DNA from: a virus | Length of the DNA: 64,000 bases | IMG/VR virus record: IMGVR_UViG_3300045988_119023 | Location: 32,471-96,470 of that record | Direction: 5' to 3' (one strand) | Shown: piece by piece, positions 1 through 64,000 of the stretch | Layout of the letters: every line of letters begins with the position of its first letter | Position numbering within the stretch: the stretch's first letter is position 1 | Translations under genes and position numbers: made by a program | Notes under the pieces: generated by a model | Told to the model about the DNA's origin: nothing | Database searches by the model: none | The model's input: the letters and a program-made list of their open reading frames with translations, nothing else

Positions 1-20
1 ACATAGGAGACGATGGTAAT

Positions 21-3000
21 GTGAATATCTATCCTAATTACCCATATAATGACCTGTCACAAGATCAATATAATTATACGTCTGGCAAAAGAGACGAGTT
101 TATATCCCATCCTTTCGACAAAGGAGGAAACGTGTGGTATTCATTCTGTTCACCTGATATTTATTTCAACAAGCCAGAACTTCCAAATGAAGTATGTATA
201 GACGGGTTTCAAAGAGGAATGTCTGTGGGCAGTTTCGTACCTGTAGAAGATCATCCAAAATGGACTATCTTAGGTCCTGCCGCATACACGATGGCTGCGT
301 CGCTTGCCGCAGTTGAATCAAGTGCCACAATAGCAGCTATGATAGCAGAAGAGCTTCAGATAAGGGCGCAGTCTGGATACATAGGAGGGTCGGCCGGTCT
401 TACCGGAGGAGGATTCCTGACTAATTTAAGTGTGGCCATGCTGTTTTCTTCAATGGTGTCAACCATCAGTCAGACTCTTGCTAAAGGCCCGATATTGTAT
501 GGTAAGTACCGTTATGATTGGCTTAATACGTTTATAAACAATGGACCAAGACGTAATCATGCATGGTATTATACTTCTGTGGGATTATATAATTCAATGA
601 TAGGCATAACAGATCAGGATAAGTATGAACGAAATTTTGCCCGTGGTTTATCTTCTGTTAAGTACATTAAGTCTGGCGTATATCCGATGATGGATGCCAG
701 TATGTCTTCTAAATGGGGAACCGGTAGAAATGATAATGAGGGACGTTTCTTATTCGTTAATAATATAGATCGTGAATCTTCGTTATTTTTATCATTTGGT
801 GATCCAGGTGAAAAAGGAGATGGTAAATCGAAATATTTATTGGAATATCCGAACTATGTTTACAATTACGACAGTAGCCGCATAGATGATTCGGTTATTG
901 CTGGAAGTGATGTTGTAGCAGGAAGAACATTCGAGCAATCCAAAACAGTATCGTACATCTGTTCTCCGTATATGAGACTTATGCGATATAGGCCGGATCA
1001 ATATGGACAGATAGAAGATATAAAATGGATTTCCATAGGTGGATGTGGCTTTTTCACTAATGAAAAGAAACTGATGTTCGGTGGCGATACGGTAATAACA
1101 AGATTCTCATTAAAAAGAAAATTCCCTGTTTTTTATAATAGCGCTTTTGGTATTGGAGACATGATACCATTCCCATACATGGATTACAGAAATGTAGGGT
1201 ATCCAAGATATTTTGTTAATTATGATACTGGAGAAGACGCTCTTGAGACAATAGATAACGAACGTTTCAATAGCTGGACATCATCTAATAAAGGAAGATA
1301 CGCTTTTTATCCAAACAGGAAGAGCTTATACGAATTAAATGGTGACACATCCGGCAGGTACGTTAATGGAAGATTTTATACATGGTTCTATGGCATTCCT
1401 CAGTTCCTTGTAGAGTCTGAAATAAATTGTAATTTCAGATTAGAGGGCCCTCAGCCTCATGAATTATTCTATCCAAAAGTAGGAGATTTTGTTTGGTGGA
1501 CACAAGAAAAGAACGTATCTATCCATAGGGATAATGATTACAAGATAAGTCCTATCTATTCGTCGAGGATGACACTAACACCAAATGTATTGCCGGCAAC
1601 GTACGAACGACGTTTTTATGACTGTGCTTACCAACGTCCTAATGGTGTTATATGGAGTAGGGCTGATGTATCTGAAAACAGTCAAACAGATCCGTGGCTG
1701 ACGTACAAGCCTATGGACTATCATGAGTTCCCAACCAGCAACGGGAAGCTTATTCACATGAAGCGTATTGAATCCGATCAGATTCTTGTTAGATTCGAGG
1801 ATCAGGTTTCGCTCCATAACGCCATAGACGTAATCAAGGAGCGCACCTCCCCAGGGCAGGCCGAGATGGGCACCGGCGGTCTGTTCGCGTCCCGGCCTCT
1901 GGAGTACAACACGACCGACCTTGGCTATTCTGGAACCCAGAGTACTGAAATAATTAGTTCAGAATTTGGTCACTTCTGGGTGGATACTAAAAGAGCACAG
2001 GTGTTTATGACCGATCCAAATGGACGCAATCTTAAGGAACTTAGTGTAGGTATCAGACATTGGCTTAAGCGTCATCTTCCGTTTAAGATCCTTAGATACG
2101 GAATAACTAATATCTTAACTGGTACGGAGATGACAGAAGAAGATACGGATAATAAATTTATTGGTCTTGGTCTGTCTCTTGGATGGGATAACAGGTATAA
2201 GAGAATACTTATCACGAAAAAAGATTATATACCTGTTAAGAACCCGGCATATTATAAATATGATGGTGGTAGGTTTTTGTACAATGATACAGAGATATCA
2301 TTAAAGGATGAGCGATATTTCAAGGATGTGTCATTCACTATCGGATATTCTTGTTTGAAGCAAGAATGGATTTCTTATTATTCGTTTTGTCCCGATTATT
2401 ATATAGAACAGCAACAATATTTCCAGACAGGAATAAACTTCCCGGCATTAGACGAGGAAGGTGGCTTATGGAGTCATTTGTTGACGAATAAGAGCTTCCA
2501 GACATTCTACGGAACAACATACCCATTTATATTAGAAGTGCCGATAAAAGAGAAATATAATGGCTCTACGTTGGCTTCTGTAGAATACGAACTTGATGCA
2601 AGGAAATACGTCGATGATGTGAATTACACTCTTGACAGGAAAGTAGGTTTGGATACGATAACTATCTATAACGACACAAACAACTCAGGTGAAATTCATC
2701 TTGTCCCAGAAGAAAAGAATAATTTAGCACAACGTATATCGTATCCGAAGATCGTAGGCGACCATACCGAGGTCCTGGATACTGAGGTATATAGAAGACA
2801 TAAGTTAAATGACTTCTTCAACAGGGTTGACGATGACCGATCGGAGACCCCTATTTGGATCAAGGACGATAACGATATAAATAAGTCAGTTAATTCTGAT
2901 GCTCTTAATTTCAGACGGTCATGGCTTGACAGGTTAAGAGGAAGTTGGATGCTGATGAGGATAAAGAAAGTAATTAGCAACCGGAAAATCATATTCCAGT

Positions 3001-3035
3001 GGTTGATTTCTGAAGATAAGATTAGGAATAGATAA
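21..3035 (+). CDS. Large virion-associated protein (1004 aa), function unknown, possibly tail or receptor-binding. The frame is open to the window start, so it is likely 5'-partial or GTG-initiated at 21.
   Basis: Long uninterrupted ORF with no in-frame stop back to nt 3. Sits in a block of co-oriented giant genes and is followed by a hairpin terminator. Confidence 0.5.
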   Translation: MNIYPNYPYNDLSQDQYNYTSGKRDEFISHPFDKGGNVWYSFCSPDIYFNKPELPNEVCIDGFQRGMSVGSFVPVEDHPKWTILGPAAYTMAASLAAVESSATIAAMIAEELQIRAQSGYIGGSAGLTGGGFLTNLSVAMLFSSMVSTISQTLAKGPILYGKYRYDWLNTFINNGPRRNHAWYYTSVGLYNSMIGITDQDKYERNFARGLSSVKYIKSGVYPMMDASMSSKWGTGRNDNEGRFLFVNNIDRESSLFLSFGDPGEKGDGKSKYLLEYPNYVYNYDSSRIDDSVIAGSDVVAGRTFEQSKTVSYICSPYMRLMRYRPDQYGQIEDIKWISIGGCGFFTNEKKLMFGGDTVITRFSLKRKFPVFYNSAFGIGDMIPFPYMDYRNVGYPRYFVNYDTGEDALETIDNERFNSWTSSNKGRYAFYPNRKSLYELNGDTSGRYVNGRFYTWFYGIPQFLVESEINCNFRLEGPQPHELFYPKVGDFVWWTQEKNVSIHRDNDYKISPIYSSRMTLTPNVLPATYERRFYDCAYQRPNGVIWSRADVSENSQTDPWLTYKPMDYHEFPTSNGKLIHMKRIESDQILVRFEDQVSLHNAIDVIKERTSPGQAEMGTGGLFASRPLEYNTTDLGYSGTQSTEIISSEFGHFWVDTKRAQVFMTDPNGRNLKELSVGIRHWLKRHLPFKILRYGITNILTGTEMTEEDTDNKFIGLGLSLGWDNRYKRILITKKDYIPVKNPAYYKYDGGRFLYNDTEISLKDERYFKDVSFTIGYSCLKQEWISYYSFCPDYYIEQQQYFQTGINFPALDEEGGLWSHLLTNKSFQTFYGTTYPFILEVPIKEKYNGSTLASVEYELDARKYVDDVNYTLDRKVGLDTITIYNDTNNSGEIHLVPEEKNNLAQRISYPKIVGDHTEVLDTEVYRRHKLNDFFNRVDDDRSETPIWIKDDNDINKSVNSDALNFRRSWLDRLRGSWMLMRIKKVISNRKIIFQWLISEDKIRNR

Positions 3036-3106
3036 ATTACAATATTTAATAAGTTGAAAATAAGTAGTTTTTATTTTGTGATTTAATAATAGTTGAATAT
3101 ATTTGT

Positions 3107-3141
3107 AGCGCCTATCGATCCATCGCGGACAGATAGGCGCT
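3107..3141 (+). terminator. Rho-independent terminator candidate.
   Basis: 9-bp perfect stem AGCGCCTAT/ATAGGCGCT with a 16-nt loop, followed by TATTTATT. Confidence 0.5.
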
Positions 3142-3171
3142 TATTTATTAACAATAAAACGATGTAAAATT

Positions 3172-3924
3172 ATGAAAAGTAACGTATTATTACAATCAGA
3201 AAGCAGAGAATTGTTAGGTAGAAACATTTCTGTTATGTCAAAAGATGGTTTTGTGTGCATAACAGAGGTTATGGATGTATTGTCACAGAAAAGAGCGGCT
3301 ATGGGGTTGGAGCCTAAAAGACTCGACCATTTAATGTCTACGTCGTCTTTTCAAGAGAAAATGAATGCATTAATTAAAGAATTGAATATCAATGAATTGA
3401 CTTGTACTGTACGATATCGTACACTCAAAGATAATTCATTGAATATAAACAAATTAACTGATTTGAAGAAATACGGAATGGCATACAGGAGAGGAAAAGG
3501 GAAAGATCAAAAATGGTTTGTTAATCCGTATTTTTTCGTTATGATAGCCTTAGAGTTAGATCCTGAAATATATGCTAAGGTTATATTATGGCTTACCGAT
3601 AATTTTATAGAAAATAGAAATATAGCTGGTGAAGCTTACATTAAGATGTGCAAATCTGTTTCCTCTTTAATAAAAAACAAAAGCGAATTATCTGATAAGA
3701 TAAAAATAGTAGCCAAAGCCATAAATTTTATTGTTTTTAATAAACATGAAGATGGGATTAGAAATTTTGCAACGAAGAATGAGTTAAATGAAATAATATC
3801 AATAGAGAATGCAGTTGGAGCTATAATCGATGGAGGGTTTGTTCATTCATTCGAGGAATTAAGAATGTATTTAGGTAAAGAGTGGAAAAAGAGATGGGGT
3901 AATCCAATTATGGCTCTAAAATAA
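3172..3924 (+). CDS. KilA-N domain DNA-binding protein (antirepressor-like). Paralog of the - strand gene at 46831..47568.
   Basis: Contains a KilA-N-like C-terminal motif, KWFVNPYFFVMIALELDPEIYAKVILWL. Compare GTWVHPDLAxxxAxWLSPEF in KilA-N/APSES. Clear similarity to the second copy in this window. Confidence 0.55.
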   Translation: MKSNVLLQSESRELLGRNISVMSKDGFVCITEVMDVLSQKRAAMGLEPKRLDHLMSTSSFQEKMNALIKELNINELTCTVRYRTLKDNSLNINKLTDLKKYGMAYRRGKGKDQKWFVNPYFFVMIALELDPEIYAKVILWLTDNFIENRNIAGEAYIKMCKSVSSLIKNKSELSDKIKIVAKAINFIVFNKHEDGIRNFATKNELNEIISIENAVGAIIDGGFVHSFEELRMYLGKEWKKRWGNPIMALK

Positions 3925-3968
3925 TTTCGCTTCAATTGTAGTTTTCATTGTAACAATTTTAATAGCGT

Positions 3969-4006
3969 AGCCGAGGAAGTACGTGAGTATATCTTCGGCT
4001 TTTTTT
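3969..4006 (+). terminator. Rho-independent terminator candidate.
   Basis: Stem AGCCGAGG/CTTCGGCT followed by TTTTTTGTTT. Confidence 0.5.
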
Positions 4007-4034
4007 GTTTATCTTTGCTGGAAAACAGATTATT

Positions 4035-4448
4035 ATGAAACAGGTATCGTATAAAAATGATATATACCCATACAACATAAGGGTATTGCTTGGAGCAGAT
4101 GAAGAGTATATAGTAAAGACATTTGCCAACTTAGAAGTAGAAGATCAGAGCTGGGATGGATGGACTGATGATTATGGTGGCAGAACTATTTTTGTAGGAA
4201 ACCGAACCAATCACAGGAAAGAAATATGTTTCTTGTTTCATTCGCTGTCTGACATGGATGTAAAAACCATAGGACATGAATGCCTTCACGGTCTTTCTAT
4301 TTATTGTAAGTATCTTAATATGGATTACAGTTTTGAAGCCGGAGGAGATGAGCATGCCGCTTTCCTGATGGGATGGTTAGTTGATAAGGTTTGTGATGCT
4401 TACCATAAGTTTAAGAAGGAGGAGGAAAAAGATGACAAAGAAGAATAA
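4035..4448 (+). CDS. Small protein with an HExxH motif (putative zinc metallopeptidase-like). The track start at 4005 is probably too early.
   Basis: HECLH motif in TIGHECLHGLSIY with a downstream DEH. A TAtcTTTG promoter-like element lies at 4008-4015. The gene sits immediately upstream of the lysin gene and overlaps it. Confidence 0.4.
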   Translation: MKQVSYKNDIYPYNIRVLLGADEEYIVKTFANLEVEDQSWDGWTDDYGGRTIFVGNRTNHRKEICFLFHSLSDMDVKTIGHECLHGLSIYCKYLNMDYSFEAGGDEHAAFLMGWLVDKVCDAYHKFKKEEEKDDKEE

Positions 4449-6687
4449 ATCAGATTGGAAGCCCTCAGAAAATATCCTAAAATATTTGAAATCGTGGGAA
4501 AAGTTCGAGCCTGAATTATATGACGACAAGAAGGGAAATATAACAATCGGGTACGGATTTCATCTTCCTCATCTTCTTAAAAAATACAAGAATGGTATAA
4601 CAGTAGAAGAGGCCGATAAGGAATTTGAAGGTGTAGTTAATACGTTTGTTCCGGAATTTATACGAAGAACTCCTAATTTCAAAAATCTAAACAATAATCA
4701 GCGAGATGCTTTGTTTAGTTTGTTTTACAACACAGGAGGATCAGAGTATTCTAAAAGCCCAATGCTTTTCAAATACCTTAAAGAAGGTGATTATGATAAG
4801 GCAGTGAAAGAAATAAACCACAATGAAAACGAGAAAGGTATGGGCGGTCAGAAGAAGCGCCGTGCCTTCGAGCGCCGGGTGTTCTCTACGCCAACAGACC
4901 AGCCTTGGACGGTAGACGACGACAGTAATTATGTCTTGGTTGAAGACAAGCCTGTAGAGGACGAATCTATAGAAAAAGATACTAATGATTCAAAGTATGA
5001 AGACGCTCGCCATGTGGAAGCTAAATATGGTTATACAGGTTATGTAGGTAGAGGATATGACGGAAATAAGGTCAGGGTATCTGATTCGAATATGAAATCA
5101 GTTGGTATCTCCAATAACGCTGATCCTAATAAGTGGTATGAATCCGTTAATCCAATATTAGACACTGATCCTATTAGTTTAATGGTCGATTTTATTCCTA
5201 CTGTGAAACGAATGTTGGATCCTAACAGGGAGAGATCAGGGGAAGATACAGCCACAGATTTTGAAGAGAAAATGTGGAAGGCTTACACGGATGGAGATAT
5301 AAGTAGATTACCGGCAAGCAAGTATCGTTTTGATGACGATGATGATGATGCTCAGTATGTAGGATTGCCTCAAGAACAAGCTATTTTGATACAATCTTTA
5401 TTAGATAAAGAGTATATGAACAACATGCTTGACAAAGCATATAAGGATGCTGATGAAAAAAGTAAACGAAAAATAAGAGATTACAAGAAGGTCCTTAATA
5501 AACTAAATAAAAATATATTTGAAAATCCAGGAAAATGGATTTTAGTAAATGAAGGTGTAAGTCCGTTTAGAGAAGAAGTATATGGTGACAATTTTGAAAA
5601 AGTAAACGAAGCTTCAGGATTAGGTGCGTTGAAGAATTTCAGCGTAAGATGGGATCCGGATGCTGGTATGTTGGATGTGAAGGATGATTATGATTTTAGC
5701 CGAAAGAAGATAGCAGAAGACATCATACCGGAAAGGGATGTCCCTCTTAGAATAAGGGAACGTATCAAATACGATCCTAAGAAAGGTAGTGTGCTTCGAA
5801 ATAATGACAAGGCTTTACCTAAAAGGTTTGTAAGGAAATACGAAGAAGGTGGCGTAGTTGGCAAGCAGCGTGAAGCATATGAATACTTTACTAATAAGCG
5901 TGGCATGTCCAAGATACAGGCGCTCGCCATCATAGGTAACCTCATGGCTGAATCCGGCCTTAAAGATGACATATACGGAGACAACAGAACATCATACGGC
6001 ATACAGCAATGGCATAATGAGCGCATGGATAAGTTGTTCAAGCACGCCAAAAAGAAAGGTCATTCTACACCAACATTCAAAGACCAACTTGAGTTCTTGG
6101 CTGACGAATACGAAGGGAAAACCGGATATTCTAATTTCTTATACACAAGAAAAGGAAAAGAAGGACCAGGGTATTACAACTACAGCCGGCAGGATTTTAT
6201 GAACGCCGATAACCTTAAGGATGCTGTAGTAGCTTGGAACCAAGGAGCAGGACGTCCTCATAAGAGTGTTATAAGAAATGATGACCGTTATGACTATGCT
6301 ATGGAAGTTGCTAAAAATCTTGGTTTGGAAATTGAAGAAAATTCCGTATCTTTGTATGGTCAAATGGGATTCGGAGATGATGGAGAAATAGCAGCATCGG
6401 TAACACTTCCAGAGGTAGAAGTGGCAGCCGCCCTCCCTTACCCGGAAGCCCAGTCCCAGGAGAGACAGTCCGAGGAAGAGAGATTCCGTACATGGACTGA
6501 AACGTATGGTAAAGACATCGTAAATCATTTACTGACGTTAGACGGGAAAAAGGATGGTGATGACAGTGATTACAGCATGATGTATAGACAGCATGAAAAA
6601 GAAAGCGAAGAGGATAAGAAAATGGCTTTGATTAATGCCGTGCTTCCCAATATTCAGCTTCGCATTAAAGGCGTCACTGATAATTAG
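4432..6687 (+). CDS. Virion-associated peptidoglycan hydrolase with two lytic domains: an N-terminal GH24 T4/lambda-type lysozyme and a central phage tail-lysozyme-like domain.
   Basis: Domain 1: SWEKFEPELYDDKKGNITIGYGFHL matches the E...D...T catalytic pattern of T4 lysozyme. Domain 2: GNLMAESGLKDDIYGDNRTSYGIQQWHNERMDKLFKHAKKKG resembles the phage tail lysozyme family (GNxxxESGxxxxxxGDxGxSxGxxQW). A strong AAGGAGGAGG sits before the ATG at 4432. Confidence 0.75.
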   Translation: MTKKNKSDWKPSENILKYLKSWEKFEPELYDDKKGNITIGYGFHLPHLLKKYKNGITVEEADKEFEGVVNTFVPEFIRRTPNFKNLNNNQRDALFSLFYNTGGSEYSKSPMLFKYLKEGDYDKAVKEINHNENEKGMGGQKKRRAFERRVFSTPTDQPWTVDDDSNYVLVEDKPVEDESIEKDTNDSKYEDARHVEAKYGYTGYVGRGYDGNKVRVSDSNMKSVGISNNADPNKWYESVNPILDTDPISLMVDFIPTVKRMLDPNRERSGEDTATDFEEKMWKAYTDGDISRLPASKYRFDDDDDDAQYVGLPQEQAILIQSLLDKEYMNNMLDKAYKDADEKSKRKIRDYKKVLNKLNKNIFENPGKWILVNEGVSPFREEVYGDNFEKVNEASGLGALKNFSVRWDPDAGMLDVKDDYDFSRKKIAEDIIPERDVPLRIRERIKYDPKKGSVLRNNDKALPKRFVRKYEEGGVVGKQREAYEYFTNKRGMSKIQALAIIGNLMAESGLKDDIYGDNRTSYGIQQWHNERMDKLFKHAKKKGHSTPTFKDQLEFLADEYEGKTGYSNFLYTRKGKEGPGYYNYSRQDFMNADNLKDAVVAWNQGAGRPHKSVIRNDDRYDYAMEVAKNLGLEIEENSVSLYGQMGFGDDGEIAASVTLPEVEVAAALPYPEAQSQERQSEEERFRTWTETYGKDIVNHLLTLDGKKDGDDSDYSMMYRQHEKESEEDKKMALINAVLPNIQLRIKGVTDN

Positions 6688-6721
6688 AACAATTATTTTA
6701 TTTCTCATATTAATAAAGCGA

Positions 6722-6792
6722 AGCCGGATTTGAGACTCGTTATGCGGATACCGAAGGTTGAAGAACGATATCGAAATAATCCGGCTTTTTTG
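6722..6792 (+). terminator. Structured terminator candidate with a long-range stem.
   Basis: AGCCGGATT ... AATCCGGCT, 9 bp perfect with a 47-nt spacer, followed by TTTTTTG. Confidence 0.4.
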
Positions 6793-6947
6793 TGCGATTT
6801 CGTGAGGGATGGAACTATCATCGCCTTGGTTGGACGGAACAGACCTACGTACTTTCACTGTCCTGACAGGCATGGGCGCCCGTCTCGCCTACTCCCTGCC
6901 TAATTCTCCACTGGCTACCTAATATAACTATTAACGTCACTCCATCA

Positions 6948-7119
6948 CCTATCTCCCTTCAGTCGATAGGTTCAGTCGTTTTTAAATATTATAAGTTCTT
7001 TCGCATCGTTCCCTTCGGTCACGATACTCAATCTTTTAACACAATTAGGCGAACAATACAATGACGGAAAAAGTAATTTGTCAATCCGTTCACTCACTTA
7101 ACTCCCTTCGGTCGTTAAG
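6948..7119 (+). repeat. Three related stem-loops with an identical 11-nt loop, TCCCTTC(A/G)GTC, and covarying stems.
   Basis: Hairpins at 6948-6970 (CCTATC/GATAGG), 7005-7025 (ATCGT/ACGAT) and 7097-7119 (CTTAAC/GTTAAG). The flanks are also similar (GTCACTCC / GTTCACTCAC). They lie in a 650-nt non-coding gap. Confidence 0.6.
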
Positions 7120-7402
7120 TTCATTCACTGTAAACAATTATATGAATAAATGGTAAAGTATATAAAATAATATAAATGATATAATGGGTAAGATCATTGA
7201 AAATGGTCTTAATATTAAGGAAAACGGAGACTATTCATAGGCGTAGTTTTAATTCAAGATTTGTTGTCCCACCTCTGAAGGTCAGGCGGTTACGTTCAGA
7301 ACCGTTTTCCCGTCTCTTATCCAAACCGTCATAAAACAAAAAACCTTGTATCCTATTTCTCTCAAACCGGATACAAGGCCGTGCATTTTCTTATTTGAAC
7401 AT

Positions 7403-8464
7403 ATGATGAAAAATCATATCTTTGCACTAAAAAAAACCATTAATATGGACACAAAGTTAAAAGAAATAATAGATCCTCACAAGTTACACGACAAGCTCTT
7501 TAAGAAAGAGCAAGTCTCTCCGATAGAAGTTATCTACAATAGTTTCAGTAATTTAGGGTACAATGTGGTACGCCGCCCAGCTGGTCAATGTTTAGGAAAT
7601 TTGAGATATTTTAACCTGTTTTACGATAAGAATACTCATCATTTTTATCAGAAGGATAAGAAGTTGAGATATTGTAGTAATTTTCTGATATCCGATTATT
7701 GGAAAGATAGGGTGAGGTGTTTTATAGTTTGGAATTTTGGTTTTGGGAGATTCTTCCCGTACAATGACTTCATAGAGGCTATGGTCTATGACTATCTCCG
7801 ATATGGGAGGAAGTCAGTTCCTTATCTTAAGAGTGTGCAAGAAGCTGAAGAAAAGTGTGTAAGGTTCTACATTAGATCTCAAATAGATATGCTTCGTAAG
7901 GAAGGATATGCTGCATACCGGGCTAAGTTCAAGGAAGAATGTCCTCAGTATTTTATCGGAGACGATAGGACGGTGTTCAGATGTCTTGACAGCTCTTTAA
8001 AAAGAGAAGAGAAGATTGCCGCATGCGTAGCTCACAAAAGAGCTTTAAAAGAGGTGGTTATAACTTCTTTTATTAACCATCTCAAGAAACATCCTACCAC
8101 TTTATATTCGTGGTTTTCATCAGAGGTAGATAGCGAAGGAAAGAATAGGCTCTGTCTATCTGAAAAGGCTGTTTCGTATTTGAATAAGAGACTGGTTCGC
8201 AATGGGTTAAAGTCTCTTTCTGCATCATATCTTTTTAGAACGTTTAGAAAAATGGTGAAGATCTTGTTCGGTTCCAATGTCAGGTCGTTTTTGAATAGCT
8301 GTCTGATGTCTGTTTCAACAGAAGAGGTTTTAACCAAATCTATGAAGAAAATAGTTTCCAAGACAGTGCTGTTTTTGTACAAGAGAGCGCTTAAGGACTA
8401 TCGCTGGGCATGCGGTCTTAAGTACGACCCTGATTCGGGTGGTTTGTCTGCCGTACATGATTGA
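7403..8464 (+). CDS. Hypothetical basic, aromatic-rich protein. The TTG start at 7346 in the track is unlikely because it lies inside a 10-bp hairpin.
   Basis: Long ORF. Start proposed at the ATG at 7403 (MMKNHIF), after the hairpin CCTTGTATCC/GGATACAAGG at 7344-7378. Confidence 0.5.
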   Translation: MMKNHIFALKKTINMDTKLKEIIDPHKLHDKLFKKEQVSPIEVIYNSFSNLGYNVVRRPAGQCLGNLRYFNLFYDKNTHHFYQKDKKLRYCSNFLISDYWKDRVRCFIVWNFGFGRFFPYNDFIEAMVYDYLRYGRKSVPYLKSVQEAEEKCVRFYIRSQIDMLRKEGYAAYRAKFKEECPQYFIGDDRTVFRCLDSSLKREEKIAACVAHKRALKEVVITSFINHLKKHPTTLYSWFSSEVDSEGKNRLCLSEKAVSYLNKRLVRNGLKSLSASYLFRTFRKMVKILFGSNVRSFLNSCLMSVSTEEVLTKSMKKIVSKTVLFLYKRALKDYRWACGLKYDPDSGGLSAVHD

Positions 8465-8517
8465 TTTTTAAACGTATCCCATAACGTTGGATTTTCTCGT
8501 TCGTTTCTCTTATCTTT

Positions 8518-11334
8518 GTGAAAAAAGATAGTATGAGATTACGAATCATAAAAAATCGTCCGGTATTCGCTCCTGGTGGCAGTGTTCAGGATGTTACACA
8601 ACAGGCTGATACGACATCTAATCCATATATTGATATGGACATGTCTAATGTTCCTGGTATGAGTGAGATAAATTCGGAAATAGATACGATGGAGGCAGGA
8701 TTTGACAATATTATAGGTCCTGACTATTCTACTATAAAAATGCAAGAACCTTCTATTCCGACTATGAATGTAAGTAATAACAATACGTTCGATCCTAAGT
8801 CTATGCCTAAAGGAACTATTGTTAGTGTTGATAAAGAAGAAAATCAATCAAATGAAAAGCGATCACAAGATGGGAATCCTCTGGATCCTATGACTGCTCC
8901 TTATTATTCTCCTGATCTTGGTGGTCGAGCTCAAATGTTCGGTACAAGCCTTGGCCGTATAAGAGCCGGTAATAAGGTCGGTGCTAATGTAGCACAGGCT
9001 GCTTTTTCTGGATTGAGTCTTGGCATGGGTCTTGCTCGTAATATCATGGGAGCTTCATCTGCTGCGTATGCAGCCAGCAGAGACGAGCAGGCAGCGAGGG
9101 AAAAACTTGCCAAGGAGCGTCGTCAGCAATTCATCAAGTGGGAACGTGAAGGTGGTGGTGTGAATTTAGGTAACGGTCAGAAGATGGATACGTCTGATAT
9201 GACCGGCGAATATATTTATCCTCTTCCCAAGTCTATGGAAGATGCTGCGAATGTAGAGATAGAGAAAGGCGAGTACGTGCTGACTCCTGACTCCGTAGGG
9301 CCTATGGAAGCCAAAGGAAACAGACATGAAAATGGTGGCACTCCGGTTGATTTGCCAGAGGCTTATATTGTTTCCGATTATCGTAAGATAGATGACGAGT
9401 TTGCCTCTTACGTTAGAGAAAATTATGGTATTAAGGCAACGTCAAAAGATACGTATGCTACACTCCTTGATCGATATAAGAAGAAGATTGGTTTGTCTGA
9501 TAAGTACGAAGATCAGGAGCGTGTATATAAGAGATTAGAGAAAAATGAAGATGTAAAAGACAAAAACACATCTAATCTTAATGCTTCTATTCTTTCCAAG
9601 TACGTCAATGAAAACCAGAAAGAGATAGACGAGCTTGAAGCACAATTTCGTTCTTTCGCTGAAATCGTTTATGGCAAACAGGAAGAATCTAAGCGTAACG
9701 AGAAGATGGATGCTTTTTTCAGGGATGGCGGGGTTGTTGATCTGAATCAGGTAAAGAAACAAGCTAAGGCTTTTAATATTGCAGAATCAGATGCTAAGAA
9801 CTGGATATATGACGAGTATGTTAAGCAAACCAGAAAAATGGCTGAAGGTGGACCTACTCAGAAGGAGCTGGAGGAACTTAGAAAGAATGCTATCGGCTAC
9901 AATAAGCTTATCAATCAGTTATTTGGACGAACTCTTAATATGACTGTATCTGATGTTAGTGGTCGTGAGCAGATTCTTAATCCTGATTCCAGTGTCAATG
10001 CCAACCAGAATCTCCAACATAGAAGCAATTTAGGATACGGCAGGGTAAATGATAAGGCGGTGTCTAATTTGCTCGACATAAACCGATGGGCTAACAAGTA
10101 CAATACGGATGGTGATTTTGATACAGAAGGTTTCCAGAAAGGATACAACAGGCAATTAAATGCATTGTGGGCGTTAGCTGATGTAGGCGCTATTACGAAT
10201 GCTGATGCAGCCAAGAAATTCAGAGATGAATACGGATTCTGGGGCCAGGACGCCGGAAGCTACGGAAGGAATCAGGCTTATAATTCATTTGCCGTAGATG
10301 ATAAGTTTGGTCAGACAACAGCTACTCGTTCTTATTATGGGTTGGACGTTGTTTCGGCAGAGCAAAAAAGATTGTTAAACGAAAAAGGGATAAAGAATTA
10401 TGTTGACTTATTTGGTGATAAATCTGATGCCGCTAAGAAGATTCTGGGCTCCGATTATAATAAGTTTGTTGCTTTAAGAGATAGTGGGTTAATGCCGGAA
10501 ATAGACTTCGTTCTTGAGTCTGTTAAACCAGAAATGAAGCCTATTGAGGCCGGTCCCATAGCACCAGGCCTTACACCGCCTAAGATTGGATCTCCTGGAA
10601 GGGTAGAGGTAAAACCGAAAGCAAGTACGCCTACGACTGCAACCGACACCGATACAGAGGAGGTGGTTGAAGACAACGGACCTAAAGGGCAGGGCAGACC
10701 GGCGGCGTTCGGTCCTATCTTCCCGGAGATGCTGAGAACGCTCGATACAGGCTTGGAGATAGAAGGTCTGGAAAGACATCAGGCTCCGAGAATAGACCCG
10801 GTTCTGCAATCTGCTGATCAGTATATCAACGAGCTCAATCGTGCGACATCGGCTCAGTTGGACGCAGTAGGTGACGTGCCCGACTCCCAGCGCTCCGCTA
10901 TTTTGGCTAATATGAACGCCATAGCCGGAAGCAATATAGCCAAGTACATTAACGAAGTAAATTTCAATAACGCAAGGCAAATAAACGAAGCTGATAGATT
11001 CAATGAAATGGCTTATGTTCAGACAGACGATAAGAACATAGCGGAAAGGCAACGTTATGAATCTGGATTATTGAAGGCTATGGCTATAAGGGATGAAAAT
11101 CTTGCTCGTTATTATGATAGCATAAACAGCGAAATACAGAATAAGTTCAATGTTCGTACATCGTTGAATACCATAGCTTCCATAGCTCCGAATATGAGAA
11201 TGCTTCCAAGTGGCCAAATTATTTACGTTCAAGGTAATCAGGATGTGATGAATATGGGTGATTATTCTACACCTTACTTGAGAAGTTTAAATGAAGAAGA
11301 TGACGAAAATAAAAGAAGAAGGAGGACCAAATAG
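8518..11334 (+). CDS. Large virion protein (938 aa), function unknown (cargo or ejection protein candidate).
   Basis: Long ORF. A TAtcTTTG -7-like element lies at 8509-8516. The stop overlaps the start of the next giant gene. Confidence 0.5.
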   Translation: MKKDSMRLRIIKNRPVFAPGGSVQDVTQQADTTSNPYIDMDMSNVPGMSEINSEIDTMEAGFDNIIGPDYSTIKMQEPSIPTMNVSNNNTFDPKSMPKGTIVSVDKEENQSNEKRSQDGNPLDPMTAPYYSPDLGGRAQMFGTSLGRIRAGNKVGANVAQAAFSGLSLGMGLARNIMGASSAAYAASRDEQAAREKLAKERRQQFIKWEREGGGVNLGNGQKMDTSDMTGEYIYPLPKSMEDAANVEIEKGEYVLTPDSVGPMEAKGNRHENGGTPVDLPEAYIVSDYRKIDDEFASYVRENYGIKATSKDTYATLLDRYKKKIGLSDKYEDQERVYKRLEKNEDVKDKNTSNLNASILSKYVNENQKEIDELEAQFRSFAEIVYGKQEESKRNEKMDAFFRDGGVVDLNQVKKQAKAFNIAESDAKNWIYDEYVKQTRKMAEGGPTQKELEELRKNAIGYNKLINQLFGRTLNMTVSDVSGREQILNPDSSVNANQNLQHRSNLGYGRVNDKAVSNLLDINRWANKYNTDGDFDTEGFQKGYNRQLNALWALADVGAITNADAAKKFRDEYGFWGQDAGSYGRNQAYNSFAVDDKFGQTTATRSYYGLDVVSAEQKRLLNEKGIKNYVDLFGDKSDAAKKILGSDYNKFVALRDSGLMPEIDFVLESVKPEMKPIEAGPIAPGLTPPKIGSPGRVEVKPKASTPTTATDTDTEEVVEDNGPKGQGRPAAFGPIFPEMLRTLDTGLEIEGLERHQAPRIDPVLQSADQYINELNRATSAQLDAVGDVPDSQRSAILANMNAIAGSNIAKYINEVNFNNARQINEADRFNEMAYVQTDDKNIAERQRYESGLLKAMAIRDENLARYYDSINSEIQNKFNVRTSLNTIASIAPNMRMLPSGQIIYVQGNQDVMNMGDYSTPYLRSLNEEDDENKRRRRTK

Positions 11335-14300
11335 TGGCTTCACAGTATAGTATTTTAAGGCAATATGCCCCGTATGTTAGTCCTTACAACATAGATCTTG
11401 TTAAGGACGTCATGATGTACAAACAGCAGAAGGTTGATGCTGCTCGTGAAAAGATCTATACCCAGGTAGATTATCTTATGGGTCAAGAGATAGATAAGCC
11501 TGAAGCCCGCGCTTATATGGAAGATAAGATGTCAGGTGTGATTGCTAACATCAATCAAAAATTCAAAGGCGTGGATCTTTCTTCTGATGGTGTTACGAGA
11601 GCTATACAAGGAGAGATCAGTTCGGTGTTAGATGATACGGTCATTAATGCTATTGCCGGTACAAAAGAAGGCAAGAGGGTTATGAAGGAAATAGAATCTA
11701 TAAAACAGAATCATCCTGAACTTTATTCTCCTATTAATGAATGGCATGCTTTGGATCCTTATTACAAATGGAGGTCAGATGGTAAGGCGGGATCAAGGTT
11801 GGGAGGTCTTCATTATTCTCCTTATGTCGATTATACTAAGGAGATAAATAAGCTGGTTAGTGACTTTAGGAAAAACAACGAAGGCAAGAAGATTCAGACA
11901 ACAGAATATGATGTTAAAGGTAATCCTACTGGTGGAATCATAGAAGTCAACGTAGATGAGCTTACTGATTCCCAGATAAGGAATTTTGTGTCTGCTAACT
12001 TATCTGAAAACATGAGGAATCAGATGAGAATAGAAGCATCATACATGGCAGCCACCAATCCAGTGTTCAGTAATCCGGATTTGGTTAGTCAATATATTGG
12101 GTCTTATGTCGAAAGATACGATAGGCACATAGGAGCATTGGAAGCAAAAAAGAAATCAGTAGGGGATAATAAGGATATTATTGATCGTATTGACAGCCAG
12201 ATACAGGAAGCTAAAAATCAGAAAGCAGAAGCCAAGAGGGAGGCAGATATGATAATAGCTTCATCAGATCCGGTAGCGGCTGCTAATTTTGTTGTTACCA
12301 ATAATCTTTTCGATAAGATGACTGATGCATGGAGATACGACAATACAAGTTTTGAAAGGAAGAAAGACGATCTTTATTTTGCAAGGTTGGCAGAGGATAG
12401 GGCTCAGCAAAAGTTTTTGACTGATAATGCCAAGTCTATGGTTGAAATATCATTGGCGAATGAGCAGCTTGCTCAGGCTAAGATTGAAACCGAATACATG
12501 CGTACTTACGGTTCCAAGATGGGCACTGAAAGCTCATCCGGAGGCACAAGAGGAGCAGGCGGTGTAGGAGTGCCGATGGCTCCTATGGACGGGCCTACGG
12601 CTATCAATTCTGGAACGGGTAAGATAGGATCTGTTAATTTGGCTAATATCCCTTATGAACAACTCACATCTTCTTCCACAGAGCGTAGAGCAAATTTATT
12701 GAAATTATATAATTCATTATCTCCTACAGACAGAAGCAATATCGTTGCAGCATCATACGAAGAAGAAAAAACTGACCCAGGATTGTATGCTAATATGACT
12801 CCTGAAGAACGGATATATTCTTATTTAAAAAATAATGGAGGTCAGAAAAACGGATATTTCGGACAAGGAAATAACAGATTGTCTGAAGCTTATGATGCTT
12901 TACTTCTTTCTGATTCTAAGGCAAATGGAGCTGCAAAGGCTATAAATAACATAACTGATTATCAAATAGATAATATAGTTACTAAAAAAAATAAGGATAT
13001 TATCAGGAAAGTTCGTAATGCTAAGTTTATGAAAGGAAATTCTTTTATGAATCTTACCAATACAGATGATAAGGCTGGAGCCTTCCTGCTCGCCACAGCC
13101 ATAACAACTGGTGTATCTGATGCCGTAGGGTTCAGAGAATACATGATGGATCCTTCAAGAGGAATAGATATTCTTAGTGCTATATCTCCGTCATTAGGAG
13201 CTAAGGCGAGTGCCGGCAAGTTGGGGAAAAACATATCTGATGCTATTACAAGCGAGGATAATGGTTCTTCTACTGGTACGTTGGCTCTTATTAATGGAAT
13301 GAAGAAACTGAATGGCGATCCTGATTTTAATATATCTGATTATATGACCATAGATAAGGACGGTGATATAGATCTAAAAGATTATCAGGAAGGGGAGCCA
13401 TTGACTATTACCCAGCTAAGATATGCTGAGAAAAATAGTAGGGTATCTGATATGATAGCGGGTCAGATGCAGGATGAGATAAAAATGTCTGTATCTCCTG
13501 ATCAGATTTCTGATAAGTTATCTCAGTATCATTACCTTGATTCTTACAAAAGATACAATTGGAATGCCGATTCACCGGAAAAGTCTTTACAGAAGGCTCA
13601 GTTTAGAAGATTGTCTGGTTACATGGCAGGAAAGGTAAACAATCTGGATCCTACTGCTATTAATGCCATTAATATGGATGCCGAGATAGATAATGGCACC
13701 GTTAGAAGATTCTTGACTGCTCAAGTAGGTTCCGGTGAAAATTCTTATGTTACAGAAAGGGTTGAGATTACGAATGACGAGCTTCTTAAGGCGGGTATAG
13801 ATCCTTCGGTCGAGGAGCGCAATTATCCGGTAGATGGCTACAAATCAAGTTTTGAAACCTGTGATTTTGTAGATACCGGAAAGAAGGAAGGTTATTCTTA
13901 TGATAAGTATCTTATACGTAATGGCCTTCCTCGTTTGGCTTCTAAGGCTGATGTTAAGAATGATCTTTATGATATAGTAAAGGTTCATGGTTCTTACCTT
14001 AAGCCAGAAGAAATGAATGTTGTTAAAGCCCTTGTTGATAATTTTATTGACATGTCTGATAATATATCAGTTCAGTTGGAGGGAATGGACGATAGGGGTT
14101 CAAGAGAGGTAGCGGTCAATTTCTATGACAAAAGGACTAAAAATTCTAAAAATCCTGCATTGTTGTTCTCGGATTTTGTTCCTTTGGATCCAGGTAATGA
14201 TGAGTATGCGGATTACTGGAATAGCATTCACCAGAAGTGTCCTCAGTACTTCTTTGTAAAATACGTGAAGGAGGCTGTTCAAGAACGTCTTGATCAGATG

Positions 14301-14393
14301 AGGGATCCGTATATGAGAGGAATAAATATCACGCCCAACATGAATGACAAGTTTAGTAAGTTGAACGATTTTTTGCAGAAAATTTATGGCTGA
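11334..14393 (+). CDS. Large virion protein (1019 aa) carrying a DxDGD motif. It is a candidate catalytic subunit or domain of a crAss-like virion RNA polymerase.
   Basis: TIDKDGDIDL at nt 13353-13367 matches the DxDGD metal-binding signature of double-psi beta-barrel RNAPs. The GTG start overlaps the upstream stop (taGtg). Confidence 0.4.
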   Translation: MASQYSILRQYAPYVSPYNIDLVKDVMMYKQQKVDAAREKIYTQVDYLMGQEIDKPEARAYMEDKMSGVIANINQKFKGVDLSSDGVTRAIQGEISSVLDDTVINAIAGTKEGKRVMKEIESIKQNHPELYSPINEWHALDPYYKWRSDGKAGSRLGGLHYSPYVDYTKEINKLVSDFRKNNEGKKIQTTEYDVKGNPTGGIIEVNVDELTDSQIRNFVSANLSENMRNQMRIEASYMAATNPVFSNPDLVSQYIGSYVERYDRHIGALEAKKKSVGDNKDIIDRIDSQIQEAKNQKAEAKREADMIIASSDPVAAANFVVTNNLFDKMTDAWRYDNTSFERKKDDLYFARLAEDRAQQKFLTDNAKSMVEISLANEQLAQAKIETEYMRTYGSKMGTESSSGGTRGAGGVGVPMAPMDGPTAINSGTGKIGSVNLANIPYEQLTSSSTERRANLLKLYNSLSPTDRSNIVAASYEEEKTDPGLYANMTPEERIYSYLKNNGGQKNGYFGQGNNRLSEAYDALLLSDSKANGAAKAINNITDYQIDNIVTKKNKDIIRKVRNAKFMKGNSFMNLTNTDDKAGAFLLATAITTGVSDAVGFREYMMDPSRGIDILSAISPSLGAKASAGKLGKNISDAITSEDNGSSTGTLALINGMKKLNGDPDFNISDYMTIDKDGDIDLKDYQEGEPLTITQLRYAEKNSRVSDMIAGQMQDEIKMSVSPDQISDKLSQYHYLDSYKRYNWNADSPEKSLQKAQFRRLSGYMAGKVNNLDPTAINAINMDAEIDNGTVRRFLTAQVGSGENSYVTERVEITNDELLKAGIDPSVEERNYPVDGYKSSFETCDFVDTGKKEGYSYDKYLIRNGLPRLASKADVKNDLYDIVKVHGSYLKPEEMNVVKALVDNFIDMSDNISVQLEGMDDRGSREVAVNFYDKRTKNSKNPALLFSDFVPLDPGNDEYADYWNSIHQKCPQYFFVKYVKEAVQERLDQMRDPYMRGINITPNMNDKFSKLNDFLQKIYG

Positions 14394-17300
14394 CAATAAT
14401 ATAGATAGATATAATCCTGCTGCTAAAACCACTTACGAAGATGTGGCAAGGCAAAGGAAATTAGCCGAAGAAGAGAATTACACTCCGGCTACATTACCAG
14501 AGACGACAACGCCTCTGGTTCCTAATTATATGCCTGGTGAAGGTGTGTATGCCCAACCTAAATTTCCAGATTACGCATCAAGGATAGCTGCTGCCGAATA
14601 CGAAGAGCCGTATATAGCCAAGGAGATAAGCAACAGCTACTCGGAGGCACTGGCTCGTAACAGCTACAGGGGGGCTACACCTGCCCCGCCGCCCCTTAAT
14701 CCCTATGGACCGAAGGTAAGTATCCGTGAAAGTCATCAGATGGGTAATGATGGGGTATGGCGTACAAAATATCCCAACTATATTCCGGGTATAAATAATG
14801 AGGATTATTATGCCAGGAGACAGAGCGGATGGAGTAAGTTTTGGAATGGTGTAGGCAAATTCGCTTTAAAGTCCGCATTGTACGGCGCACAAGGAGTTGT
14901 GTCACTGCCTGACAAACTTATCAATATGGCATCTGAGGGAAGTTACAAAGCTGCGTTAAATACTAACATGGATAAGTTTGTAGGTGATCTTGACCAGCAA
15001 ATAGACATGCTTCTTCCTCATTATTACAAGAAAGAGGTAGAAGATTATAATTTCGGCCAGAAGCTTTTTAATGATACCGGTAATTTCTTATGGAATGATG
15101 TCCTTGGTAATGGTATGTCTTTTACCGTAGGAGCTATGATATCAGCGTACATGACCGGAGGACTTGGAGTTGGATCATTGGGCAATATAGGTGCTAAATT
15201 AGGAGGAAGAATCGGAGCTAAGTTGGCAGCAAGGCAAGCTGCCAATAGGGGCATAGGAAGCCTTAAAAGCGTGTTTAACGACTATGTAAGAAAAGGAGTT
15301 GCCACCGGAAGAAATGTAGGGGAGGCGGCTAAGACCATGACGTTGCTGGCTACCAGTGCCGGATTCGAGTCATCGGTTGAAGCAAATTCTTTTATGAAGC
15401 AATCCGAGTCTGATTTCAAGGATTATTATCGTAAGATTTATGGTCGTGATCCCAATGCAGAGGAAATGGCTGTTTTTCGTAATTCTAATGCTGATGTAGG
15501 TAGTGCTATATTTGCCGCCAATATGGGTATAGTAGGATTATCCAACTGGCTTCTTTTTGGTAAGTATATAGGGTTAGGAGGCAAGGCTATACCTGGTTTG
15601 GAAAAGAAGCTCAACAAGCATTTATTTGGATTAGGGACGGAAGTTGCGAAGCCGGGAGAGATGGCTATTAAAATAACCAATCCCAATATAGGACAGAAGA
15701 TAGCAGGCAATGTTTTCAATATCATGAAAAGACCGGTATCTGAAGGCTTATGGGAAGAAGGATCTCAAGGTGCTGTTCAGAATACGGCTGAGGAATATGT
15801 TAAGTCAAGATATGATAATGTCGCCATGAACGGAGCCGTTGATGTTCTTGATGCTATTTCTGAAGGATTTAAAAAGCAATATACGTCTAAAGAAGGATGG
15901 ACTGAAATAGGAATCGGTGCTATTATCGGTTCTTTGTTTGGTATGAGAGAAGGCTTCTTTGGGGTGAAAGAGTATAGTAATAGTCAGATCTTGCTGGAAA
16001 GGCAAGTGAATGAATATAACAAAGCATCTTCTAATCTTAACACGGCGGCTTTGAATACGTTGAAAAAGTCAATGAGTTTAGGGCCTCAAGTTCGTTCCGA
16101 TGCTCAGTCTATGACCGGCAAGGAGCTTGATGATGCAATGTTTGAAAAGATGTCGATTGACAACCAAATGGGAACCTTAGAGGATTCGGCTGAAAATTTC
16201 AGGCAGATGGTTGATATGATGCCTATTTCGGAAATAGCCGAAGCCAACGGAATGTCTTTGGAAGAGGCAAAGAAATACAAGGATTCTATTATTGATAATT
16301 ATAATAATCGTCTTTCGGATTTCAGATCTGCCCAGAGTTTTGCCGAAGATCTTATAGGTGATGACTCTAAGATTGAATTTAGAAAATACGTGGCTCGTAA
16401 TGCCTTCCTTGGTCTTCAATCAGAATCAAGAATGAAAGACATAGCTTCTGTCATAGAAACGCTTTCAGGACAGCCTCGCGTGGCAGATGCGCTAAGTACG
16501 TTCTCCCGGCTGTCGGACAGAGCAAGGGAGCGGGCGATGGCTATCCGTGGCATACGGTCAAGGATAGAAGAACTTGAATCCGAAATAGAAGATCTTGCTA
16601 CCCGCCCTCGTAACGTAGAAGGGAAAGATCCACAAGCTGAATCCATACAACGAAAAACCAAAGAATTGGAAAGCCTTAGAACCAATTATAATAATTCGTT
16701 GTATGAGTTATCAACGTTAATAGGAAAAGAGTTTTCGATAGAAGAGCTGGTAAGTAAAACCGAATCTGTTTTATCTTCTCCTCTTTCTCCCATAAGTTCA
16801 CAAGATGTGATAGAAGCCTATGATACGCTTGTGGCTTTTGATGATTATTTTAATGTAAAATCAAGACAGGAAAAGAAGTTTACAGCCAAAGACAAAGCCA
16901 TGAGATCCTTGGTAAATGAATACCGAAGGAGTTTGGTGGACTATAGGAATATGAATAACTTCTTGTCTAAGATGCTTGATAAAAGATTCTTAGCTGAGGA
17001 AAACAGGGGATTTTCAAAAGCGCTGTCTTCTCTATGGTCTACTCCTTATAAAGGGGATGACAAGGTTCCTGATTTTGCAGAGCCTAATAAAGTTGGTGAA
17101 TATGACACTGATGAGATAGTAGATCAAGCTGTGTCAGAAGGTAAGATTTCGGAAGACGAAGCTTGGACTATCAAGGCTTTTATGCATGCTCTTGATAAAG
17201 TAAGGGAAGATAGGATGAAGGAAGCAGAAGACGATATAAAAGAGTCACCGCTTACGGAGTCTGTATCGGATGAAGATTATGAGGCTGCTATGGACAATCC

Positions 17301-20300
17301 TATTATGGTTCCGGCCGTAAGGCAGTCTATAATTGATAAACTATATACAGGTAATGCCGATCTTCTTACTGCGAGAGAAAAAGATGTGTATGATAAATAT
17401 AAACAAGATTTTGATGATTATGTATCGTCTTTGGGTGACAGTCCTGTTAATCTCATAAAATCATTATCTGAAAGGGCTGATAGGCTTACAAGTCCAAGAT
17501 CTGTGTATGAGGAAAACAAGACCGTTATTGATATGGCTAAATCAAATTTGGAACCAGATCAAAGGCAGGAACTTGATGATGCTATTTCTTCGTATGTGGA
17601 TATAATGAACAGACGGGACAAAGGGGAGAAAGTTGACGAAGATAAGCTTGCCGATTCGGTATTTACCATAGAAGATCTTGGCCAGGTTGGAAACATCACA
17701 GATCTTCTTCCTTATATCGAACAAAACAGGATTATTGATAAAGGTCGTATCTCTGAATCTACGTTGAGTAATTTTGGGGAGGATGATACCAATATAGATT
17801 CTCTTGTAAATGAGTTAGATGAATCCGATAATACGCCTGGAGCTAACATAGATAGTGCCCAAAATCCAGAGACGTTGATGGTTAGAAGAATATCCAACGA
17901 TGGCAACGAAAGGTATGAAATTGCGGGTCTTAGAGCCGATAAATTTATATCTTCTATAAAATCATTGGTTCCTATTCAAATAAGCTCTGAAACGAACGCT
18001 AATGGTACTAAAAGGTATTCTCTTAACATAGGTGGAGAAACGGCTACTATAATTGAACTGCCTTATCATGCGAGATGGTCTATAGACAAAGAATCGGCTC
18101 GTGTTCTTAACCGTTACACAGATGTGTCTATTCAGGACGTGGGTAATTCCTATTCTTTGGTTTATAAGCGTCTTGATTCAGATGAGTTGGTTCCGTACAG
18201 AACAGGTGTCGGATTCGGAGAGAATGAGGTAGATAAAATAGATCAGGAAGCATTATCTTCTTTGAAAAAAGGAGATAAGGTTAATCTCGAAATAGATGTA
18301 AATGATACTTATAATCAGTCTCTTTTTGCCGAATACAATGATGCTGTTCAGTCCGGCGATAAAAAAAGAATAGAATCTGCTGAGAATAAACTGGTGTCCA
18401 ATATGGTTATCAAGGTCATGAGTGGGAACAGATTCGTTTCTGTTGTAAAAGCTGATACAGGAGGCATAGATGGTATAAGTAAAATAAGAAGAACGGCTTT
18501 TAACAAGTGGAAGAAGGACGCCGGCCGGTCGGCTACCATCGGCGTCGGCACGCATGTTGTTGCCCAGACCCTTCCCGGAAGACCGGTGTTTAACATGAAG
18601 GTGAACGGTCAAGGATATGGCCAGGTAGAAAATCTCCCCATTACCGAAAAAGGTGCTGAAAAAGTATCTGATGTCGGATATGTATTAAATGGTAAAGTCG
18701 TGCTTAAGAACGGATCTAAATACACAGGCTTCCCATTTGCTTATTCTATATTAAATGACAAGGGGAATAATTACAAAAATGTAAGAGTTCCGGTAGTTGT
18801 CATCAAAGGTAAAAACGGTCTTAACTATCTTTTCCCGGTTAGCCTACGTTCTGTAGAATCAGAGGAAGGGCAGAAATGGATGTCTTTTATAGATATGTTG
18901 CTTGAATCTGGTGATTCTGAATTGCTACAGATAGGTCAAGATGACATACAAGATCTCAATGCGTATCTAACCAAGTTAGGCCTTGATCCGGCTTCATATC
19001 AGGTATCGTATTTGAATCCTATTTCAGGGCTTAGGAAAGCTCGTGAGGCTATAGAAAAATTATCTATGGTTCCTGATGTTGTTAAGTGGGTAGAAGATGG
19101 AAGTAGGAGTGTGAAAGATATTGTGACGTCTGAAGTAGAATCTGGAATAGATTTCGAAGGTGAGATGTTTGTTGCTCCTAAGATCAGGATTCAGTTTGGT
19201 AAATCATCTTCCAGACCCAAATCACTTATAGAGGATGAACTTCCTTTCTCCGATGAGGGTAAGACCGTTACTTCCAAGGAAGATGTGGATATTTACGAAG
19301 AGGAAATGCCAGAGGAAGACCCTGTCCGGGGGACTCGGCCGGCGCCACCAGCTCAGCCGGCTCCTGCGGCACAAGCTGCGCAGTCTTTATCTGGCAAGAA
19401 GCGTACCTCCAGGAAAAACTTCTCTCTTATGTTAAACGAAATAGAATCTCATATAGAAAAAGAAGGATTGCCGCCTTATGCTAATATTTTTGATTTTATA
19501 GCAAGGAAGATTGTAGGAGGCGATTTGAGGTTTCTTCGTGAGAGAGGTAATCCAAAAAGTCTTAAGGAGGAAATGGGATTAGAACCTAAAGGAACAGTAG
19601 GTGATAAAATATCCACTCCTTCTAAAAAGGGAGGTAAGACCTTAGAAGAATATGTTTCTTGGCTTCGTTCTCAAACGGATCAGGTAGTAGCGGATTATGT
19701 TGGTCCAAGATCTGACGAACAAATTATATCAGAGTTGAAAAACTTTTTGAAATATATTAATTTTGTTCCAAGCAAGGCTTTGAATTATTCTCTTAGAGTC
19801 AATGGCATGGATACCCTAAAAGAATATGGCACAAAAGAGGAAGTAGAAAAAATGGAATCTGACATCAATAGTTTGGTTTCTGAAGTTTTGCCTACGGTAG
19901 ATAATCAAACTGTAGAAGATGTTTCTACTGCAATAGAATCAAATAACTTGCCTGCCATATGGGAGCCTATGGAAAGTCTTGATATGACAAACGAGGAAAA
20001 AATAGAGTTTTTGAATAACGTAGCAGATTTCCTTAGTGGCATTCCAGAGTATGATGCTGTTGTGGAGTCTATAGAGTCAGAATCGGATAATATTTTAAAT
20101 GATGGAAAAGAAGGAAGTGCAGAAGGCGGTGCAGTACGCACTGAGGAAGATGGCGATAAAAAGGGAGATGGAGAAAGCAAAGGACAATCCAGAACAAATG
20201 TCGAAGTTAAAGGAAATGTCGAATTACCTGGATCTAAAGAAGGAAGAGTAGATAACTATAAGAAGAACGGAGATAAGTTCTCTGATATTGCCGAAGTTAC

Positions 20301-21027
20301 TTTATGGTTGCTTAGAAGGGCTGCCGGCATAACCTCTATCCCGGAAGGAGAAGAGGTTTATGTAGAGGGGGATGAAGTTAATAGCATTATGACCGATATG
20401 GAATCAAGGTACGGGATAGACACCATCAACCACTCGCATACGACTAAGGCTATAAGGGATCTTAACGGCGTATCAGGTTATAAAGTAGAATACGGCTTAA
20501 CCTTTTTAACATACGATCCTTTTATTAGGATATCCAATCCAAGGAAAGAATCTAAGACTGCAAAAAACGAACCTCGTATATCCGAAGAGCCGCTTACTCA
20601 CATATCAAGGGTAACAACCCCTTATTTCCTGTACGGCGGTGATGAAGCATATACATCTGTTCCGGCTAAGGTAGAACCTATACCAGAGAAGATAATGGGT
20701 CGTAATGGCATTAAATTTGGTATGAGCGTAGTCGAGCTGACCAAATTAGGGTACAAAAAAGCTGGTGGAAACTGGATATACAAATTCTACATGAACTCAG
20801 GTGTTTATGATTTGTATAATATCAGTACCGGCGAAGCGTTTAGAGCAAAACCGGATCTTGGAGTTAAGATAAGTTCCAGCGCATTCATCCGTTCTTTATC
20901 TCAATCTGGTAGAAAAATACAAAATATGATGAGTAACATGAGCCAGGAAGAGATAGATAGAAATAAGAATCTTGTAGAAGGTTCTGATAATTCAGATTCG
21001 ATAAATGAGTTAAATAAGGAGTGTTGA
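14386..21027 (+). CDS. Giant virion protein (2213 aa), function unknown. Has a Gly-rich hydrophobic segment and Pro/Ala-rich linkers.
   Basis: 6.6-kb ORF whose start overlaps the upstream stop by 8 nt. Contains GGLGVGSLGNIGAKLGGRIGAKLAARQAANRG and PAPPAQPAPAAQAAQ. Confidence 0.5.
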   Translation: MADNNIDRYNPAAKTTYEDVARQRKLAEEENYTPATLPETTTPLVPNYMPGEGVYAQPKFPDYASRIAAAEYEEPYIAKEISNSYSEALARNSYRGATPAPPPLNPYGPKVSIRESHQMGNDGVWRTKYPNYIPGINNEDYYARRQSGWSKFWNGVGKFALKSALYGAQGVVSLPDKLINMASEGSYKAALNTNMDKFVGDLDQQIDMLLPHYYKKEVEDYNFGQKLFNDTGNFLWNDVLGNGMSFTVGAMISAYMTGGLGVGSLGNIGAKLGGRIGAKLAARQAANRGIGSLKSVFNDYVRKGVATGRNVGEAAKTMTLLATSAGFESSVEANSFMKQSESDFKDYYRKIYGRDPNAEEMAVFRNSNADVGSAIFAANMGIVGLSNWLLFGKYIGLGGKAIPGLEKKLNKHLFGLGTEVAKPGEMAIKITNPNIGQKIAGNVFNIMKRPVSEGLWEEGSQGAVQNTAEEYVKSRYDNVAMNGAVDVLDAISEGFKKQYTSKEGWTEIGIGAIIGSLFGMREGFFGVKEYSNSQILLERQVNEYNKASSNLNTAALNTLKKSMSLGPQVRSDAQSMTGKELDDAMFEKMSIDNQMGTLEDSAENFRQMVDMMPISEIAEANGMSLEEAKKYKDSIIDNYNNRLSDFRSAQSFAEDLIGDDSKIEFRKYVARNAFLGLQSESRMKDIASVIETLSGQPRVADALSTFSRLSDRARERAMAIRGIRSRIEELESEIEDLATRPRNVEGKDPQAESIQRKTKELESLRTNYNNSLYELSTLIGKEFSIEELVSKTESVLSSPLSPISSQDVIEAYDTLVAFDDYFNVKSRQEKKFTAKDKAMRSLVNEYRRSLVDYRNMNNFLSKMLDKRFLAEENRGFSKALSSLWSTPYKGDDKVPDFAEPNKVGEYDTDEIVDQAVSEGKISEDEAWTIKAFMHALDKVREDRMKEAEDDIKESPLTESVSDEDYEAAMDNPIMVPAVRQSIIDKLYTGNADLLTAREKDVYDKYKQDFDDYVSSLGDSPVNLIKSLSERADRLTSPRSVYEENKTVIDMAKSNLEPDQRQELDDAISSYVDIMNRRDKGEKVDEDKLADSVFTIEDLGQVGNITDLLPYIEQNRIIDKGRISESTLSNFGEDDTNIDSLVNELDESDNTPGANIDSAQNPETLMVRRISNDGNERYEIAGLRADKFISSIKSLVPIQISSETNANGTKRYSLNIGGETATIIELPYHARWSIDKESARVLNRYTDVSIQDVGNSYSLVYKRLDSDELVPYRTGVGFGENEVDKIDQEALSSLKKGDKVNLEIDVNDTYNQSLFAEYNDAVQSGDKKRIESAENKLVSNMVIKVMSGNRFVSVVKADTGGIDGISKIRRTAFNKWKKDAGRSATIGVGTHVVAQTLPGRPVFNMKVNGQGYGQVENLPITEKGAEKVSDVGYVLNGKVVLKNGSKYTGFPFAYSILNDKGNNYKNVRVPVVVIKGKNGLNYLFPVSLRSVESEEGQKWMSFIDMLLESGDSELLQIGQDDIQDLNAYLTKLGLDPASYQVSYLNPISGLRKAREAIEKLSMVPDVVKWVEDGSRSVKDIVTSEVESGIDFEGEMFVAPKIRIQFGKSSSRPKSLIEDELPFSDEGKTVTSKEDVDIYEEEMPEEDPVRGTRPAPPAQPAPAAQAAQSLSGKKRTSRKNFSLMLNEIESHIEKEGLPPYANIFDFIARKIVGGDLRFLRERGNPKSLKEEMGLEPKGTVGDKISTPSKKGGKTLEEYVSWLRSQTDQVVADYVGPRSDEQIISELKNFLKYINFVPSKALNYSLRVNGMDTLKEYGTKEEVEKMESDINSLVSEVLPTVDNQTVEDVSTAIESNNLPAIWEPMESLDMTNEEKIEFLNNVADFLSGIPEYDAVVESIESESDNILNDGKEGSAEGGAVRTEEDGDKKGDGESKGQSRTNVEVKGNVELPGSKEGRVDNYKKNGDKFSDIAEVTLWLLRRAAGITSIPEGEEVYVEGDEVNSIMTDMESRYGIDTINHSHTTKAIRDLNGVSGYKVEYGLTFLTYDPFIRISNPRKESKTAKNEPRISEEPLTHISRVTTPYFLYGGDEAYTSVPAKVEPIPEKIMGRNGIKFGMSVVELTKLGYKKAGGNWIYKFYMNSGVYDLYNISTGEAFRAKPDLGVKISSSAFIRSLSQSGRKIQNMMSNMSQEEIDRNKNLVEGSDNSDSINELNKEC

Positions 21028-21560
21028 GTATGAGAAGGAGATTTTTTAATGCTGCGGATAATTTTGTGGGAGGATGTTATAATAAGTTATCTAATGAAGA
21101 TATAAAAAGGCTTGGAGGAAAAAGACCTTATGTATGTCAGTTTAATAAAATTCATATACATATAGGGCCTGTATTAAAAGATTATGATTCCGAAGAAAGT
21201 TATATAATGTTTAATAGTGATTGGAATCATGGTGGTTATGAATCTATGGTTTATCATCATAGCAATAATGGCATTTTTATATTAGGTGAAAACAAAATTG
21301 GTAATATAGAAGATCATATACAGGATCTAACATATTGGTACGAATATGATCCAAACATTAATGAAAATTATTGTTATTGTTATTATGAAGCTGATAACAG
21401 CGGAAATGCTATTAAGTTGAGCCGTGAGTTTGGTGATGTTTGCACTGTTTTTAATATTCCCAGTTTGAAAGTTACTACTCTTCGTGATGGCGGTTTGAGT
21501 TTCCCAGAGATTTATATAGAAGGAGTTTGGGATTCGTCATTGTATAAGTCGGTTTTATAA
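21021..21560 (+). CDS. Hypothetical protein. The likely true start is the ATG at 21027.
   Basis: ORF overlapping the stop of the 2213-aa gene. Confidence 0.45.
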   Translation: MLSMRRRFFNAADNFVGGCYNKLSNEDIKRLGGKRPYVCQFNKIHIHIGPVLKDYDSEESYIMFNSDWNHGGYESMVYHHSNNGIFILGENKIGNIEDHIQDLTYWYEYDPNINENYCYCYYEADNSGNAIKLSREFGDVCTVFNIPSLKVTTLRDGGLSFPEIYIEGVWDSSLYKSVL

Positions 21561-21586
21561 TTAACTTTGCAAAAAAGTTAATTATT

Positions 21587-23845
21587 ATGGGTGTCAAATG
21601 TCAGATAGAAAAAAAGGAAAATGAAATAAAACGGGTTAAGGCTCCTAACGGGGAGTCTTCCGTTCTTTACGAAAGTGCTTTAAAGGTATTAGGAAACAGT
21701 GAGCGGGCTCTTCAGGTATGGGCTAAGGCTTACACTCCTGGTTTTTTGTCGTATTACGGTCATTGGAATAACCCGGCTCCAGGGGAGATGTTTAATACCG
21801 ATTCCAATGGTGAACCTCTTTTAGAAGACGTGCTGTCGTATATGAAGCGTCAAACTTATTTTGCCGATCCTTTAACGGCTCAGGACATTAAGGATGTAAG
21901 GGATTTCCTTTTGTCTACTCATTATTTTTTCAATGCGTCTTCATTGTCTAATGCTATCCTCTTCGATTTTTATGTAGATGGCAGTTTGATACTGAATGAG
22001 CAGAAATTAAGGAGATCCGGTTTGTATGATGAAACAGAGATAAGTCGTATCTTATCCGATCCTTCTGTTTTAAATGAGGTTTCGACTTCCATGAGAAAGT
22101 TAATAGATTGTTCTATTAACGAACATGATAGGGAAAAGGATAATTATTTTATGTCTGTTGACTATCAGTATGGTCCTATTGTTTACAAGGAGGGAGTGTT
22201 TAACCAATTTGGTAAAAAAGTGCCATATAATCCTTCTGAGCTTTATTATGCTATGCGTAAAACAGTAGCCGGCATAAAAAACTTTTCTGAATTTTCATCT
22301 GCTTTTGAATCGTTGAGAAACTCATATCCTGAACTGGTTGAGAAATTCGTTTCTGATAAAGAATTTGCCGAATCTATGTTTGATGAGTTTTCATCTACGA
22401 ATAAGATTCCGGTAATAAACATAGAAGGGGATGATATGGTAGAAGGCAAGAGAAGATCTTTGTCTAAGCTACAAGATCTTTCTTATTACAATTCCGGCAA
22501 AATAGAGTTCCTAAGAGCTCGTATATCAGCTTATTTACATAGGGTTAATGCCGACACCGAATCCGATTTAAGAAGCATGATATGGGATATAGAAGAGGCT
22601 TGTACGTGGTTTGGCATAGATATAATAGGGACATCGGAAACTTATGATGGCACAGAAGAATCTTTGAATAAGATAGATAATTTGATGCTGGATCTTGATA
22701 TTTATGTGGCCAGGCACAATGATGTAAATTATGCTCCTACGCTGGCATCTTCTATAGACGATGTTCTTGGTGATAGCACAGATTATTATTTTGGATTATT
22801 ACCGGAGTATATGGATAATTTGAATATCGTTTATTCTGAATCCGATATAGACCCAGTAGAGGCATTTGAGAAACATTCATTGCTTAAGGTAGGAGATAAT
22901 CTATATCAAAGGATCAGCAAGGATGATCTTAACGAGATGTATCAAATATCAACAGTGTTAGCCAAGCACGACCTAACTTACTTTCATGCTAAAATATATC
23001 CTGAATCTTGTTTTAAGAACGGCGTTTTGGATAAAGAGAAAGTACGGAACGTAGATGATAATACGCTCATGGATTCCATTAAAAAATACGTCAGATCGTT
23101 CATGGATTCTCAAAACACAGAGGACATGGTAATGACCAGGATGGCGTTTGGGCACCCGGCGGTACTTGACATTTCTTACGCGGATATGGATCGGGAGTAT
23201 AGTCGATACATGAACAAAAAACAAGATAGCGAAAACCCATTATCCTTATCCGATTTATACCAATCTTACCTTGACAACAAACTCCATAAAACAAAATTAT
23301 ATGATAATGCCTATAAGTATCTTGACTTCAAACCTGGTCCATCTTTGGGTCTTATTTCTGATGATCCTGATATTTTGAAATCAATAGAATTATCTTTATC
23401 TGGAAAAGACAGGTTGATGTTGTTTGATTATAGCATGACCAGCACCGATCCTTCTTTATCAAAATTGTTTTATTTGGATAGGTATGACCCTTCGTATGCC
23501 GATAATGATTTTGAACATTATTTTTACACCAGGCACCCGTATCTGTTAAAAGAAAAATCGGGTCCTAATATCGTAGAGCAAGATGGTGTTATAACAGCCG
23601 AAGGTATTTATGATAATTTTATAAGAGTAGGTAATAAGATATGGTCTAAAGTAAGCGAAAGTAGTTCCGGCTCTATCTACCAAAATCTGACAGGAACCGA
23701 ATCGGAGGTGAAATACGATTCTACTCAGAAGGTTAAGACGGTAGAAACCGATTACGCTCCATACCAAAACAGATCTGGCCTGACGCAAGATATGATCGTA
23801 AGCAAGTCTGAATTGGATGATCTTAATAAATTGGAATGCAGGTAA
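21587..23845 (+). CDS. Hypothetical protein (752 aa), possibly a distal tail or fiber component.
   Basis: Long ORF in the structural block, followed by a terminator. Confidence 0.45.
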   Translation: MGVKCQIEKKENEIKRVKAPNGESSVLYESALKVLGNSERALQVWAKAYTPGFLSYYGHWNNPAPGEMFNTDSNGEPLLEDVLSYMKRQTYFADPLTAQDIKDVRDFLLSTHYFFNASSLSNAILFDFYVDGSLILNEQKLRRSGLYDETEISRILSDPSVLNEVSTSMRKLIDCSINEHDREKDNYFMSVDYQYGPIVYKEGVFNQFGKKVPYNPSELYYAMRKTVAGIKNFSEFSSAFESLRNSYPELVEKFVSDKEFAESMFDEFSSTNKIPVINIEGDDMVEGKRRSLSKLQDLSYYNSGKIEFLRARISAYLHRVNADTESDLRSMIWDIEEACTWFGIDIIGTSETYDGTEESLNKIDNLMLDLDIYVARHNDVNYAPTLASSIDDVLGDSTDYYFGLLPEYMDNLNIVYSESDIDPVEAFEKHSLLKVGDNLYQRISKDDLNEMYQISTVLAKHDLTYFHAKIYPESCFKNGVLDKEKVRNVDDNTLMDSIKKYVRSFMDSQNTEDMVMTRMAFGHPAVLDISYADMDREYSRYMNKKQDSENPLSLSDLYQSYLDNKLHKTKLYDNAYKYLDFKPGPSLGLISDDPDILKSIELSLSGKDRLMLFDYSMTSTDPSLSKLFYLDRYDPSYADNDFEHYFYTRHPYLLKEKSGPNIVEQDGVITAEGIYDNFIRVGNKIWSKVSESSSGSIYQNLTGTESEVKYDSTQKVKTVETDYAPYQNRSGLTQDMIVSKSELDDLNKLECR

Positions 23846-23893
23846 TTTTTGTGTACATATATATAGTTTTTTCATAGTTATAATTTGGGAAGT

Positions 23894-23918
23894 GAGGCTT
23901 GTGAAAGTCTCATTTTTC
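23894..23918 (+). terminator. Terminator candidate.
   Basis: GAGGCTT gtga AAGTCTC stem with one mismatch, followed by ATTTTTCTC. Confidence 0.4.
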
Positions 23919-24069
23919 TCATATATGTACGTATATCAATAACATACAAGAAAAGTTAGATTTTCATTGTTTATGAATTATTTTTATTAAGTTTGCAATA
24001 TTAGTTTCAGGAAGGGATTATGGAAATAAGGAAAAAGTAAGAACCGAACGTAACTAATAACAGTAGGAA

Positions 24070-24267
24070 ATGAGAATCAGTACCATCAAACGTAACAACA
24101 GCATTCATCTTATGTATAAAAACATTATGAATGATTTAGGTCAATTAAGAACTGTAGTTTCAAAATCCTATATTTATAATCTGATACAAAATCAAACCGG
24201 ATTAAGTATCAGAACTATATCCCATGTCTTGAATCACACAAAAGAACAGGATACAGATTCTTTGTGA
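24070..24267 (+). CDS. Small helix-turn-helix protein (65 aa), candidate transcriptional regulator.
   Basis: TGLSIRTISHVLN resembles LacI/GntR-type HTH recognition helices (GVSxATVSRVLN). Confidence 0.4.
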   Translation: MRISTIKRNNSIHLMYKNIMNDLGQLRTVVSKSYIYNLIQNQTGLSIRTISHVLNHTKEQDTDSL

Positions 24268-24554
24268 AAAGCATACATTTTCATACATTTGTGTGTTCTT
24301 TAGTTTTTAGATTTAAGTTTTTCATGGTATTAGTTTAGATTAGTGTAGATCAGGGTTCGCAGTGATGCGGGCCCTGGTTTGATTTAAAAAGTATTAAAAT
24401 ATTTGCTATTTAAAATCCTGTTCCTATCTTTGCTCCAGAAACAATGAACAACGAGATCCCACCTCTGGTTGTTTGATGTTGAAAGATATTTTTGGCTCAT
24501 TAGGGTTTGTCATAGTGGGATCTGACATTCTCTTTTGGGCCTATTTTTTTTATT

Positions 24555-25448
24555 ATGTGTAATAGTATTATTTTAAAATTAGAAGATATATCTTCTATCA
24601 AGAGGTATTTTGAGTTTATCTTGTCTCAAACAGAAAAAGGCGAAAAGTTTCCCATTAAACTTGATGATGTTTTCGCTCTTGTGTATAGTAGAAAGGATAA
24701 GGCTGTTAGAGCACTTATAGATAGCGATCAATTCATGCAAGATATTGATTATAAGGTTTTCCCCCTAAATGGGGAAAACTCAAATGGTGGTAGACCCTCT
24801 ATGGTCTACATGTTGTCTGTATCATGCTTAGAATATTTTATAGCCAGAAAAGTTAGATCAGTTTTTGAGGTTTATAGAAGTGTATTTCATGGATGTGTTT
24901 ATAATGAAAAAAGAAAATTAATACCTGATTTCTCCAATCCGGCAGAGGCAGCAAGAGCATGGGCCGATCAGTATGAAGCTGCTCAGAGAGCTATAGCTGA
25001 AAAATCTCAGGCAGAGGCAGAGAAGCAACAAGCCTTGAAAACAATAGAAGAGCATAAGCCCGATGTAGAATTTGCCGAGTCTTTTAGGAAAGTAGACCAT
25101 AACAATATGTGGCTAATTCGTGATATTGCAAAGAAGTTAGAGCAAAATGGTGTTATTATTGCTGAAAAGAATCTTCGCTCATTCCTTGAAGAGGCTAAAT
25201 TCATGTTTAGGAACGGTCTTGGCAAATGGGAGCTATATAGCAATGTTGTAGCTAAAGGGTATGGAGTGTATAGGTCTTATTTCATAGATAAGTATTCTGG
25301 TGATAGAATCAATCAACAAACCATATACATGACAGGCTCAGGATACGAAGTGACCTTAAATGGTATAAAAGGAAAACTCAAAAAATGTGTTTCTAAAATA
25401 TGGCAAGTTTGCTTAAGTTTATTTACAGGTAGTGTTTTAAAAGAATAA
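24555..25448 (+). CDS. Phage antirepressor-like protein with an ORF6N/Bro-N-like N-terminal domain and a KilAC C-terminal domain.
   Basis: N-terminal FMQDIDYKVFPLNGENSNGGRPSMVYMLS is an ORF6N-like signature. C-terminal GKWELYSNVVAKGYGVYRSYFIDKYSGDRINQQTIYMTGSGYEVTLNGIKG is KilAC-like. Confidence 0.6.
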   Translation: MCNSIILKLEDISSIKRYFEFILSQTEKGEKFPIKLDDVFALVYSRKDKAVRALIDSDQFMQDIDYKVFPLNGENSNGGRPSMVYMLSVSCLEYFIARKVRSVFEVYRSVFHGCVYNEKRKLIPDFSNPAEAARAWADQYEAAQRAIAEKSQAEAEKQQALKTIEEHKPDVEFAESFRKVDHNNMWLIRDIAKKLEQNGVIIAEKNLRSFLEEAKFMFRNGLGKWELYSNVVAKGYGVYRSYFIDKYSGDRINQQTIYMTGSGYEVTLNGIKGKLKKCVSKIWQVCLSLFTGSVLKE

Positions 25449-25468
25449 AAAAAACACTACCTTTTTTT
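25428..25468 (+). terminator. Rho-independent terminator.
   Basis: 11-bp perfect stem GGTAGTGTTTT/AAAACACTACC spanning the stop codon, followed by TTTTTTT. Confidence 0.6.
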
Positions 25469-25594
25469 GTTTCTGTCTTTTCTGAAAATACTTCTCTTCT
25501 ATAGGAAATAAACACACCCATATTCCACCCTGCAATCATGATCTTTGTTACGTGCTTCATGCACGTATGTTTAACAATTAAATACTATAAAATT

Positions 25595-26602
25595 ATGGGT
25601 GGTGATAAAATCGTCCTTTTAGATGGAGCCGGGGCTAACGGTGGTGGTGCAGCCACTAACGGTCTTCTTTCAATGATTCCCGGCATGTTTGCTAATTTGA
25701 TAGGTGGTAATAAAATGGATCCGAATCTGGTGGCGGCTTTGATGAACGGTCGTAACAACCAGGACGGTTTCGGTGGGGCTAACGGTTGGTGGCTCTGGAT
25801 AATTGTTTTGTTCTGGCTGTGGGGTGGACGCGGCTTCGGTAACGGTTTTGGAAATGGTGGTGATTGTTGCGCCAATGGTTTGCCGGCTCAGTTGAATAAC
25901 GATTATGGTCGTGAGCTTCTGATGCAGGCAATTCAAGGTAATCGCAGTGCCATAGATCAGATCGCTTCTGCTTTGAACTGTTCTACTACTCAACTTCAGA
26001 ACGCTATCTGCAACGTACAGGGTGCTATTGATAAAGTAGCTGGTCAGGTAGGTATGACTTCTCAGGCTGTTATCAACGCAGTTCAACAACAAGGTTGTGA
26101 AATCGGAAATCAAATCAGCTCTTGCTGCTGCAATCTGAGTTCGTTGATCAATCAAAGCACTTGCCAGACTCAGGGAATGATTACTCAGCAAGGTTTTGAT
26201 AACCAGCTTCGCACGTTGGAACAAACCAATATCTTGCAGAACGGTCTCAACCAAGGTCTGGCTAACAATCGTGAGCAAGCTACAAGCCAATTCAATATCT
26301 TGTCTGCGAAACTTGACGCTCAAACCGTTATGATCAACGACAAATTCTGTCAGTTGGAAATGAGGGAGATGCAGAACACTATTGCTCAACTTCGTGAAGA
26401 AAAAGCGGCTTTGACAGCTTCGGCATTATCTCAGCAACAGACCCAGAATATCGTTGGTCAATTACGTCCTTGTCCGGTTCCTGCTTATCCCTCTTGTTCT
26501 CCTTATCAGTCCTATACTTGGGGACAGGTATTCGGAGGAGGTTGCTGCAATAACGGATGTGGATGTAACAACGGATGTTGCAATAACAACGCTGCTGTCT
26601 GA
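25595..26602 (+). CDS. Cys/Gly/Asn-rich low-complexity protein with one hydrophobic segment and a central Q-rich coiled coil, function unknown.
   Basis: Start at MGGDKIV. Contains GWWLWIIVLFWLWGG (TM-like), GNGFGNGGDCC, and the C-terminal tail GGGCCNNGCGCNNGCCNNNAAV. Confidence 0.5.
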   Translation: MGGDKIVLLDGAGANGGGAATNGLLSMIPGMFANLIGGNKMDPNLVAALMNGRNNQDGFGGANGWWLWIIVLFWLWGGRGFGNGFGNGGDCCANGLPAQLNNDYGRELLMQAIQGNRSAIDQIASALNCSTTQLQNAICNVQGAIDKVAGQVGMTSQAVINAVQQQGCEIGNQISSCCCNLSSLINQSTCQTQGMITQQGFDNQLRTLEQTNILQNGLNQGLANNREQATSQFNILSAKLDAQTVMINDKFCQLEMREMQNTIAQLREEKAALTASALSQQQTQNIVGQLRPCPVPAYPSCSPYQSYTWGQVFGGGCCNNGCGCNNGCCNNNAAV

Positions 26603-26625
26603 TTTTATTAAGAGAGGAGGCTAAT

Positions 26626-27039
26626 ATGGCTTGTGTTTCTAAAATAGGATCGTTGTATGAGATGGTTACGAAGAATGTTATTGTCAGTACGACAAATACA
26701 ATCTTCGGTATTAACCCACGGGCTTGGATCGCCCTTCCGTGTGAGGGTCTTATCCTTCTTAAGATAAGGCAAGTAGTCCCCACAGCCGGAAGTGCTCTAC
26801 CGGTACAGATTGCGGTCCCGGCAAACAGCACAGTTTCAACAGTAGGAGCCGACACCTGTTGCCCGGTTACGGGAGTGAATGTCGTGAACCCTATTAACGT
26901 AGCTGTCACGGGTGATGCTATGGTAAATGGCACAGAACGCCTTCTGTACTTCAATAAAGTTCGTGGCGTGTTAAGATTAATGGATTGCTGTGTTCCAGTA
27001 GCGGCAGCCCAGGCGTCTGAAACTAAGGTAAGCAAATGA
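26626..27039 (+). CDS. Hypothetical protein (137 aa) containing Cys pairs.
   Basis: ORF with a good start immediately after the previous gene. Confidence 0.45.
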   Translation: MACVSKIGSLYEMVTKNVIVSTTNTIFGINPRAWIALPCEGLILLKIRQVVPTAGSALPVQIAVPANSTVSTVGADTCCPVTGVNVVNPINVAVTGDAMVNGTERLLYFNKVRGVLRLMDCCVPVAAAQASETKVSK

Positions 27040-27046
27040 TTTTTAG

Positions 27047-27089
27047 TAGGGTGATAAACCTGGTCATAGGGACTATCACCCTATTTTTC
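27047..27089 (+). terminator. Rho-independent terminator.
   Basis: 10-bp perfect stem TAGGGTGATA/TATCACCCTA followed by TTTTTCT. Confidence 0.6.
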
Positions 27090-27110
27090 TAACAGATAAA
27101 TATTTCGGTC

Positions 27111-27599
27111 ATGTTTTCAGATTTAAAGAAAGGGTTTCAGGTACATACCCTTGATACTAATACAGTACCTAAATACGAATTGGGAAGAGTGGTAGCCGTA
27201 TCGGAACCAAGATACCTTCCTCCGCAGCCTGGACAATACCAGACCATGCAGACGCGCGTGGTGGATCTTACAGTGGAGCTTACAGGAGAAACCAAGACCT
27301 ATACAGTTCCCGAATCCCAGAATGTGGCTAAAGCAATGGGAATAACATTGTCTACAAGCATAGATCCTATTATGAATGAATTGAATGCTATAAAAAACAC
27401 CAGTCAGGAAATAATAGATAGCGTAGATACTCATCGTGCAAAGATCGAAGCTTGTGAATCCATATTGGAAGAAGTTAACCCAGCATTTAAACAGACAAGA
27501 GAGCAAGATCGTAAAATAGCTGGTATAGAAAATAAGGTCAATGATCTTACTGATTCATTTGAAGATTTAAAGAAGTTGATTGTAGAACGTTTGAAATAA
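27111..27599 (+). CDS. Hypothetical coiled-coil protein (162 aa).
   Basis: ORF. The C-terminal half is predicted helical. Confidence 0.45.
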   Translation: MFSDLKKGFQVHTLDTNTVPKYELGRVVAVSEPRYLPPQPGQYQTMQTRVVDLTVELTGETKTYTVPESQNVAKAMGITLSTSIDPIMNELNAIKNTSQEIIDSVDTHRAKIEACESILEEVNPAFKQTREQDRKIAGIENKVNDLTDSFEDLKKLIVERLK

Positions 27600-27606
27600 G
27601 TATAAT

Positions 27607-27978
27607 ATGATAGTATATGATTTAAATTCAGGACAAAGAGAATATCCTGGATATGACGAGATAGAAGATAGACGAGGCAGAGGTCGTAGTCGTCGTTCTG
27701 ATGGGACGTACATGGGTTACGGACATGGATTCCTTCCTCCTTATGACCATTATGGTATGCATGAAAAAATGAAAGAGATGGAAGAACGTGAAAACGAGTT
27801 GGAAGAAAGAGAAAGAAGACTCGAAGAACGCGAACGCCGTCATGAAATGGAGGACCGGGAATACCGGAGGATGGGTTACGAATCTTACCCGACCGATTAT
27901 TATGGAGACGACAGATACTACGGTGATGGTCCCCAGATGCGTAGAGGTAGGGGAAGAGGTCGTGGTCGTTCTTATTGA
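27607..27978 (+). CDS. Arg/Gly/Tyr-rich disordered protein with RG repeats and an ERERR coiled segment.
   Basis: RRGRGRSRRSDG ... EERERRLEERERRHEMEDREYRR ... RRGRGRGRGRSY. Confidence 0.5.
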   Translation: MIVYDLNSGQREYPGYDEIEDRRGRGRSRRSDGTYMGYGHGFLPPYDHYGMHEKMKEMEERENELEERERRLEERERRHEMEDREYRRMGYESYPTDYYGDDRYYGDGPQMRRGRGRGRGRSY

Positions 27979-28071
27979 GGAGCAGACGCAGAGGATCCAG
28001 CTTATCAGAAATATGTAGACACTTACGGCTACCATTTTTCTAATGCTCTTGCTGATGAGGCGGTAAAGAAG

Positions 28072-28365
28072 ATGGTCAACGTCGATGGATCCAAGAGGAT
28101 CTGGAAGCAGCCGGAAATAAAAGATATTTTTGAAAAGTGCGGAGCGAAGAAGCCGGATAAAGCGACATGGGGCGATGTCCAATATGTCTTTGCAATGTAC
28201 TATTCGGATGGCTTCCCGAAGATCTTCAAATGTGAGAACGAGCTGGTGAAAGCTACGTTAATGTATTTGAATGATCCGGATGCCCCCGAAGGAGTAGCCT
28301 TTATAAGATGGCTTGCCGTGCAAGATTACCTCGGCGAAAAAATAAACTGGAAGGATCTGATCTGA
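28072..28365 (+). CDS. Hypothetical protein.
   Basis: ORF. The frame is open upstream to 27979 with no ATG, so the start is uncertain. Confidence 0.4.
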   Translation: MVNVDGSKRIWKQPEIKDIFEKCGAKKPDKATWGDVQYVFAMYYSDGFPKIFKCENELVKATLMYLNDPDAPEGVAFIRWLAVQDYLGEKINWKDLI

Positions 28366-28470
28366 GATCCAGGCCCAGGCCCTTCCGGTGGTGCGGGAGC
28401 CATAGTAAAAAATATGATTCCCGCATTCCCGTTTTTCCCGTTTGGAAAAAAGGAATAAAAAAAATGTTAT

Positions 28471-28512
28471 ACCGGTCGGCGGGCAATAGAATACCCGTGG
28501 CCGGTTTGTTTT
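28471..28512 (+). terminator. Terminator candidate.
   Basis: 12-bp GC-rich stem with one bulge, ACCGGTCGGCGGG/CCCGTGGCCGGT, followed by TTGTTTT. Confidence 0.4.
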
Positions 28513-28525
28513 ACATAACTTTTTT

Positions 28526-28708
28526 TTGGACATGAATATAGCACACGAATCTAAATCAAATAAAACCCCATTGTATTTAATAGGAGAGTTGATTGGCGTA
28601 CCGAATACGGTCATGGACTCAGCATTGCATGAACTGAAAGATAGAATAGACAAAGACCCTAAATATAAAGATGTTAAAAATTGGCTCGAGTCTTTACCCA
28701 AGATCTGA
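28526..28708 (+). CDS. Hypothetical small protein.
   Basis: ORF between two terminators. Confidence 0.35.
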   Translation: MDMNIAHESKSNKTPLYLIGELIGVPNTVMDSALHELKDRIDKDPKYKDVKNWLESLPKI

Positions 28709-28729
28709 ACCTATTTTTTCAATACCAGG

Positions 28730-28760
28730 CCCGATGCGATTTTAACGTATCGGGTTTTTA
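28730..28760 (+). terminator. Rho-independent terminator.
   Basis: CCCGATGCG/CGTATCGGG stem followed by TTTTTATTTT. Confidence 0.5.
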
Positions 28761-28834
28761 TTTTAATTCATATTATTTTATTTTAAATCTAATCAATTCA
28801 TGAATGTCGTACATTTGTTGAAAAACTATTCTAT

Positions 28835-29062
28835 ATGGAAAATAAGGAAGATTACGTTGGTTACGAAGATCAAGAACTGTGTAACCGGTATTACGAAGAG
28901 GCTGAAGCCATGAGACAAAAGCAGGACTGGCCTCGGCTTAGGGCTGTCGCTGCTCCGGCAAAGGGAACGCCATCGCCCGGCTGGGGTCAGCTTGGACGTG
29001 GAAACGATGTCCGTGTTAAGTACGTTAGCATCAATTCGGGATTGGGAGGAGACAGGTTATGA
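28835..29062 (+). CDS. Hypothetical protein.
   Basis: ORF. Confidence 0.35.
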   Translation: MENKEDYVGYEDQELCNRYYEEAEAMRQKQDWPRLRAVAAPAKGTPSPGWGQLGRGNDVRVKYVSINSGLGGDRL

Positions 29063-29277
29063 CAGTAGAAGAATTGGCTAACAAAAGATACGGTGGTGAG
29101 TTTGTTTTCATGTTTGGTCATCTTGAAGGTAGAACAAGATTCGTTTTTGAATGCTTTGATCCCAGGCCTGATCACGAAGGTAAAAATACCTATATGGTTT
29201 CTTATTTTGAGAAGGAACTTCATAGAAGAGATGTGGTAGATGTACCGTATTATATGAATGTTTCAGCGAAATCATGA
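29059..29277 (+). CDS. Hypothetical protein.
   Basis: ORF overlapping the upstream stop (ATGA). Confidence 0.4.
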   Translation: MTVEELANKRYGGEFVFMFGHLEGRTRFVFECFDPRPDHEGKNTYMVSYFEKELHRRDVVDVPYYMNVSAKS

Positions 29278-29477
29278 AAACACTACTTTTAAACGTACCT
29301 TCTTTCTCTGGTAAGATAGTTTCTCCTACCTGGATTAAAGCCGTAAGAGATTTCCAATCCAGATCGAAGGCAGAAAGAGACTCGTATTGTTCGATTTATG
29401 GATGCACAGGAGGGTGTAACTTGTGTGATGATATAAGTAAATATAGGATTTCAGAACAATTAAAATATTATAGATAA
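29274..29477 (+). CDS. Hypothetical protein with a Cys cluster.
   Basis: ORF overlapping the upstream stop. Contains CSIYGCTGGCNLC. Confidence 0.4.
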   Translation: MKTLLLNVPSFSGKIVSPTWIKAVRDFQSRSKAERDSYCSIYGCTGGCNLCDDISKYRISEQLKYYR

Positions 29478-29478
29478 T

Positions 29479-30114
29479 ATGGTTAGAATCGCATATTTCG
29501 GAACCGATGGCTGCCCCGGTCATCACGTTATTCCAATACGAGGTAAATTCACAGAAGAGGATATTAAGGTAATAGAATCTGTAGATTGTGATGATTTCTA
29601 TAAGGTGTTTGATGTCATGCGTTTTAAGATAGCTGAGTTTAAAGGATGGACGATATTGGGAATCCCGGCAAGCTTAGACGATTATAGACCTGGAAGCAAA
29701 ACCGTTATCTTCATAGAGGGTGAAGCTAACGAAGCTGATTTTATAGAAGTCACACAAGAGTATTCTTTTCTTAAAAATAAGGTAAAGAAACTTGCCGAAT
29801 TGTATCATGATGGAGAATGGCTTGCGACTGGTAAATTGAATCAAGATCCGCCTACTAACAAGGAGCGGTTTCAATTTACGTTAGACAAGGATGATATTAT
29901 TAACATGATTAGGGGAGTCGATTTAGATCCTTATTCTGATGTGGCGAATGAAATGGAGAAAATCGGATTGGGATCATCATCTGATTCTTCATATGAGGGT
30001 CCCACATGGTCTTGGTTTGTTAACAAAGTAGAACTTTGGCAGAAGAATAATGTATGGGATAGTTTCTCCGCTGAGTTTTTGTGGGGTTTGTATTGTAGGA
30101 TAAAGAAAGTATAG
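29479..30114 (+). CDS. Hypothetical protein (211 aa).
   Basis: ORF. Confidence 0.45.
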   Translation: MVRIAYFGTDGCPGHHVIPIRGKFTEEDIKVIESVDCDDFYKVFDVMRFKIAEFKGWTILGIPASLDDYRPGSKTVIFIEGEANEADFIEVTQEYSFLKNKVKKLAELYHDGEWLATGKLNQDPPTNKERFQFTLDKDDIINMIRGVDLDPYSDVANEMEKIGLGSSSDSSYEGPTWSWFVNKVELWQKNNVWDSFSAEFLWGLYCRIKKV

Positions 30115-30137
30115 TAACAATTAATTTAAAACAAATC

Positions 30138-30824
30138 ATGGAATTAAAAGATTTTAAAGATGTGGTTAGAGTAATGACAAAAGAAGAGTTCGAATCAACA
30201 ATCGAAGAAGATATTAAATTCGTTGAGGGATTCAAGAATTTCTTAAAACATGATGATGCCACGAGGATAGTAGAGCATATCAAGTCTGTGTTAGAAGCAT
30301 CAGTAGATTACTACTATCCTAATCATCCTGAAGTAGAATTTGAAAAAGATTTTAATATACAATACGATGTCAATAATATCTTGAACAAATACGGCCACAC
30401 CGAAATGGGTATGTATAAAATACAGCTCTATATAGAGAATATTTTGGGTAGTATTCAAAACAAGAAGCCTGTAGACGTGGGAGAAGTCTCTGACGGATAC
30501 CACACTTTCAATGAATTGTATCGGTATCGCATGTTGTATAACGCTGCCTTCTTTAATCTATTAGCCAGAAACGGACAGGTTGAAGTTTGCAAATCAAGGA
30601 GACACAGCGACGGAGAAAAATGCTTCGGTTCTGATGACTGGTTTATTGTGATGGCGATCCTGCCTACCGGTCAGGTATCTAATCACTATAAAAGCAAATA
30701 CTGGGATTTGTTTGATGTTCCTGAAAGAGAAACCGCTTTCGAATATGATGGCCATACACCAAATGAAGCCGCCGACAGACTTGAAAAGTATCTCAAACTG
30801 CCTCGTCATGGCATGACATTCTAA
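30138..30824 (+). CDS. Hypothetical protein (228 aa) with a conserved-looking DGYHTFNELYRYR motif.
   Basis: ORF. Confidence 0.45.
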   Translation: MELKDFKDVVRVMTKEEFESTIEEDIKFVEGFKNFLKHDDATRIVEHIKSVLEASVDYYYPNHPEVEFEKDFNIQYDVNNILNKYGHTEMGMYKIQLYIENILGSIQNKKPVDVGEVSDGYHTFNELYRYRMLYNAAFFNLLARNGQVEVCKSRRHSDGEKCFGSDDWFIVMAILPTGQVSNHYKSKYWDLFDVPERETAFEYDGHTPNEAADRLEKYLKLPRHGMTF

Positions 30825-30849
30825 AAGGCTTTAGAACAGCTTAAATTAG

Positions 30850-31180
30850 GTCGTAAGATAAAAAGAATCGATTGGGGTAAAAAGTATATCTGTATATCCG
30901 AAATAACATTAAAACAATATAATTTCATTATAAGGTTTTGATGTACCATAAATGGTCCGGATATTAGCCTAAGCCTTGAAACGAAGGCTACGTTATTTGA
31001 GAATAGATAGTTATCTACGGATGTTTACCCAAGTTCGTAGCTCTAAGGTAAGTGATTAAACAGTTCTGGTATTCAGGAACAGTGTTGCTTACGAAAACCT
31101 CTTATAACATTGGCGATGGGTACTAACAGGATGAAATATTCCTGACTTATGTTGAATAAACATTAAAAACGTTTGTAGAT
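30850..31180 (+). ncRNA. Candidate omega-RNA (guide RNA of the IscB OMEGA system) in the 356-nt non-coding gap upstream of iscB.
   Basis: Placement and size match known IscB loci, where the omega-RNA is encoded immediately 5' of iscB. The local hairpin AGCCTT/AAGGCT is one example of structure here. No fold was computed. Confidence 0.4.
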
Positions 31181-32401
31181 ATGGTGTACGTACAAGACAT
31201 AAATGGTAAACCTCTGATGCCAACAACGAGGCATGGCAAGGTTAGGAGACTGCTTAAAGAAAACAAGGCAGTCGTTGTAAACCTATGTCCGTTTACCATC
31301 AAATTAACGTACGTTACATCTGATTACAAACAAGAAATTGTGTTAGGCGTTGATGCTGGTACTAAACATGTTGGTTTATCAGCAACAACGAAAAGCAAAG
31401 AACTTTACAGTAGTGAAGTGATCCTTAGAAATGATATCGTAGATCTTTTGTCTACCAGAAGGGAGCTACGAAGAACAAGACGGAATAGATTGAGGTATAG
31501 AAAATCTCGTTTTGATAATAGAATAAAAAGTAGGCGTCCGGGATGGGTAGCACCTTCGGTGAAGTACAAAATAGACGCTCATATTCGTGTTATTGACAAT
31601 GTATGTTCCATATTACCAATATTTCGTATTGTTATTGAAGTAGCTCAATTTGATACTCAAAAGATTAAGAATCCTGAAATATTAGGTAAAGAATACCAGG
31701 AAGGTGATCAACTTGAGTTTTGGAACACAAGAGAGTATGTTTTAGCAAGGGATGGGCATAAATGTCAGTATTGTAAAGGAAAGTCAAAAGATAAGATCCT
31801 TAATGTCCATCATCTTGAATCCCGAAAAACCGGAGGCGATTCCCCTTCTAATCTTATTACCTTATGTAAAACCTGTCATAAAGAATACCATAAAGGTAAT
31901 ATAGATTTAAAGATCAAACGGGGATCGTCGCTTCGCGACGCGGCCGTAATGGGGATCATGAAATGGAAGTTGTATGAAGAACTGAGATCCAGATACGACA
32001 GAGTTTCTATGACGTTTGGTTACATTACGAAACATAATCGGATTAAATATGGGATTGAAAAATCCCATACATCCGACGCGTTTGTCATTTCTAAGAATAT
32101 TAATGCGAAACGAATCGAACGTCAATATTTAAAACGTTTAATTCGTAGACATAATAGACAAATACATAAAATGAAAATTTTAAAAGGGGGGAAGAAGAAA
32201 AACAATCAAGCTCCTTTTGAGGTTTTCGGTTTTAGGTTGTTTGATAAAGTGTTGTATAACAATAAAATATTCTTTGTTTATGGAAGGAGAAAATCAGGGA
32301 GTTTCAATATCAGGGATTTCAACGGAGAAAATTCAAAAGATGTTTCACGCAAAAAGTTTAAACTCATTAGAGGGAAGAGGCATCCGATTATATTAAAGTA
32401 A
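31181..32401 (+). CDS. iscB: IscB, an IS200/IS605-family OMEGA RNA-guided nuclease. Domain order is PLMP, RuvC-I, Arg-rich bridge helix, RuvC-II, HNH, RuvC-III.
   Basis: PLMP motif in NGKPLMPTTRHGKVRRLL. RuvC-I: IVLGVDAGTKHVGLS. Bridge helix: RRELRRTRRNRLRYRKSRFDNR. RuvC-II: RIVIEVAQFD. HNH: CQYCKG...NVHHLESRKTGGDSPSNLITLCKTCHKEYH. RuvC-III: KSHTSDAFVIS. Length 406 aa. Confidence 0.85.
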   Translation: MVYVQDINGKPLMPTTRHGKVRRLLKENKAVVVNLCPFTIKLTYVTSDYKQEIVLGVDAGTKHVGLSATTKSKELYSSEVILRNDIVDLLSTRRELRRTRRNRLRYRKSRFDNRIKSRRPGWVAPSVKYKIDAHIRVIDNVCSILPIFRIVIEVAQFDTQKIKNPEILGKEYQEGDQLEFWNTREYVLARDGHKCQYCKGKSKDKILNVHHLESRKTGGDSPSNLITLCKTCHKEYHKGNIDLKIKRGSSLRDAAVMGIMKWKLYEELRSRYDRVSMTFGYITKHNRIKYGIEKSHTSDAFVISKNINAKRIERQYLKRLIRRHNRQIHKMKILKGGKKKNNQAPFEVFGFRLFDKVLYNNKIFFVYGRRKSGSFNIRDFNGENSKDVSRKKFKLIRGKRHPIILK

Positions 32402-32438
32402 ATGAACGGATTTAATAAATTTAATAGAAAAACGTATC

Positions 32439-32744
32439 ATGTATAATAAAGAAATAGTAATATGCGCGGCTATCTGGGTGCAGGACGGCAAGAAGCGTCC
32501 TCATCAGCCCACCAATATACCATCCGGCGCCGTATTTTGTGGATTGAGACATTGTTCTATCATTTCTCAGTTTGCGGCATACGGTATAGCTCATAAAAAC
32601 CGCAGTGTTCAAGGATTTTTGACAAGCAAGAACCGGTTTCTGACGAGAGAAGAAGCGTCTGAGCTTGTTAAGAACAATAATCAGGAGATGGTAGTAGATA
32701 GGAATGCTATTAGAGAACAATTGTATTCCGAAGATTTATATTAA
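32439..32744 (+). CDS. Hypothetical protein (101 aa).
   Basis: ORF immediately 3' of iscB. Confidence 0.4.
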   Translation: MYNKEIVICAAIWVQDGKKRPHQPTNIPSGAVFCGLRHCSIISQFAAYGIAHKNRSVQGFLTSKNRFLTREEASELVKNNNQEMVVDRNAIREQLYSEDLY

Positions 32745-32761
32745 CTAAAAAACAAAACAAC

Positions 32762-33118
32762 ATGGGGTTTAAAATCAAAAAGTCAATCATTTATAATATG
32801 ATGGACGACAGTCGGGTAGAGTACGAATTTGACAATACCAAGGATTTTGATTATATTACATTTAAGGGTGATGGCAAAGAGTCTTTTTCATTTAACGTAA
32901 TCCTTGTTAAACAATTAATTGAAACATTTGAAATCATGTTGCAGGATATATATTCTGATAATTATAAGCTTAAGGTTTATGCTGGTAATTGCATAGCTCA
33001 ATTGAACGTAAATCCAAAGGACTCAAGTGAATCCTTTTTTGACGTATATGATAAAGATGAAACGAAACTGATATATGGAATAGAGATCGGTATTCTGAAA
33101 GAAATGTTTGGCATATGA
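32762..33118 (+). CDS. Hypothetical protein.
   Basis: ORF. Confidence 0.4.
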   Translation: MGFKIKKSIIYNMMDDSRVEYEFDNTKDFDYITFKGDGKESFSFNVILVKQLIETFEIMLQDIYSDNYKLKVYAGNCIAQLNVNPKDSSESFFDVYDKDETKLIYGIEIGILKEMFGI

Positions 33119-33438
33119 TTACTAAACAAGATATACAAGCAGCAGCATCGTATATTTTCCGAAGCAGTTTTGTCTCGGAGGACCAGGCAAGGAAAGTAAC
33201 GATAAGAGCCGGTAATAACGCTACCAAGAACCTTGTCAAGACCTTCAGAGGAAAGTTGTTCAAGAAGGCTTTTGAAAGAGCCCGTAGAGGAAAGGATATC
33301 AGTTTTTTTGAAAGACAGGAAAAAGAAAGTGGTTTTAATTTCCTTTACAATCTTAATAATGGTCGTATGCGAAGCGGTCATATTATAATAGACGGAATTG
33401 ATCTGTTTAAACAAATAATCTATGAAGTTCAACATTAA
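33115..33438 (+). CDS. Hypothetical basic protein.
   Basis: ORF overlapping the upstream stop. Confidence 0.4.
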   Translation: MITKQDIQAAASYIFRSSFVSEDQARKVTIRAGNNATKNLVKTFRGKLFKKAFERARRGKDISFFERQEKESGFNFLYNLNNGRMRSGHIIIDGIDLFKQIIYEVQH

Positions 33439-33604
33439 AGGTAAAAAAGCTGATATTCGTTTAGGCAGAGGTCTGGCGAATCAGATTAAAATAAACAAAA
33501 CCATTCCAACGTCTCATAAACCAAAAGAAGAACGTAGAATGATGTTTATTTGTGGTGATGATATTGCTTCTCTTATAAAGCGGTTTGAAAACGAATCAAA
33601 GTAA
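33422..33604 (+). CDS. Hypothetical small protein.
   Basis: ORF ending just before a strong terminator. Confidence 0.35.
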   Translation: MKFNIKGKKADIRLGRGLANQIKINKTIPTSHKPKEERRMMFICGDDIASLIKRFENESK

Positions 33605-33610
33605 AAAAAG

Positions 33611-33642
33611 GTCGGACATGTATCTTGTCCGACTTTTTTTTT
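33611..33642 (+). terminator. Rho-independent terminator.
   Basis: 8-bp perfect stem GTCGGACA/TGTCCGAC with a 7-nt loop and a T9 run. Preceded by A7, so it may act bidirectionally. Confidence 0.65.
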
Positions 33643-33655
33643 ATATATTTGCGCT

Positions 33656-33979
33656 ATGGCAAGAGGTTATTATTGGATACCACAAACAGATGAAACGTTA
33701 AATGGCATAAGCTATTACGTGGCTAAGGTAGTAGGAGATATCACATTTGATACCAAACGAAAAAGAATCGTATTTCAAGCTGATAGATATTTCCCTGTAG
33801 GATCTGTTTTCCATTTTACACACAATTGCTTCAATTATATCATAACTTGCCGACTTCGCAAGCCAGGGCTTTGGTTTGAAGCCAGGAGAGAAGATTCGGG
33901 CCCTATTTGCCCTGAAGATATTGAACGTTTTGAATCGGGAAGGTTTATTCATAGAAATGGGTACAAATACAATGCATAA
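33656..33979 (+). CDS. Hypothetical protein.
   Basis: ORF. Confidence 0.4.
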   Translation: MARGYYWIPQTDETLNGISYYVAKVVGDITFDTKRKRIVFQADRYFPVGSVFHFTHNCFNYIITCRLRKPGLWFEARREDSGPICPEDIERFESGRFIHRNGYKYNA

Positions 33980-34030
33980 GCGTAACTTGACGATTTGCGT
34001 CAGATTATAATTTTTTTTCATATTATTTTT

Positions 34031-34068
34031 AAGCCATCAGACTGAGAAGTTAGATGGCTTAATTTTTT
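34031..34068 (+). terminator. Rho-independent terminator.
   Basis: 8-bp perfect stem AAGCCATC/GATGGCTT followed by AATTTTTTAT. Confidence 0.55.
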
Positions 34069-34120
34069 ATGATATGCTTGATTTTTGGCTACCTTTGTCT
34101 CATAACAAAAATGTTTTATC

Positions 34121-37100
34121 ATGGTATCAACGTGTATTATTAAAAGAGATAATAAAAAGAAAGTTGTTTCTGTCTCTACCAGATCAGGGGACAGGTCTAT
34201 GTTATTCGATAAGATAGCATCTATTCCTCTTATGGAAAATAGGGAACGGGCTACTACTGTTTTTAAAACCGTATTTTCTAATAAGTTCTTAAAGGCTTTT
34301 GGTGACTGGAGAAGGAATGTGCCTATCAACAAACAGGCTTACAATAAGGTAAAATCTAACATCGGCCTTATTCCAGAGACCTATAGAGAAAGGGTGCTGG
34401 ATAAGGCTTCTAAGATGAGCAACCCTATTCTTGTGTCGAAATCAGATGCACCTTATGGGATTCAAGAATCAGGCTTTGGATTCTATAGCCAAGATCTGGG
34501 TGATAATATTATGTTGGTGGATGCTATGGTTCCGTCAAGTATCTCCGTGCCGGAAGAACCAGGAATAGACTCAGGGCAGTATCTACAAGATGCTATATCT
34601 TCGGACTTCACTCCCGTATCTATGGTACAGGATAATGATGTTAATTATATGGTTATAAAAGACGGTCTTAAGATATTTAGTCCAGAAGAGCTACCAGAAA
34701 CAGATTCTAATCCTGTGGGTGTAACGTATCAGACTGGAGAACCTCGTTTGTTTTTTATGAATGATCGTAATCAATTATTTGAAGATTACGGAGAAGCTCT
34801 TCGCTCTGGCGGGAATGATATCAGAATAGGATTCTTATCTGGCACCGTTCAAGAATCTGCCTGGGATGGCGTGGCAGACATTACTTACAAGGCTGGAAAG
34901 TATGTCCTTAACAACCCCAAATCTTTTATACCTGTTATGACCGCCTCTGCTTCCACTTCTTTATCAACAAAAGGTGGGATAATAAACTACCTTATAAAGA
35001 AAGGTCTTTTGTCAGGATCCAAGATATTCGATCCGGAAACAAGAAGCTATTATCTTACAGGAGAAGGACATGCAGGACAAATTAGACTTTTCAATTCAGC
35101 CTTAGCTTATACCGAACTTCGTAATCATTTCGGTTCTGATGTTTCCATGAATGATCAAGGCATGATAACCATAAATTCATTGGATAATAGTAAGGTGACT
35201 ATGAGACTCGCCACCGGAGGAACAGAAAGAGTTAGCAAGGAGCAGATAAAGAGCGATCTTAAGTCTGGAAGATACAATGAATTGGATGCTAAATACGATC
35301 ACTTTGATGCGCTTGTAGTTTCATTTATATTAGAAGACAATGATCTTTATGCTGATACTAAAGCTAAGATAGTATCGGATTATAGCCAAGAGGAACGTAA
35401 TCAACGAAATTCTATTGTTGAGATACTGAAAACGCTGGGCGTTAGTGTCGTTGGCATGACCGATTATATAGAGAAGTACCAAACTAAATACGGACACGAA
35501 CCTTCTGCTAAAGCATTGGCGGATATTGCCAATAACGTAATAGCAGTCGGTGAAGATGCTACTTTGTCTGACTTAGTAGAAGAAACAGCCCACTTCCTTG
35601 TAGAGGCGTACAGAGATCAGAATGCTGTTGAATCTGTTTTGCAAGACGTAGAAGGCACTGAAGAATGGAATCAGTATGCAAATCAGTATTATAATACATA
35701 CGGTAAGGTATATGAAGGAACTGAACTTGACAATGTAGTTAGGAAAGAAATTCTTGGAAAGATCCTTGCCAGGGAGATGCAGGACAGAACGGCGCCCATA
35801 GAGCCCACCTCCTTCCTGGGACGCGTCCGGCAGCTTCTCTCTGGAATCGTAAACTGGCTTAAATCAGCTTTATCTACCCAAAGACAAGATTTGAATAACG
35901 TTATTAAAAACATTCGTGATCTTGCTATTACCGACATAGATAAAGGATTTGATACTTCTCTTTTAAAGGATAATGATTTTACATTATACTCTCTTTCCTC
36001 TATGAACAAGAACAAGTTTCTTGAGTCTAAGATCCGGGCATTGAGAAAAACATTGAGAGACTTACGTCAGATAAGCTCTGATAGGGCTGTAACTACATCT
36101 ATGACCCTTGCTCAACTTAAGACCATAGAAGATAAGATAAATAAGGTAGAGACCGAAATAGACAAAAATGAGATGGCGGCTGCCATGAATAGCATGATCT
36201 CCACAGCCGAAGCTCAGGTCAGATACTTAAGCAATGTAGTAAATACTATCCTTCATGGTGATACCAAAGACGGTAAACTTCATTTCAATACCAATGATCG
36301 AAAGAACGTAGATATTATCAACAATCAGGTTCTTCCGATCATGAACGATCTTCGAGGATATATCCGTAACAGAAGTACCGAATTTGACGAACGTGAAAAG
36401 CAAGATTATACAAATAGGATCAATACCGTCATTGCCGACATCAATGGTATTCAGTCTGATATTAAATCAGTACAAGATCTTGATGAAAGTACGTTGCTTG
36501 ACAAGTTAATGAACGAACTTCATGTGCCGGCAGATAAGGTAAAGAAAGTAAAAGAGTTCTTTGATAAAGTCCAACACGATGTGTCCTGGATAAGTAGGTG
36601 GTTTGGTATATTAGAACATTCTTCCAGCCCGTTTAATAACGCTCTTGGAGCTATGATTGCCAAAGACAATTATAATGCGATGGTGAATGCCCAGCCAGCC
36701 ATATCCGACTTCCTGGCATATGCGAAAAAACATGGTTTCAATAAATCTGAATTTGAAAAACTGCTTCAGAAAGTAGACGGCAAGACTTCTAATTATCTTC
36801 GTAGTGCTCTTGATATGGCTAAATACGATCGTAATAAGAAGCTGGCGCAGATGCGAGCGTTTGCAACTGCCATGAACATAGAGATATCAGAAGAAGAAAT
36901 CAATGATGTGGTTGACAATAACCGTAATTATGTGTTTAAAAGAGAAGTAGTTGACAAGGACGGAAATACGGTTACTGAGAACGCTAAATTTAAACCTTCT
37001 TCTGATAGGGTTAATACCGACATCTTTACCATCGAGCAGGAAAGGATTTATACAGAACAGATGGAGAAGTGGGATGCTGAAAATTCAGAACTGGAATTTA

Positions 37101-40100
37101 GTGAAAGTTATGCCACAAGAATGGAATCCATATACAAAAAGGCTGAAGAAGAATTGGGGTATCCGGTTTCTCAAACAACTAAAGAATATCTTAATGCTCT
37201 TTCCCGGCAAAAACGGATATTGAGGCAACCTTTTATTGATAGCAATGGTAATTTTGATGAAGTTGCTTACTTCAAGAGCAGTAATTATGAAGAAGAAGGA
37301 CTGCTTCGTAAACAACGTAAGGAAGCAGCTTCAGAATACATATATGTAGGAACCAGAAGAGTCGATAAAACCGGTGATCAACTCAAGATGGCTAAAGAAA
37401 TACAAGCTATAAATGAAGTATGGAGAAAAGAATCAAATAATGTTACTAATGCCGTATCAGAATCATTTTTGGAAAGATTGAGAACGATTCAGCGTGAGTC
37501 TGGAGGGGAGGCTGCACTGAGAACGCTTATGTTAGGAGGACACCTGGCTTTTAATGATCAGTTTTGGAATGATATAGAGTCAGATCAGTCGGCACGCACC
37601 GAATCAAACAACAAGGCTTCGTATCTTAAAATGGCGCATGATATCATTAATTCTACGACAAGTGATAGAGATGCGACAGACGTAGAAGCTATTGTGAAAG
37701 ATATAGAAAAAAACAGGGCTATCATCAAGGAAATAATTGGGAATAACCGCGATGTGGCTGACATCGGAGAAATCAATGAAGCGACATTTACCTCATCTGA
37801 AAGAGATGCTTTTAGGGCTGCATCTGAAGCTATTGAAACCGACTACGCTATTTTAATAGATTATGCTAAGATGGTGGGTCTTGAAGATATTGATAAATAC
37901 CTTACTAAAAGCAGTAAGGCTGAAAACGAAGTCAATCAATCTTATTTAAATGCTCTTGCTGACTCCAAGGAAGTGGAATGGAAGTTTGTGCAACGTCATA
38001 CTACGGCAAAGAAAGCAAAAAGGATTCAAGCCTTAAGGGATAAACTATTTAAGGCTGCTGATAACCGATATTTGTTTACTGTATCTGAAACCAACTACTT
38101 GTCAGAAAAGCTTGGAATAAGCAAAGAATTAGACGGTAGAGATTTTAGGAATGCTGTCAATACTAAGATGGCCAGCTTGTTTTTAAATAACACAAGAGAA
38201 TCAGGTATAGAAGAGGCTAATGCTATTGTTAATGAATTTGCCAGAAGTCAAGTCTTTTCATATTACAAACGCATGGCTCCTACCGGATATGCGGCTATGC
38301 TTGGTAAAATAGGTCGAGGTGAGATAGACGTGGCACAGATGGTTAAAGACATACAGAACGGGACATCCACACAAGATTATGGTATGAATATATCGTACCT
38401 GTCTTTCGACCCTGCAAGAGCGTGGGTGGCTGAATCTGAAGCTGAAAATAGCGGTCGTAACCCAGATTATGTAAAAGATCATGGGTATGGTTATCGTATG
38501 CCCAAGAAGAGCCTGTATCGTGATGAATCGTATTTCAATGACTTCGGCATTAGATATGATGCTGATGGTAATGAGATTGCTACTAAAAACGTAGAGCAAT
38601 GGAATATGATTCAAAAACTTAAGGAAATAAAAAGACAATCCCTTTCCTTATACAAAGAGCAGAGCCCCAATTTGTATGCTATTCCACAGATATCCAAACA
38701 AGATATAGAACGTATGGAGGGATTGGGTATCAACTTCAAAAATACGGTTCGTAATTTTGTATCAGATCTCTGTCTGGACAGAGTAGACGATTCTCTATAC
38801 GGTAAAACCAGACAAGGGGAAGTATATGATCCAGAAGATAGGATTAGGTCTATACCTAAATACTACATATATGAATTAGAGAACCAAGATGACGTATCTT
38901 ATGATTTTGGTTATTCTTATTCGATGCTTATGATGCAATCATCGTTATACAACGAAAAGCAGAAGTCTATAGAGCTTGCCCAAGGACTGGAGCAGATGTT
39001 ACTGAATAAGCAATTTGAAGGCGGTAAGAAAGCTGAGGCAACTCAAGCATACCAGATGTTTAGAGACTTCTTTAATGACCATTATTATGGCATTAGGATG
39101 AACACCAAGAAACTTACGGTTAACATCGGTGGATACACGATAGATCTTACAAGAATTATGATGGCCGTTGAAAGGTTTATGTCGGTCATGAACTTAGCGC
39201 TGTCCCCGTTTGTGGCAGCTACCGGCGCTCTGACAGGTCATATTAACCTCATCATGGAATCTGCCGTAGGACAATATATAAGCAAAGATTCCCTTAAATA
39301 TGCATCGGCTGAGTTTTCACGTCTTGCGCCATCTTGTATAGCAGAAACCGGAGACATAGATAGAAAAAGCAAATTATATGTCATAGGTGAGAGAATGGGG
39401 ATATTCAATATCCGAAATCGTATGTATGGTGCCGGATATAATAGGGTGGCCCGGACCTTAATGCGTTCACCGATGTATGCTTTTATGGAAATCATGAACT
39501 ACCCTCTTGATCCGCAGGTTATGATCGCTACTATGGATAACGTTCGTTATTACAAAGGTCGGTTCTACACGTTCCAGGATTTCAAGATGGAAAAAGAACG
39601 TGGTAAAGAACAGAGCACCATAAAAAGAGAATGGGATGCATTAAAAGATCGTACTTTATGGAGTATGGTAGATGTCGTAGACGGCAAGGTGGTTGTGAAA
39701 CCAGGATCGGGTGTTACTGTTGAGGAGGTTGAGACTCAGATGGCTATAACCCGAAATCAGGTTCGTAGCCTGTCTCAGATATGTAACGGATCTTTGAATG
39801 AAGAAAACCGGACCGCCGCATCACGTAACTGGATAGCCAGGTTCATGACTGCCCACCGAGGATGGCTGGTGCTGGCGGCTCAACGTCTGTGGAAAAGAAG
39901 GGGGTTCAATTTCCAGACAATGCAAGAAGAAGAAGGGCTGTCAATTACGTTAAAGAATATGATAGCCAAAACATTTAGCTTAGCTTCCGAGCCTGGTATG
40001 AAAAATATCATAGATGCCTGGAACGAAAATAAAGATAAGATGGGTGAGGTGGAAAAGACTAATCTTAAACGCCTCAGTGTTTATGCCGGCACGTTCCTCA

Positions 40101-40537
40101 TCATGCAGGCCGTGTCTATGCTTCTTGCCGGATGGCGTGATGATGATGAAAACGAGGAAAGCTGGCTTACTCAATTCGGATCCTATGTAGGATTTAGAAC
40201 CATAAATGAAATAGCTTCACAGATGCCGTTTATTATGGAGCTTAATGTGGTGGATATCATTAATGACCCATTTGTCATGGGACGGAAACTGAAGGATCTC
40301 ACCGATCTCAGGAACTACTCACTTGATAAAGTAACATCTGGTACATATAAAGGTGAGTCTAAGTTATTTAGACAACTCGCTAAACAGACGTTTATCAAAC
40401 AATGGTATAACATTAAGACGCCGGAAGACGTAGCACGTGCCTATAACTGGTGGCAGCAGACGAACAACAAGTCAATGATGTTTTTCATCGGTGCCACTCC
40501 TGATTCAGAAGGAGACGATGATGTGAGCTACAAGTAG
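34121..40537 (+). CDS. Giant protein (2138 aa), candidate virion cargo or ejection protein. Contains a degenerate YDADGN motif.
   Basis: 6.4-kb ORF. No NTP-binding or other enzymatic motifs recognised. YDADGNE at about nt 38563-38583. Confidence 0.45.
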   Translation: MVSTCIIKRDNKKKVVSVSTRSGDRSMLFDKIASIPLMENRERATTVFKTVFSNKFLKAFGDWRRNVPINKQAYNKVKSNIGLIPETYRERVLDKASKMSNPILVSKSDAPYGIQESGFGFYSQDLGDNIMLVDAMVPSSISVPEEPGIDSGQYLQDAISSDFTPVSMVQDNDVNYMVIKDGLKIFSPEELPETDSNPVGVTYQTGEPRLFFMNDRNQLFEDYGEALRSGGNDIRIGFLSGTVQESAWDGVADITYKAGKYVLNNPKSFIPVMTASASTSLSTKGGIINYLIKKGLLSGSKIFDPETRSYYLTGEGHAGQIRLFNSALAYTELRNHFGSDVSMNDQGMITINSLDNSKVTMRLATGGTERVSKEQIKSDLKSGRYNELDAKYDHFDALVVSFILEDNDLYADTKAKIVSDYSQEERNQRNSIVEILKTLGVSVVGMTDYIEKYQTKYGHEPSAKALADIANNVIAVGEDATLSDLVEETAHFLVEAYRDQNAVESVLQDVEGTEEWNQYANQYYNTYGKVYEGTELDNVVRKEILGKILAREMQDRTAPIEPTSFLGRVRQLLSGIVNWLKSALSTQRQDLNNVIKNIRDLAITDIDKGFDTSLLKDNDFTLYSLSSMNKNKFLESKIRALRKTLRDLRQISSDRAVTTSMTLAQLKTIEDKINKVETEIDKNEMAAAMNSMISTAEAQVRYLSNVVNTILHGDTKDGKLHFNTNDRKNVDIINNQVLPIMNDLRGYIRNRSTEFDEREKQDYTNRINTVIADINGIQSDIKSVQDLDESTLLDKLMNELHVPADKVKKVKEFFDKVQHDVSWISRWFGILEHSSSPFNNALGAMIAKDNYNAMVNAQPAISDFLAYAKKHGFNKSEFEKLLQKVDGKTSNYLRSALDMAKYDRNKKLAQMRAFATAMNIEISEEEINDVVDNNRNYVFKREVVDKDGNTVTENAKFKPSSDRVNTDIFTIEQERIYTEQMEKWDAENSELEFSESYATRMESIYKKAEEELGYPVSQTTKEYLNALSRQKRILRQPFIDSNGNFDEVAYFKSSNYEEEGLLRKQRKEAASEYIYVGTRRVDKTGDQLKMAKEIQAINEVWRKESNNVTNAVSESFLERLRTIQRESGGEAALRTLMLGGHLAFNDQFWNDIESDQSARTESNNKASYLKMAHDIINSTTSDRDATDVEAIVKDIEKNRAIIKEIIGNNRDVADIGEINEATFTSSERDAFRAASEAIETDYAILIDYAKMVGLEDIDKYLTKSSKAENEVNQSYLNALADSKEVEWKFVQRHTTAKKAKRIQALRDKLFKAADNRYLFTVSETNYLSEKLGISKELDGRDFRNAVNTKMASLFLNNTRESGIEEANAIVNEFARSQVFSYYKRMAPTGYAAMLGKIGRGEIDVAQMVKDIQNGTSTQDYGMNISYLSFDPARAWVAESEAENSGRNPDYVKDHGYGYRMPKKSLYRDESYFNDFGIRYDADGNEIATKNVEQWNMIQKLKEIKRQSLSLYKEQSPNLYAIPQISKQDIERMEGLGINFKNTVRNFVSDLCLDRVDDSLYGKTRQGEVYDPEDRIRSIPKYYIYELENQDDVSYDFGYSYSMLMMQSSLYNEKQKSIELAQGLEQMLLNKQFEGGKKAEATQAYQMFRDFFNDHYYGIRMNTKKLTVNIGGYTIDLTRIMMAVERFMSVMNLALSPFVAATGALTGHINLIMESAVGQYISKDSLKYASAEFSRLAPSCIAETGDIDRKSKLYVIGERMGIFNIRNRMYGAGYNRVARTLMRSPMYAFMEIMNYPLDPQVMIATMDNVRYYKGRFYTFQDFKMEKERGKEQSTIKREWDALKDRTLWSMVDVVDGKVVVKPGSGVTVEEVETQMAITRNQVRSLSQICNGSLNEENRTAASRNWIARFMTAHRGWLVLAAQRLWKRRGFNFQTMQEEEGLSITLKNMIAKTFSLASEPGMKNIIDAWNENKDKMGEVEKTNLKRLSVYAGTFLIMQAVSMLLAGWRDDDENEESWLTQFGSYVGFRTINEIASQMPFIMELNVVDIINDPFVMGRKLKDLTDLRNYSLDKVTSGTYKGESKLFRQLAKQTFIKQWYNIKTPEDVARAYNWWQQTNNKSMMFFIGATPDSEGDDDVSYK

Positions 40538-40675
40538 ACGAAGAATATTGGGCTTATATTACTACAATATGGCTCTAATATGCTATCTTAGCATTGTCAA
40601 AGAGTAGACTATACGTTTTTTTGTTCTTACTTTAAAGGTTATGTAGGTTTAATTTTTTCTGAAATTGTTTTCTTA

Positions 40676-40720
40676 CCAGTTCTCAGTCAGCGATGATAGA
40701 GAACTGGTTTCTTTTGTTAT
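40676..40720 (+). terminator. Rho-independent terminator.
   Basis: 10-bp perfect stem ACCAGTTCTC/GAGAACTGGT with a 15-nt loop, followed by TTCTTTTGTT. Confidence 0.55.
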
Positions 40721-40751
40721 GAAAAAAAAATGCTATCTTGCAAAAAAAATA

Positions 40752-40778
40752 AGGTGATTATATACAACTTTACACCAT
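40752..40778 (+). repeat. 27-bp exact direct repeat AGGTGATTATATACAACTTTACACCAT, copy 1. Copy 2 is at 63885..63911.
   Basis: Identical 27-mers in the same orientation, 23 kb apart, bracketing the - strand replication block. Copy 1 lies 74 nt upstream of the + strand gene at 40852. Confidence 0.7.
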
Positions 40779-40851
40779 ATTTTATAGATACTATACATAT
40801 AATAAAGACAATAAGTGATTTTGTTGCACCTGATACTTACTTAAAAGGAAT

Positions 40852-41586
40852 ATGAGAAGAAGATTTGAAACATCATTAAAAATATATGAATATCAAATAG
40901 TTAACAACTGTATAGGGGGAGGGGTAATCATTGATGATGAAATAGTTGGAACCGTTCCACAAAGTGGTGTATTTACCTTTCTTTCTATAAAACAACGTCT
41001 GGGTTCTATAAGTATCCAAGGAGGAGTCCCATCTAATACAAAAGAGACTATCAGCGAACAAACAGAATCTACGAAAGAGCTTGTAGAGAAGGATGACATT
41101 AAACTTATTATAGGTAGAGTAGAATCTCCTTCTTTAGGTTTTTTGATACGTCTTTATTTGCCTGACCAGTTTACAGTGAGAGAACAAGAAAAGAAATATG
41201 TAACATATCGTGAAATACTATATACTGCTCCTGGTAAAAAATACAATGTAAACAATGATAATCCTATTGTAATGAATTACACCAGTGAGCAACATGAGTA
41301 CCCAGATACGATAATAGGAGATCCTGTAGATAAGATCTACGAAACCGGCTCAGATACATCATGGAGTTGCGAACTTGTTGAAACTAATATTGAACCAGAG
41401 CCTTCTCCTACATCTTTTCAAAATTTGACCCTAACATCAATAGTCAGACCTATTATAACCAGGTTGGGTCAAGGCACTTTATATGCCACCTATTCCGCTC
41501 ATATAAAACTTGAATTATATTCTAAAGCGTATGGAAGTATAGGTGAATATGTGGTAACATCGGAGACAGTTACGTTCGACAATTAA
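40852..41586 (+). CDS. Hypothetical protein (244 aa).
   Basis: ORF, the last + strand gene before the strand switch. Confidence 0.45.
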   Translation: MRRRFETSLKIYEYQIVNNCIGGGVIIDDEIVGTVPQSGVFTFLSIKQRLGSISIQGGVPSNTKETISEQTESTKELVEKDDIKLIIGRVESPSLGFLIRLYLPDQFTVREQEKKYVTYREILYTAPGKKYNVNNDNPIVMNYTSEQHEYPDTIIGDPVDKIYETGSDTSWSCELVETNIEPEPSPTSFQNLTLTSIVRPIITRLGQGTLYATYSAHIKLELYSKAYGSIGEYVVTSETVTFDN

Positions 41587-41589
41587 AAC

Positions 41590-41632
41590 AATTCTGCATA
41601 TAGAATCTATACTATCATCTATATGCAGAATT
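41590..41632. terminator. Bidirectional terminator at the convergence of the + and - strand modules.
   Basis: 14-bp perfect inverted repeat AATTCTGCATATAG/CTATATGCAGAATT with a 15-nt loop, AT-rich on both sides. Confidence 0.6.
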
Positions 41633-41647
41633 GTATATATAACTGCC

Positions 41648-41812
41648 TTAATCATTTGGAATAACTCCCACTACTTCTTCTGTTGCAGCTTTTTGTTTAA
41701 CAAAATCTTCTGCCTCATCCCAAGAAGTAGCCCATATTTCACCGGCGTATTTTCGCCCGTTGATTTCAAATTCTGTCAAAAATTTCTTTTGTTTTTCTTC
41801 TTTTGTTTTCAT
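41648..41812 (-). CDS. Small hypothetical ORF (about 54 aa), not in the supplied track.
   Basis: Reverse-strand ATG..TAA ORF reading MKTKEEKQKKFLTEFEINGRKYAGEIWATSWDEAEDFVKQ... Confidence 0.3.
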   Translation of the reverse strand: MKTKEEKQKKFLTEFEINGRKYAGEIWATSWDEAEDFVKQKAATEEVVGVIPND

Positions 41813-41868
41813 AACTATAATTTTTAAAAGTGAATAATTAATTGAGATATATAATTATCTTAATTGAT

Positions 41869-42348
41869 TTATAAAAAATGTACCCTATCTGTGAAAACTA
41901 AACCAATACCTTCTATAATATATCCTACTACAGGAGCTTTGTCAAATTCCTCCTTCGTAGCCCAAGTAGCATTATCAGGCATCAGTTCCTTAAATGCGTC
42001 CGAAACATCACCTTGGCACCAGCAGTTATTTGATACAACAATGCCTTTCCCTTCGATATTGACATACATTTTTCTTCCACCACATCCAAGGCTATTCCAT
42101 CCTCTTGGCACGTTTTCCACCATAGGCTTAAGCACCCAGCTTTCACCGTCTATCCTAATCCATCCAGGATCGTCTTTGTGCTTGTCGTACATATTTTGCC
42201 AAAAAGAGCATTCGTAGCACCATCCCTTGTCTTCCATGATAGTTCTTATCTCACACCTTTCAAATCCATCTGCATCCATCGTGTGCGGAGAATGAGGCTG
42301 GTGAGGGGTGCCACATTTCGGACATACGAGTTTTAAATTCTTTTCCAT
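41869..42348 (-). CDS. Hypothetical protein with an N-terminal zinc ribbon.
   Basis: CPKCG ... C..C motifs. Confidence 0.45.
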   Translation of the reverse strand: MEKNLKLVCPKCGTPHQPHSPHTMDADGFERCEIRTIMEDKGWCYECSFWQNMYDKHKDDPGWIRIDGESWVLKPMVENVPRGWNSLGCGGRKMYVNIEGKGIVVSNNCWCQGDVSDAFKELMPDNATWATKEEFDKAPVVGYIIEGIGLVFTDRVHFL

Positions 42349-42349
42349 A

Positions 42350-42583
42350 TTATTTAATTTTTACGATCTTAATGGAATCTCCTATATTGTATTCCCCTTG
42401 GTGCCCAACGAATTTTATTAACCTATTACTGTGAGCTATTGAAACTCTTTCGTCTTCACCATAATATATTATACATCCACCACGTAAAGGTTTTAAATCG
42501 TATATAACCCATCCGTCATTAACTTGATTATCATATTTGCATGATGATAATACAAGTGTCATCAATAAAACAAAATATTTCAT
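42350..42583 (-). CDS. Small lipoprotein (77 aa).
   Basis: N-terminal MKYFVLLMTLVLSSCKYD has a signal peptide with an LSSC lipobox. Confidence 0.5.
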   Translation of the reverse strand: MKYFVLLMTLVLSSCKYDNQVNDGWVIYDLKPLRGGCIIYYGEDERVSIAHSNRLIKFVGHQGEYNIGDSIKIVKIK

Positions 42584-42590
42584 ATTATTT

Positions 42591-42782
42591 TCAACATAAA
42601 AATTTATAACCTGGTTTTACCGCTTCCGCTTCTTCTTTTGTATCAAACATTAAGGTAGTAACGGCTCCCATGCCATAACAATCGTAAGACACTTTCACCC
42701 ACCACCTGAAAATTCCCGATCCGTAATCATCATAATACGGCTCGGAAAGAACCTCTTCTACGTACCCATCTAAGTAATTCAT
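42591..42782 (-). CDS. Hypothetical small protein.
   Basis: ORF. Confidence 0.35.
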   Translation of the reverse strand: MNYLDGYVEEVLSEPYYDDYGSGIFRWWVKVSYDCYGMGAVTTLMFDTKEEAEAVKPGYKFLC

Positions 42783-43525
42783 GATCGTTCCTCCTTATTT
42801 TTAGATTCTGCTTCTTCGAGTATGCTAATTACTTTGTCAACAATATCTGAATCGGACATTTTCTCAATAAAAACATCCATCGCCTTAGTTATGTCATTGG
42901 CTTCTTTTTCTTCAAGAGCTATTTCTCCACCGGTAATAGCATCAGATAATGATGTAGATAAGTGTCTTATCTTATCAATGTTCATAAACGTAAATGGATT
43001 ACCACCTTGACCTCCACCCATTTCTTTCATGATCTGATATCCACCTGAGATAAGTCTGCCTGATGTCGTGGCCAAGGAGGATACGATAAGGGCCAGGACC
43101 GCCGCTTCCGTCCGCTCCTCAGACACACCCTTCGACCACACGGCTGCCCTTATAGCGCCAGCCAGGTTGTCTATGTATGGCATGAGGCAGTCTTCCATAA
43201 CTTGTGTTGTATCAGCTATAACCTCACTACGCTCTTTATTTATGTAGTAGATAGAAGCATTGTACCTCTTTATCTCTTTGTCCATATCATTTAAAAGACG
43301 CTTGATATTGTGCTTATACATAGGACTGGTTTTAATTACTTCCTTTAGCTTAAGAATGTAATTATAAGCCTGGTCGTTTACGAACAACGTCATGGTCTCA
43401 ACCGTTGAATGAAGCGTGTTAAGACTGTTAAGAATCTTATCGAAATTGTTTATCAAATAAGCTCTTCTGGCTTTTGCTGCGTAGTTAATGTTATTAAAAT
43501 TATTCATTTTATTCATTAGATTCAA
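42779..43525 (-). CDS. Hypothetical protein (248 aa).
   Basis: ORF. Confidence 0.45.
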   Translation of the reverse strand: MNLMNKMNNFNNINYAAKARRAYLINNFDKILNSLNTLHSTVETMTLFVNDQAYNYILKLKEVIKTSPMYKHNIKRLLNDMDKEIKRYNASIYYINKERSEVIADTTQVMEDCLMPYIDNLAGAIRAAVWSKGVSEERTEAAVLALIVSSLATTSGRLISGGYQIMKEMGGGQGGNPFTFMNIDKIRHLSTSLSDAITGGEIALEEKEANDITKAMDVFIEKMSDSDIVDKVISILEEAESKNKEERS

Positions 43526-43532
43526 CCTTATA

Positions 43533-44722
43533 TCACAAAATATTTATTCTAACCGGATTAAACACAAATCCACTATCGATTATCTTTCCAATGAAAGAAT
43601 CACCGACTACTTTTCTTGCTATTCCTATAGCTCCATTAATATCAGCATTAATTAGCTTTCCAACGGAACTTTGGAATAATCCACGTTTCTTTCTTTTCCC
43701 TAAATAGGATTCTTGTTTCTTTAGAGGTTCAAAAGCAAGATGGTCAATCTTTGATGTGTAAGATTCCTCATGAGTAATTACCTCTATCCCTAAAAGATTT
43801 GCTTTGTAAACAATCTTATCAATCAATTTAGAATGAGGAATAGAAACAAAATGTTGGTTATTCCTTTTACCGATATTTATCTCGTTTTTCCATTCTTTGT
43901 TTAATCCAATGATGATTGTTCCTATATTGTTAGATTTACAAAAGTCTACAATGTATCTACTGATTTTATGCAATTTGTCTTCTATCCAACAATTTCTAAA
44001 CAAAGTAATTCTTCTTATTCTATTTGAAGTTCCCTTATTACCAACAAAAGACATCAACTTAGCTTTCTTCTTATTGTACCACTGATTTACTGATTTCATA
44101 ACCCGTCCGTTTATAATGAAAGAATTAGTTTCTACATTACTAATACATGAACATAAATTATTCAATCCTAAATCAATCGAAAGAAAATTGTCTTTGTTTA
44201 AACCAAGATCAGTTTCCTTTCTTTCATAAACTACCTCTACTACATAACATGTAGTAGAGGGATTATTCTAACTTGTTTTAGTTCGTCTTTCTTTACATTT
44301 GTTTTGATAGGTTTGATTATATCTTTGACAAAATGAATATGATTATCATCTTTTACCCTGCAATCACAGTTGGTAAAAACAACCATGTTTTGTTTCTTAC
44401 CTTGTTTGTATGATGGAAGGTGAGGTCTATGATTTCCGTATTTAGAAGGATTCTTTTCAAAATCCTTCTTGAGTTTTATCCAGGATTTTATGTTTTTAAA
44501 TACCTGTTTAATCACCTGTTGGGATACATGATTAGGTAAATTCCTGAAATCGAATTGGTTTTCTTTGCAAAGTTTGTTTGATAAATCAAATTCCTTTAAA
44601 TAGTTACCTGAAAAGATTCCTTGACGGATATTGTAAAGAACATAATTATATAACAAGCCGGATTTGAAGCAAATATCCTCAAACCGGTTGTCTTTAACTA
44701 TATGCCTTTCAACTAATCTCAT
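43533..44722 (-). pseudogene. tnpB: TnpB-like (IS605 OrfB family) RuvC nuclease split by a -1 frameshift into an N-terminal 160-aa ORF and a C-terminal 210-aa ORF. The C-terminal part lacks the usual zinc-finger cysteines.
   Basis: N-terminal part has the TnpB-like pattern SQQVIKQVFKNIKSWIKLKKDF ... HRPHLPSYKQGKK. The -1 frame continues through YVVEVVYE ... IDLGLNNL (RuvC-I). C-terminal part has HEESYTSK (RuvC-II Glu) and NADINGAIGIARK (RuvC-III Asp). There are no CxxC pairs between RuvC-II and RuvC-III. Confidence 0.7.
44234..44260. repeat. Perfect 12-bp stem hairpin exactly at the TnpB frame junction.
   Basis: CCTCTACTACAT aac ATGTAGTAGAGG. It covers the stop codon of the N-terminal tnpB fragment. 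Confidence 0.6.
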
Positions 44723-45018
44723 TTGAATGATTTATATCGTAAATGTAATCGTTATTTGTAAAATAATCAAATTATTCAATCATCGCATTTAAATTTTAGA
44801 TTTTCAAGTTCGTGTATTTGCAACTTAAGAGACTTAATTAAATCCGTTCTCTGTTCCTCTACATATTTTAAAGCTTCTTCTTCACTTTTAAAAGCTTGAT
44901 ACCCCATCGTATAAGGAGTGAACCGGTCAGGGGTGTCGGCTAATAAAGTACCATCATAATCTTCTATTTTAGCTTTTACTTTTCTTATCTTACCATCTTG
45001 CAGACATGTGTCTGTAAT

Positions 45019-45297
45019 TCACACAAATGTATCATACATTTCTTCATATAATTCATACCATTCTGGTTTAGGAAATCTTAATGTAAATCTAATCTCGGTA
45101 TCTTTTTCTAAGACATTAATATCATACGCCTCCGGCCACAATTCTTTTATGCTGTCTTCATCTTCAGCATACGCCACCAATACAAATGAATTACTGGATT
45201 CTGCACTACACCAATATGGATATTTTATAGGCCATTTGACTGGACGGTAATCATTGTTACAGTCATCCTTTCTAATGTAAAATCTTGCTTTAATCAT
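45019..45297 (-). CDS. Hypothetical protein.
   Basis: ORF. Confidence 0.4.
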   Translation of the reverse strand: MIKARFYIRKDDCNNDYRPVKWPIKYPYWCSAESSNSFVLVAYAEDEDSIKELWPEAYDINVLEKDTEIRFTLRFPKPEWYELYEEMYDTFV

Positions 45298-45298
45298 G

Positions 45299-45607
45299 TT
45301 ATTCTACTTTTTTGATTTCGCTTAAATCGTCTTCATGCACCAAATAAGATCCTCTTCCCGGTCTTCCTTCTTTATTAACTTCCTGGATTGTAAATATAAC
45401 TGTTCCAGGACTCATGATTTGCACGCTCTTAAAAAAACCAACAAGAGGCTCTTTCGAACGTTTGTAAAAAACGCTCACTTTATCTCCCTTCTTTAACCCA
45501 TAAACAGAATCGAAATACTCTTTTTTGATTCTATCAATATTGTCTTTATGATTTCTTATAGCACGAAGCTCTTTTTCCCATAAATAATTTAGCTGTTCTT
45601 TTGTCAT
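45299..45607 (-). CDS. Hypothetical protein.
   Basis: ORF. Confidence 0.4.
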   Translation of the reverse strand: MTKEQLNYLWEKELRAIRNHKDNIDRIKKEYFDSVYGLKKGDKVSVFYKRSKEPLVGFFKSVQIMSPGTVIFTIQEVNKEGRPGRGSYLVHEDDLSEIKKVE

Positions 45608-46170
45608 TTCTTTTCCTCCTTGTTTAAAGGCATTAACCCTTTTCCGTGTTTGTCATACCACAGCATAGTTATAACATTCCATGCAGCCGCAGCTAAATGG
45701 TGCACGTTCGTCTCTTTATCCATTCTCTCTCCTTTCAGGTATGCCATTATATGTCTGGCAGCCGCAGCACGGTACCGTTCAAAGCCATTGTCAAGATTCT
45801 GCCAATTATTAGGCCCATATTTCTTAGCTCCGGCATGATAGACTTTTACAATGTCCTCAATCTCTTCCATCGGAAGCAAATCCCATCGTAGTTTGTCGTC
45901 AATGATGTCATTTTTCACTGATTTTATTGAAGTACTTTTTTCTGGATCTCCTACAAGAACAAGTTCCATAATATCTGTTTCTATAATAATTGTGTTTCCA
46001 TTGTAACAAACTTCAGCAAACTTGTCATTTTCTTTTATATTTGTTACTGCAACTACTATAGATCCTTTGTACATTATAGTACTTTTATCTATTTTATCAT
46101 CTTTCAATGTACGAAAAATAGATCCTTTTGGATAAAGGATGTTTTTAGTATTATTGTCCATCTTTTCCAT
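45604..46170 (-). CDS. dATP/dGTP pyrophosphohydrolase-like protein (DUF550 family).
   Basis: LRWDLLPMEEIEDIVKVYHAGAKKYGPNNWQNLDNGFERYRAAAARHIMAYLKGERMDKETNVHHLAAAAWNVITML matches the DUF550 pattern R.DL.P...GA.KYG..NW..G......A.RH....GE..D.E....HLAHAA. Confidence 0.6.
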   Translation of the reverse strand: MEKMDNNTKNILYPKGSIFRTLKDDKIDKSTIMYKGSIVVAVTNIKENDKFAEVCYNGNTIIIETDIMELVLVGDPEKSTSIKSVKNDIIDDKLRWDLLPMEEIEDIVKVYHAGAKKYGPNNWQNLDNGFERYRAAAARHIMAYLKGERMDKETNVHHLAAAAWNVITMLWYDKHGKGLMPLNKEEKK

Positions 46171-46219
46171 CGTTTTATCGTTGTTTTAATCAATTAGTAT
46201 AATAATATAGCCCATTATT

Positions 46220-46585
46220 TTATTCTTCGCCTATAAAGCGATCAAATTCTTCTCCGCTCATAACAATGCGGTTAATGATAATTATGCCGTTATTGCTATA
46301 ATTATCACTTTTAACTCCCATATCATCAAGCTCCTTCTTTAAGTCTTCAAATGTGGGACCTTTCTTGTCTTTAAAAAATAAAGTAGCATGCACAACCCTT
46401 CCGTTGTTTAGTTTTACTCTCACGGTATAGAGATATCCTTTTTCTTCTTCATCCTTTTTATTGATACCATCAAGGATGCTATTTATCATATCCTTGTCCT
46501 CACGTGATAGGTTGGATATGGCTATTCTGCCCTTTAATCTAAATATTTCGTTTTCGTTCATGACTTTCTGTTTTATTGTTTTCAA
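46220..46585 (-). CDS. Hypothetical protein.
   Basis: ORF. Confidence 0.4.
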   Translation of the reverse strand: MKTIKQKVMNENEIFRLKGRIAISNLSREDKDMINSILDGINKKDEEEKGYLYTVRVKLNNGRVVHATLFFKDKKGPTFEDLKKELDDMGVKSDNYSNNGIIIINRIVMSGEEFDRFIGEE

Positions 46586-46844
46586 AATATTGTCTTACGG
46601 CTTCTATGGCTTTATCATCATCAAAAGCTTCTTCAAACTCCGTGTAGAACCTATCTCGCTCCATGCAGAATGTGTTTTTCCCTTCCGGTATAGGACGGAA
46701 CACAACCATCCTCTCTTTGTCGTGATTGGTTCCTATTATGTTATTATCTAAGATAATAGAATACCTTCTTGAACTTTTGTTGATAACAACATCATGTTGA
46801 AGACCATACAATTTAAGTATTTCCCTTAATTCATTTGTTTCCAT
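46539..46844 (-). CDS. Hypothetical protein.
   Basis: ORF. Confidence 0.4.
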   Translation of the reverse strand: METNELREILKLYGLQHDVVINKSSRRYSIILDNNIIGTNHDKERMVVFRPIPEGKNTFCMERDRFYTEFEEAFDDDKAIEAVRQYFENNKTESHERKRNI

Positions 46845-47568
46845 TATTTGAAGATTTTATATTTTTAGAAGATACTGCTCCTGATCCCCACTTTTTCTTA
46901 TATATAGCCCCCATCATGTTTATTAAATCAGAAAAAGAAGATATGGTTCCCATTTCTATACAAAATGCAAGATTGGATTGAAGCATTTCAAGTTCTTTTA
47001 ACTGCTCTTGAGTTGCTCTGTTATCTAAAACATATTTATGTTTATTGAATACAATCCAGTTTAACTTATCAGCCATTTCTATATAATCAACATCTTCAAA
47101 TTTTGATACAGACCTTGAAAGAGTATTGTATTTATCCCCTATCTCTATTCTATCCAAAATAAGTTTATCATTTAACCATCCAGTAACTTCTGCATACAGC
47201 ATAGGATTTAATTCTATAGCGACTAATACCCATATGTAGGGATCACACATAACATTTCTGTTTGTTCCTCTTCCTGTAGTCTTATAGGCATTATACCACT
47301 TCATTACTTTTATCAAAGAGTTGTTTTCCACTATATCCATAAACTCTTTCAAGGTTTCACTTTTTATGTATTTCTGTTTTTTAAGAATATAAAATATCCT
47401 TTCTGCACTCTCCTTGTTCGAAAGAATATTTTCTATTCTCTTATCATTCCACCCCATCTCCACTCTTTTTCTTGTATATGCCTCTTGTAATCCAGTTAAT
47501 GACATAAAGGAAGTTTTAATGTCCTGTCTGATTACCACTCCATACAATAACCTGTCTTTAGAAATCAT
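46831..47568 (-). CDS. KilA-N domain protein, paralog of the gene at 3172..3924.
   Basis: NVMCDPYIWVLVAIELNPMLYAEVTGWLND aligns to KWFVNPYFFVMIALELDPEIYAKVILWLTD of the + strand copy. The C-terminal KKKWGSG also matches. Confidence 0.55.
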   Translation of the reverse strand: MISKDRLLYGVVIRQDIKTSFMSLTGLQEAYTRKRVEMGWNDKRIENILSNKESAERIFYILKKQKYIKSETLKEFMDIVENNSLIKVMKWYNAYKTTGRGTNRNVMCDPYIWVLVAIELNPMLYAEVTGWLNDKLILDRIEIGDKYNTLSRSVSKFEDVDYIEMADKLNWIVFNKHKYVLDNRATQEQLKELEMLQSNLAFCIEMGTISSFSDLINMMGAIYKKKWGSGAVSSKNIKSSNNGNK

Positions 47569-47589
47569 AACTTTTAAATTATTTAATAA

Positions 47590-47655
47590 AATACGCTTGT
47601 ATTAAAATTACACGACGTAAAAATATAGATTGTGTAACTTTAATACAAGCGTATT
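47590..47655. repeat. Large palindrome: 17-bp perfect inverted repeat AATACGCTTGTATTAAA/TTTAATACAAGCGTATT, extendable to about 29 bp, with an inner inverted repeat TTACAC/GTGTAA.
   Basis: Seen directly in sequence. Lies in the intergenic gap upstream of the KilA-N gene and downstream of the 47689..48045 gene on the - strand. Confidence 0.7.
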
Positions 47656-47688
47656 GTGTTAAATTTTACTTATAGTGTTTTTATAGAC

Positions 47689-48045
47689 TCACATTATTCC
47701 TTCTAAATTTACTTTTATAGAACCATTTATGGTTTTAATGCTCCCATCTATGGTTGAAATCACATCATCTATATCATTTATAATGCCTTCCATGTCATCA
47801 ACCACCTCCTCCATATCAGTTACAGCCTGATCTGATTCCCAATATCTTTCTGAGTCTTGTAACGATTCTGGTATATTATCTCTCGCCTCAGTCTCTTCAT
47901 CTAAAATCATATCAACATCATCTTTGGCTGAATTTATGTTGTACTTCAACTCCGATAACTTTGATTTGATGTATTCAAAATCTGTTTTATACTTATTTAC
48001 GTTGTTAATAACATCCGATATTTTTTTTCTTCTCTTGTTGTTCAT
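47689..48045 (-). CDS. Hypothetical acidic coiled-coil protein.
   Basis: ORF overlapping the start of the helicase gene. Confidence 0.4.
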   Translation of the reverse strand: MNNKRRKKISDVINNVNKYKTDFEYIKSKLSELKYNINSAKDDVDMILDEETEARDNIPESLQDSERYWESDQAVTDMEEVVDDMEGIINDIDDVISTIDGSIKTINGSIKVNLEGIM

Positions 48046-49466
48046 GCCTTTATCCTATTATAATATTCGATAATCTTTTCTTTCCTGTCTCCTGGTTTTA
48101 CTGCCATATTTTCAGCCAAGAACCTAAAATACGACACCGGTATGTCCTTGAATCTAATTCCTTCATATTTTCCAAACCACATTATTATGCCGTCAAGATC
48201 GTCTTCTCTCCTACCATCTCCATTCACAGATTTAAGCGAGGCTGCCCGGCGAAGGATCTCGTCTTTGGTAATAATATCACCCATCCTTATATTGGATAGA
48301 AGCTGATTGCCGGCAAACATACACCAGCCCTTAGAAGGAAATTGCTCGATTGTCAGGTCTTCTATCCGACCAAAGCGTCTCATGTTGTCGCAGCAATCAA
48401 CTATCAGCGCCTCTTTCTTGTCAGGATGGATGCGGACGGCGCGGCCTAATATTTGGTAATAAGTTGAATATGAGAAAGTTGGTCGACCAAACATCACACA
48501 ATCAAGTTCAGGAAAATCAAATCCGGTAGCAAGCGTTGAATAATTAAAAACCACCTTCAACTTACCTTCTTTGAAATCTGATATAATTTGTTCTCTTTTC
48601 TTTTTGGTTGTTAGCGATGTTACGACACCGGTTATGGCTCCCATCTTGGCATTCATAAACTCTGATATTCTATTACATGATTCGATAGAATCCATGCAAA
48701 CCAAAATGGCTTTACGTTCGTTCATAAGTTGAAGAAGGCGCTTGTAGATAGAGTTGTTTAAGCCATTTCTTACAATACTTTCTTTAATAGATTCGTTGGT
48801 GTATTCAGCTCCGGTACTGTTTAACATCAGAGCCGATTCATCAAACGACCATCGTTCGTACTTAAGTGGACACCAAAACCCTTGAGAGGTTAGTTCTTGT
48901 ATTTGAGTCACATGAACTATTTTCTTGAAGAAATTATGCTCGTCTTTCGTCAGCATATTGAGCTTGCTATAGTTTCCTTCCAGCATGAAACTGTAGGTTC
49001 GGAGGCGGCAGGGAGTGGCGGTGAAGCCCAGCACCTTCGCCTCTGGAAACCCGTTCATAAACTCCATAAATTCAGAACCTTCTTCAGGAGAATATCCTGA
49101 ATGACATTCATCTATCAATAAGGTATCTATCCCTATATCCTTCAACCTCGCTACATCTTTCTTTATGCTCTTTAATGTTGCATAAGTCATAGCCGACAGC
49201 TCCTTTATACCACATGAAGCAGAATATATAGTAGGTTCAGAACCGAATGATACGGCTTTCGCATAATTCTGCTCCAGAATCTCTTTTGAGGGCTGTAATA
49301 CTAATGTCGGTCTATTTATTTCATGTGCTATCTTGGATATCAGAAGGCTCTTTCCACATCCGCATGGGGCTACGATTATGCCAGGCTTCTTAGATCTTCC
49401 TGTAAGAAACTTAAGCCCGGCATCTACTGCCTCTTTTTGGTAAGGTCTAAGTTCAAAGCCCATCAC
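48042..49466 (-). CDS. Superfamily-2 DEAH-type DNA helicase (ResIII-like N-terminus) with a C-terminal DUF3820-like domain.
   Basis: LRPYQKEAV. Walker A: APCGCGKS. Motif II: LLIDECH. Motif III: GFTATPCR. Motif VI: QILGRAVR. C-terminal WFGKYEGIRFKDIPVSYFRFLAEN resembles the DUF3820 / exodeoxyribonuclease X C-terminal domain. Confidence 0.75.
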   Translation of the reverse strand: MMGFELRPYQKEAVDAGLKFLTGRSKKPGIIVAPCGCGKSLLISKIAHEINRPTLVLQPSKEILEQNYAKAVSFGSEPTIYSASCGIKELSAMTYATLKSIKKDVARLKDIGIDTLLIDECHSGYSPEEGSEFMEFMNGFPEAKVLGFTATPCRLRTYSFMLEGNYSKLNMLTKDEHNFFKKIVHVTQIQELTSQGFWCPLKYERWSFDESALMLNSTGAEYTNESIKESIVRNGLNNSIYKRLLQLMNERKAILVCMDSIESCNRISEFMNAKMGAITGVVTSLTTKKKREQIISDFKEGKLKVVFNYSTLATGFDFPELDCVMFGRPTFSYSTYYQILGRAVRIHPDKKEALIVDCCDNMRRFGRIEDLTIEQFPSKGWCMFAGNQLLSNIRMGDIITKDEILRRAASLKSVNGDGRREDDLDGIIMWFGKYEGIRFKDIPVSYFRFLAENMAVKPGDRKEKIIEYYNRIKA

Positions 49467-49839
49467 AATCTATTATATTATTTTTTGAAAGTTCTATTAT
49501 CGCCTCTTTCAACATCTCCCTTGCCTTATTCTCATTATCTTCAAACAGGCATACACTGCATGTAGCACCTTTGGAGGGGTAGTCTCTGTAGGCTTCTGCT
49601 CTTTCTACAACGTACTCACAACAATAGTCGTGACTCATGTCTTTTGCTATACTTATAAAATGATCTTCTCCATCCATCAACACGCAATATTCAGCATCGT
49701 TTTCGCATGCAATAACACCTTTGTTTTTTAAAATGGATAGCACTTTATTTCCAAAAAGTCCAATATAGACCCATATACCTTTCCCTGCATTTTTGTAAAA
49801 AATATCCATTCCTTCTTTGATTGTGACTTTCTTTTCCAT
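49453..49839 (-). CDS. Hypothetical protein with several Cys.
   Basis: ORF. Confidence 0.4.
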   Translation of the reverse strand: MEKKVTIKEGMDIFYKNAGKGIWVYIGLFGNKVLSILKNKGVIACENDAEYCVLMDGEDHFISIAKDMSHDYCCEYVVERAEAYRDYPSKGATCSVCLFEDNENKAREMLKEAIIELSKNNIIDCDGL

Positions 49840-49845
49840 AATCCC

Positions 49846-50196
49846 TTATTTTATATCAGTAATTAAAACATATATTTTAGCAATATCTTCAAGACTCACA
49901 GAAGAACGTATATATAGTTTTTCTTCGTACTCATATAGAGCGTACCCTTCTTTTATGTCTAATATCTTAATCACATGCTTGCCTCTTTCAAATGGATCCT
50001 CAAAGTAGCTCTTATGTTCGTATCTTTGACCTACTTTGATTTTGTCAGTTTTCTTCTTCATCTTATAACGCTCTACTGCTCTACCTGTTTTTATGAAAGC
50101 TGTCGTGAGTAAGTATAATAAAACTAAATACAAAAGGATCGCTACTCCACATATTAGATCTTCTTTCATTACACTCCTTTTAAATAGTTGAACCAT
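49846..50196 (-). CDS. Hypothetical protein with an N-terminal TM helix.
   Basis: ORF. Contains ILLYLVLLYLLTTAFI. Confidence 0.4.
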   Translation of the reverse strand: MVQLFKRSVMKEDLICGVAILLYLVLLYLLTTAFIKTGRAVERYKMKKKTDKIKVGQRYEHKSYFEDPFERGKHVIKILDIKEGYALYEYEEKLYIRSSVSLEDIAKIYVLITDIK

Positions 50197-50335
50197 ATAT
50201 CCTCCAGCTTCTCCTGAAGCTCAAACGCTTTCTTGAAATTCCCGCATCTTACAGCAACGTCTCTCATGTATTCTACGTTTATAACTTCCGGATCTTGCCG
50301 GTATTTTGTTCTTAACTTTTGAACGTCCTCGTATT

Positions 50336-51355
50336 TCATCGTTTTATCTTTTTAGACGGATCCCAATCCGAAGAGAAAGGGCATTCGTTTTTGTTATGTA
50401 ATCCAAAGTCGCAATAATAACACAGTGCTGACGGGCAGGGTAGCTTGTTTTGCGAAACAGGCTGGCTCAGGGTGGCACGCCGCTTGCTATACCTGGCTCC
50501 TTCTGCTCCCTGGATGTACGCTTGAAATGATTTTACACTATTATCTTCAAAATCATACATTTTAGACAAAGTGTCATTTAGCATCTCTATAGATTTTGTT
50601 TTACGTTCCTCATCCACCTTAACCTTTTGGTACTGCCTGGTCCTGGTAAAGAAATAGATGTTCATATCTGGAAGAACTCCACCATATTTTCTATAGATGT
50701 AAAATGAATATATAGGATGCTGTAAATTCGTTTCCAACTTCTTAGAATCAAAAACCTTATTACCTGATTTCCAATCTATGACATAATGGTGAACTACGTT
50801 CTTGCTTTTTATAGCCAGATGAAGGTCTACCGATCCTACTATGTACACATGAGTATGAATTACTCCATTTATGTTAACAGGCTTAGGAAGACGGTACGGC
50901 AGCACAAAATCTTCTTCAACTCCAACTATAGCGCCGTGTCTGATAAGTTTCTCGCAGGGATTAAGATCACTATCAGCTATCATAAACCTATTGCCGTCTT
51001 TTTTGAACAGATCCACAATCCAAGCAAGAAGCTCTCCAGATTGCTTCATGGCTATCATCATATTTTCCGGTGATTGCCAAGGTATGTCTTCTTGGTAAGC
51101 ATAGTAACTTATAGCTTCCCCCAGGTCTTTGCCAGAAGGCTGTCTTCCGTTCTTGAAGAAGTATTCCAGTGTCTTATGAATAACCGTACCATAAGACGTA
51201 GCTTCTTGTTTTTCCGTAGACCTTTTGCCCTCCACGTAAGTTTTATACCATTTCATTGGACAAGTAAGAAACGTATCTATCTGGGAATAAGATATGGCAA
51301 GACGTTTCACACCATTAAACTCCTTATATAGCAAATGCGTTTCCGGGACCATCAT
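50336..51355 (-). CDS. Cas4-like PD-(D/E)xK nuclease with a four-cysteine (Fe-S type) cluster.
   Basis: Motifs: GSVDL, then VIDWKSG, then QHPIYSFY (QxxxY). N-terminal TCPMKWY plus C-terminal CPSALCYYCDF...NECP cysteines. Confidence 0.65.
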   Translation of the reverse strand: MMVPETHLLYKEFNGVKRLAISYSQIDTFLTCPMKWYKTYVEGKRSTEKQEATSYGTVIHKTLEYFFKNGRQPSGKDLGEAISYYAYQEDIPWQSPENMMIAMKQSGELLAWIVDLFKKDGNRFMIADSDLNPCEKLIRHGAIVGVEEDFVLPYRLPKPVNINGVIHTHVYIVGSVDLHLAIKSKNVVHHYVIDWKSGNKVFDSKKLETNLQHPIYSFYIYRKYGGVLPDMNIYFFTRTRQYQKVKVDEERKTKSIEMLNDTLSKMYDFEDNSVKSFQAYIQGAEGARYSKRRATLSQPVSQNKLPCPSALCYYCDFGLHNKNECPFSSDWDPSKKIKR

Positions 51356-51711
51356 AAGTCATTGTCTTTAAATCCTTCCGGGTAATATACGACATACTTC
51401 TTACCGTCTTCTGGTGTCATGGCAAACTGCATGTAGTTATTACGATTACGATGCTTGCCATCCAATCCTCGTTTCCAATACAGGATACCGTCTATATCCA
51501 CATAAGATCGGCCGCGGTCGGCTCTAACCACGTCCGTGTGTAGCAGATACCCGTCGGAAGACACAATCCATACTTTATCCCCTTTGTTTAAATAAGATAT
51601 TCTTTTTCTTACAACAACCTTTTTCTTATTATCCAATACAAATTCCTCATCCGTCATATTCTTCATCCTCCTCTTCTTCTGTTTCAAAATCAATTCCATA
51701 ACACTGATCAT
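51352..51711 (-). CDS. Hypothetical protein.
   Basis: ORF. Confidence 0.4.
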   Translation of the reverse strand: MISVMELILKQKKRRMKNMTDEEFVLDNKKKVVVRKRISYLNKGDKVWIVSSDGYLLHTDVVRADRGRSYVDIDGILYWKRGLDGKHRNRNNYMQFAMTPEDGKKYVVYYPEGFKDNDL

Positions 51712-51895
51712 AATGTCCGGTCAGTTCTTCTGGTTCTAAATCTTGTCCAAAATCCATATTAAAAATATATTAATACATATTAAAAATATATTAATCAATA
51801 AAGCACTAAAAATCACTATTCCTGCTGGCATGAAATCTATAAATGCAGCTTTTGCTTCTTCAATTAGGCCCAAGTGTAACCTTGGGCCATTGTAT

Positions 51896-53596
51896 TTATT
51901 TTTTGTCATCTCCTTTTAACTTCTTTAAAGTATCTGCAATCGGAAGCTGATCAATGACTCCCAATGCCGGAGCGACGGTCTTAACAACATTGTTAAGGAA
52001 ATTACCGGTACTGTTCTGACCGCCGTCAAATACCGTGATATTTCCGAGGTTAATGTGCTCAAATGCCTTAACCTGTTCTCCAGCAATTTCTTTCCACTGA
52101 TTAACCATCTTGTACTGGATGGCTATCTGAGGATTGGATTCTGCTGCTTCCACCATAGCCTTAAATCCCTCTGCTTCTGCCATCAACGACTTTTTCTTAC
52201 CTTCGGCTTCTGCTTCCAACTTCATCTTAATAGCCTTTGCTTCGGCTTCTGCTTTTGCCAAATTGGCTGCTGCTTCAGCGGCAGCCCGGCGTTTAATCTT
52301 TTCTGCTTCAGCATCAGCTTGCAAAATAGCTTCTTGCTTCTGGGTTTCAGCCGGCACAATCTTTTCAGCTCGAAGCGCAGCTTGAACTTTCTCAGCCTTA
52401 GCCTCTTCCACTTCTTTATCAGCAAGCTCTTTTGCCGTTTTTACAGCCGCTTCCGACTTAACCCTCTCTTCTCCAGCCTTCTTTTCTGATTGAGCTTTGA
52501 TAACCTGTAATTCTGATTCTGATATAGCAACCTCTTTCTGGGCATTGTTATAACCCACAGATGCGTTTTTCTCAGCTTCAGCTTTCTTGATCTGAGCTTC
52601 GGAATCTTGGATTGCTATAGCTGCTTGTTTATCAGCCTCAGCCTTATTCTTTCCGACTTCTTCCATTCTTTCAGCCTCAGCTTTGTTTACCTCAAGTTCT
52701 GCCTTAGATCTTGCAATCGCCGATTCTTTGTCAGCCAAAGTCTTTGCAATAACCGCAGCCCTATCTCTATCGGCTTGAGCTACACCGATCTGTTTTTCTT
52801 TATCGGTTAAAGCCAAAGCTACTTCTTTTTCTTTCTTTGTTTCAGCTACTACCGTTTCCTTTTCTTTTTCAGTATAGGCAATTTGAATCTCTTGCTCTTT
52901 TTGGGTATTAGCTACAGCCGTTTCTTTTTCCTTTTGCTGTACAGCAATCTTAATAGCACCCAGCTTTTCCTGTTCTTCGATATTAGCCTGTGCTTCGTTC
53001 AGGGCCTTACTTTCAGCTTCTTTGCCAAGATTCATGATATAGCCGGCTTCGTCTCTGATGTCACTGATGTTGATATTTAGGAGGTAAAGGCCTAACTTAT
53101 TAAGTTCGTTATCAATGTTTTTTCTTGCCTTATCCAAAAACTCATCCCTGTCAGAATTAAGTTTTTCAATCGTCATTTCAGCAATGATCAAACGCATTTG
53201 GCCATAAACGATATCCGTAATAAGATTTTCAGTAGATTCAGTATCCATCCCCAAAAGCCTTTCTGCTGCATTCTGCATAATTTCAGGATTTGTGCTGATT
53301 GCTACTGTAATAGTAGTAGGTACATCCACTCTGATATTTTGAGACGACAAAGCACCGGTGAGCCTACAATCTATTTGCATAGGCTCCATAGACAAAATAT
53401 CATAGCTTTGAATAATAGGCAAGACGAATGCCGCTCCACCATGATATAATTTCGCCGATTTCTTTTCCCCACCTGTCTTACCATAAACGACCAAGACTTG
53501 ATTAGGCTTACATCTACGATACCTTGATAAGACTCCGATGATTGTCAAAATAATCACTACAGCTAAAATAGCTGACACGTACATGATTGTTGTCAT
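51896..53596 (-). CDS. Flotillin-like SPFH/Band-7 protein (FloT/YuaG/YqiK family). Has an N-terminal TM, an SPFH domain and a long Ala/Glu/Lys coiled coil.
   Basis: KPNQVLVVYGKTGG...GGAAFVLPIIQSYDILSMEPMQID and NINISDIRDEAGYIMNLGKEAE align to the FloT SPFH core. C-terminal ITVFDGGQNSTGNFL resembles the FloT C-terminus. Confidence 0.8.
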   Translation of the reverse strand: MTTIMYVSAILAVVIILTIIGVLSRYRRCKPNQVLVVYGKTGGEKKSAKLYHGGAAFVLPIIQSYDILSMEPMQIDCRLTGALSSQNIRVDVPTTITVAISTNPEIMQNAAERLLGMDTESTENLITDIVYGQMRLIIAEMTIEKLNSDRDEFLDKARKNIDNELNKLGLYLLNINISDIRDEAGYIMNLGKEAESKALNEAQANIEEQEKLGAIKIAVQQKEKETAVANTQKEQEIQIAYTEKEKETVVAETKKEKEVALALTDKEKQIGVAQADRDRAAVIAKTLADKESAIARSKAELEVNKAEAERMEEVGKNKAEADKQAAIAIQDSEAQIKKAEAEKNASVGYNNAQKEVAISESELQVIKAQSEKKAGEERVKSEAAVKTAKELADKEVEEAKAEKVQAALRAEKIVPAETQKQEAILQADAEAEKIKRRAAAEAAANLAKAEAEAKAIKMKLEAEAEGKKKSLMAEAEGFKAMVEAAESNPQIAIQYKMVNQWKEIAGEQVKAFEHINLGNITVFDGGQNSTGNFLNNVVKTVAPALGVIDQLPIADTLKKLKGDDKK

Positions 53597-53627
53597 AACT
53601 TTTAAAATTTAATTGTTGATAAAAAAA

Positions 53628-54122
53628 TTAGATACTTAATTCTCCTTCTTCGTATTTTATATTCACCTTGTCACCGTTTTTGTAATTTTTTCCAGACAAG
53701 CACCTCACTCTCATCTGTTCCTGTCTTCCATTTTTAGAAATATTTACCATATAATGATTCTTACCTGATCTAAATACTATCTCCACCTCTCTGCCATTTA
53801 AATCTTCCGAACATTCGTACACCATTTCTTGTTTTAACTTAAGAAGTAACTTATATACGTAAAACAAAACGATAAAGAAAAATGACCCTATTACGACCCC
53901 TACTAAATGGGAACCCGAAAAGTATGTGGTCCAGCTATATCCAAGAATAAAATGTGTTATGCCCTTGAATGATATGATGTCCGACAAAGACATGCTTAAA
54001 TCAGAAGCGCTGTTAATGTCAATATCCGTATCCAGATCAGATCCTAATATCGACAACAAAAACTGTATAACAAAAGCAAATGACGCTATTAAAGCCATGC
54101 ATAAAATTATATCACTTCCCAT
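53628..54122 (-). CDS. NfeD-like membrane protein (YuaF/YqiJ family) with TM helices and a C-terminal OB-fold. It sits immediately upstream of the flotillin gene.
   Basis: Two hydrophobic segments, then GREVEIVFRSGKNHYMVNISKNGRQEQMRVRCLSG...GDKVNIKYEEGE (OB-fold beta-barrel pattern). The pairing with flotillin matches the conserved nfeD-SPFH operon. Confidence 0.65.
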   Translation of the reverse strand: MGSDIILCMALIASFAFVIQFLLSILGSDLDTDIDINSASDLSMSLSDIISFKGITHFILGYSWTTYFSGSHLVGVVIGSFFFIVLFYVYKLLLKLKQEMVYECSEDLNGREVEIVFRSGKNHYMVNISKNGRQEQMRVRCLSGKNYKNGDKVNIKYEEGELSI

Positions 54123-54363
54123 ATCCTTCTGTTATTATTTTGTAAACAAGATCAGTCATTTCTTTGATGGATTCTGTATAATAATCAATAATAACAATAT
54201 TGAATTTTTGTTCCACCATCACATCAAGCTCAACTTTATCAATAGAATCTAATCCAAGTTCTTCAAACGACACATCTTCTTCATGAATCATATCCATTTC
54301 CGAATGAAGAAACTGAGTAATAATCATATCCTCTATGATCTTTCTGATTTCTACTTTTTCCAT
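54112..54363 (-). CDS. Acyl carrier protein-like (83 aa).
   Basis: EELGLDSIDKVELDVMVEQKF matches the ACP phosphopantetheine-attachment motif LGxDSLDxVELVMxxEEEF, including the Ser. Overlaps the nfeD start by 11 nt, so they are co-operonic. Confidence 0.7.
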   Translation of the reverse strand: MEKVEIRKIIEDMIITQFLHSEMDMIHEEDVSFEELGLDSIDKVELDVMVEQKFNIVIIDYYTESIKEMTDLVYKIITEGYGK

Positions 54364-55064
54364 TGCTTTCTAATTTTATTAAATAAATACGTTTTTATGT
54401 TTTTCAACCTCTCTTTGTCTGTTTCCGAACTTCCGGTAAACAAATAATCCGGATTTCCTTTAGCCGGCGGCGTAGGCAATTTAGATACGGCAAACAACCA
54501 ATCCATTTCCTTATTCTTCTTAGACTCCAAATAAGGCTCGGTAGCGATCTTAAATTTTTCAGCTATTAAGTCAAAGAGCTTTGAGTTTTTAAGGTTCATA
54601 TGGACTGAAAAAGCCTGAGAAGGCGGTTTCCATATGAAGTTACATAAGCTCATTGTGTAATCTCCTGACTCTGCTATATAAGATTCTGTTACCTGAAGTA
54701 TGACCTCTTTCTTAAATGAGGTGTTACCCATAAACCAACACAATCTGGATTCCGCTTCTTTTCTGCTGACACCTATGTCTTTTGAATATGATTCGTACAT
54801 TCCTATCATAATCTTCAACGTTTCCAGAACCTCGTCCGTCATTTCCGGTGTCTCTATATAATTCACAAAAGACGTTCCTTTGTTGGTTAATCTCATCACG
54901 CCTGATTTTAATTTCTCAACCAGGCCAAGCTCTATATATCTCCCAGCATCTTCTTCCGGCATGGCTTCGATCATAACCGAATCCTTCTGTCTTATGGCAA
55001 GAAGATTAGCGAGATCATTAGGAGTCATGTCTGATGCTGCAAGTTGTCTGAAATTGATGTACAT
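54351..55064 (-). CDS. Hypothetical protein (237 aa), first gene of the ACP-NfeD-flotillin operon.
   Basis: ORF overlapping the ACP start by 13 nt. Confidence 0.45.
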   Translation of the reverse strand: MYINFRQLAASDMTPNDLANLLAIRQKDSVMIEAMPEEDAGRYIELGLVEKLKSGVMRLTNKGTSFVNYIETPEMTDEVLETLKIMIGMYESYSKDIGVSRKEAESRLCWFMGNTSFKKEVILQVTESYIAESGDYTMSLCNFIWKPPSQAFSVHMNLKNSKLFDLIAEKFKIATEPYLESKKNKEMDWLFAVSKLPTPPAKGNPDYLFTGSSETDKERLKNIKTYLFNKIRKQWKK

Positions 55065-55066
55065 GC

Positions 55067-55273
55067 CTAATCAGCTTTAATAAAAATAACATCCTTGTTA
55101 TCCTCCCTCTCCGCGTGATTACACGGACCTGCAACCACACCCACTGCCCCGCATGTAAAGTAATTAAATATACATCCTTCACATCCTGCATCTGGTGCCG
55201 TAGGTTCCACGCATTTTAATCTCACAAGTCCGGCATCAAACACTTCTCCTATTTTAAATTCCTTCTTTTCCAT
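55067..55273 (-). CDS. Small Cys-rich protein (68 aa).
   Basis: CVEPTAPDAGCEGCIFNYFTCGAVGVVAGPC, five Cys in 31 residues. Confidence 0.4.
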   Translation of the reverse strand: MEKKEFKIGEVFDAGLVRLKCVEPTAPDAGCEGCIFNYFTCGAVGVVAGPCNHAEREDNKDVIFIKAD

Positions 55274-55288
55274 ATTTCCTCCTTGTTT

Positions 55289-55891
55289 TTAACTGTTGTA
55301 TCCTTCTTTGATAATCGAATTTCTACCGGTAGATACCGACTGTCGAAGATCGTCATGTACAGAATCTACCGTAGAATACTTGTTTCTGGTTGTAAAAATC
55401 ACTTCCAGCATCTCCTTGTAATCACCTAAAGCCACTTCGTATCTTGGATCCACTTTGGCTTTTCTTTCAGCCTCGGCATTACTTTTAGCCAGCTCTCGGT
55501 CGAGAAGATCTTCTTTGATTCGGTCAGCAATCATATCAAGCTCTTTTTTGATTACTTCGCCGGCTGCCCGAAGTTGACCTTCTACGTCACCAAGCTGATC
55601 TTGGACGGTTCCTATTTCTTTCTTTAAACGATCGTATTCGTTAATCATACCCATATCACCTGCATAGCCGGAAAAGTCCTTGATTATTCTGGTTCCTTCT
55701 TTAAGGAGCTCAATAACTCGTCTTTTGCGTTCTCTGCTTATTAAAGACGGAAGACGATAATTCATATCCGCCACCGCCTTGTCGTGTATGGAGTTGATTA
55801 AAAACATCTCTCTTTCATCCCCTGCGAACTCAGTAAGAACCAAAAGGAACTTACTTATCAGGTATTCGTTTTCTTCTACGGTAAGTCTCAT
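55289..55891 (-). CDS. Hypothetical coiled-coil protein.
   Basis: ORF. Confidence 0.4.
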   Translation of the reverse strand: MRLTVEENEYLISKFLLVLTEFAGDEREMFLINSIHDKAVADMNYRLPSLISRERKRRVIELLKEGTRIIKDFSGYAGDMGMINEYDRLKKEIGTVQDQLGDVEGQLRAAGEVIKKELDMIADRIKEDLLDRELAKSNAEAERKAKVDPRYEVALGDYKEMLEVIFTTRNKYSTVDSVHDDLRQSVSTGRNSIIKEGYNS

Positions 55892-55904
55892 ACGTTTCTT
55901 TTTT

Positions 55905-57038
55905 TTAATATACTGACTGTTCTTCCTTTACCTCTTGTTCTTGATCTTGATTGTTCGTAACGTCTTCCACAGTATAGAGCTTGGGCGGCGTCGGCGGCTG
56001 GTTGGGGTTCACGAACTTCGTCCCTCCCTCCCCGTACATCCATCCATGCCCCGGCAGGATCTCTGGGTGGATTGTATTAGTAAGCTCTTCCATACTAACT
56101 TGCCTTACCTTCAGTATATGATGAAACACCAGTCCGGCTGTCCTGAATGATGTTTTGTTTTCAGTTTTAAACCGGTCAAGAGTCTGATACCAATCTTTTC
56201 CAAATATCATATACTTATCCAGCCCGTATCTGCGAGGATTATGCAAGCCTATCATTAACGTACATAGTTGTCCCAACGTATCAGATTGGTAAAAATCAGA
56301 AAGACGCGGAGGCTGCTCTTGGGGACTTTTTATCCGTCCTTCTATTTCTCTGTTGAATTGGGATATAATGAGAAAAAATATGTTTTTATACACTAATTTG
56401 GCTTCATTCATTACCGCCACCAAATCATCTATAGCCGACTTAGGATCCAATCCCATTCTTTTTATCAAAGCAATATGATCGACTTTAAATATTATAAGAC
56501 GTTTGTCTTTATGTTTAGTAGCTATATGATACACAGCCGCCTCAAACTCTTTTACCGTACATGGAGCATCAATGTATATTATATTATTTCTGATTTCACC
56601 TTGAAGGATTTCAAACATTCTCGTCTCTTCTATCGTATTAGAATCTTGCCTTCTTAATATTTCAGGAGCCCGCTTTTTCATATCCTGGCTCATTCTGCGA
56701 AGAAGAAGATCTTGAGGATTCATTTCGAACTCGCAATTGACAAGAAAATAATCTTCTGCTTGCGGGTTAATCATCGGATTCATCACATTTTCCAATATCT
56801 TTTGAGCCACATACGATTTACCTACAGATGGCCGGGCTCCTATGGCAATAGCATGCTGAGGGAAAATGCCTCCAAGCAAAGCCTCGTCAATATAATCGTA
56901 TCCGGTTTTAGCGGGGATAAGTTCTCCCCGCCTGTATTTTAAGATATTCTCATACGCCTCTTCCATAACCTGTTTAGAGGTCTTGAATATCCTTCTTATA
57001 TCTATCCTATTTGCTATCTCCTCTTGCATTTTTGTCAC
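55905..57038 (-). CDS. DnaB-family replicative helicase (C-terminal RecA-like ATPase domain only).
   Basis: AIAIGARPSVGKSYVAQKI (DnaB Walker A; compare IIAARPSMGKTA). VNCEFEMNPQDLLLRRMS matches the DnaB SLEMS motif region. Confidence 0.7.
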   Translation of the reverse strand: MTKMQEEIANRIDIRRIFKTSKQVMEEAYENILKYRRGELIPAKTGYDYIDEALLGGIFPQHAIAIGARPSVGKSYVAQKILENVMNPMINPQAEDYFLVNCEFEMNPQDLLLRRMSQDMKKRAPEILRRQDSNTIEETRMFEILQGEIRNNIIYIDAPCTVKEFEAAVYHIATKHKDKRLIIFKVDHIALIKRMGLDPKSAIDDLVAVMNEAKLVYKNIFFLIISQFNREIEGRIKSPQEQPPRLSDFYQSDTLGQLCTLMIGLHNPRRYGLDKYMIFGKDWYQTLDRFKTENKTSFRTAGLVFHHILKVRQVSMEELTNTIHPEILPGHGWMYGEGGTKFVNPNQPPTPPKLYTVEDVTNNQDQEQEVKEEQSVY

Positions 57039-57330
57039 CTTTCGTATCCGATTTGGATCCCCTATTAGCTTTTACTGATTTATACCTAAGACCGTTCTTG
57101 GTATGAGAACAATCCTTGCCTTTCCTCCAGCTTTTGCCCTTCTTCTTGTCCGTTTCGTAGTTTTTACGACCAAGCTCCCGGCGTTTGGCTTTCTGTTCCG
57201 GTCTGGCATTTATCTCCTTGTCTTTTTTAGCCTTTTTCTTCCTGGCTTCGGGATGAGTCCTGTAGTACTCTGTCGATCTACCCATGTGCTTATATTTTTT
57301 TTTGATTAATAATAGCACAAAGATAGGCAA
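57007..57330 (-). CDS. Possible Lys/Arg-rich basic protein.
   Basis: Very basic ORF (KKKAKKDKE...RRELGRKNYETDKKKGK). May be real or a low-complexity artefact. Confidence 0.3.
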   Translation of the reverse strand: MPIFVLLLIKKKYKHMGRSTEYYRTHPEARKKKAKKDKEINARPEQKAKRRELGRKNYETDKKKGKSWRKGKDCSHTKNGLRYKSVKANRGSKSDTKGDKNARGDSK

Positions 57331-57338
57331 TTCGCGCC

Positions 57339-57905
57339 CTATTTCAACCTGCCGTAACTCATATCAGGATCACACCAGACATACCCGTCTTTCTCATCAT
57401 GAAGATACTCAGGGCATCCTCTGCATGCGCTACTGCCTGACACTATTTGGTTGTTCTTATTAGGGCACTTATCTCCAGGCTTATGCCATTCTATCCTTGA
57501 GCCTGATCGTTCTTTGTTTGCATGACAGAACTGAAATACTTTTCCCATCGTCTTCTCGCCGAACATACCTATATGTGTGTATTCTTCCGGTATAGAGAGA
57601 AATTCAGATAAATCTTTATACATCCTTTCCTGTTCTTCCGGCGTAGACCACAGTCTGTCAAGTTCGGCATGGACTCTTATTTTAAGAGACCTTAGTGATG
57701 GGCCCGCAAGCCGGCCTTTAGCTTTTCCCTTATTCGGCCCTGATTCATGAACACCGACATAAGCGTTGCATGGTTTACACATCATAACCATCCCTAAGCC
57801 TTTTCTGCTATATATTTTATCGGCATTGACCAACTCGGTTTCTCTTCCGCAATAAGGGCAAATTTCGCCTCTTAAAATCCGTTGTTGCCGCACATTGAGT
57901 TCCAT
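57339..57905 (-). CDS. Hypothetical Cys-rich zinc-finger protein.
   Basis: CPYCG...CKPC at the N-terminus. C-terminal CPNK...CRGCPEY...WCDPD. Confidence 0.45.
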   Translation of the reverse strand: MELNVRQQRILRGEICPYCGRETELVNADKIYSRKGLGMVMMCKPCNAYVGVHESGPNKGKAKGRLAGPSLRSLKIRVHAELDRLWSTPEEQERMYKDLSEFLSIPEEYTHIGMFGEKTMGKVFQFCHANKERSGSRIEWHKPGDKCPNKNNQIVSGSSACRGCPEYLHDEKDGYVWCDPDMSYGRLK

Positions 57906-58147
57906 ACTCTATTCTTTTGTTTCTCTTTAAACTTTTCATACAAACTGCTTTCAGTTTCCATTTCTGAGATCTCTACCTCTACGTCCTCTCTTTTGAAAAT
58001 TACTTTCTTGGCTGTCGGATACGCACATTTAGAGATACGAATAGCATTACGAATAGCATAAACAAAATACGTTTCTGGTGATGATTCGATCACCACTACC
58101 TCGTTTAAAGTGTTTTTATAATTTTCCATGTTATCTACTTGCTTCAA
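57872..58147 (-). CDS. Hypothetical protein.
   Basis: ORF. Confidence 0.35.
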   Translation of the reverse strand: MKQVDNMENYKNTLNEVVVIESSPETYFVYAIRNAIRISKCAYPTAKKVIFKREDVEVEISEMETESSLYEKFKEKQKNRVWNSMCGNNGF

Positions 58148-58484
58148 TTACATACCCTGGATTATCTTCACATGCCTCTTTGTATTCGATAAGAAACTTA
58201 AGAAATGAATCATAAGACCCCCATCCATTTTCTGGTTCGTATCTCAAAAGACTCTTTCTCTTGGATATCATAATATATATACCTTTTGTGAGTATCTTCG
58301 CCATCTCTTTGGTATCTATTTCCCTACCCAATTCTTCCGGTCTCCAAACATAATCGTACAGCGTTTCTTTATTTTCTGATACGAATATTTTTTGTGCCAT
58401 CTTGTTCATGTTGTGGGTGATGTTTGTAACCCATTTACGATCCTCTTCTTTCTTCTTGCTCTTAATATAAACGTCCAGGCTCAT
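58131..58484 (-). CDS. Hypothetical protein.
   Basis: ORF. Confidence 0.4.
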   Translation of the reverse strand: MSLDVYIKSKKKEEDRKWVTNITHNMNKMAQKIFVSENKETLYDYVWRPEELGREIDTKEMAKILTKGIYIMISKRKSLLRYEPENGWGSYDSFLKFLIEYKEACEDNPGYVIEASR

Positions 58485-59475
58485 AATATTTTTCTTTTAC
58501 TTTATTATTAATTATCAAATCTGCCACATCATCTCCGTCTCCTACATTTTCAACATTTTGAAGATAGTCCGATACTTTTATCCTTGACTTCATCATCATC
58601 CCATCTATCTTTTTACTCCATGTGTCAAATGCTTGTCCTTTGTCCGGAAAAGCTACAGTCTTTCTATCTTTTAAAACATCTATCACTTCCGGTCTTAAAT
58701 TCTGCAACCCACCGGTAGCTACAAACAACTCATCTGGTTTATTCACGGCGCATATAATAGCCGTCTTTTCTGACTCCACCAAATTAACTACCTTATCCGG
58801 ATACTGGCTTAGAAGATGTTCTCCAAACAGGCATTGTCTAAACAAGAAGTCTCTTGCATGCAACGAGTGATAAAACATGACATGAGGTCGCTCATTGTCA
58901 CCATCTTTTTCCTTCACTCTTTTTACATCAATCTCATTCCCCTGGCTGTCGGTCTTTATGTAAAAATCCATAATCTTGCCGGTTCTACATACAAAGTCCT
59001 TATCTATCTGCCAGAATATACAACACCCCTTCCATCCCCATAAGTCCATTGTTCCGACATGATACCTTCTGAACACATCAGATACCCTTTCTTTCCCCCA
59101 TAGAGACGATAAAAATCTAAATACGGTGTTTCTATCGTCTGGAACTACAGTCCTCTCAAACTCGCTAAAAGGTATGTAATTTACAACGTCAGGATTTACA
59201 GGAGGACGATAAGCTCTTATGCATTTATTTCCTGAAATCCAAAGATCTTTGTCTCCTACATCCTTACCAGTTGGTCGTTTATCATAACCACATGTCCGTT
59301 CATGATCGCATCTTCCAAACTCATTGCCAACAACCTGACCTGTTGCCACATCAATATAAGGGGTGAGGCACCGGCTTTTCCCACAAGCTGGGCAGGTTAG
59401 CTTCAGCCGGCTCCTGCCAGGCCTGCGGTCAAGTTGAAACCGAGGTACGTTTTCGTATTTTCTGAAATCAAGCAT
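58462..59475 (-). CDS. Putative DNA primase (N-terminal zinc finger plus a Toprim-like C-terminal domain).
   Basis: CPACGKSRC...GRCDHERTC zinc-binding segment. LVESEKTAIICAV...ATGG...AFPDKGQAFD resembles the Toprim acidic motifs. Located next to the DnaB-like helicase. Confidence 0.5.
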   Translation of the reverse strand: MLDFRKYENVPRFQLDRRPGRSRLKLTCPACGKSRCLTPYIDVATGQVVGNEFGRCDHERTCGYDKRPTGKDVGDKDLWISGNKCIRAYRPPVNPDVVNYIPFSEFERTVVPDDRNTVFRFLSSLWGKERVSDVFRRYHVGTMDLWGWKGCCIFWQIDKDFVCRTGKIMDFYIKTDSQGNEIDVKRVKEKDGDNERPHVMFYHSLHARDFLFRQCLFGEHLLSQYPDKVVNLVESEKTAIICAVNKPDELFVATGGLQNLRPEVIDVLKDRKTVAFPDKGQAFDTWSKKIDGMMMKSRIKVSDYLQNVENVGDGDDVADLIINNKVKEKYYEPGRLY

Positions 59476-59818
59476 TTTTAACTCCTCTCATTGCTTCTAT
59501 GATTCTATCTGCTATAGTTATAGACCATGACACCACATCCGGTACATATACTCCGCAATCTATTTCACCTTTTCTATTTTGTGCTTTAATAAACTCAATA
59601 GAATAAGCCTTAACAAGATCGAATCTACGTTGCTCCCAGTCTACATCTTTGTTTTCATCATCCACAGGAAGGGTATCGAGATAAAAATTTAAACTCTCAC
59701 TTATCACACTCCCATTATTACCATAGAACTGTATTCTGTCATGGTCGCTTCTTGTAGTTGAGCTACTAAAGGTGATTACGTCTATTATCTCTCCTGTTTT
59801 TCTAATTTTTCTCTTCAT
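59468..59818 (-). CDS. Hypothetical protein.
   Basis: ORF. Confidence 0.4.
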   Translation of the reverse strand: MKRKIRKTGEIIDVITFSSSTTRSDHDRIQFYGNNGSVISESLNFYLDTLPVDDENKDVDWEQRRFDLVKAYSIEFIKAQNRKGEIDCGVYVPDVVSWSITIADRIIEAMRGVKNA

Positions 59819-60048
59819 ACTCTTCTTGTATTTCTGACCAGTATAGGCATTATTGTTTCAACGGTCTTGCCATATTTCTTATGAGATGCAAGTACGCATA
59901 TTGCATATTTATCTCCTATTCTCAAATCTTTCGATAATCTTAATCTCGAACCCCTTTCGATATTAATAAAATAATCACCAAAAGGATTGATATGTATCGG
60001 TTTTACGATTTCCACATAATCTCCTTTAGGAATAACAATATCGCTCAT
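59815..60048 (-). CDS. Hypothetical protein.
   Basis: ORF. Confidence 0.35.
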   Translation of the reverse strand: MSDIVIPKGDYVEIVKPIHINPFGDYFINIERGSRLRLSKDLRIGDKYAICVLASHKKYGKTVETIMPILVRNTRRV

Positions 60049-61373
60049 ATTACGAATCTTTTAGACATTTCCTCTGCAATATCATATACAACAATATGAT
60101 CCTCTTCATTGTACGGCTTATTGATATTCAACACCCCTTTTCTCACTTTGAACTTCTTATCTTTTCTAAGGTGATTCAACATACCTTGTTGGAACACACA
60201 GTCCGCCTTTTCAAGTGCCACACTGTCTTCTGTCCATTCTTTCAGCGTATATCCTTTACTGCTCGTGCTTTTTGGAGAAAAGTTCATAATACGTGCATCA
60301 ATGCCATACCATGCTTTAACCATTCTTCTTTCAGCTTCCAATTGGAATGCATATGATTCCCATATACCTCCCGATTTAAAGTCAAGAATGACCACTTCTT
60401 CCTTCTCCACTTCTCTTACCTCCTTCTTCGGATCACCTTTTTTGAACTGCCCTGTAGCCCTTTGATATACGGCTCCAAAATAACCTTCTTCTTTGTATTT
60501 GAATGTCATTTTAACCATCGCATCAATAGGTGTTGCTACAAGGTAATCCTCTAAAGAAAGGATTCTTTCTATCATCATCGGTTTCACCTTGTAATCAGAA
60601 CAGAATTTGGCAAACTTCATGACCCTGACAATCATATCGTCAAGATCATCTATGCTATTAAAGAACCGATCAAGATTTTTCTTAGATATCTTCAGCTTGC
60701 CTTCTTGCACTGTCTTAACTACAAAGCTTCTATTTAAGACCATATCTCTACCTGTTAGGTACAATCCGTATAAGTAGTGCATGATCGTTCCCTTATCGGC
60801 TTCATACTGCGCTACCTCTTCTGGATTGCGACCAAGCATCTTCATCTCTTGCTTCCATTCCTGAAGTGCTGTCTTATCATCTACATACCCATCTTTGATT
60901 AAAGTTGTTACCGAAGCATATATCTTAGCCGTCCCATCATCCATCTTTCTTACATAAAAACGATTATCGTCTAATGTCAATCTTACGAATTTGGGTGTCT
61001 CAATCTTCTTCAACTCATCACAGATATAAAACGGCTCTAACGTTTCCTGGTTTTCTGTAAACGGATTCGAGTCTTCTTCTCCAGGGTTAGGAGCGGCTTC
61101 CTCCGCCGGAGCTTCCGGTTTCTCTTCCTGGGTCTGCTCTAGCTCAGGCACCGGCTCTTCAACTACTGGAACCTGTCCGCCTCTTTCTGTTATATCTTTA
61201 TTCTTTATCAAAGACATAACTTCCTTTTTCAATTGCTCTGGTGTTTGATTAGGATCTGATACCGACATCACAACATCGTTCATTCTAAACAACGTATTTC
61301 CTTCTCCTTCCACCATAGGTACAAACCCTAAATCTATTAATATTTTAATCTTTTCTTCTATCATACCTATCAA
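60045..61373 (-). CDS. Putative PD-(D/E)xK family nuclease (442 aa) with an acidic Glu/Pro-rich linker.
   Basis: C-terminal PIDAMVKM ... VVILDFKSGG ... YAFQLEAERRM fits the D...(D/E)xK...QxxxY pattern. Weak. Confidence 0.35.
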   Translation of the reverse strand: MIGMIEEKIKILIDLGFVPMVEGEGNTLFRMNDVVMSVSDPNQTPEQLKKEVMSLIKNKDITERGGQVPVVEEPVPELEQTQEEKPEAPAEEAAPNPGEEDSNPFTENQETLEPFYICDELKKIETPKFVRLTLDDNRFYVRKMDDGTAKIYASVTTLIKDGYVDDKTALQEWKQEMKMLGRNPEEVAQYEADKGTIMHYLYGLYLTGRDMVLNRSFVVKTVQEGKLKISKKNLDRFFNSIDDLDDMIVRVMKFAKFCSDYKVKPMMIERILSLEDYLVATPIDAMVKMTFKYKEEGYFGAVYQRATGQFKKGDPKKEVREVEKEEVVILDFKSGGIWESYAFQLEAERRMVKAWYGIDARIMNFSPKSTSSKGYTLKEWTEDSVALEKADCVFQQGMLNHLRKDKKFKVRKGVLNINKPYNEEDHIVVYDIAEEMSKRFVI

Positions 61374-61863
61374 TTATTTCAATAATCAACCTACCTCTTT
61401 CCTTGATCATTCCTCTGCTTTCCATATCCAGTACCTTCTTTACCGCATACTTCCACACAAAAGGAAATTCTGTTTCAAGTTTATCAAATTCCATCCGGTC
61501 AAGATACATGTCGAATACCGTATGCTCCGATTCATGAAGGAAAACTATATTATCCCTGCAAGTAGCAACCGACTTATATATCCTTTTCGGAAGTATGTGA
61601 CAGACGTTACATACTGTAGGAAAATGAATAGCTTTACCAGTCATAGACATTCGAATAGTACTCAACTCCTCCAACATAAGACGAAAAAACCCGGATAAAT
61701 CCGGGTTCTCTAACTTTTTCTTCTTGCTGCTGTTTTTAATGGATGTAATTCTGTCTTTTTTCTTCGGAGTCAACTCTTTGCTCCTGCAAGCCTGGCATAA
61801 GCCATGACTTCTTATCATCACTTTTCGTCCACATCTTTTGCAGACGTACAATTTCTTTTCCAC
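61345..61863 (-). CDS. Hypothetical protein with an N-terminal zinc ribbon.
   Basis: CKRCG...CQAC. Confidence 0.4.
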   Translation of the reverse strand: MEKKLYVCKRCGRKVMIRSHGLCQACRSKELTPKKKDRITSIKNSSKKKKLENPDLSGFFRLMLEELSTIRMSMTGKAIHFPTVCNVCHILPKRIYKSVATCRDNIVFLHESEHTVFDMYLDRMEFDKLETEFPFVWKYAVKKVLDMESRGMIKERGRLIIEIIDRYDRRKD

Positions 61864-62040
61864 TTTTTATACTTCAATACAAGTGATATAATCGAAAAGG
61901 ATACTGCCGTTAAAGATAACGTATATGGTACGTTCATTAACCATCTTGGCACTTCTTCTGTCTTGATCACTATCAGCAAAGTAGCACCTGCTACTACCAA
62001 TAATACAATTGCCATCGCAAGTGCTACACGGGAAACAACA

Positions 62041-62511
62041 TCACTCATCAGTTTTCTTTTCTCCCAATTTTTCTACACCTTTTTGCAGATCGTATTTAAA
62101 TACTTCAATGATTTTCGTTTCTGCAATAGACTCGCAATTCCAGTCGCCCAACGTACCTTGCATCCCCTTAGTTAACACAGCCTCAGCATCTTTTGGATTG
62201 CCGGCCTGGACATACATATAGCATGGCGTTTTCTTTTCTTTACCTTTCTTTTCATCCAGTGTAATGTAATTAACCTTACACTTATACCAGTACTCGGCTT
62301 CTCCGTTGAAGAAGATTTCCGACACTTTAATAGGGTTAATTTTTACAACCTCGAAAGAATTGTACAAATCTTTAAAGATTTCCAACGATCTTGATTCTGC
62401 CTCTGTATAAGACAAGGCATCTACCAAATACTTTTCAGTTACTTTCTTTTTTTTGCCGTTCTCGATATTATCAATCTCGGCTTTTACCGTAATTTCAAAC
62501 CAGCGATTCAT
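62041..62511 (-). CDS. Hypothetical protein.
   Basis: ORF. Confidence 0.4.
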   Translation of the reverse strand: MNRWFEITVKAEIDNIENGKKKKVTEKYLVDALSYTEAESRSLEIFKDLYNSFEVVKINPIKVSEIFFNGEAEYWYKCKVNYITLDEKKGKEKKTPCYMYVQAGNPKDAEAVLTKGMQGTLGDWNCESIAETKIIEVFKYDLQKGVEKLGEKKTDE

Positions 62512-62522
62512 TGTATTAATAT

Positions 62523-62798
62523 TTAATTAGTTGATTTCTTTCCTTTCTCTATACTGTTTTTAAATCTTTCAGAACACCACTGCAAAACGTCCATCATCAT
62601 CATCTCATTATTAGATAAGATACCTTTTATAACTAACGCCAATTGATGCTGTGACATTCGTTGGCTCATATCAAATCTTCTTTCCTCTTCATTTACTATC
62701 GTAGCCACGAAATACTTACACCCCTCCAAATGTGTCAGGGCTTCAATCATGGCTTCTTTAATCTCTTTTTCTTCCATCCTGTTTGTTTTTTTGGACAA
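62523..62798 (-). CDS. Hypothetical protein.
   Basis: ORF. Confidence 0.4.
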   Translation of the reverse strand: MSKKTNRMEEKEIKEAMIEALTHLEGCKYFVATIVNEEERRFDMSQRMSQHQLALVIKGILSNNEMMMMDVLQWCSERFKNSIEKGKKSTN

Positions 62799-62854
62799 AG
62801 ATATGTCTTTTGATAATAAAAAAGATTTTAAATAACTTAATTTAGCTTATTTTT

Positions 62855-63520
62855 TTACTCTTCTGGCTCAACTGGTATGGACATGTTGAACTTTTTCCTG
62901 ATAAATACCTCTGTTTCTTCATTAAACGGATAAGCCTCCTTAATGAAATTCATAGCCACCTCCATGTCGCCATCTGCTATATCCTTATACCTCTCAAAGA
63001 TGCCAACCATGTCGTTGTTATATGAACGCTCTTGTTTTATATTGTACACGTATTTCAATACCCTATCTTTGATTTCATTGGCTTTTTTCACGGTGTCATT
63101 GAAGGTATTTATACTTGTCAATTCAGGGTTTTTATTTTTCTCATCTATCTTATTAAACTCTTCCTCGCTATATCCTGTTTCTCCTTTAACAGCCGGGCAA
63201 ACACCCTCCTTCATGATCCAAAACTGTTCATACGATCCTGCCAGATATCTCGATTCTGTTTTAAATGCATTATACTTGACAAGCAAATTGGCCACCTCAG
63301 TTGCACCTTCTATGGTTCTAAAACCGATGCCGATATCTTTTAATACAAATAATGGAACTCCTGTTTTGGGGTACGAGATTTCTTTTTTGTTCTTTATATT
63401 CCAGTTTTTAGCTTCAATTGGAATACCTTTATTAGCAAGCTCTTTGTCTATATACAGACTTATGTCTTCGTCTGTCAATGCCGTAATCTCATCTCTGCTT
63501 AAATCAAAAACTGTTTTCAT
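62855..63520 (-). CDS. Hypothetical protein (221 aa).
   Basis: ORF. Confidence 0.45.
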   Translation of the reverse strand: MKTVFDLSRDEITALTDEDISLYIDKELANKGIPIEAKNWNIKNKKEISYPKTGVPLFVLKDIGIGFRTIEGATEVANLLVKYNAFKTESRYLAGSYEQFWIMKEGVCPAVKGETGYSEEEFNKIDEKNKNPELTSINTFNDTVKKANEIKDRVLKYVYNIKQERSYNNDMVGIFERYKDIADGDMEVAMNFIKEAYPFNEETEVFIRKKFNMSIPVEPEE

Positions 63521-63720
63521 TTTTCTTTATTTATTAAATTAAACAACTTACTTCTTTGTTCAGGCTCCGTATATTCCACCCATATATCGGCCGCCACATT
63601 TCTAAGAAATTCCATAAAGTCTTGATGATCCCTGTATTCAGTAGAATCGACTTTTCTCACAAAACTTAGAATTTCCTTTAACATCTTATTGTTTTCTTCA
63701 AGAAGTTCTCTGTCAGTCAT
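63517..63720 (-). CDS. Hypothetical small protein.
   Basis: ORF overlapping the downstream start. Confidence 0.4.
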   Translation of the reverse strand: MTDRELLEENNKMLKEILSFVRKVDSTEYRDHQDFMEFLRNVAADIWVEYTEPEQRSKLFNLINKEK

Positions 63721-63884
63721 AACCTTTCAAATTTTCTTCTTAAGGTGTTGACGCTTCACAGCTCCGACTACCGCCGACAACTCCACGTCCCCTTCCATTG
63801 TTACCCGAAAGATCTTCTTCTGTTAAAGAAAAAGACATAGTTAACGTAGGAGTATCCTTAAAATACCAATCACATAATTCTTTT

Positions 63885-63911
63885 AGGTGATTATATACAA
63901 CTTTACACCAT
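63885..63911 (+). repeat. 27-bp exact direct repeat, copy 2 (see 40752..40778).
   Basis: Identical to AGGTGATTATATACAACTTTACACCAT at 40752. Confidence 0.7.
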
Positions 63912-63921
63912 CTATATAAAA

Positions 63922-63965
63922 CAGAAGCCGGATAATGATTAACGTATATCCGGCTTCTGTTTTAT
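63922..63965. terminator. Strong hairpin terminator, possibly bidirectional.
   Basis: 13-bp perfect stem CAGAAGCCGGATA/TATCCGGCTTCTG with a 12-nt loop, T/A-rich on both sides. Confidence 0.55.
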
Positions 63966-64000
63966 ATGGTTAAAATTCTTTTTCGTTACCACCTTTTTTA

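Follow-up and report, generated by a model that had tools for sequence, protein, structure and literature searches.

The window analysed here, a stretch of 64,000 nucleotides, is 94% identical to csAssE-Sib (OR575929.1), a 151-kb crAss-like phage of the epsilon group from the human gut. No relative of the window phage other than csAssE-Sib was found in INPHARED, and the phage species is represented by more than 200 contigs in IMG/VR. In the human gut, epsilon crAss-like phages count among the most abundant viruses, and to our knowledge almost nothing has been established about their non-coding DNA. In the window, a gap of 757 nt (6688-7444) separates the gene of a 768-aa protein, which is annotated as a tail lysozyme and carries two lysozyme domains, from a 339-aa open reading frame (ORF), after which genes for large virion proteins follow. 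The features of this locus are listed in Table 1.

The gap is non-coding, in agreement with the sequence-only reading of this DNA, since stop codons of more than one kind occur in each of its six frames; single-stop recoding therefore rescues no ORF, and recoded coding potential was ruled out for the same reason. A minus-strand frame of 41 codons (6972-7097) overlaps a stretch with indels between relatives. Among about 80 contigs of the same species, conservation of the gap is at least as high as that of the flanking coding DNA, and the non-coding region shows a local bias of G over C on the minus strand, opposite to that of the flanking genes. Searches of Rfam yielded no match in the hairpin region at gathering thresholds, nothing meaningful over 6600-7500 with E values up to 10, and nothing meaningful at three related loci with E values up to 1, and no tRNA was detected in the window by ARAGORN. 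The hairpin region is not mentioned in the paper on the epsilon crAss genome, and no description of the 41-nt element considered below was found in the literature.

Table 1. Features in and around the non-coding gap, in window coordinates; R1 is the covariance model of the 41-nt element.
Feature	Position	Strand	Description
Tail lysozyme gene (annotated)	4381-6687		768-aa protein, two lysozyme domains; upstream of the gap
Predicted intrinsic terminator of the lysozyme-domain gene	6723-6791	+	Long hairpin GCCGGATT..AATCCGGC, then T6; sequence reading and folds
Block B	6857-6919	-	G-rich on minus, pyrimidine-rich on plus (..CCTCGCCTAC..CCTGCC..TTCTCCACTGGCTACC); RNAalifold -9.1 minus vs -2.8 plus
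Hairpin 1	6939-6979	-	Apex CU-GAA-GG (U·G); R1 61.5 bits; fold -10.9 kcal/mol minus vs -7.3 plus
Hairpin 2	6995-7035	-	7-bp stem with U·G wobble (plus strand C·A); R1 60.1 bits; fold -11.8 kcal/mol minus vs -5.0 plus
Hairpin 3	7088-7128	-	GUGAAUGA-ACUUAAC-GA-CC-GAA-GG-GA-GUUAAGU-GAGUGAAC; R1 64.8 bits, E 1e-14; RNA fold -9.8 kcal/mol minus vs -6.8 plus
AT-rich stretch	7129-7200		Short direct repeats ATGAATAA/GAATGA-like; family alignment
Block D	7247-7290		TTTTAATTCAAGAT..TTG..CCACC and palindromic hairpin CTGA-nnn-TCAG (7275-7285)
Hairpin E (predicted minus-strand terminator)	7338-7378	-	10-bp stem and inner A-U helix, then U6GUUUU; RNAalifold -22.3 minus vs -5.8 plus
ORF promoter, Bacteroidetes type	7394-7424	+	TTTG 7394-7397, TATCTTTG 7417-7424
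339-aa ORF	7445-8464	+	Downstream of the gap
Candidate antisense promoter	7452-7459	-	TAACTTTG box at the ORF start

The motif TCCCTTCRGTC matches the window exactly three times, at 6954, 7010 and 7103, always on the plus strand and between complementary arms, and the three stem-loops described earlier at 6948-6970 (hairpin 1), 7005-7025 (hairpin 2) and 7097-7119 (hairpin 3) are thus confirmed. The arms comprise seven positions each (ACCTATC/GATAGGT, GCATCGT/ACGATAC with one C·A, and ACTTAAC/GTTAAGT), so that the complementarity noted earlier stands while the stem length of five to six positions does not. On the minus strand each copy reads as a hairpin of 41 nt, composed in order of 2 bp, a tandem G·A, 2 bp, a second tandem G·A, the 7-bp stem, a third tandem G·A, a CC/GG step and a GNA triloop. 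The apex is the "mini-hairpin" heptamer CCGAAGG, and in the inner core (GA-CC-GNA-GG-GA in the minus-strand reading) only the middle base of the central triplet varies. The identical 11-nt loop of the sequence-only reading thus dissolves into a tandem G·A, two base pairs and a triloop, and would be an artefact of reading the wrong strand. The flanks, correctly recognized there as related, turn out to be eight further positions of the same helix: on the minus strand, CACTCA before each core and TTCANTC after it form two 2-bp steps, each followed by a G·A/A·G step, which gives the element its length of 41 nt. Spacings of 56 and 93 nt separate the repeats, whose stems are A+T-rich and differ between copies. 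A T-run follows on neither strand, and a scan of 6600-7600 returned no terminator-like site.

Short folds of each copy are better than those of shuffled sequences (z -1.6 to -4.5), and the minus-strand folds are 3-7 kcal/mol more stable than the plus-strand ones. Covariation was assessed for a 25-nt core in 18 distinct copies or variants from paralogues and relatives, and for the whole 41-nt element in 12 distinct copies. Seven of the nine core pairs change on both sides; 98.8% of the cells are paired on the minus strand, 11 of them as G·U wobbles, against 92.6% on the plus strand, with a single wobble cell and 12 mismatches. When the 3' partners were slid as a control, 33-42% of the cells remained paired, and the observed score was reached by none of 500 shuffles. 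In the 41-nt element, all six GA dinucleotides are invariant and 11 of the 13 Watson-Crick pairs are altered on both sides, 92% of the cells being paired vs 36-48% with slid partners, again with no match to the score in 500 shuffles. The compensatory covariation proposed earlier is thereby borne out, and the alignments point to real hairpins whose structure is under selection.

The pattern of mismatches also bears on the strand. Arm mismatches, whether fixed or polymorphic, are C·A on the plus strand, corresponding to G·U (or G·T) wobbles on the minus strand, and the invariant GA dinucleotides appear as TC/TC mismatches when read on the plus strand; in hairpin 2 the wobble is replaced by U-A in a population variant. 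The structure accordingly appears to read better on the minus strand, although the strand argument counts about six independent wobble events against one, a modest base. Covariation extends into the former loop, in which positions 3:9 and 4:8 covary: a paralogue carrying TCGCTTCGCTC shows a swap from C3:G9 to G3:C9, hairpin 1 passes at 4:8 through C4:G8, C4:A8 and T4:A8 on the plus strand (C:G, U·G and U:A as apical pair on the minus strand), and a variant with a two-base deletion retains a one-pair version. An orthologue with 41% identity (L253) possesses two GA-rich minus-strand hairpins capped by GUGA, a GNRA loop. In the paralogue, hairpins 1 and 3 form only if minus-strand G·A pairs and a bulge are allowed, and its whole region folds no better than shuffled sequence (z -0.8). 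Twelve of the 41 positions are non-Watson-Crick, with TC/TC as their complements, and a duplex palindrome would therefore be poor, which argues for a single-stranded functional form rather than a cruciform. The options offered by the sequence-only reading, namely RNA, or a single-stranded DNA or protein-recognized hairpin, still form the correct set.

A covariance model of the 41-mer recovers the three window copies at E values of about 1e-13 to 1e-14 and finds no further copy, either in the window or elsewhere in the 151-kb csAssE-Sib genome. Across 71 related loci, R1 identified 171 copies, every one of them upstream of the ORF and in minus-strand orientation with respect to it, with copy number varying by duplication or deletion of single modules. 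A search of IMG/VR with TCCCTTCRGTC-N7-TCANTC found only three stemless chance matches outside this phage species. Hairpins confined to one locus are not expected of a general promoter, terminator or packaging signal, and two earlier suggestions lose support: phage-RNA-polymerase promoters or terminators, given a sole locus in 151 kb and the lack of T-runs, and a packaging or terminase (pac/cos) site, given that the terminase genes of csAssE-Sib (20.1-23.2 kb) lie about 55 kb from the hairpins (77.9-78.1 kb). Nor do the hairpins occur in the two minus-strand arms (0-17 kb and 111-151 kb), where the replication genes are located.

The downstream 339-aa ORF belongs to an unannotated family, represented by 16 clusters in a word-indexed search and by 23 representatives among 1.84 billion proteins. 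The protein is helical with winged-helix-like parts, and neither a primase fold nor conserved acidic residues were seen in it. Members of the family are always preceded by a long non-coding region (0.54-1.1 kb), an arrangement kept down to about 20% identity; relatives of P0017 are absent from IMG/VR. In the 41% orthologue the gene occupies the same place after the lysozyme gene, behind a 563-nt gap. A paralogue with 62% identity, preceded by a homologous non-coding region of about 750 nt, is found in many contigs of this species at a distance of about 37 kb, flanked by a DUF6808 gene and the gene of a 292-aa structural protein; both copies occur together in several contigs, and csAssE-Sib has only an 84-nt gap (41636-41720) at this site. 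Since the second copy is present or absent at one site, the non-coding region and the gene behave as a unit that has been duplicated or inserted, and the paralogous cassette is an insertion polymorphism within one phage species. The conserved non-coding region of about 0.65 kb is thus inherited, duplicated and moved with the gene. The location between the lysin gene and a structural operon, earlier taken as a clue to function, loses its value because the second cassette has another neighbourhood; judged from these arrangements, the hairpins appear tied to the 339-aa gene and not to that boundary. Examples of the second copy include L203 (5180-7086) and L208-L246 in IMG/VR, from the same species, and internal duplications or deletions of hairpin modules or block-B segments are seen in L218, L223, L231, L237, L239 and L243.

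Several other elements of the non-coding region are conserved. Block B is found in the window type, in L201, in the P0007-type paralogue and in the 41% orthologue, and block D is kept even in a relative with 20% identity (L254). Within the hairpin of the predicted lysozyme-gene terminator (6723-6785), the plus strand contains CCGAAGG at 6751-6757 (8-mer ACCGAAGG), which is flanked by GATA and TTGA (6746-6760); the counterpart in L201 is GATT-CCGAAGG-ATGA, with an A:T to T:A swap beside the apex relative to the window. This heptamer could be related to the hairpin apex, on the opposite strand; at 6751-6757 the covariance model finds a match to the 7-nt apex only, which is not significant.

Signals for transcription of the minus strand are concentrated at the ORF end of the gap. 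Hairpin E, in which the stems covary and the loop is conserved across the family, shows C·A mismatches on the plus strand in L244, L254 and L249, and is predicted to act as an intrinsic terminator of minus-strand transcripts. On the plus strand, a TAnnTTTG box stands directly 5' of the ORF in 7/7 family members. In four of seven lineages the minus strand has an exact TAnnTTTG box no more than about 20 nt from the start codon, and terminator E recurs in all of them. Together, the box at 7459-7452 and hairpin E with its U-run suggest a candidate antisense RNA of about 110 nt (7335-7459, minus strand), which overlaps the promoter and the start of the 339-aa ORF. This good minus-strand promoter candidate is cut off from the three hairpins by terminator E, and directly 5' of the hairpins on the minus strand no convincing host-type promoter was found: a promoter-like site at 7166-7137 is weak and not above chance, and a near-consensus TATAATTG at 7142-7135 is likewise not above chance. 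A distant homologue of the gene (P0030, in L249) is preceded by a non-coding region of 1.1 kb (2906-4000) that is G-rich on the plus strand, with GAGCGAA and GTAGG-type repeats, and shares only hairpin E and the promoter layout; homology of this region to that of the window was rejected, as no alignment scored above shuffles.

The cumulative GC skew of csAssE-Sib turns only twice, at a minimum near 17 kb and a maximum near 110 kb, and does not change in passing 78 kb; the two turns coincide exactly with both strand-switch points of the gene map. The skew extremes place the likely origin and terminus far from the hairpins, and the idea of a replication origin inferred from GC skew was rejected.

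The explanation that we favour, tentatively and at somewhat less than an even chance, is that the hairpins are protein-binding modules of a minus-strand RNA, most economically for the cassette's own product. The three hairpins would be repeats of one 41-nt module, with sheared tandem G·A pairs, that folds in a single strand of minus-strand sequence. They would be transcribed from the minus strand as part of an RNA that is antisense to the late genes on either side. The modules would serve as repeated binding platforms for a protein, of which the 339-aa product is the most economical candidate, and the invariant G·A steps would provide the recognition surface while the covarying Watson-Crick steps would be scaffolding only. 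We infer RNA as the single-stranded form from several features: the wobbles, the bulge and G·A steps in the paralogue, the GNRA cap in the 41% orthologue, the minus-strand transcription signals nearby, the G over C bias of the minus strand, and the position of this strand as leading-strand template for a fork from the 17-kb skew minimum. The apex counts against RNA, because C-G-closed GNA triloops are a hallmark of DNA mini-hairpins and not of RNA (PMC13037366).

Other explanations differ in the strand or in the nucleic acid that they assume. Plus-strand RNA hairpins that terminate or attenuate transcription between operons, or signal packaging there, would accord with the CTTCGG core of the UUCG type perceived in the sequence-only reading, and plus-strand transcripts certainly cross the region, with loops (UUCG, UACG, UCCG) that belong to the UNCG family. 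Such a core needs the closing pair C4:G9, however, and this pair is broken in the paralogue, in which C4 faces C9; hairpin 1 has UUCA and the 41% orthologue UCAC at this place, and the pairs that covary are 3:9 and 4:8, below a minus-strand GNA or GNRA cap. With weaker folds and C·A mismatches on that strand, no T-runs, and a sole genomic locus distant from the terminase gene, the plus-strand explanation is very improbable. It is also improbable, though less so, that the sites are operators or iterons at which a protein reads the 11-bp core in duplex DNA, the inverted repeats being incidental or aids to bending. The threefold core upstream of a gene for a winged-helix-like protein would fit such a role, as would the other short repeats and the block D palindrome nearby, but the compensatory changes in 11 of 13 pairs, the bias of mismatches towards G·U only, and the symmetric conservation of GA steps on both arms would be left unexplained.

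Single-stranded DNA is a more serious candidate, possible though unlikely in our judgement. The hairpins would be initiation signals of a replicon-like cassette, in which melting of the neighbouring AT-rich stretch lets the minus strand fold into the hairpins, at which a primase or primosome enters; jointly with this, the 339-aa protein would be the initiator and the short antisense RNA a copy-control RNA. GNA or GNNA loops closed by C-G form extraordinarily stable DNA mini-hairpins at G4, ssiA and N4 sites, and the apex CCGAAGG is identical to the mini-hairpin heptamer of RSF1010 ssiA (PMC13037366). The minus-strand apices (CCGAAGG, CCGTAGG, CCGGAGG, GCGAAGC and C-GTGA-G) all conform to C-GNA-G or C-GNNA-G, their loops GAA, GTA, GGA and GTGA suiting this family. 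RSF1010 ssiA/ssiB and the complementary-strand origin of phage G4 are likewise hairpins of about 40 nt with a C-GNA-G apex, three of them in a non-coding gap in G4 as here, and as in those systems an AT-rich segment, here with short direct repeats, and a plasmid- or phage-specific protein gene are adjacent. An antisense promoter and terminator at the 5' end of the gene recall plasmid rep control in a basic replicon, and the plus-strand CCGAAGG at 6751 would also fit. Unlike in the ssi and G4 systems, however, all copies here are on one strand and carry three tandem G·A steps per helix, the adjacent gene is not primase-like in fold or acidic residues and no cognate primase was found, and GC skew, steady across 78 kb, gives no sign of an origin. 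In this 151-kb double-stranded DNA phage, a fork from 17 kb would make the minus strand the leading-strand template, which is rarely single-stranded; the replication module of the phage is located elsewhere, and a primase/helicase gene of csAssE-Sib lies at 126.7 kb. Hairpins of DNA would also be less likely to contain bulges or fixed G·T wobbles. Supercoil-extruded template hairpins could also act as promoters in the manner of phage N4, the virion crAss RNA polymerase starting just to the right, towards the 339-aa gene. The idea is attractive because this polymerase needs single-stranded DNA, transcribing only single-stranded or denatured templates, and has no known promoter, its early promoters showing no known motif. 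The N4 early promoters P1-P3 are three template-strand hairpins with a GGA or GAA triloop mini-hairpin (GCGGAGC; PMC13037366) and serve a polymerase that needs single-stranded DNA, and a conserved TCANTC stands at a fixed distance 3' of each hairpin here. This hexamer is, however, accounted for by the helix, in which the upstream CACTCA is its pairing partner. N4 hairpins have simple 5-7-bp stems and lie 5' of early genes at the genome end, whereas the element here is GA-rich and 41 nt long; it does possess a GNA triloop, which is seated on two base pairs over an internal loop of G·A pairs. The crAss polymerase is unrelated in type to that of N4. Only three copies are present in 151 kb, at one internal locus of the late plus-strand arm, none lying in the arms expected to include early genes; the many non-Watson-Crick positions would make cruciform extrusion costly, and the downstream gene already has a host-type promoter in 7/7 lineages. 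There is accordingly little chance that the hairpins are N4-style promoters.

The favoured minus-strand RNA modules resemble several known RNA elements in part. Lambdoid boxB/nut sites, MS2 operators and type III ToxI RNAs likewise combine a conserved apex with covarying stems in several copies, and the ligand here would, as there, be a small phage protein encoded nearby. Neither a boxA nor an N-like protein is present here, however, and the helices with their tandem G·A steps are built differently from boxB; the hairpins lie on the strand opposite to the partner gene and are not tandem direct repeats. The spacing of 56 and 93 nt, the differing stems and the strand opposite to the gene likewise separate the locus from type III toxin-antitoxin (ToxIN-like) systems. 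Kink-turns and other RNAs with tandem sheared G·A pairs share the invariant 5'-GA/3'-AG steps between covarying pairs, and the internal loops here are symmetric 2x2 loops without the 3-nt bulge of a kink-turn and without a match in Rfam. CsrA-type GGA loops were ruled out, as GGA is lost in the paralogue with GCGAAGC, and CRISPR-repeat mimics were ruled out because the stems differ between copies.

Taken as a whole, the locus may represent an undescribed, self-contained module of epsilon-type crAss-like phages, in which a minus-strand G·A-hairpin RNA, a dedicated binding protein and an antisense regulator would together duplicate and insert between genes as a new phage ribonucleoprotein cassette; this fuller interpretation is possible but doubtful. 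A repeated, covarying hairpin tied to a partner gene is of a familiar kind, and the G·A architecture, the strand and the cassette behaviour are new. The analysis defines a bounded structural motif with strong covariation, a working strand and an exclusive partnership with an orphan protein, so that strand-specific RNA mapping, or binding assays with the 41-nt element, could address function directly. If the RNA interpretation is true, the locus provides an RNA-protein module that is new for phages and is at the same time mobile as a cassette; if the hairpins act as single-stranded DNA, they would be the first candidate initiation signals, for priming or transcription, in the Crassvirales.

Some further observations were made in the window and in csAssE-Sib. 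In csAssE-Sib, 72756-74725 (L001 3776-5745) contains tRNA-Tyr, tRNA-Lys and a Ro60-related gene between the muzzle-protein and lysozyme genes, and the corresponding position of the window (3172-3924) is occupied by a 250-aa amidase-like ORF instead. A role of the hairpins as a Y RNA for the Ro60-like gene, in view of a possible resemblance to the 5' end of human Y1 RNA, was rejected, as the window has the hairpins and lacks that gene at the corresponding position. Elsewhere in the window, a full-length HEARO RNA (RF02033, 103 bits) lies at 30894-31127 on the plus strand, directly 5' of a 406-aa ORF (31181-32401), an arrangement typical of IscB-type, HNH-associated omega-RNA elements. In csAssE-Sib, a perfect hairpin, ATTGATG-GCGCAGC-CATCA, with a GCA mini-hairpin apex occurs at 45907-45927 (L247), just 3' of the annotated DGR variable repeat and IMH.

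What the first reader, a model, noticed from the sequence alone, without database searches (positions are those of the whole stretch)
8518..21027. Translationally coupled block of three giant genes. The 1019-aa protein carries a DxDGD motif and is a candidate virion-packaged RNA polymerase.
Genes for the 938-, 1019- and 2213-aa proteins overlap start-to-stop (taGtg at 11334, ATGgcTGA at 14386). This is typical of co-assembled virion components. The middle protein contains TIDKDGDIDL at nt 13353-13367, matching the DxDGD catalytic signature of double-psi beta-barrel RNAPs. crAss-like phages are known to package a giant RNAP of this kind, homologous to QDE-1 and YonO, that is sometimes split across adjacent ORFs. 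If this holds, the block encodes the ejected early-transcription machinery.
Basis: partly seen in the sequence, partly recalled or inferred. Interest (0 to 1): 0.6.

Follow-up and report, generated by a model that had tools for sequence, protein, structure and literature searches.

The report
Phage cargo genes, not an RNA polymerase
The three overlapping giant genes are real and most likely encode proteins packed inside the particle of a human-gut crAss-like phage. The "polymerase motif" in the middle protein is an unconserved hairpin turn, and no polymerase catalytic core is found in the block, the window or its sequenced near-identical relative.

Summary
ORFs 8518-11334, 11334-14393 and 14386-21027 exist, overlap start-to-stop as described, and DKDGD sits at aa 674-678 of the 1019-aa protein.

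- The three Asp are lost in orthologues that are still 58-65% identical.
- A DxDGD appears in 12% of shuffles of the block.
- The AlphaFold model puts the motif in the turn of a two-strand hairpin within a helical protein.
- Neither fold nor profile searches link the protein to phi14:2 gp66.
- A gp66 catalytic-core HMM that finds unseen crassvirus RNAPs at E=1e-121 or better finds nothing in the window or in the near-identical published genome crAssE-Sib.

The window is an epsilon-group crAss-like phage, 95.6% identical to crAssE-Sib. The block lies downstream of the muzzle and tail-lysozyme genes. Its Cellulophaga phage phi4:1 orthologues are recorded as virion proteins by mass spectrometry. 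The 2213-aa protein is the orthologue of crAss001 gp47 / phi14:2 gp67.

Best reading: cysteine-poor internal cargo or ejection proteins.

Seen in passing: terminal cysteines conserved across crassviruses suggest that the 2213-aa, 752-aa and 2138-aa proteins are linked head to tail.

The parts
21..3035 (+). 3' part of the muzzle (tail-tip) protein gene. It marks the start of the cargo region. The ORF runs off the window's left end in sense.
   Evidence: tblastn: 97.8% identity over 1004 aa to the crAssE-Sib muzzle protein and 36% to phi17:2 gp043. Annotation.
4381..6687 (+). Tail lysozyme with two lysozyme domains (768 aa).
   Evidence: Pfam Phage_lysozyme (aa 37-163, 9e-18) and Phage_lysozyme2 (aa 496-646, 1e-21). 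Only aa 488-768 match the crAssE-Sib copy.
8518..11334 (+). 938-aa protein (probable true start ATG 8533). Epsilon-group internal virion (cargo) protein with no cysteine. It sits where crAss001 has cargo protein C1/gp45, but homology to gp45 is not detectable.
   Evidence: ORF. phrog_36695 'virion structural protein', 2e-37. BLASTP 2e-29 to phi17:2 gp041, whose phi4:1 twin gp040 is a virion protein by MS/MS. hhalign to gp45/gp46 has prob <=1.3%. Cys count 0.
11320..11336 (+). Coupling junction: AGGAGG (11320-11325), stop TAG (11332-11334) sharing its G with the start GTG (11334-11336).
   Evidence: The same 1-nt overlap is called in L088, L089 and L090 and between g068/g067/g066 of phi14:2.
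11334..14393 (+). 1019-aa protein. Epsilon-group internal virion (cargo) protein, mostly alpha-helical, with a conserved N-terminal ~340 aa. It is not an RNA polymerase.
   Evidence: phrog_32131. 354 homologues. Invariant residues cluster in aa 3-345. AF2 pLDDT 72. Foldseek PDB gives no hit below E=0.2. BFVD best named hit is phi17:2 gp040, 3e-18. phi4:1 gp039 is a virion protein by MS/MS. Family Cys frequency is 0.085%.
13353..13367 (+). DKDGD (aa 674-678). A lineage-specific acidic turn of a beta-hairpin, not a catalytic motif.
   Evidence: Orthologues read GEGGN (65% id), NKNGD, DKNGN, KKGGY, NDKGV; only G677 is near-invariant. DSSP gives strands 671-673 and 679-681 flanking the loop. Chance occurrence is 12%.
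14386..21027 (+). 2213-aa protein. Orthologue of crAss001 gp47 / phi14:2 gp67 ('RNAP-associated' cargo). It has a glycine-rich conserved N-terminal domain (aa ~126-528 = nt 14761-15969). Its only cysteine is the last residue (codon 21022-21024).
   Evidence: BLASTP 1e-8 to g067 and 4e-6 to gp47. hhalign 97.1% and 98.1%. phrog_32390, 4e-56. Invariant C2213. Termini. phi4:1 gp038 is a virion protein by MS/MS.
21021..21560 (+). 179-aa accessory gene overlapping the end of the 2213-aa gene. It is present in some relatives (153-192 aa) and absent in L088 and phi17:2.
   Evidence: No family hit.
21587..23845 (+). 752-aa protein in the genomic slot of the virion RNAP (gp66). It shares only the N-terminal ~95-aa cargo domain and both terminal cysteines (C5, C751) with gp66, and has no catalytic core. 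Its crAssE-Sib orthologue was published as 'DNA-dependent RNA polymerase'.
   Evidence: Foldseek to 6vr4_A, E=6.3e-5. hhalign 96.3%, aa 3-96 vs gp66 1-93. The same domain matches the p2138 family (92.1%) and gp49 (87.8%). 802 cluster representatives; none of those >=1000 aa among the 146 newly returned sequences has a DFDxD motif or a core-HMM hit. PMC11054128 Table S1.
34121..40537 (+). 2138-aa protein. Orthologue of crAss001 gp49 / phi14:2 gp65 (RNAP-associated protein), starting MVSTC. It is separated from the block by a ~10-kb insertion that includes an antirepressor gene.
   Evidence: BLASTP 6e-20 to gp49. hhalign 99.1% to gp49 and 91.9% to g065. tblastn to crassvirus 'putative RNA-polymerase subunit' genes. 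Contiguous with the block in phi17:2. KilAC antirepressor at 24555-25448.

Best explanation
The window comes from an epsilon-group crAss-like phage of the human gut. Genes 8518-21027 are part of the late operon that follows the muzzle (tail-tip) and tail-lysozyme genes.

They most likely encode three large, cysteine-poor internal virion proteins (the 1019-aa model is largely helical). I read them as cargo or ejection proteins that are packed in the capsid and tail lumen and expelled through the tail ahead of the DNA. Tight start/stop overlap keeps their synthesis coupled.

The 2213-aa protein is the orthologue of crAss001 gp47 / phi14:2 gp67. The 938- and 1019-aa proteins are epsilon-specific occupants of the positions held by cargo proteins C1/C2 (gp45/gp46) in crAss001.

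The 1019-aa protein is not an RNA polymerase. Its DKDGD is an unconserved hairpin turn. This phage lineage has no detectable two-barrel catalytic core. The slot of the virion RNAP is held by a 752-aa protein that keeps only the N-terminal cargo domain and the terminal cysteines of gp66.

Shown: gene structure, orthology, non-conservation of the motif, and absence of the catalytic core. Taken from the annotation of cultured relatives: presence in virions. Inferred by analogy with crAss001, T7 and P22: ejection and conduit formation.
For: Identity of the phage:
- 95.6% nt identity over 97% of the block to crAssE-Sib, described as an epsilon crAss-like phage in PMC11054128.

Context:
- Muzzle gene and tail lysozyme lie upstream on the same strand.
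- The same gene order is found in phi17:2, L088, L089 and L090.

Virion presence:
- BLASTP of the five window proteins (938, 1019, 2213, 752 and 2138 aa) to the phi17:2 copies gives E values from 2e-7 to 3e-84.

The 2213-aa protein equals gp47/gp67:
- (prob 97-98%).
- gp47 is a mass-spectrometry-detected cargo protein in crAss001 (PMC10172136).

Not an RNAP:
- The motif is not conserved, and chance occurrence is 12%.
- The model shows a hairpin in a helical protein.
- No RNAP appears in Foldseek PDB or in PDB profile searches. hhalign to gp66 gives prob 0.2%.
- The gp66 family has an invariant GSDFD[IV]DK.
- The core HMM finds cr118_1 gp14 (3e-139) and cr56_1 gp39 (2e-121). It finds nothing better than E=0.44 in the window, the whole crAssE-Sib genome, the phi17:2 block or L088-90. 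No D[FY]D[IVG]D occurs in any frame.
- Yutin 2021 independently reports that the DxDxD-containing transcription block is missing in the epsilon group (PMC7886860).

Cysteine depletion:
- 0, 2 and 1 Cys in 938, 1019 and 2213 aa, against 1.58% in other window ORFs.
Against: - Presence in the virion and ejection are not shown for this phage. They rest on annotation of relatives that are 21-30% identical.
- No homology of the 938- or 1019-aa proteins to crAss001 gp45/gp46 could be found, so calling them C1/C2 analogues rests on position only.
- No hydrophobic transmembrane segment was found in any of the three by a Kyte-Doolittle scan, unlike crAss001 gp45.
A very divergent enzymatic domain there cannot be excluded by fold.
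- The 1019-aa model has only moderate confidence at the motif (pLDDT about 70).
Confidence: 0.78

Rival explanations
1. One reading: the 1019-aa protein is a virion-packaged two-barrel RNA polymerase whose DKDGD loop binds the catalytic magnesium.
For: The motif is present. The gene lies in the region that carries the virion RNAP in other crAss-like phages.
Against: - The Asp triad is lost within the family at 58-65% identity.
- crAss-like RNAPs use GSDFD[IV]DK.
- The model shows a hairpin turn in a helical protein.
- No RNAP hit appears by fold, profile or core HMM.
- Chance occurrence of the motif is 12%.
Confidence: 0.02
2. A cryptic, extremely divergent RNA polymerase is hidden elsewhere in the cargo set, without the canonical Asp triad. 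Candidates are the unmodelled C-terminal ~1700 aa of the 2213-aa protein, the extra ~870 aa of the 2138-aa protein relative to gp49, or the 752-aa protein together with a partner.
For: - The gp47-like, gp66-N-terminal-like and gp49-like partners are all retained in gene order.
- The crAssE-Sib authors call the 752-aa orthologue an RNAP from an HHpred hit (PMC11054128).
- Foldseek matches its model to 6vr4_A at E=6e-5.
- crAss RNAPs evolve very fast (PMC7886860).
Against: - There is no D.D.D at all in the 2213-, 752- or 2138-aa proteins.
- The core HMM, which crosses crassvirus families at E=1e-121 or better, finds nothing.
- hhalign of all five families to the gp66 core or full profile shows only the N-terminal ~95 aa. 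That domain is also present in the non-polymerase gp49 family.
- Of the 802 representatives of the 752-aa module, none of those >=1000 aa among the 146 newly returned sequences has the motif or a core-HMM hit.
Confidence: 0.08
3. The three proteins are external or architectural virion parts (tail barrel, fibres, decoration) rather than ejected cargo.
For: GenBank and PHROG call them only 'structural protein'. No transmembrane helices were found.
Against: - They lie after the muzzle gene together with the gp47, gp66-like and gp49 homologues, which are internal cargo in crAss001.
- Extreme cysteine depletion contrasts with the disulfide-stabilised crAss001 tail.
- The 1019-aa model is helical and partly disordered.
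- Ring, hub and fibre genes are annotated elsewhere in crAssE-Sib.
Confidence: 0.1

Closest known systems
crAss001 gp47 / Cellulophaga phage phi14:2 gp67 ('RNA polymerase-associated' cargo protein)
   Same: The 2213-aa protein shares the N-terminal ~400-aa glycine-rich domain (hhalign 98.1% and 97.1%). It has a similar size, sits just upstream of the RNAP slot, and has a single cysteine at the extreme C-terminus.
   Different: Outside the N-terminal domain no alignment is found. Here the downstream partner is a 752-aa protein without a catalytic core instead of a 2200-2400-aa RNAP.
crAss001 cargo proteins C1 (gp45) and C2 (gp46); phi14:2 gp68-gp70
   Same: The position is the same, between the muzzle/lysozyme genes and the gp47 orthologue. 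Genes are tightly overlapped, cysteine is absent or nearly so, and the proteins are expected inside the virion.
   Different: There is no detectable sequence or profile homology (prob <=1.3%). The proteins here are about twice as long as gp46. No transmembrane helix like that of gp45 is found. Bayfield et al. also report no gp45 homologue in the epsilon group.
phi14:2 gp66 / crAss001 gp50 virion RNA polymerase (two-barrel; relatives QDE-1, YonO)
   Same: The genomic neighbourhood is the same. The 752-aa neighbour (not the 1019-aa protein) shares gp66's N-terminal ~95 aa and both terminal cysteines.
   Different: GSDFD[IV]DK, both DPBBs, the bridge helix and the trigger loop are undetectable anywhere in this phage. 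The 1019-aa protein has no similarity at all.
Cellulophaga phages phi4:1 / phi17:2 (Lightbulbvirus) gp041-gp036 block
   Same: These are true orthologues of all five cargo proteins in the same order. They are recorded as virion proteins by MS/MS.
   Different: Identity is only 21-30%. The block is contiguous there, whereas the gut phage carries a ~10-kb insertion (antirepressor and other genes) before the gp49 orthologue. The phi17:2 gp038 protein has 517 aa against 752 aa here.
Ejection proteins of other podoviruses (T7 gp14/15/16, P22 gp7/16/20, N4 gp50-52)
   Same: The proposed role is the same: large internal proteins expelled before the DNA to bridge the cell envelope. This is an inference, following PMC10172136.
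   Different: No sequence or fold relationship was found.

Membership tests
Two-barrel (DPBB) RNA polymerases, crAss-like virion RNAP clade (gp66/gp50; QDE-1, YonO) - tested on the 1019-aa protein | Metal-binding Asp triad (DFD[I/V]D in crAss-like, DxDGD elsewhere) conserved across orthologues | tested here: not met
   All 36 gp66 homologues plus gp50, cr118_1 and cr56_1 carry GSDFD[IV]DK. In the 1019-aa family the three Asp vary already at 58-65% identity.
Two-barrel (DPBB) RNA polymerases, crAss-like virion RNAP clade (gp66/gp50; QDE-1, YonO) - tested on the 1019-aa protein | Motif located in a loop of a six-stranded double-psi beta-barrel | tested here: not met
   The AF2 model shows a 5-residue turn between two 3-residue strands in a helical region, with pLDDT about 70. 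Foldseek against PDB gives no RNAP and a best E of 0.23.
Two-barrel (DPBB) RNA polymerases, crAss-like virion RNAP clade (gp66/gp50; QDE-1, YonO) - tested on the 1019-aa protein | Second DPBB, connector, bridge helix and trigger loop in the same or an adjacent ORF | tested here: not met
   The 741-column core HMM finds nothing better than E=0.44 in any ORF of the window, crAssE-Sib, the phi17:2 block or L088-90. Positive controls score 3e-139 and 2e-121. hhalign of all block families to the core has prob <20%.
Two-barrel (DPBB) RNA polymerases, crAss-like virion RNAP clade (gp66/gp50; QDE-1, YonO) - tested on the 1019-aa protein | Template-dependent RNA synthesis requiring Mg2+ and the Asp triad | not testable with these tools
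   This needs purified protein and D-to-A mutants, as done for gp66 (bioRxiv 10.1101/2020.03.07.982082).
crAss-like virion cargo / ejection proteins (crAss001 C1, C2, gp47, gp49, gp50) | Genes directly downstream of the muzzle gene, same strand, tightly packed | tested here: met
   The arrangement is the same in crAss001, phi14:2 and phi17:2.
crAss-like virion cargo / ejection proteins (crAss001 C1, C2, gp47, gp49, gp50) | Detected in purified virions | not testable with these tools
   This is known only for orthologues: phi4:1 gp035, gp037, gp038, gp039 and gp040 are annotated from MS/MS, and crAss001 gp45-gp50 were detected by MS.
crAss-like virion cargo / ejection proteins (crAss001 C1, C2, gp47, gp49, gp50) | Homology of the 2213-aa protein to gp47/gp67 | tested here: met
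   BLASTP 1e-8 and 4e-6. hhalign 97.1% and 98.1%.
crAss-like virion cargo / ejection proteins (crAss001 C1, C2, gp47, gp49, gp50) | Homology of the 938- and 1019-aa proteins to C1 (gp45) or C2 (gp46) | tested here: not met
   hhalign of family profiles against gp45, against a 7-member gp46 family profile and against g068-g070 gives prob <=1.3%. The only hint is a weak structural hit to a 512-aa cr131_1 protein, E=0.02.
Epsilon-group crAss-like phages (crAssE-Sib, proposed Epsilonunovirus) | Genome-level similarity and shared gene order with described members | tested here: met
   95.6% nt identity over 12.2 kb. Proteins are 94-98% identical. More distant members keep the same block.
EF-hand / DxDxDG-type calcium-binding loop (alternative reading of DKDGD) | Gly at loop position 6, acidic residue at position 12, and conservation of the ligands | tested here: not met
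   Position 6 is Ile679 and position 12 is Gln685. The ligands are not conserved.

The most novel reading that the evidence does not exclude
The cargo proteins of crAss-like phages may be physically joined head to tail through terminal cysteines, by disulfides or a shared metal site, in the order of their genes.

The pattern:
- The gp47 family (here the 2213-aa protein, whose only Cys is its last residue) ends in Cys.
- The middle protein (gp66 RNAP, or here the 752-aa protein) has one Cys at position 3-6 and one at the C-terminus, and usually no other.
- The gp49/gp65 family (here the 2138-aa protein) starts MxxxC.
- Natural fusions of neighbours lack exactly the junction cysteines.

Such a chain would give ordered, thread-like ejection. 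Epsilon phages would keep the chain although its middle link has no polymerase core. That would imply that the so-called RNAP-associated proteins have an RNAP-independent role in delivery, and that epsilon crass-like phages start infection without a virion RNAP.
Probability: 0.35. Interest if true: 0.72.

Novelty: new member of a known kind. Interest (0 to 1): 0.35.

Why it matters
This corrects a tempting motif-based call. It also questions a published label: the 752-aa neighbour in crAssE-Sib is annotated as an RNA polymerase on the strength of an N-terminal domain that non-polymerase cargo proteins share.

The results show that epsilon crAss-like phages, an abundant gut group, keep homologues of the gp47 and gp49 cargo proteins although the catalytic RNAP core is undetectable. 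That sharpens the question of how these phages begin transcription and what the "RNAP-associated" giants really do.

The terminal-cysteine pattern gives a directly testable hypothesis for how giant cargo proteins are ordered for ejection.

Tried and rejected
- Pfam, single-sequence PDB searches and profile PDB searches gave nothing for the block proteins.
- PHROGs holds no family for gp66 or gp50, so it could not serve as an RNAP test.
- A literature search for the GenBank spelling "csAssE" was useless. The paper spells the name crAssE-Sib.
- The search for related loci with the 1019-aa family returned only 97-99% identical loci, which gave no diversity. Diverse loci were obtained through the look-up of encoding contigs instead.
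- The consensus promoter and terminator scan was at shuffle level and is uninformative.
- The visual similarity between the N-termini of the 1019-aa protein and gp46 (…PYVSPY… vs …RPFSY…) was not confirmed by profile comparison and was dropped.
- The greedy hhalign extension of the 752-aa protein over gp66 1-1020 was not upheld at default stringency or with a deeper profile. Only about 95 aa are claimed.
- An EF-hand-like calcium loop for DKDGD was considered and rejected.
- No HExxH (zincin) motif was found in the 2138-aa protein, although gp65 is reported to have a zincin-like domain.
- The final Nature version of Drobysheva et al. (PMC12127119) is not held.
Full report
1. THE OBSERVATION

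- At the first junction, the stop TAG (11332-11334) shares its last base with the start GTG (11334-11336). A perfect AGGAGG lies 8 nt upstream.
- At the second junction, ATGGCTGA (14386-14393) holds the start and the stop.
- A fourth gene (21021-21560) overlaps the end of the 2213-aa gene.
- DKDGD is at aa 674-678 of the 1019-aa protein, nt 13353-13367.

The GTG start is real. Residues 3-24 are invariant in 40 homologues down to 32% identity, and the same 1-nt overlap is called in three divergent relatives. The 938-aa gene more likely starts at ATG 8533.

The motif alone carries little weight. Only 0.13 DxDGD are expected in the block, and 11.8% of shuffles contain one.

2. WHERE THE WINDOW COMES FROM

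The block is 95.6% identical at the DNA level to phage "csAssE-Sib" OR575929. This is the crAssE-Sib phage of Babkin et al. 2024, an epsilon-group crAss-like phage of about 151 kb (PMC11054128). There the three genes are annotated only as "structural protein".

Upstream in the window lie the 3' part of the muzzle gene (97.8% to crAssE-Sib, 36% to Cellulophaga phage phi17:2 gp043) and a two-domain tail lysozyme.

The only cultured relatives are Cellulophaga phages phi4:1 and phi17:2, which Yutin et al. 2021 place in the epsilon group. Their gene order is:
- muzzle, tail protein, gp041 (895 aa), gp040 (974 aa), gp039 (1957 aa), gp038 (517 aa), gp037, gp036 (1914 aa).
- These are orthologues of the 938-, 1019-, 2213-, 752- and 2138-aa proteins of the window, with BLASTP E values of 2e-29, 5e-20, 3e-47, 2e-7 and 3e-84.

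The same block is found in three divergent metagenomic epsilon genomes.

3. IS THE 1019-aa PROTEIN AN RNA POLYMERASE? NO.

(a) Conservation. In an alignment of 40 family members the motif column reads DKDGD only in close relatives (80-97% identical in the alignment). At 65% identity it is GEGGN, at 63% NKNGD, at 60% DKNGN, at 58% KKGGY and at 43% NDKGV. Only G677 is near-invariant. A catalytic triad would not behave like this.

(b) The real signature. All 36 retrieved homologues of phi14:2 gp66, plus crAss001 gp50 and two Suoliviridae RNAPs, carry GSDFD[I/V]DK. Drobysheva et al. state that crAss-like RNAPs have Ile or Val, not Gly, at position 4.

(c) Fold. The AlphaFold2 model built on the 40-sequence alignment has pLDDT 72. 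It is mostly helical, and DKDGD is the five-residue turn between strands 671-673 and 679-681.
- Foldseek against the PDB gives no hit below E=0.2 and no polymerase.
- Against BFVD it finds phi17:2 gp040, proteins of marine virus NIOZ-UU157 and other uncharacterised proteins.

(d) Profiles. hhalign of the family against gp66 gives prob 0.2%. Against the gp66 family and its catalytic core it gives <20%. A PDB profile search finds nothing.

(e) No RNAP-like domain elsewhere. I built an HMM of the gp66-family core (DPBB1, connector, DPBB2, bridge helix, trigger loop; 741 columns).
- It recognises RNAPs it was not trained on: cr118_1 gp14 at 3e-139 and cr56_1 gp39 at 2e-121.
- It finds nothing better than E=0.44 in any stop-to-stop ORF (at least 40-50 aa) of the window, the entire crAssE-Sib genome, the phi17:2 block or the three metagenomic loci.
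- No D[FY]D[IVG]D exists in any frame.

This agrees with Yutin et al. 2021, who report the DxDxD-containing transcription block in all crAss-like phages "except for the Epsilon group".

4. WHAT THE BLOCK IS

Synteny with characterised crassviruses is clear.
- phi14:2 has muzzle g071, g070, g069, g068, g067 (1797 aa), g066 (RNAP), g065, with 1-nt start/stop overlaps.
- crAss001 has gp44 (muzzle), gp45, gp46, gp47, then gp50 (RNAP) and gp49.
- The 2213-aa protein is the gp47/g067 orthologue (BLASTP 4e-6 and 1e-8; hhalign 98.1% and 97.1% over aa 126-528).
- The 2138-aa protein at 34121-40537, outside the finding, is the gp49/g065 orthologue (6e-20; hhalign 99.1% and 91.9%).

Bayfield et al. detected gp45, gp46, gp47, gp49 and gp50 in crAss001 virions. 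They assign them to internal cargo zones and propose that they are ejected, with gp45/gp46 forming the trans-envelope channel. They also note that epsilon phages lack a detectable gp45 homologue.

The 938- and 1019-aa proteins sit where gp45/gp46 sit. I found no homology to gp45, to a seven-member gp46 family profile, or to g068-g070 (prob <=1.3%).

The block proteins share several properties:
- They are acidic, and the 1019-aa model is largely helical.
- They are strikingly poor in cysteine: 0, 2 and 1 Cys respectively. The 1019-aa family averages 0.085%, against 1.58% in the other window ORFs.
- The conserved N-terminal domain of the 2213-aa protein is rich in glycine-zipper-like segments.
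- No classical transmembrane helix is present.

My best explanation is that the block encodes internal virion cargo or ejection proteins made in fixed proportion by translational coupling. Virion presence is taken from relatives, and ejection is inferred.

5. THE SLOT OF THE RNAP

Between the gp47 and gp49 orthologues, where gp66 lies in phi14:2, this phage has a 179-aa accessory gene and a 752-aa gene (21587-23845). The crAssE-Sib paper lists the orthologue of the latter as "DNA-dependent RNA polymerase", from an HHpred hit to gp66 (95% probability, 46% coverage).
- Its AF2 model is good (pLDDT 83). Its only significant PDB match is indeed 6VR4, at E=6.3e-5.
- Profile comparison, even with a 112-sequence profile, supports only aa 3-96 against gp66 1-93 (96.3%, E=1.6e-9).
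- The same N-terminal ~65-85 aa also match the N-termini of the 2138-aa family (92.1%) and of crAss001 gp49 (87.8%). So this is a shared cargo N-terminal domain, not a polymerase domain.
- An exhaustive HMMER search found 802 cluster representatives of the 752-aa module, alone or embedded in proteins of 1000-3072 aa. None of those >=1000 aa among the 146 newly returned sequences has the Asp motif or matches the core HMM.

I conclude that the 752-aa protein is not a canonical two-barrel polymerase. No canonical RNAP is detectable in this lineage. A wholly divergent enzyme in unmodelled parts of the giants cannot be formally excluded; I give that 8%.

6. SEEN IN PASSING: TERMINAL CYSTEINES

- The gp66 family is almost cysteine-free, but 30 of 36 members have a Cys at position 3-6 and another within the last six residues. 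In 24 of 36 these are the only two Cys in 2000-3200 aa.
- The 752-aa module family shows the same pattern: 137 of 146 representatives have both, and 123 have exactly two.
- The upstream gp47 family ends in Cys. This holds for the 2213-aa protein and its five orthologues, phi14:2 g067 and crAss001 gp47, and in most it is the sole Cys.
- The downstream gp49/g065 family begins MxxxC and has no or few other Cys.
- Where neighbours are fused, the junction cysteines are gone. Examples are P0293 (2213-like fused to the 752 module, with its single Cys as the last residue) and Suoliviridae gp47-RNAP fusions of 4461-4946 aa, which have no N-terminal Cys but a Cys at position -3 and are followed by a protein starting MIC.
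- Neither the Drobysheva preprint nor Bayfield et al. mentions cysteines of the cargo proteins, and two library searches found nothing.

A head-to-tail link, by disulfide or shared metal, is the simplest reading. It is a hypothesis, not a result.

7. VERDICT

The RNAP interpretation of the 1019-aa protein is refuted. The "virion-packaged, co-assembled" part is supported by orthology. The block is an ordinary member of a known kind (crassvirus cargo genes) in a phage whose near-identical genome is already public, so the interest of the finding as stated is modest. The RNAP-less cargo chain of epsilon phages and the terminal-cysteine pattern are the leads worth following.

Noticed in passing
window 21022-21024 (last codon of the 2213-aa gene), 21599-21601 and 23837-23839 (Cys5 and Cys751 of the 752-aa gene), 34133-34135 (Cys5 of the 2138-aa gene); also P0155-P0336, L002, L006, L007, L091, L092: Cargo proteins that are otherwise nearly cysteine-free carry cysteines at the termini that face the neighbouring gene. 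The gp47 family ends in Cys. The gp66 and 752-aa families have one Cys at position 3-6 and one at the C-terminus (exactly two Cys in 24/36 and 123/146 members). The gp49/gp65 family starts MxxxC. Natural fusions lack the junction cysteines. This suggests head-to-tail linkage of the cargo proteins. It was not mentioned in the two key papers that could be searched.
   Followed up: partly
window 21587-21880 and 34121-34320; L006 g066, L002 gp49: A shared N-terminal domain of about 65-95 aa (MxxKCxI...) occurs in the 752-aa protein, the 2138-aa protein, crAss001 gp49 and phi14:2 gp66 (hhalign 88-96%). The published 'DNA-dependent RNA polymerase' label of the 752-aa orthologue in crAssE-Sib rests on this non-catalytic domain.
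   Followed up: yes
P0293 (2482 aa): This is a Rosetta-stone fusion. Residues 21-1744 match the 2213-aa family (E=2e-99), followed by the 752-aa module (1716-2425). Its single cysteine is the last residue.
   Followed up: partly
window 23900-34100: About 10 kb of small genes separates the 752-aa gene from the gp49 orthologue. It includes a KilAC antirepressor (24555-25448), and crAssE-Sib annotates a repressor here as well. In phi17:2 the cargo genes are contiguous.
   Followed up: no
window 3036-8517: The region between the muzzle gene and the block differs from crAssE-Sib. The window has no tRNA gene (crAssE-Sib has tRNA-Tyr and tRNA-Lys here) and no Ro60/TROVE gene. An unassigned 250-aa ORF lies at 3172-3924. 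Only aa 488-768 of the lysozyme match the crAssE-Sib copy, so the N-terminal lysozyme domain has been exchanged.
   Followed up: partly
window 9256-9339 (aa 247-274 of the 938-aa protein): An invariant motif, E-x-E-K-G-E-Y ... E-x-K-G-x-x-H-x-x-G-G, is kept from the gut phages to phi17:2. It has no Pfam or PDB match and its function is unknown.
   Followed up: no
L001 35086-41488 (crAssE-Sib 103085-109487): The crAssE-Sib orthologue of the 2138-aa gene is annotated as two overlapping CDS, and tblastn matches it in two pieces. The window has one uninterrupted ORF. This points to a frameshift or an annotation split in the published genome.
   Followed up: no
window ~41000-42000: Cumulative GC skew peaks here, and gene orientation switches from the + strand (structural and cargo genes) to the - strand (replication genes).
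   Followed up: no

Follow-up and report, generated by a model that had tools for sequence, protein, structure and literature searches.

The 64-kb window analysed here, the whole stretch of phage DNA under study, very probably contains an intact, non-autonomous transposon of the ISC type (IS200/IS605 superfamily) in an epsilon crAss-like gut phage, for which a guide and homing mechanism is proposed below. The element is 1,545 bp long (positions 30894–32438, plus strand) and comprises an omega-RNA scaffold, an iscB gene, and a short tail. The identification itself is not new, because IscB and omega-RNA are already well characterised. In human-gut crAss-like phages, a single IscB lineage is very abundant: thousands of near-identical proteins are encoded on contigs of ∼150 kb, and where public records name these proteins, the label is simply "RRXRR protein" or "hypothetical protein." The sequenced population amounts to a natural experiment, with exact element ends, a predicted target-adjacent motif (TAM) of ATG, and many guide-target pairs among co-circulating phages. 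Whether OMEGA elements undergo "non-restorative homing" from one phage genome to another, an idea that a 2026 review treats as theoretical for phages (PMC13565253), becomes directly testable. If active, so compact an IscB (406 aa, three-base TAM) would also be of interest to genome-editing groups. The features worth follow-up are those of the population: nested deletions that change the guide, mini-elements with only the omega-RNA, and stop codons that recur upstream of the guide.

The boundaries of the element were fixed by comparison with related phages, a step that the first-pass annotation had proposed; the comparison set comprised ∼190 related phage loci. Viral contigs yielded 336 relatives, and 79 loci were fetched. 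A discrete element with ends at exactly 30894 and 32438 emerged. Homology to crAssE-Sib, the nearest deposited genome, breaks off at 30897 and is picked up again near 32436. In the 79 related copies, the conserved sequence begins at ATATCCGAAATAAC (30894) behind unrelated flanks and stops just before an ATG. The A-rich tail at the IscB-distal end (32402–32438), which corresponds to the transposon end termed "LE" by Meers et al. (PMC10055086), is conserved beside differing right flanks (L023, L024, L025, and L076) and runs directly into the start codon of the downstream gene (32439–32744, 101 aa). This ATG (32439–32441, CAT on the transposon's own strand) is the putative TAM, and the exact donor joint, guide followed by the ATG of the right flank, would read ...TATATCTGT|ATGTATAATAAAG. 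The flanks are contiguous in the uninterrupted alleles of four families of copies (L025, L032, L044, and L015), which therefore represent clean insertions without target duplication; the element is inserted between a 16-nt flank and ATG. Its ends are base-identical at ≥20 unrelated sites. As single-stranded DNA, the omega-RNA-proximal end folds strongly (−11.8 kcal/mol, z = −3.3). At the IscB-distal end no significant hairpin was detected on either strand (z = 0.5–0.7), and a lone 5-bp stem there is not kept in relatives.

The open reading frame at 31181–32401 (plus strand, 406 aa) had been read as IscB from its motifs, and profile searches confirm the assignment. It matches the NCBIfam family NF040563 (guided_IscB, "RNA-guided endonuclease IscB") over residues 2–303 with 351.9 bits, twice the cutoff of 175 (E = 2.8e-105), and the Pfam families RRXRR and HNH with 199 and 40 bits, respectively. 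All of the hallmarks listed in the first reading are present and in order, the RuvC motifs included: PLMP (residues 11–14), RuvC-I D58, the arginine-rich bridge helix (93–111), RuvC-II E153, the HNH residues C195/C198, H210-H211, N224, and C229/C232, and RuvC-III H296/D299. Residues 2–335 align with solved OgeuIscB-type chains at E values of 1e-41 to 4e-50 (5e-43 with the single sequence, 4e-50 with the profile), and the motifs line up with the same motifs in those chains. The profile alignment ends at residue 335, and the C-terminal 105 aa gave no sequence match in the PDB. Residues 302–406 are conserved among relatives, and these C-terminal ∼100 aa are presumed to form the TAM-interaction domain. 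An AlphaFold2 model, computed from an alignment of 23 sequences with 86%–97% identity, has a mean pLDDT of 38, too low for the model to be of use. The gene is under strong purifying selection, with a dN/dS of 0.06–0.17 against ten other copies, and an open reading frame of 406 or 408 aa is retained in 69 of 78 iscB copies. Truncated or frameshifted iscB genes occur among the related copies (L014, L068, and L073).

The omega-RNA was expected directly 5′ of iscB, and a covariance scan of the upstream gap, suggested in the first reading, located it there. The Rfam family HEARO (RF02033) matches positions 30894–31127 (plus strand) over its full model (1–211) with 103.3 bits, above the gathering score of 83 (E = 1.7e-21). 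This is the sole Rfam match within the window, and it ends 53 nt ahead of the iscB ATG. The omega-RNAs of 16 relatives score 89–113 bits with the same model. When 16 copies were folded together with RNAalifold, 64 pairs were obtained, seven of them with compensatory changes on both sides, mostly in three hairpins; the covariation support is modest because the copies are closely related, and pairs were scored without pseudoknots. Between the Rfam match and the start of iscB lies a further hairpin, CAGGAT..ATTCCTG (31133–31150, plus strand; columns 255–272 of alignment A3), in which two GC pairs are changed to AU on both sides in six to seven of the 16 copies. The omega-RNA probably terminates at its 3′ end with this stem. 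The 356-nt stretch at 30825–31180 had been described as an open-reading-frame-free gap at the place expected for the omega-RNA. It does hold the omega-RNA and has no credible open reading frame (two short minus-strand frames of 42 and 45 aa overlap it), but only 30894–31180 belongs to the element, and 30825–30893 is the remnant of an interrupted gene that contains the guide.

According to Meers et al. (PMC10055086), IscB takes its guide from the 5′-adjacent sequence outside the transposon boundary. The corresponding segment here is TAAAAAGTATATCTGT (30878–30893, plus strand), flanking phage DNA that lies outside the element and directly 5′ of the scaffold. Phages without the element have the identical sequence; the length of 16 nt is an assumption taken from characterised IscBs. 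The scaffold opens with ATA, which is the end motif of the element itself (TEM) and differs by one base from the ATG TAM.

The TAM can be read from the insertion sites. At ≥15 independent junctions, the uninterrupted allele always consists of an N16 guide match followed by ATG, and at every right junction ATG directly follows the element. As ATG accounts for only 0.0195 of the trinucleotides in the window, its presence at all junctions by chance is negligible. The uninterrupted alleles read guide|ATG while the element begins with ATA in both subfamilies, and from these insertion sites we therefore infer that the TAM of the 406-aa IscB is ATG. The TAM of OgeuIscB, NWRRNA, is different. Testing the guide for matches in other phages, another check that had been advised, gave a perfect ATG-flanked target in nearly every related contig: of 109 viral contigs with the exact 22-mer around the guide, 106 continue with ATG, two with the element, and one with ATA. 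Within the window itself, the guide has no off-target better than three mismatches. In these comparisons, which covered viral contigs and the window, nothing spoke for targeting of the host. The window also holds perfect ATG-flanked targets for the guides of sibling copies, at 29575–29590, 30495–30510, and 50340–50355 on the minus strand. IscB and its omega-RNA are predicted to act as an RNA-guided, TAM-dependent cutter of double-stranded DNA, with the geometry of the insertion sites as indirect support, and the arrangement of guide, target, and TAM would fit a role in homing or between phages.

The distribution of the element indicates mobility. It is missing from crAssE-Sib and from ∼90 of the 109 related contigs, occupies sites with ≥20 different left flanks among the 79 fetched loci, and is present in two copies in some phage contigs. 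The relatives include mini-elements of ∼380 bp with the omega-RNA and tail but no iscB, and nested one-sided deletions at this locus change the guide. At this exact site the element-bearing allele is rare, being found in two of the 109 related contigs and in four contigs in all besides the window. The first-pass annotation had left a choice between a solo and a domesticated element; presence and absence, the many sites, the two-copy genomes, the mini-elements, and the identity of guide and flank favor a mobile solo element over the domesticated half of the proposal. As a separate matter, a possible resemblance of the left flanks to the tail of the element was considered and rejected (summed alignment score 150 versus 146 for shuffled sequences, p = 0.26).

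What mobilises an element with no transposase in sight is a puzzle. The earlier remark that no tnpA lies nearby was borne out: a Pfam scan of 20 open reading frames in the window found no transposase and no TnpB, and tblastn searches for TnpA in the window and about 80–190 related loci returned only noise (E ≥ 0.38), a weak test given the two approximate probes, TnpA of IS200 and of IS608. For crAssE-Sib, only TnpB genes have been reported (PMC11054128). Most ISC elements lack TnpA (PMC4810608, PMC9755519), so the missing cis copy is compatible with ISC membership.

A mechanism can be proposed for how such an element would be maintained. Read-through transcription from the upstream genes, which are co-oriented with the element, would produce an RNA in which the flank 30878–30893 is fused 5′ of the scaffold; a Bacteroidia-type promoter motif (TTTG..TAnnTTTG) was not found within 6 kb upstream of the guide, the nearest being at 24261 and 24402. 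IscB with this RNA would cut TAAAAAGTATATCTGT followed by ATG, the uninterrupted allele of most sibling phages and also the sequence that precise excision of the element would leave. The phage's own copy would be spared, because the guide there runs into ATA, the first bases of the element. Recombinational repair from an element-bearing genome would then restore or spread the element, amounting to homing between sister genomes or co-infecting phages. The new sites and the nested one-sided deletions would most simply be attributed to a Y1 (TnpA) transposase acting in trans at N|ATG sites. A new guide might be acquired either by a second insertion and subsequent recombination between the two copies or by an adjacent deletion of the TnpA type. 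Since the filled allele is rare at this site, any drive must be weak, of recent origin, or balanced by the cost that comes with loss of the DUF2829 domain from the interrupted gene. A bolder version would make the phage-restricted lineage a natural RNA-guided gene drive of epsilon crAss-like phages, which cuts ATG-flanked targets in co-infecting siblings and is copied in, its guide being repeatedly re-programmed by ATG-anchored deletions of adjacent accessory genes so that newer alleles can overwrite older ones, with no Y1 transposase that the lineage itself supplies and perhaps with none at all. This version is tentative, and we regard it as rather unlikely.

Several alternatives were weighed against the reading as a transposon mobilised in trans. 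Spread and turnover of guides might be explained without any Y1 transposase, by IscB cutting at ATG-flanked sites together with phage recombination. The undetected TnpA, with the weakness of that test, and its absence from the report on crAssE-Sib point in this direction, as does the lack of a recognisable hairpin in the IscB-distal end. Only phage contigs carry close relatives (>80% identity); the one match in a bacterial assembly is a 20-kb "Vibrio olivae" contig that is itself 96% identical to the phage loci. Nine different left junctions have one right junction in common, the L010 junction adjoins IscB sequence ∼100% identical to copies with another junction, and PMC13565253 cites a case of an IS605 spreading through a plasmid population independently of TnpA. 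Base-identical ends at so many unrelated sites and four families of clean insertions are nevertheless the signature of a site-specific strand transferase and not of break repair. Cleavage would moreover require a matching guide, which at a new site is still missing, and left flanks and tail have no general similarity that could prime recombination (p = 0.26). We consider this explanation unlikely.

Domestication of IscB by the phage, as a weapon against competitors or as a regulator and no longer a transposon, would agree with the phage-restricted lineage, the strong purifying selection, and a guide that matches sibling phage genomes, but it appears very improbable: the guide is whichever flank adjoins the element at all ≥20 sites, at this site the element is rarely present and breaks a conserved gene, some genomes have several copies, and mini-elements devoid of IscB occur. 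A nuclease-dead regulator is further contradicted by the catalytic residues, all of which are intact. There is hardly any room for the idea that the element is a remnant decaying into inactivity, or that its nuclease is simply an HNH homing endonuclease of the usual protein-guided sort. In deposited phage genomes, homologues carry no annotation beyond "HNH endonuclease" or "hypothetical protein," and some related copies are broken, as noted above; against this stand a full-length open reading frame with all RuvC and HNH motifs at twice the IscB family cutoff, a full-length omega-RNA match above threshold, and a dN/dS of about 0.1. The preferred reading is still that of a non-autonomous ISC-type transposon.

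This reading accords with the ISC2-type insertion sequences (Kapitonov et al., 2016; PMC4810608), which are likewise ∼1.5 kb, encode IscB alone, have no terminal inverted repeats, produce no target duplication, and are non-autonomous without a cis TnpA. That paper gives N|ATGA as the insertion site of several families and describes the elements as mostly non-autonomous and as leaving the target unduplicated. The present element is also placed directly upstream of a short motif, N|ATG, but only the first three bases are conserved and the IscB-distal end has no recognisable hairpin. In contrast to the ISC2 type, it resides in, and is seemingly restricted to, a lineage of gut phages instead of bacterial chromosomes.

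Analogous to GstIscB of ISGst5 (Meers et al., 2023; PMC10055086), the scaffold lies at one end of the element, the guide is the flank, and the TAM is at the other end; the end motif is one or two bases off the TAM, and the upstream genes are co-oriented. The TAM of GstIscB, TTCAT, is ATGAA in the orientation of IscB (PMC10055086). The catalytic D58 has the same position in both proteins, and H209/H210 of GstIscB correspond to H210/H211 of the phage protein. The phage element differs in having no identified partner TnpA, and its likely target would be a sibling phage in the same infection or a sister genome, whereas that of GstIscB is the bacterial sister chromosome. The OgeuIscB-omega-RNA complex (PDB 7UTN, 7XHT, and related entries) has the same domain order and an RNA of the same Rfam family, but the phage protein is shorter (406 versus 496 aa), lacks ∼30 residues after the bridge helix, and has no detectable sequence similarity in the C-terminal TAM-interaction region.

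In T-even phages, the free-standing homing endonucleases of the HNH or GIY-YIG type (Seg and Mob) are also selfish nuclease genes in phage accessory regions. Like them, the element could cleave the allele without endonuclease in a relative that co-infects, and be copied there with flanking markers, a process listed as "non-restorative homing" in PMC13565253. Here, in contrast, target recognition would be by RNA and not by protein, the insertion itself would separate self from non-self, and the element, with its defined transposon ends, occupies many sites. Standalone omega-RNAs and PATE-like miniature derivatives of IS200/IS605 resemble the ∼380-bp iscB-less forms, which are found in related loci and not in the window.

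The gene interrupted by the element is a WDGH-DUF2829 gene, of which 30138–30893 (plus strand) lies upstream of the insertion. Its WDGH reading frame (Pfam, 125.6 bits) ends at a premature TAA (30822–30824), and 30825–30893 once belonged to the coding sequence of the DUF2829 domain, now lost. At the position of the stop codon, crAssE-Sib has GAA and reads on into a gene annotated as DUF2829; the premature stop is seen only in IscB-bearing alleles. The description of the setting as a phage accessory region is upheld. The flanks are ∼90% identical to crAssE-Sib, an epsilon crAss-like phage (genome paper, PMC11054128). The label "lytic-type" given to this phage is doubtful, as a repressor and anti-repressors are reported in the phage group of crAssE-Sib (PMC11054128) and the window itself encodes an ANT/KilAC antirepressor at 24555–25448.

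The 406-aa ORF at 31181–32401 (+ strand) was assigned to IscB by profile search, with 351.9 bits against the NCBIfam model NF040563 "RNA-guided endonuclease IscB" (cutoff 175) and matches to Pfam RRXRR (199 bits) and HNH. Among solved structures the best matches are OgeuIscB-type chains, aligned over residues 2–335 (E 5e-43 with the single sequence, 4e-50 with a profile). All motifs listed in the first-pass annotation are present: PLMP (residues 11–14), RuvC-I D58, the Arg-rich helix (93–111), RuvC-II E153, the HNH residues C195/C198, H210/H211, N224 and C229/C232, and RuvC-III H296/D299. The C-terminal 100 residues, where the domain interacting with the target-adjacent motif (TAM) is expected, gave no sequence match in the PDB, and the profile alignment stops at residue 335. 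The 356 nt preceding iscB (30825–31180) contain no credible ORF, as had been claimed, and a covariance scan of this gap returned a full-length HEARO RNA (Rfam RF02033, the family today called IscB omega-RNA) at 30894–31127, on the same strand as iscB (103.3 bits, gathering score 83). This is the sole Rfam match in the 64-kb window. ORF, motifs, profile scores and Rfam match together confirm the IscB and omega-RNA observation, and the overall call of an IscB element was correct.

The omega-RNAs of all relatives scored pass the Rfam threshold, and their hairpins contain compensatory changes. A 406- or 408-aa ORF is retained in 69 of 78 iscB copies, and comparison of the window gene with ten others gave dN/dS of 0.06–0.17 at dS up to 1.4. 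In some copies at the window's locus the omega-RNA is missing wholly or partly: locus L002 lacks the first ∼50 nt of the scaffold (L002:5713–5761), and upstream of iscB the sequences of L006 and L019 resemble the window only from 31138 and 31238, respectively. The IscB ORF is intact in L002 and L006; L019 was matched over residues 20–406 only.

The window flanks are ∼90% identical to the 151-kb human gut phage crAssE-Sib (OR575929.1), described as epsilon crAss-like and predicted to infect Bacteroidia, for which two TnpB genes and no IscB were reported (Babkin and colleagues, PMC11054128); tblastn likewise found no IscB in that record. Identity stops at 30897 and restarts near 32436. In place of the element, crAssE-Sib has 388 bp of its own, comprising the last 116 bp of a DUF2829-annotated gene and a 91-aa Cys-rich ORF. 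A protein scan of viral contigs yielded 336 IscB relatives, of which 79 loci (79%–97% amino acid identity) were kept, nearly all on phage contigs of 80–160 kb and several contigs with two copies. Alignment upstream of iscB revealed a sharp left edge: conserved sequence opens at window 30894 with ATATCCGAAATAAC, replaced by ATAATCG... in a second subfamily, and is preceded by >20 unrelated flanks. On the right, conservation spans a short A-rich tail and ends directly before ATG in all families. These edges define an element of 1,545 bp (30894–32438). Clean insertion without duplication was observed in four families (L025, L032, L044 and L015). Here and in most families the tail adjoins the downstream gene's start codon (window 32402–32441, tail and ATG together), so that the element replaces that gene's native leader; insertions directly ahead of start codons may be those that survive.

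According to Meers et al. (PMC10055086), IscB elements end on one side with the scaffold and abut the TAM on the other; the guide lies beyond the scaffold end, in the adjoining 5′ flank. In the window, the 16 nt before the scaffold, the predicted guide, are TAAAAAGTATATCTGT (30878–30893), from DUF2829-domain coding sequence. When each distinct left flank was mapped onto genomes uninterrupted at that point, the flank was followed by ATG at all of at least 15 independent sites, and ATG follows every right junction. With ATG accounting for 1.95% of window trinucleotides, chance is excluded. As the element's own first bases are ATA, we infer a rule in which the flank abuts ATA at the element's start and the tail abuts ATG, the TAM being ATG (CAT on the transposon's strand) and the element-end motif differing from it by one base. 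This agrees with the N|ATGA target of several ISC families (PMC4810608) and with the GstIscB TAM TTCAT, which is ATGAA in IscB orientation (PMC10055086). Within the L025 family, the final 16 nt of the tail (TAACGCAAAAAAGGAA) nearly match the family's own guide and left flank (TAACGCAAAAATAAGGAA; L025:5690–5711 and L025:7240–7258), placing a near-copy of the target beside the far-end ATG; other families lack this near-repeat. Seven loci (L003, L008, L011, L009, L066, L071 and L075) have 4–27 bp deletions inside the guide, adjoining the scaffold, in most of them near position 5700, a place at which scars of self-cleavage or erosion of the guide would be expected.

Nine distinct left junctions, all paired with a single right junction, occur at the window's locus. 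They correspond to window positions 29059, 29109, 29273, 29590, 30510, 30632, 30893 and 30893 +21 bp, the ninth to position 5096 of crAssE-Sib, and form nested guide-side deletions, each terminating at an N|ATG site. The junction in L010 adjoins IscB sequence ∼100% identical to copies with another junction, indicating that junctions change rapidly compared with the pace of sequence divergence. Of the two readings offered by the first-pass annotation, a mobile element fits and a domesticated one does not. Turnover could proceed by a second insertion upstream and recombination between direct copies; two copies lie 2.7 kb apart in L038. It could also proceed by a TnpA-type adjacent deletion joining the element end to DNA past a nearby TAM. 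A Y1 transposase was detected neither in the window nor in related loci (Pfam on 20 window ORFs; tblastn with two approximate TnpA queries), none was reported for crAssE-Sib (PMC11054128), and no hairpin is detectable at the IscB-distal end. Mini-elements of ∼380 bp without iscB occur in relatives (L023:3994–4380, L015:1113–1500, L044:608–1000, L078:9451–9840 and L079:9732–10120), with none in the window. They comprise a full-length HEARO omega-RNA (89–113 bits), ∼60 nt that include a GC-rich hairpin, and the standard tail ending before ATG, each with its own flank-derived guide, and would require IscB in trans.

Among genomes of 185,579 species (one representative each), the sole relative with >60% identity is on a 20-kb contig of "Vibrio olivae" CECT 8064 (NZ_JBHMEP010000019.1). 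Over 10.8 kb this contig is ∼96% identical to loci of epsilon crAss-like phages (L042, L040) and is therefore phage DNA, probably contaminating gut-phage DNA in the Vibrio assembly.

IscB, HEARO/omega-RNA, ISC transposons, N|ATGA-type targets and the homing model are established (PMC4810608, PMC10055086, PMC9755519, PMC13565253). Deposited phage genomes, including Clostridium phage c-st, Ralstonia and Staphylococcus phages and cyanophages, hold unrecognised IscB homologues (identity ≤52%) labelled "HNH endonuclease" or "hypothetical protein", and the closest public-database proteins are named "RRXRR protein [Bacteriophage sp.]". Our literature search found no paper connecting IscB with crAss-like phages, and homing of OMEGA elements between co-infecting phages appears as a theoretical category only (2026 review, PMC13565253). 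The interest of the finding is moderate and stems from population-level behaviour.

An exact 22-mer around the window's guide occurs in 109 viral contigs, followed by ATG in 106, by the element at the window's junction in two and by ATA, as in crAssE-Sib, in one. About 90 of the 109 are fully uninterrupted at this locus and ∼10 have the element inserted 203 bp downstream of the window's junction; in L095 and L103 it lies 21 bp beyond that junction. Conversely, the window contains perfect ATG-flanked matches to sibling guides at 29575–29590 (guide of L021/L022), 30495–30510 (L016) and 50340–50355 (minus strand; L023), and near-matches at 29094–29109 (L004), 30618–30633 (L010) and 62693–62706 (L045 group). 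With targets on both sides, the geometry would permit RNA-guided cutting of a co-infecting relative in either direction, and the window phage could in principle be cleaved by sibling nucleases. At the window's target, crAssE-Sib (4967–4969) and one other contig have ATA instead of ATG, and at the L005-type target (equivalent to crAssE-Sib 5097) L188, L138 and L120 have TTG or a deletion at the TAM. Such uninterrupted alleles with a changed TAM could be escape alleles.

Every allele with IscB inside the DUF2829 domain has a stop codon at the WDGH/DUF2829 boundary of the interrupted gene, ∼70 nt upstream of the guide. The change is GAA>TAA in the window (30822–30824), L003, L020/L124, L084 and L095, and independently CAG>TAG, one codon later, in L103; neither stop occurs in any of 113 uninterrupted alleles. 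This distribution suggests that the stops were favoured by selection, either to halt translation ahead of the guide and scaffold or to tidy the truncated protein.

The element's neighbourhood is a series of small co-oriented uncharacterised genes, bounded by an ANT/KilAC antirepressor gene (24555–25448) and the gene for a 2,138-aa protein whose crAssE-Sib counterpart is annotated as structural. L133, a related locus, has a separate deletion in which IscB is not involved. The beginning of the Cys-rich ORF and the 3′ portion of the gene at 32439 are joined there at GTTTGTT/GCTTGTT microhomology, ∼145 nt past the 22-mer match, which indicates that the locus is prone to deletion also where the element is absent.

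Follow-up and report, generated by a model that had tools for sequence, protein, structure and literature searches.

A tnpB-only IS200/IS605-type element in a human-gut phage, its nuclease gene very probably inactivated by a recent palindrome-making mutation

Introduction

A C4 zinc finger between RuvC-II and RuvC-III is typical of TnpB proteins but not universal among them. The TnpBs of the ISDra2/ISFba1 type, for which structures have been solved (PDB 8h1j, 8exa, 8iaz), possess a D-E-D RuvC triad and belong to elements that insert by a short conserved motif without evident target duplication. In these elements the gene lies at the 3' side, a structured RNA covers the 3' end of the gene together with the right end, and a possible guide flank follows. 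The locus described here, found in a window of 64,000 nucleotides (the whole stretch of viral DNA analysed), shares the fold, the triad, the manner of insertion and this arrangement. It differs from the ISDra2/ISFba1 type in that the element has no tnpA, the protein family lacks the C4 zinc finger and resides in phages, the identity to solved TnpBs is only 13–16%, and the gene is frameshifted. The layout is that of the tnpB-only, 'IS1341-like' derivatives of IS200/IS605, consisting only of a left end, tnpB and a right end; in distinction from those elements, a mobilising transposase for the window element was not found.

Template-switch mutation at quasi-palindromes is an established class (PMC7202029). 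The cases described from E. coli reporters, yeast and primates are, like the window, imperfect repeats made perfect by changes templated from the other arm (PMC7202029, PMC3820800, PMC7954356). Compared with those cases, the allele in the window arose naturally among uncultured phages, perhaps in replication or perhaps in recombinational repair, with a frameshift as the outcome. We conclude that the locus is very probably a tnpB-only IS200/IS605-type element whose nuclease gene was recently inactivated by a palindrome-making mutation, the split reading frame and the hairpin being the damage.

The element and its insertion site

The boundaries of the element are uncertain by at most 3 nt, with ATT repeated at both junctions. 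Its features are as follows.

43489..44779, minus strand: whole mobile element, tnpB-only, IS200/IS605-type, about 1,291 nt
44780..44784, minus strand: candidate target-adjacent motif (TAM) GATGA, family consensus KATRR, immediately 5' of the left end
44723..44779, minus strand: left end and 5' untranslated part, 57 nt, beginning TTGAATAATTTG; similarity between copies begins here
43489..43532, minus strand: right end, the 44 nt beyond the stop codon, ending ...AATAATTTTAATAACA; conserved at 23 sites, then divergent

The phage that carries the element, of roughly 150 kb and from the human gut, is a relative of csAssE-Sib, and the insertion lies between two of its genes. A literature search on csAssE-Sib returned nothing relevant. 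The empty site of csAssE-Sib reads ...GATGA followed by TTAATTACGCGGC, and the occupied site in the window reads GATGA, then the element (TTGAATAA...AATAACA), then TTAACTACGCAGC. Comparison of the two reveals no target-site duplication beyond the 1–3-nt ambiguity. The left and right ends, common to copies at about 22 insertion sites, are unrelated to each other in sequence, and the left end contains AT-rich short palindromes such as AATAAT-ttg-ATTATT. Asymmetric ends, and insertion on the 3' side of a short conserved motif with no duplication, are the IS200/IS605 pattern. The boundaries and start codons were deduced from the one empty site in csAssE-Sib together with the multi-site comparison; exact and gapped patterns for the empty forms of three other insertion sites gave no matches in IMG/VR. 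The sequence MT835500.1 has the right end in common with the window as far as 43488 and differs from there on.

The 5' flanks at other sites include GATGG, TATAG, TATGG, TATGA and GATAG; KATRR is present at about 20 sites and would, on this sequence pattern, act as the TAM. Overlapping stop and start codons (TAG-TG, TGA-TG) were considered as a general target and fit three sites only (L063, L020 and L018).

Neither a Y1 transposase (TnpA) nor another transposase ORF occurs within 43489–44779, where tnpB stands alone, and no second TnpB copy is found in the window. The element family lives in phage genomes; a search of the contigs of 185,579 bacterial and archaeal species genomes, meant also to find a bacterial host or a complete tnpA-bearing element, gave only two matches, a Vibrio olivae contig and a Neisseriaceae metagenome-assembled genome, and pointed to neither a host nor a transposase. 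Homing has been described as a concept for TnpB spread (PMC13565253), and TnpB-dependent homing between phages is a possible route by which the family may have travelled.

The right end also affects the annotation of the neighbouring gene. An earlier note on this DNA, made from the letters alone, had the next gene beginning 8 nt downstream of tnpB; its TTG start (43525) instead falls within the right end of the element, which contributes two in-frame ATGs (43516 and 43507) to the head of the downstream gene (42779–).

A TnpB family without a zinc finger

The tnpB gene of the window consists of two adjacent minus-strand frames, 44722–44240 and a frame open from 44267 to 43533.

44722..44240, minus strand: ORF1, N-terminal fragment of tnpB, 160 aa, with the first WED strands and the helical part of REC
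43533..44267, minus strand: C-terminal frame of tnpB, carrying the remainder of WED, RuvC-I/II/III and a TNB segment that lacks the zinc finger
43650..43749, minus strand: segment devoid of Cys where a C4 zinc finger would lie (IDHLAFEPLKKQESYLGKRKKRGLFQSSVGKLI), placed by alignment to the AsCas12f profile

Profile searches establish that the two frames are one TnpB, as the earlier note had proposed. ORF1 aligns to positions 19–165 of the NCBIfam profile guided_TnpB (NF040570) and the second frame to the successive part, 176–389, at 130.8 bits against a cut-off of 100; the intact sibling P0001 scores 155.1 bits by the same cut-off. The Pfam matches of the window protein are PF01385 and PF07282, the second frame matching OrfB_IS605 at 2.5e-18 and Cas12f1-like_TNB at 3e-8, and a PDB profile search with the family finds AsCas12f at 5e-15. 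An AlphaFold model with a pLDDT of 92, built for an intact sibling and not for the broken window gene, displays the WED-REC-RuvC-TNB fold. Foldseek matches this model to AsCas12f (2.5e-17), ISFba1 TnpB (9.6e-13) and ISDra2 TnpB (3.8e-12), with TM scores of 0.56–0.63 to the three. The window gene is a TnpB family member by descent, but a broken copy.

The D-E-D triad is complete across both frames of the window. The RuvC-I Asp codon (44174–44172) lies in SIDLGL, the Glu in HEESYTSK (43770–43765) and the RuvC-III Asp in NADINGA (43643–43641); the latter two had correctly been reported as kept. The family alignment of 77 sequences shows no variation at D184 or D361 and a conservation of at least 90% at E320.

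The missing C4 zinc finger, also claimed in the earlier note, is confirmed. The window has no Cys between the RuvC Glu and Asp motifs, and, when the family profile is aligned to AsCas12f, its 'kcsald...FksstgK' faces 'RCSECG...KCRACG'. The segment is Cys-free in 116 of 120 close homologues, contains 0–2 Cys in 131 representatives (50% clustering), and has lost the finger throughout the clade, down to about 37% identity. The loss is a clade-wide trait and no sign of decay. According to Altae-Tran et al. 2023, the zinc finger is missing from some large TnpB branches (PMC10691335), and its absence therefore does not exclude TnpB membership; the window family fits the description given there. In RIIIr-4, one major zinc-finger-less clade named in the main text of that study, the RuvC-III Asp is changed to His (PMC10691335), whereas the window family retains NADxNGA and is therefore not RIIIr-4 by the RuvC-III criterion.

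A putative omega-RNA at the 3' end

Two further features adjoin the stop codon of the gene.

43489..43606, minus strand: putative omega-RNA scaffold of five conserved helices, running from the final ~70 nt of the ORF across its stop codon and through the right end
43469..43488, minus strand: putative omega-RNA guide flank (TTAACTACGCAGCAAAAGCC), adjoining the right end, where the body of the downstream gene also begins

RNAalifold was applied to 23 copies from about 22 sites. In the five helices 96.4% of cells are paired, compared with 32–48% when the partners are slid, and the helices hold 32 double-change cells against 13.8 in shuffles, with none of 500 shuffles as high. Synonymous variability falls in the last 36 codons of tnpB, and an Rfam scan of 43300–44900 gave no match at the E-value threshold. 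The 3' structure is probably an omega-RNA, which would be expressed from the element. The earlier note had seen no room for a 3' omega-RNA; the right end in fact runs 44–46 nt past the stop codon, and the covarying helices overlap the 3' end of the ORF. By analogy with the way TnpB systems work (PMC10097598, PMC13565253), the flank at 43469–43488 would serve as the guide. For RNA-guided, TAM-dependent cleavage by TnpBs of this family, the sequences offer a candidate motif, KATRR, and a candidate guide flank.

A palindrome at the split in tnpB

The split coincides with a palindrome in which the lesion lies.

44234..44260, no strand: perfect palindrome CCTCTACTACAT-gtt-ATGTAGTAGAGG, carrying the ORF1 stop codon 44242–44240
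44255..44256, minus strand: lesion, TA in place of the AAG of 20 same-site siblings, a substitution plus a 1-nt deletion

The gene is split at codon 155/156 by the net loss of 1 nt. ORF1 ends in ...QVRIIPLLHVM before the TAG stop at 44242–44240, its final five residues, LLHVM, forming an aberrant tail where intact siblings read IIPQATCYVVE. The second frame, whose translation begins NNPSTTCYVVEVVYERKETDLGLNKDNFLSIDLGL..., opens at 44267 after a TAG (44270–44268) and closes at the TGA at 43535–43533. It is −1 relative to ORF1 and overlaps it by 25 nt (44267–44243), matching the frame change and the overlap of about 25 nt described in the earlier note. The first usable start of the second frame, a TTG at 44165, is downstream of the RuvC-I Asp codon, and this Asp is therefore reachable only via a frame change, as had been said of the IDLGL motif. 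Since no start codon for the C-terminal two thirds lies upstream of the RuvC-I Asp, the nuclease is most likely dead. Stop-codon recoding was also considered: reading the TAG as Gln through the junction meets a TAA 15 codons on and does not rescue the ORF, and no suppressor tRNA is found in the 64-kb window.

The perfect 12-bp hairpin previously reported on the stop of the first frame is indeed present. Its arms (44234–44245 and 44249–44260) are complementary at 12 of 12 positions around a 3-nt loop, with the ORF1 stop inside one arm. It is the sole perfect hairpin of such size with separate arms in 64 kb, is flagged as terminator-like on both strands, and folds as RNA into a perfect 12-bp stem of −17.3 kcal/mol (z = −5.4 against shuffles).

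Junction sequences were compared at 80 loci. In the alignment of 23 same-site copies, the form CCTCTA-CTACAT occurs in the window, L083 and L084, and all 20 intact copies read ...CCTCAAGCTACATGTTATGTAGTAGAGG... (IIPQATCYVVEVVYE). The siblings have CCTC-AAG-CTACAT-GTT-ATGTAGTAGAGG at the junction and the window CCTC-TA-CTACAT-GTT-ATGTAGTAGAGG. The ancestral sequence is an imperfect inverted repeat, CCTC-AAG-CTACAT gtt ATGTAG-TA-GAGG, that folds as ((((..(((((((...))))))).)))) at −11.2 kcal/mol, with 4 bp, an internal loop and 7 bp. The replacement of AAG by TA comprises exactly the changes needed for perfect complementarity of the left arm to the right arm, which is unchanged. An imperfect ancestral repeat in which every change in the cluster takes its template from the opposite arm is the hallmark of a quasi-palindrome mutation, and this signature suggests a template switch as the mutational mechanism.

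In the proposed course of events, the starting point is the normal state of the family, a 394–396-aa TnpB with the D-E-D triad intact, no zinc finger and a structured 3' RNA. A single templated event would then have rewritten the left arm from the right arm, by way of a replication template switch or of correction within an extruded hairpin. The change of AAG to TA created the perfect 12-bp palindrome, removed 1 nt and caused translation to stop within the palindrome after residue 160, leaving the element ends and the RNA scaffold untouched.

Selection for the ancestral imperfect hairpin was considered and rejected, as the hairpin is kept in some lineages and broken in others and its sequence has ordinary synonymous variability. 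The L063 type keeps an ancestral-type hairpin with paired changes (−16.1 kcal/mol), the L024 type breaks it (−6.9 kcal/mol, z = −0.55), and about half of the wobble-position pairs in the hairpin are broken across family junctions.

Distribution of the allele and alternative explanations

The homologue search gave more than 7,800 matches (7,816), and among the homologues listed nearly all are single ORFs of 394–396 aa; roughly 1,100 clusters lie at E below 1e-30. The 394–396-aa frame is uninterrupted in 77 of 80 viral loci, and 20 of 23 same-site copies are single intact ORFs. The comparison with homologous loci that the earlier note had called for gives a clear answer: orthologues are uninterrupted, and neither hairpin nor frameshift is conserved in the family. 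The window allele is present in independent genomes. The junction 36-mer is found exactly in two IMG/VR contigs that share 92.7% identity with the window in their flanks, and NCBI, JGI, Logan and ENA contribute 26 + 2 contigs with truncated ORF1 variants, placing the allele on at least 28 contigs.

Between the L083/L084 copies and the intact allele L004, only the junction and one SNP differ over about 1,290 aligned nt, and the frameshift alleles have no further indels or stops besides the junction lesion; this near-identity points to a recent mutation. Of the three readings in the earlier note, the 'decaying IS605 remnant' came closest: recent inactivation stands, but no other lesion accompanies it. 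The window allele differs from the L083/L084 allele at 14 positions and from intact alleles at 13, distances too alike to tell a single origin followed by gene conversion from two separate hot-spot events. Breaks at other positions occur among the same-site copies, in L030 as a nonsense mutation and in L070 as a 7-nt insertion.

The allele is fairly common (26 contigs with one variant) and carries no second lesion, a pattern that could equally come from a state that is tolerated or even useful. Beside the pseudogene reading, frameshifting at a low level or an enzyme in two pieces is conceivable.

A programmed −1 frameshift, or hairpin-controlled expression, giving low amounts of full-length TnpB would account for the −1 relation of the frames with its 25-nt overlap, for the strong hairpin (−17.3 kcal/mol) and for the persistence of the allele on many contigs without further decay. 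The details of the junction make this very improbable. The overlap contains no X XXY YYZ heptamer or long homopolymer, its ORF1-frame codons being AGA ATA ATC CCT CTA CTA CAT GTT ATG TAG. The stimulatory structure of a programmed −1 frameshift is expected 5–9 nt after the slip site, whereas this stem covers the shift site and the stop: it starts 7 nt after the −1 frame opens (44260 against 44267) and, extending to 44234, spans nearly all of the 25-nt overlap. Nor is the two-frame layout conserved among the same-site copies and viral loci counted above, family members do not consistently retain the weaker ancestral hairpin, as the L024 type shows, and codons 141–180 show no extra synonymous constraint. 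The frameshift- or structure-regulated nuclease suggested in the earlier note is contradicted by the same observations.

An artefact, in which the 1-nt loss and the palindrome arose in vitro through amplification template switching or a hairpin consensus error and the true tnpB is intact, is more improbable still. The window is a metagenome scaffold, the two sequences 100% identical to it (L085, ENA ERZ28659958, scaffold_120; L086, Logan ERR1136852) may share its reads, and an A-run of the relative MT835500.1 bears what is probably a homopolymer error or a mutation. Against this, the same junction recurs in the IMG/VR contigs 099418 and 118731, where 14 SNPs set the element apart from the window copy and the flanks diverge by 7%, and truncated ORF1 of their type occurs on 26 contigs in four repositories. 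In addition, 20 assemblies with the same quasi-palindrome were assembled intact, and the sequence is therefore not systematically misread. The sequencing indel entertained in the earlier note is hence at odds with a junction found in other phage genomes.

Splits in beta-hairpin turns are sometimes tolerated. The least probable explanation, a functional split enzyme in which active TnpB is restored when the 160-aa N-terminal piece joins a C-terminal piece translated on its own, would draw on a break that falls in the predicted turn between model strands 148–155 and 160–167 and on the lack of other lesions in either piece, but the second frame has no ATG, GTG or TTG between 44267 and the RuvC-I Asp codon, a start at TTG 44165 loses that Asp and the gene-caller start (188-aa product) loses more, no ribosome-binding arrangement was noted at the start of the second frame, and the lesions of L030 and L070 at unrelated places have the look of random decay.

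Implications

The reading set out at the beginning, a tnpB-only element with a recently inactivated nuclease gene, indicates most likely a loss of nuclease activity in this copy. Several side observations concern the family at large. Insertions lie at the first codons of phage genes, beside a KATRR that often contains the ATG of the gene. The right end, ...AAC(A/G), together with a flanking TG or TT would recreate an in-frame start or second codon, and many family members have further in-frame ATGs upstream of the recreated codon. Given these recreated codons and extra ATGs, insertions would be phenotypically silent. A conserved hairpin of ~100 nt (44179–44079) lies inside the RuvC-I coding region.

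The family may, tentatively, be specialised to phages, with silent insertions, a tolerated or favoured 'disarming' of the nuclease and an extra RNA element in the RuvC-I region, though we regard this as rather doubtful. If it held, the frameshift allele would be a recurrent hot-spot 'disarming' that phages tolerate or even favour, and the hairpin of the RuvC-I region would be a further RNA element.

For annotation, the split TnpB should be labelled a pseudogene and not a frameshift-regulated or zinc-finger-less novelty, and the start assigned to the downstream gene by the ORF caller falls inside the transposon right end. These results leave the current understanding of TnpB unchanged, and the case is ordinary apart from the side observations. 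It does provide a clean natural quasi-palindrome mutation, for which a wild phage population has yielded both the ancestral and the derived allele. Thousands of TnpBs in the family are intact, lack the zinc finger and reside in phages; with a right end that can be defined and candidates for both the TAM and the omega-RNA, the family may be of interest to those who mine for compact RNA-guided nucleases and to students of selfish elements in dense phage genomes.

A broken tnpB gene

The locus is a tnpB-only element of the IS200/IS605 type from a phage-resident TnpB clade without the zinc finger. A recent mutation, templated by a quasi-palindrome, has inactivated the nuclease gene of the element and at the same time given rise to a hairpin. 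Searches with Pfam and NCBIfam identify ORF1 and the second frame, which is −1 relative to ORF1 and overlaps it by 25 nt, as the N- and C-terminal parts of one TnpB. In a repeat scan of the 64-kb window, the inverted repeat was the only perfect 12-bp hairpin whose arms are separate; as RNA the derived hairpin folds at −17.3 kcal/mol (z = −5.4). These results agree with the earlier note, which had correctly described a two-ORF TnpB with a −1 frame and a hairpin on the stop codon.

Features of the split gene and its element
44722..44240, minus strand: ORF1, the N-terminal piece, 160 aa, with the terminus ...KQVRIIPLLHVM-TAG
44267 (open) to the TGA at 43535-43533, minus strand: second frame, the C-terminal piece, ...YVVEVVYERKETDLGLNKDNFLSIDLGLNN... 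followed by HEESYTSK and NADINGAIGIA
44260-44234, minus strand reading: perfect inverted repeat CCTCTACTACAT-gtt-ATGTAGTAGAGG, containing the ORF1 stop codon
44779-43489 (uncertain by up to 3 nt), minus strand: the element, ~1,291 nt, with no target duplication (empty versus occupied site)

Homologues of the repaired protein number more than 7,800, and nearly all among the matches listed are 394-396 aa long; an uninterrupted frame of this length is present in 77 of the 80 loci fetched from viral contigs. The 80 loci come from gut phage contigs 80-160 kb long and represent ~22 insertion sites; the window's insertion site is common to 21 loci. All intact copies at this site read ATAATCCCTC-AAG-CTACATGTTATGTAGTAGAGGTAG, encoding IIPQATCYVVEVV, while the window reads ATAATCCCTC-TA-CTACATGTT... 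at the same place. The ancestral sequence can already fold into an imperfect hairpin (4 bp, an internal loop and 7 bp; −11.2 kcal/mol). One substitution and the deletion of one base lead from it to the derived sequence, and both are exactly what the left arm needs to become the reverse complement of the right arm, which is itself unaltered. Mutation of a quasi-palindrome templated by its opposite arm is a reviewed mechanism (PMC7202029), and the AAG to TA change, judged from the aligned alleles, shows its diagnostic pattern. The net loss of one nucleotide explains why the second frame stands at −1 and why a stop falls within the palindrome.

A programmed frameshift between the two frames was considered and rejected. 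The overlap lacks a slippery site, containing neither an X XXY YYZ heptamer nor a long homopolymer, and the stem is misplaced, covering the shift region and the stop codon rather than lying 5-9 nt downstream of them. Orthologues do not have the two-frame arrangement, the weaker ancestral hairpin is kept in some lineages but broken in others and is thus not maintained across the family, and synonymous variability is ordinary around codons 141-180. Moreover, the second frame offers no start codon before the RuvC-I aspartate (44174-44172), so that a separately translated C-terminal piece would be without a catalytic residue.

A programmed frameshift is also contradicted by other copies at the window's site, which are damaged at different positions: L030 has a Trp-to-stop change, L070 a 7-nt insertion, MT835500.1 has lost one A from an A-run in tnpB, and the TnpB entry P0276, on 7 contigs, is cut to 231 aa. 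For this gene, occasional decay is normal. A further locus, L072, carries Gly in place of the RuvC-I Asp (SIGLGL).

Origin and spread of the split allele

An ENA scaffold (ERZ28659958, ZEEV15-1_SAMEA3664650 scaffold_120) and the Logan assembly of ERR1136852 both match the window at 100% identity; the two sources may represent one sample. The exact 36-nt junction is also present in two IMG/VR contigs (L083 and L084), whose surrounding 4.3 kb are only 92.7% identical to the window and whose element shows 14 differences from the window's copy. By exact-sequence look-up in NCBI, JGI, Logan and ENA, the truncated ORF1 of the L083/L084 type occurs on 26 contigs; the window's variant occurs on 2. The junction in divergent contigs and these counts indicate that the allele is real and circulating. 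The lesion is young, since apart from the junction change a single SNP separates the L083/L084 allele from the intact allele L004. The junction mutation may have arisen once or twice.

Among same-site copies only the window carries a patch of ten SNPs within 48 nt (44327-44374, minus strand). The patch agrees with tnpB at insertion sites elsewhere (L019, L020 and protein P0004) and has the appearance of gene conversion between paralogous copies of the element.

The zinc finger

Cysteine is absent between ESYTSK and NADINGA in 116 of 120 close homologues, and all 131 scorable representatives (50% clustering, down to ~37% identity) have only 0-2 cysteines in this segment. When the family profile is aligned to AsCas12f, 'kcsald...FksstgK' faces 'RCSECG...KCRACG', and a confident AlphaFold model of an intact sibling (pLDDT 92) matches Cas12f and TnpB structures. 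A published survey reports loss of the C4 zinc finger in some large TnpB branches (PMC10691335). The absence noted earlier thus holds, but it is not a sign of decay, since the loss is clade-wide down to ~37% identity; the comparisons identify it as an old trait of a D-E-D TnpB that is canonical in other respects.

Element ends and omega-RNA

The empty site in the related phage csAssE-Sib (OR575929.1) reads ...TACGATGA|TTAATTACGCGGCAAAAGCC, and the occupied site in the window reads GCGATGA, the element (TTGAATAATTTG ... AATAATTTTAATAACA), then TTAACTACGCAGCAAAAGCC. At all sites 44-46 nt past the tnpB stop are conserved, ending ...TTTTAATAAC(A/G)T, and the flanks diverge beyond. The start of the next gene, placed by the earlier note 8 nt downstream, falls inside this right end, and the lack of room for an omega-RNA claimed there is contradicted by the 44-46-nt right end together with helices overlapping the gene end. 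When 23 copies are aligned as RNA over the final 230 nt of the ORF and the right end, five helices (43606-43515) are 96.4% paired, compared with 32-48% for slid partners, and their compensatory changes exceed those of all 500 shuffles. Synonymous variability also falls over the last 36 codons of tnpB. No Rfam family matches. Helices and right end form the arrangement expected of an omega-RNA scaffold overlapping the gene end, whose expression we infer; its guide would be expected to come from the flank from 43488 downward.

The 20 nt past the csAssE-Sib insertion point (~5167-5186, minus strand) mismatch the would-be guide (43469-43488) twice within the first 10 positions (TTAATTACGCGG in csAssE-Sib, TTAACTACGCAG in the window); speculatively, such mismatches could reduce homing into csAssE-Sib. 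The new perfect hairpin (44234-44260), after which TAGTTTAT comes, carries a terminator-like flag on both strands. If the hairpin terminates transcription, omega-RNA output from the tnpB transcript could also drop.

The right end closes in ...TTTTAATAAC(A/G), followed by T(G/T/A) from the flank. At 15 of 23 sites, an ORF of at least 64 codons begins with the junction codon (ATG, GTG or ATT) that the last right-end base forms with this flank; such ORFs are almost never seen in the other two frames. The original ATG of the window's downstream gene now lies on the left side of the element, and the right end (43489-43532) gives this gene in-frame ATGs at 43516 and 43507. The left end is preceded by KATRR at 44780-44784 and at ~20 other sites (GATGA, GATGG, TATAG, TATGG, TATGA, GATAG); it may be the TAM or a target motif, and the ATG of a gene often falls within it.

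Other features of the gene and its neighbourhood

The strongest synonymous-site constraint in tnpB lies at codons 181-240 (normalised codon entropy 0.24-0.44 versus ~0.7 elsewhere), coinciding with a ~100-nt hairpin (44179-44079, minus strand) within the RuvC-I coding sequence. In 20 members drawn from separate sites this hairpin is 99% paired, and two of its pairs show compensatory changes; the MFE z-score of the single sequence is only −1.65. Inside it, TTGAATAATTT (44165-44155) is the same 11-mer as the left-end start. A palindrome at 35890-35914, TTTGAATAACGTTATTAAAA, resembles the minus-strand right-end terminal motif TTTTAATAACGT; it may be a solo end or a binding site, or the likeness may have arisen by chance.

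The upstream neighbour, one 180-aa ORF in csAssE-Sib and sibling phages, is split in the window into 92-aa and 43-aa ORFs, with a private in-frame TGA at 45019-45021 (minus strand) where six relatives, including L083 and L084, have TGG (Trp). csAssE-Sib carries a DNA cytosine-5 methyltransferase gene (5723-6850) between homologues of window genes 45019-45297 and 45299-45607; the window has nothing in its place at ~45297-45299, which marks the neighbourhood as a variable region. No tRNA genes were found in the window.

Conclusions

The element belongs to an already known kind, as a broken copy. Its value lies mainly in providing a clean mutational example and in illustrating how this TnpB family sits on phage gene starts.
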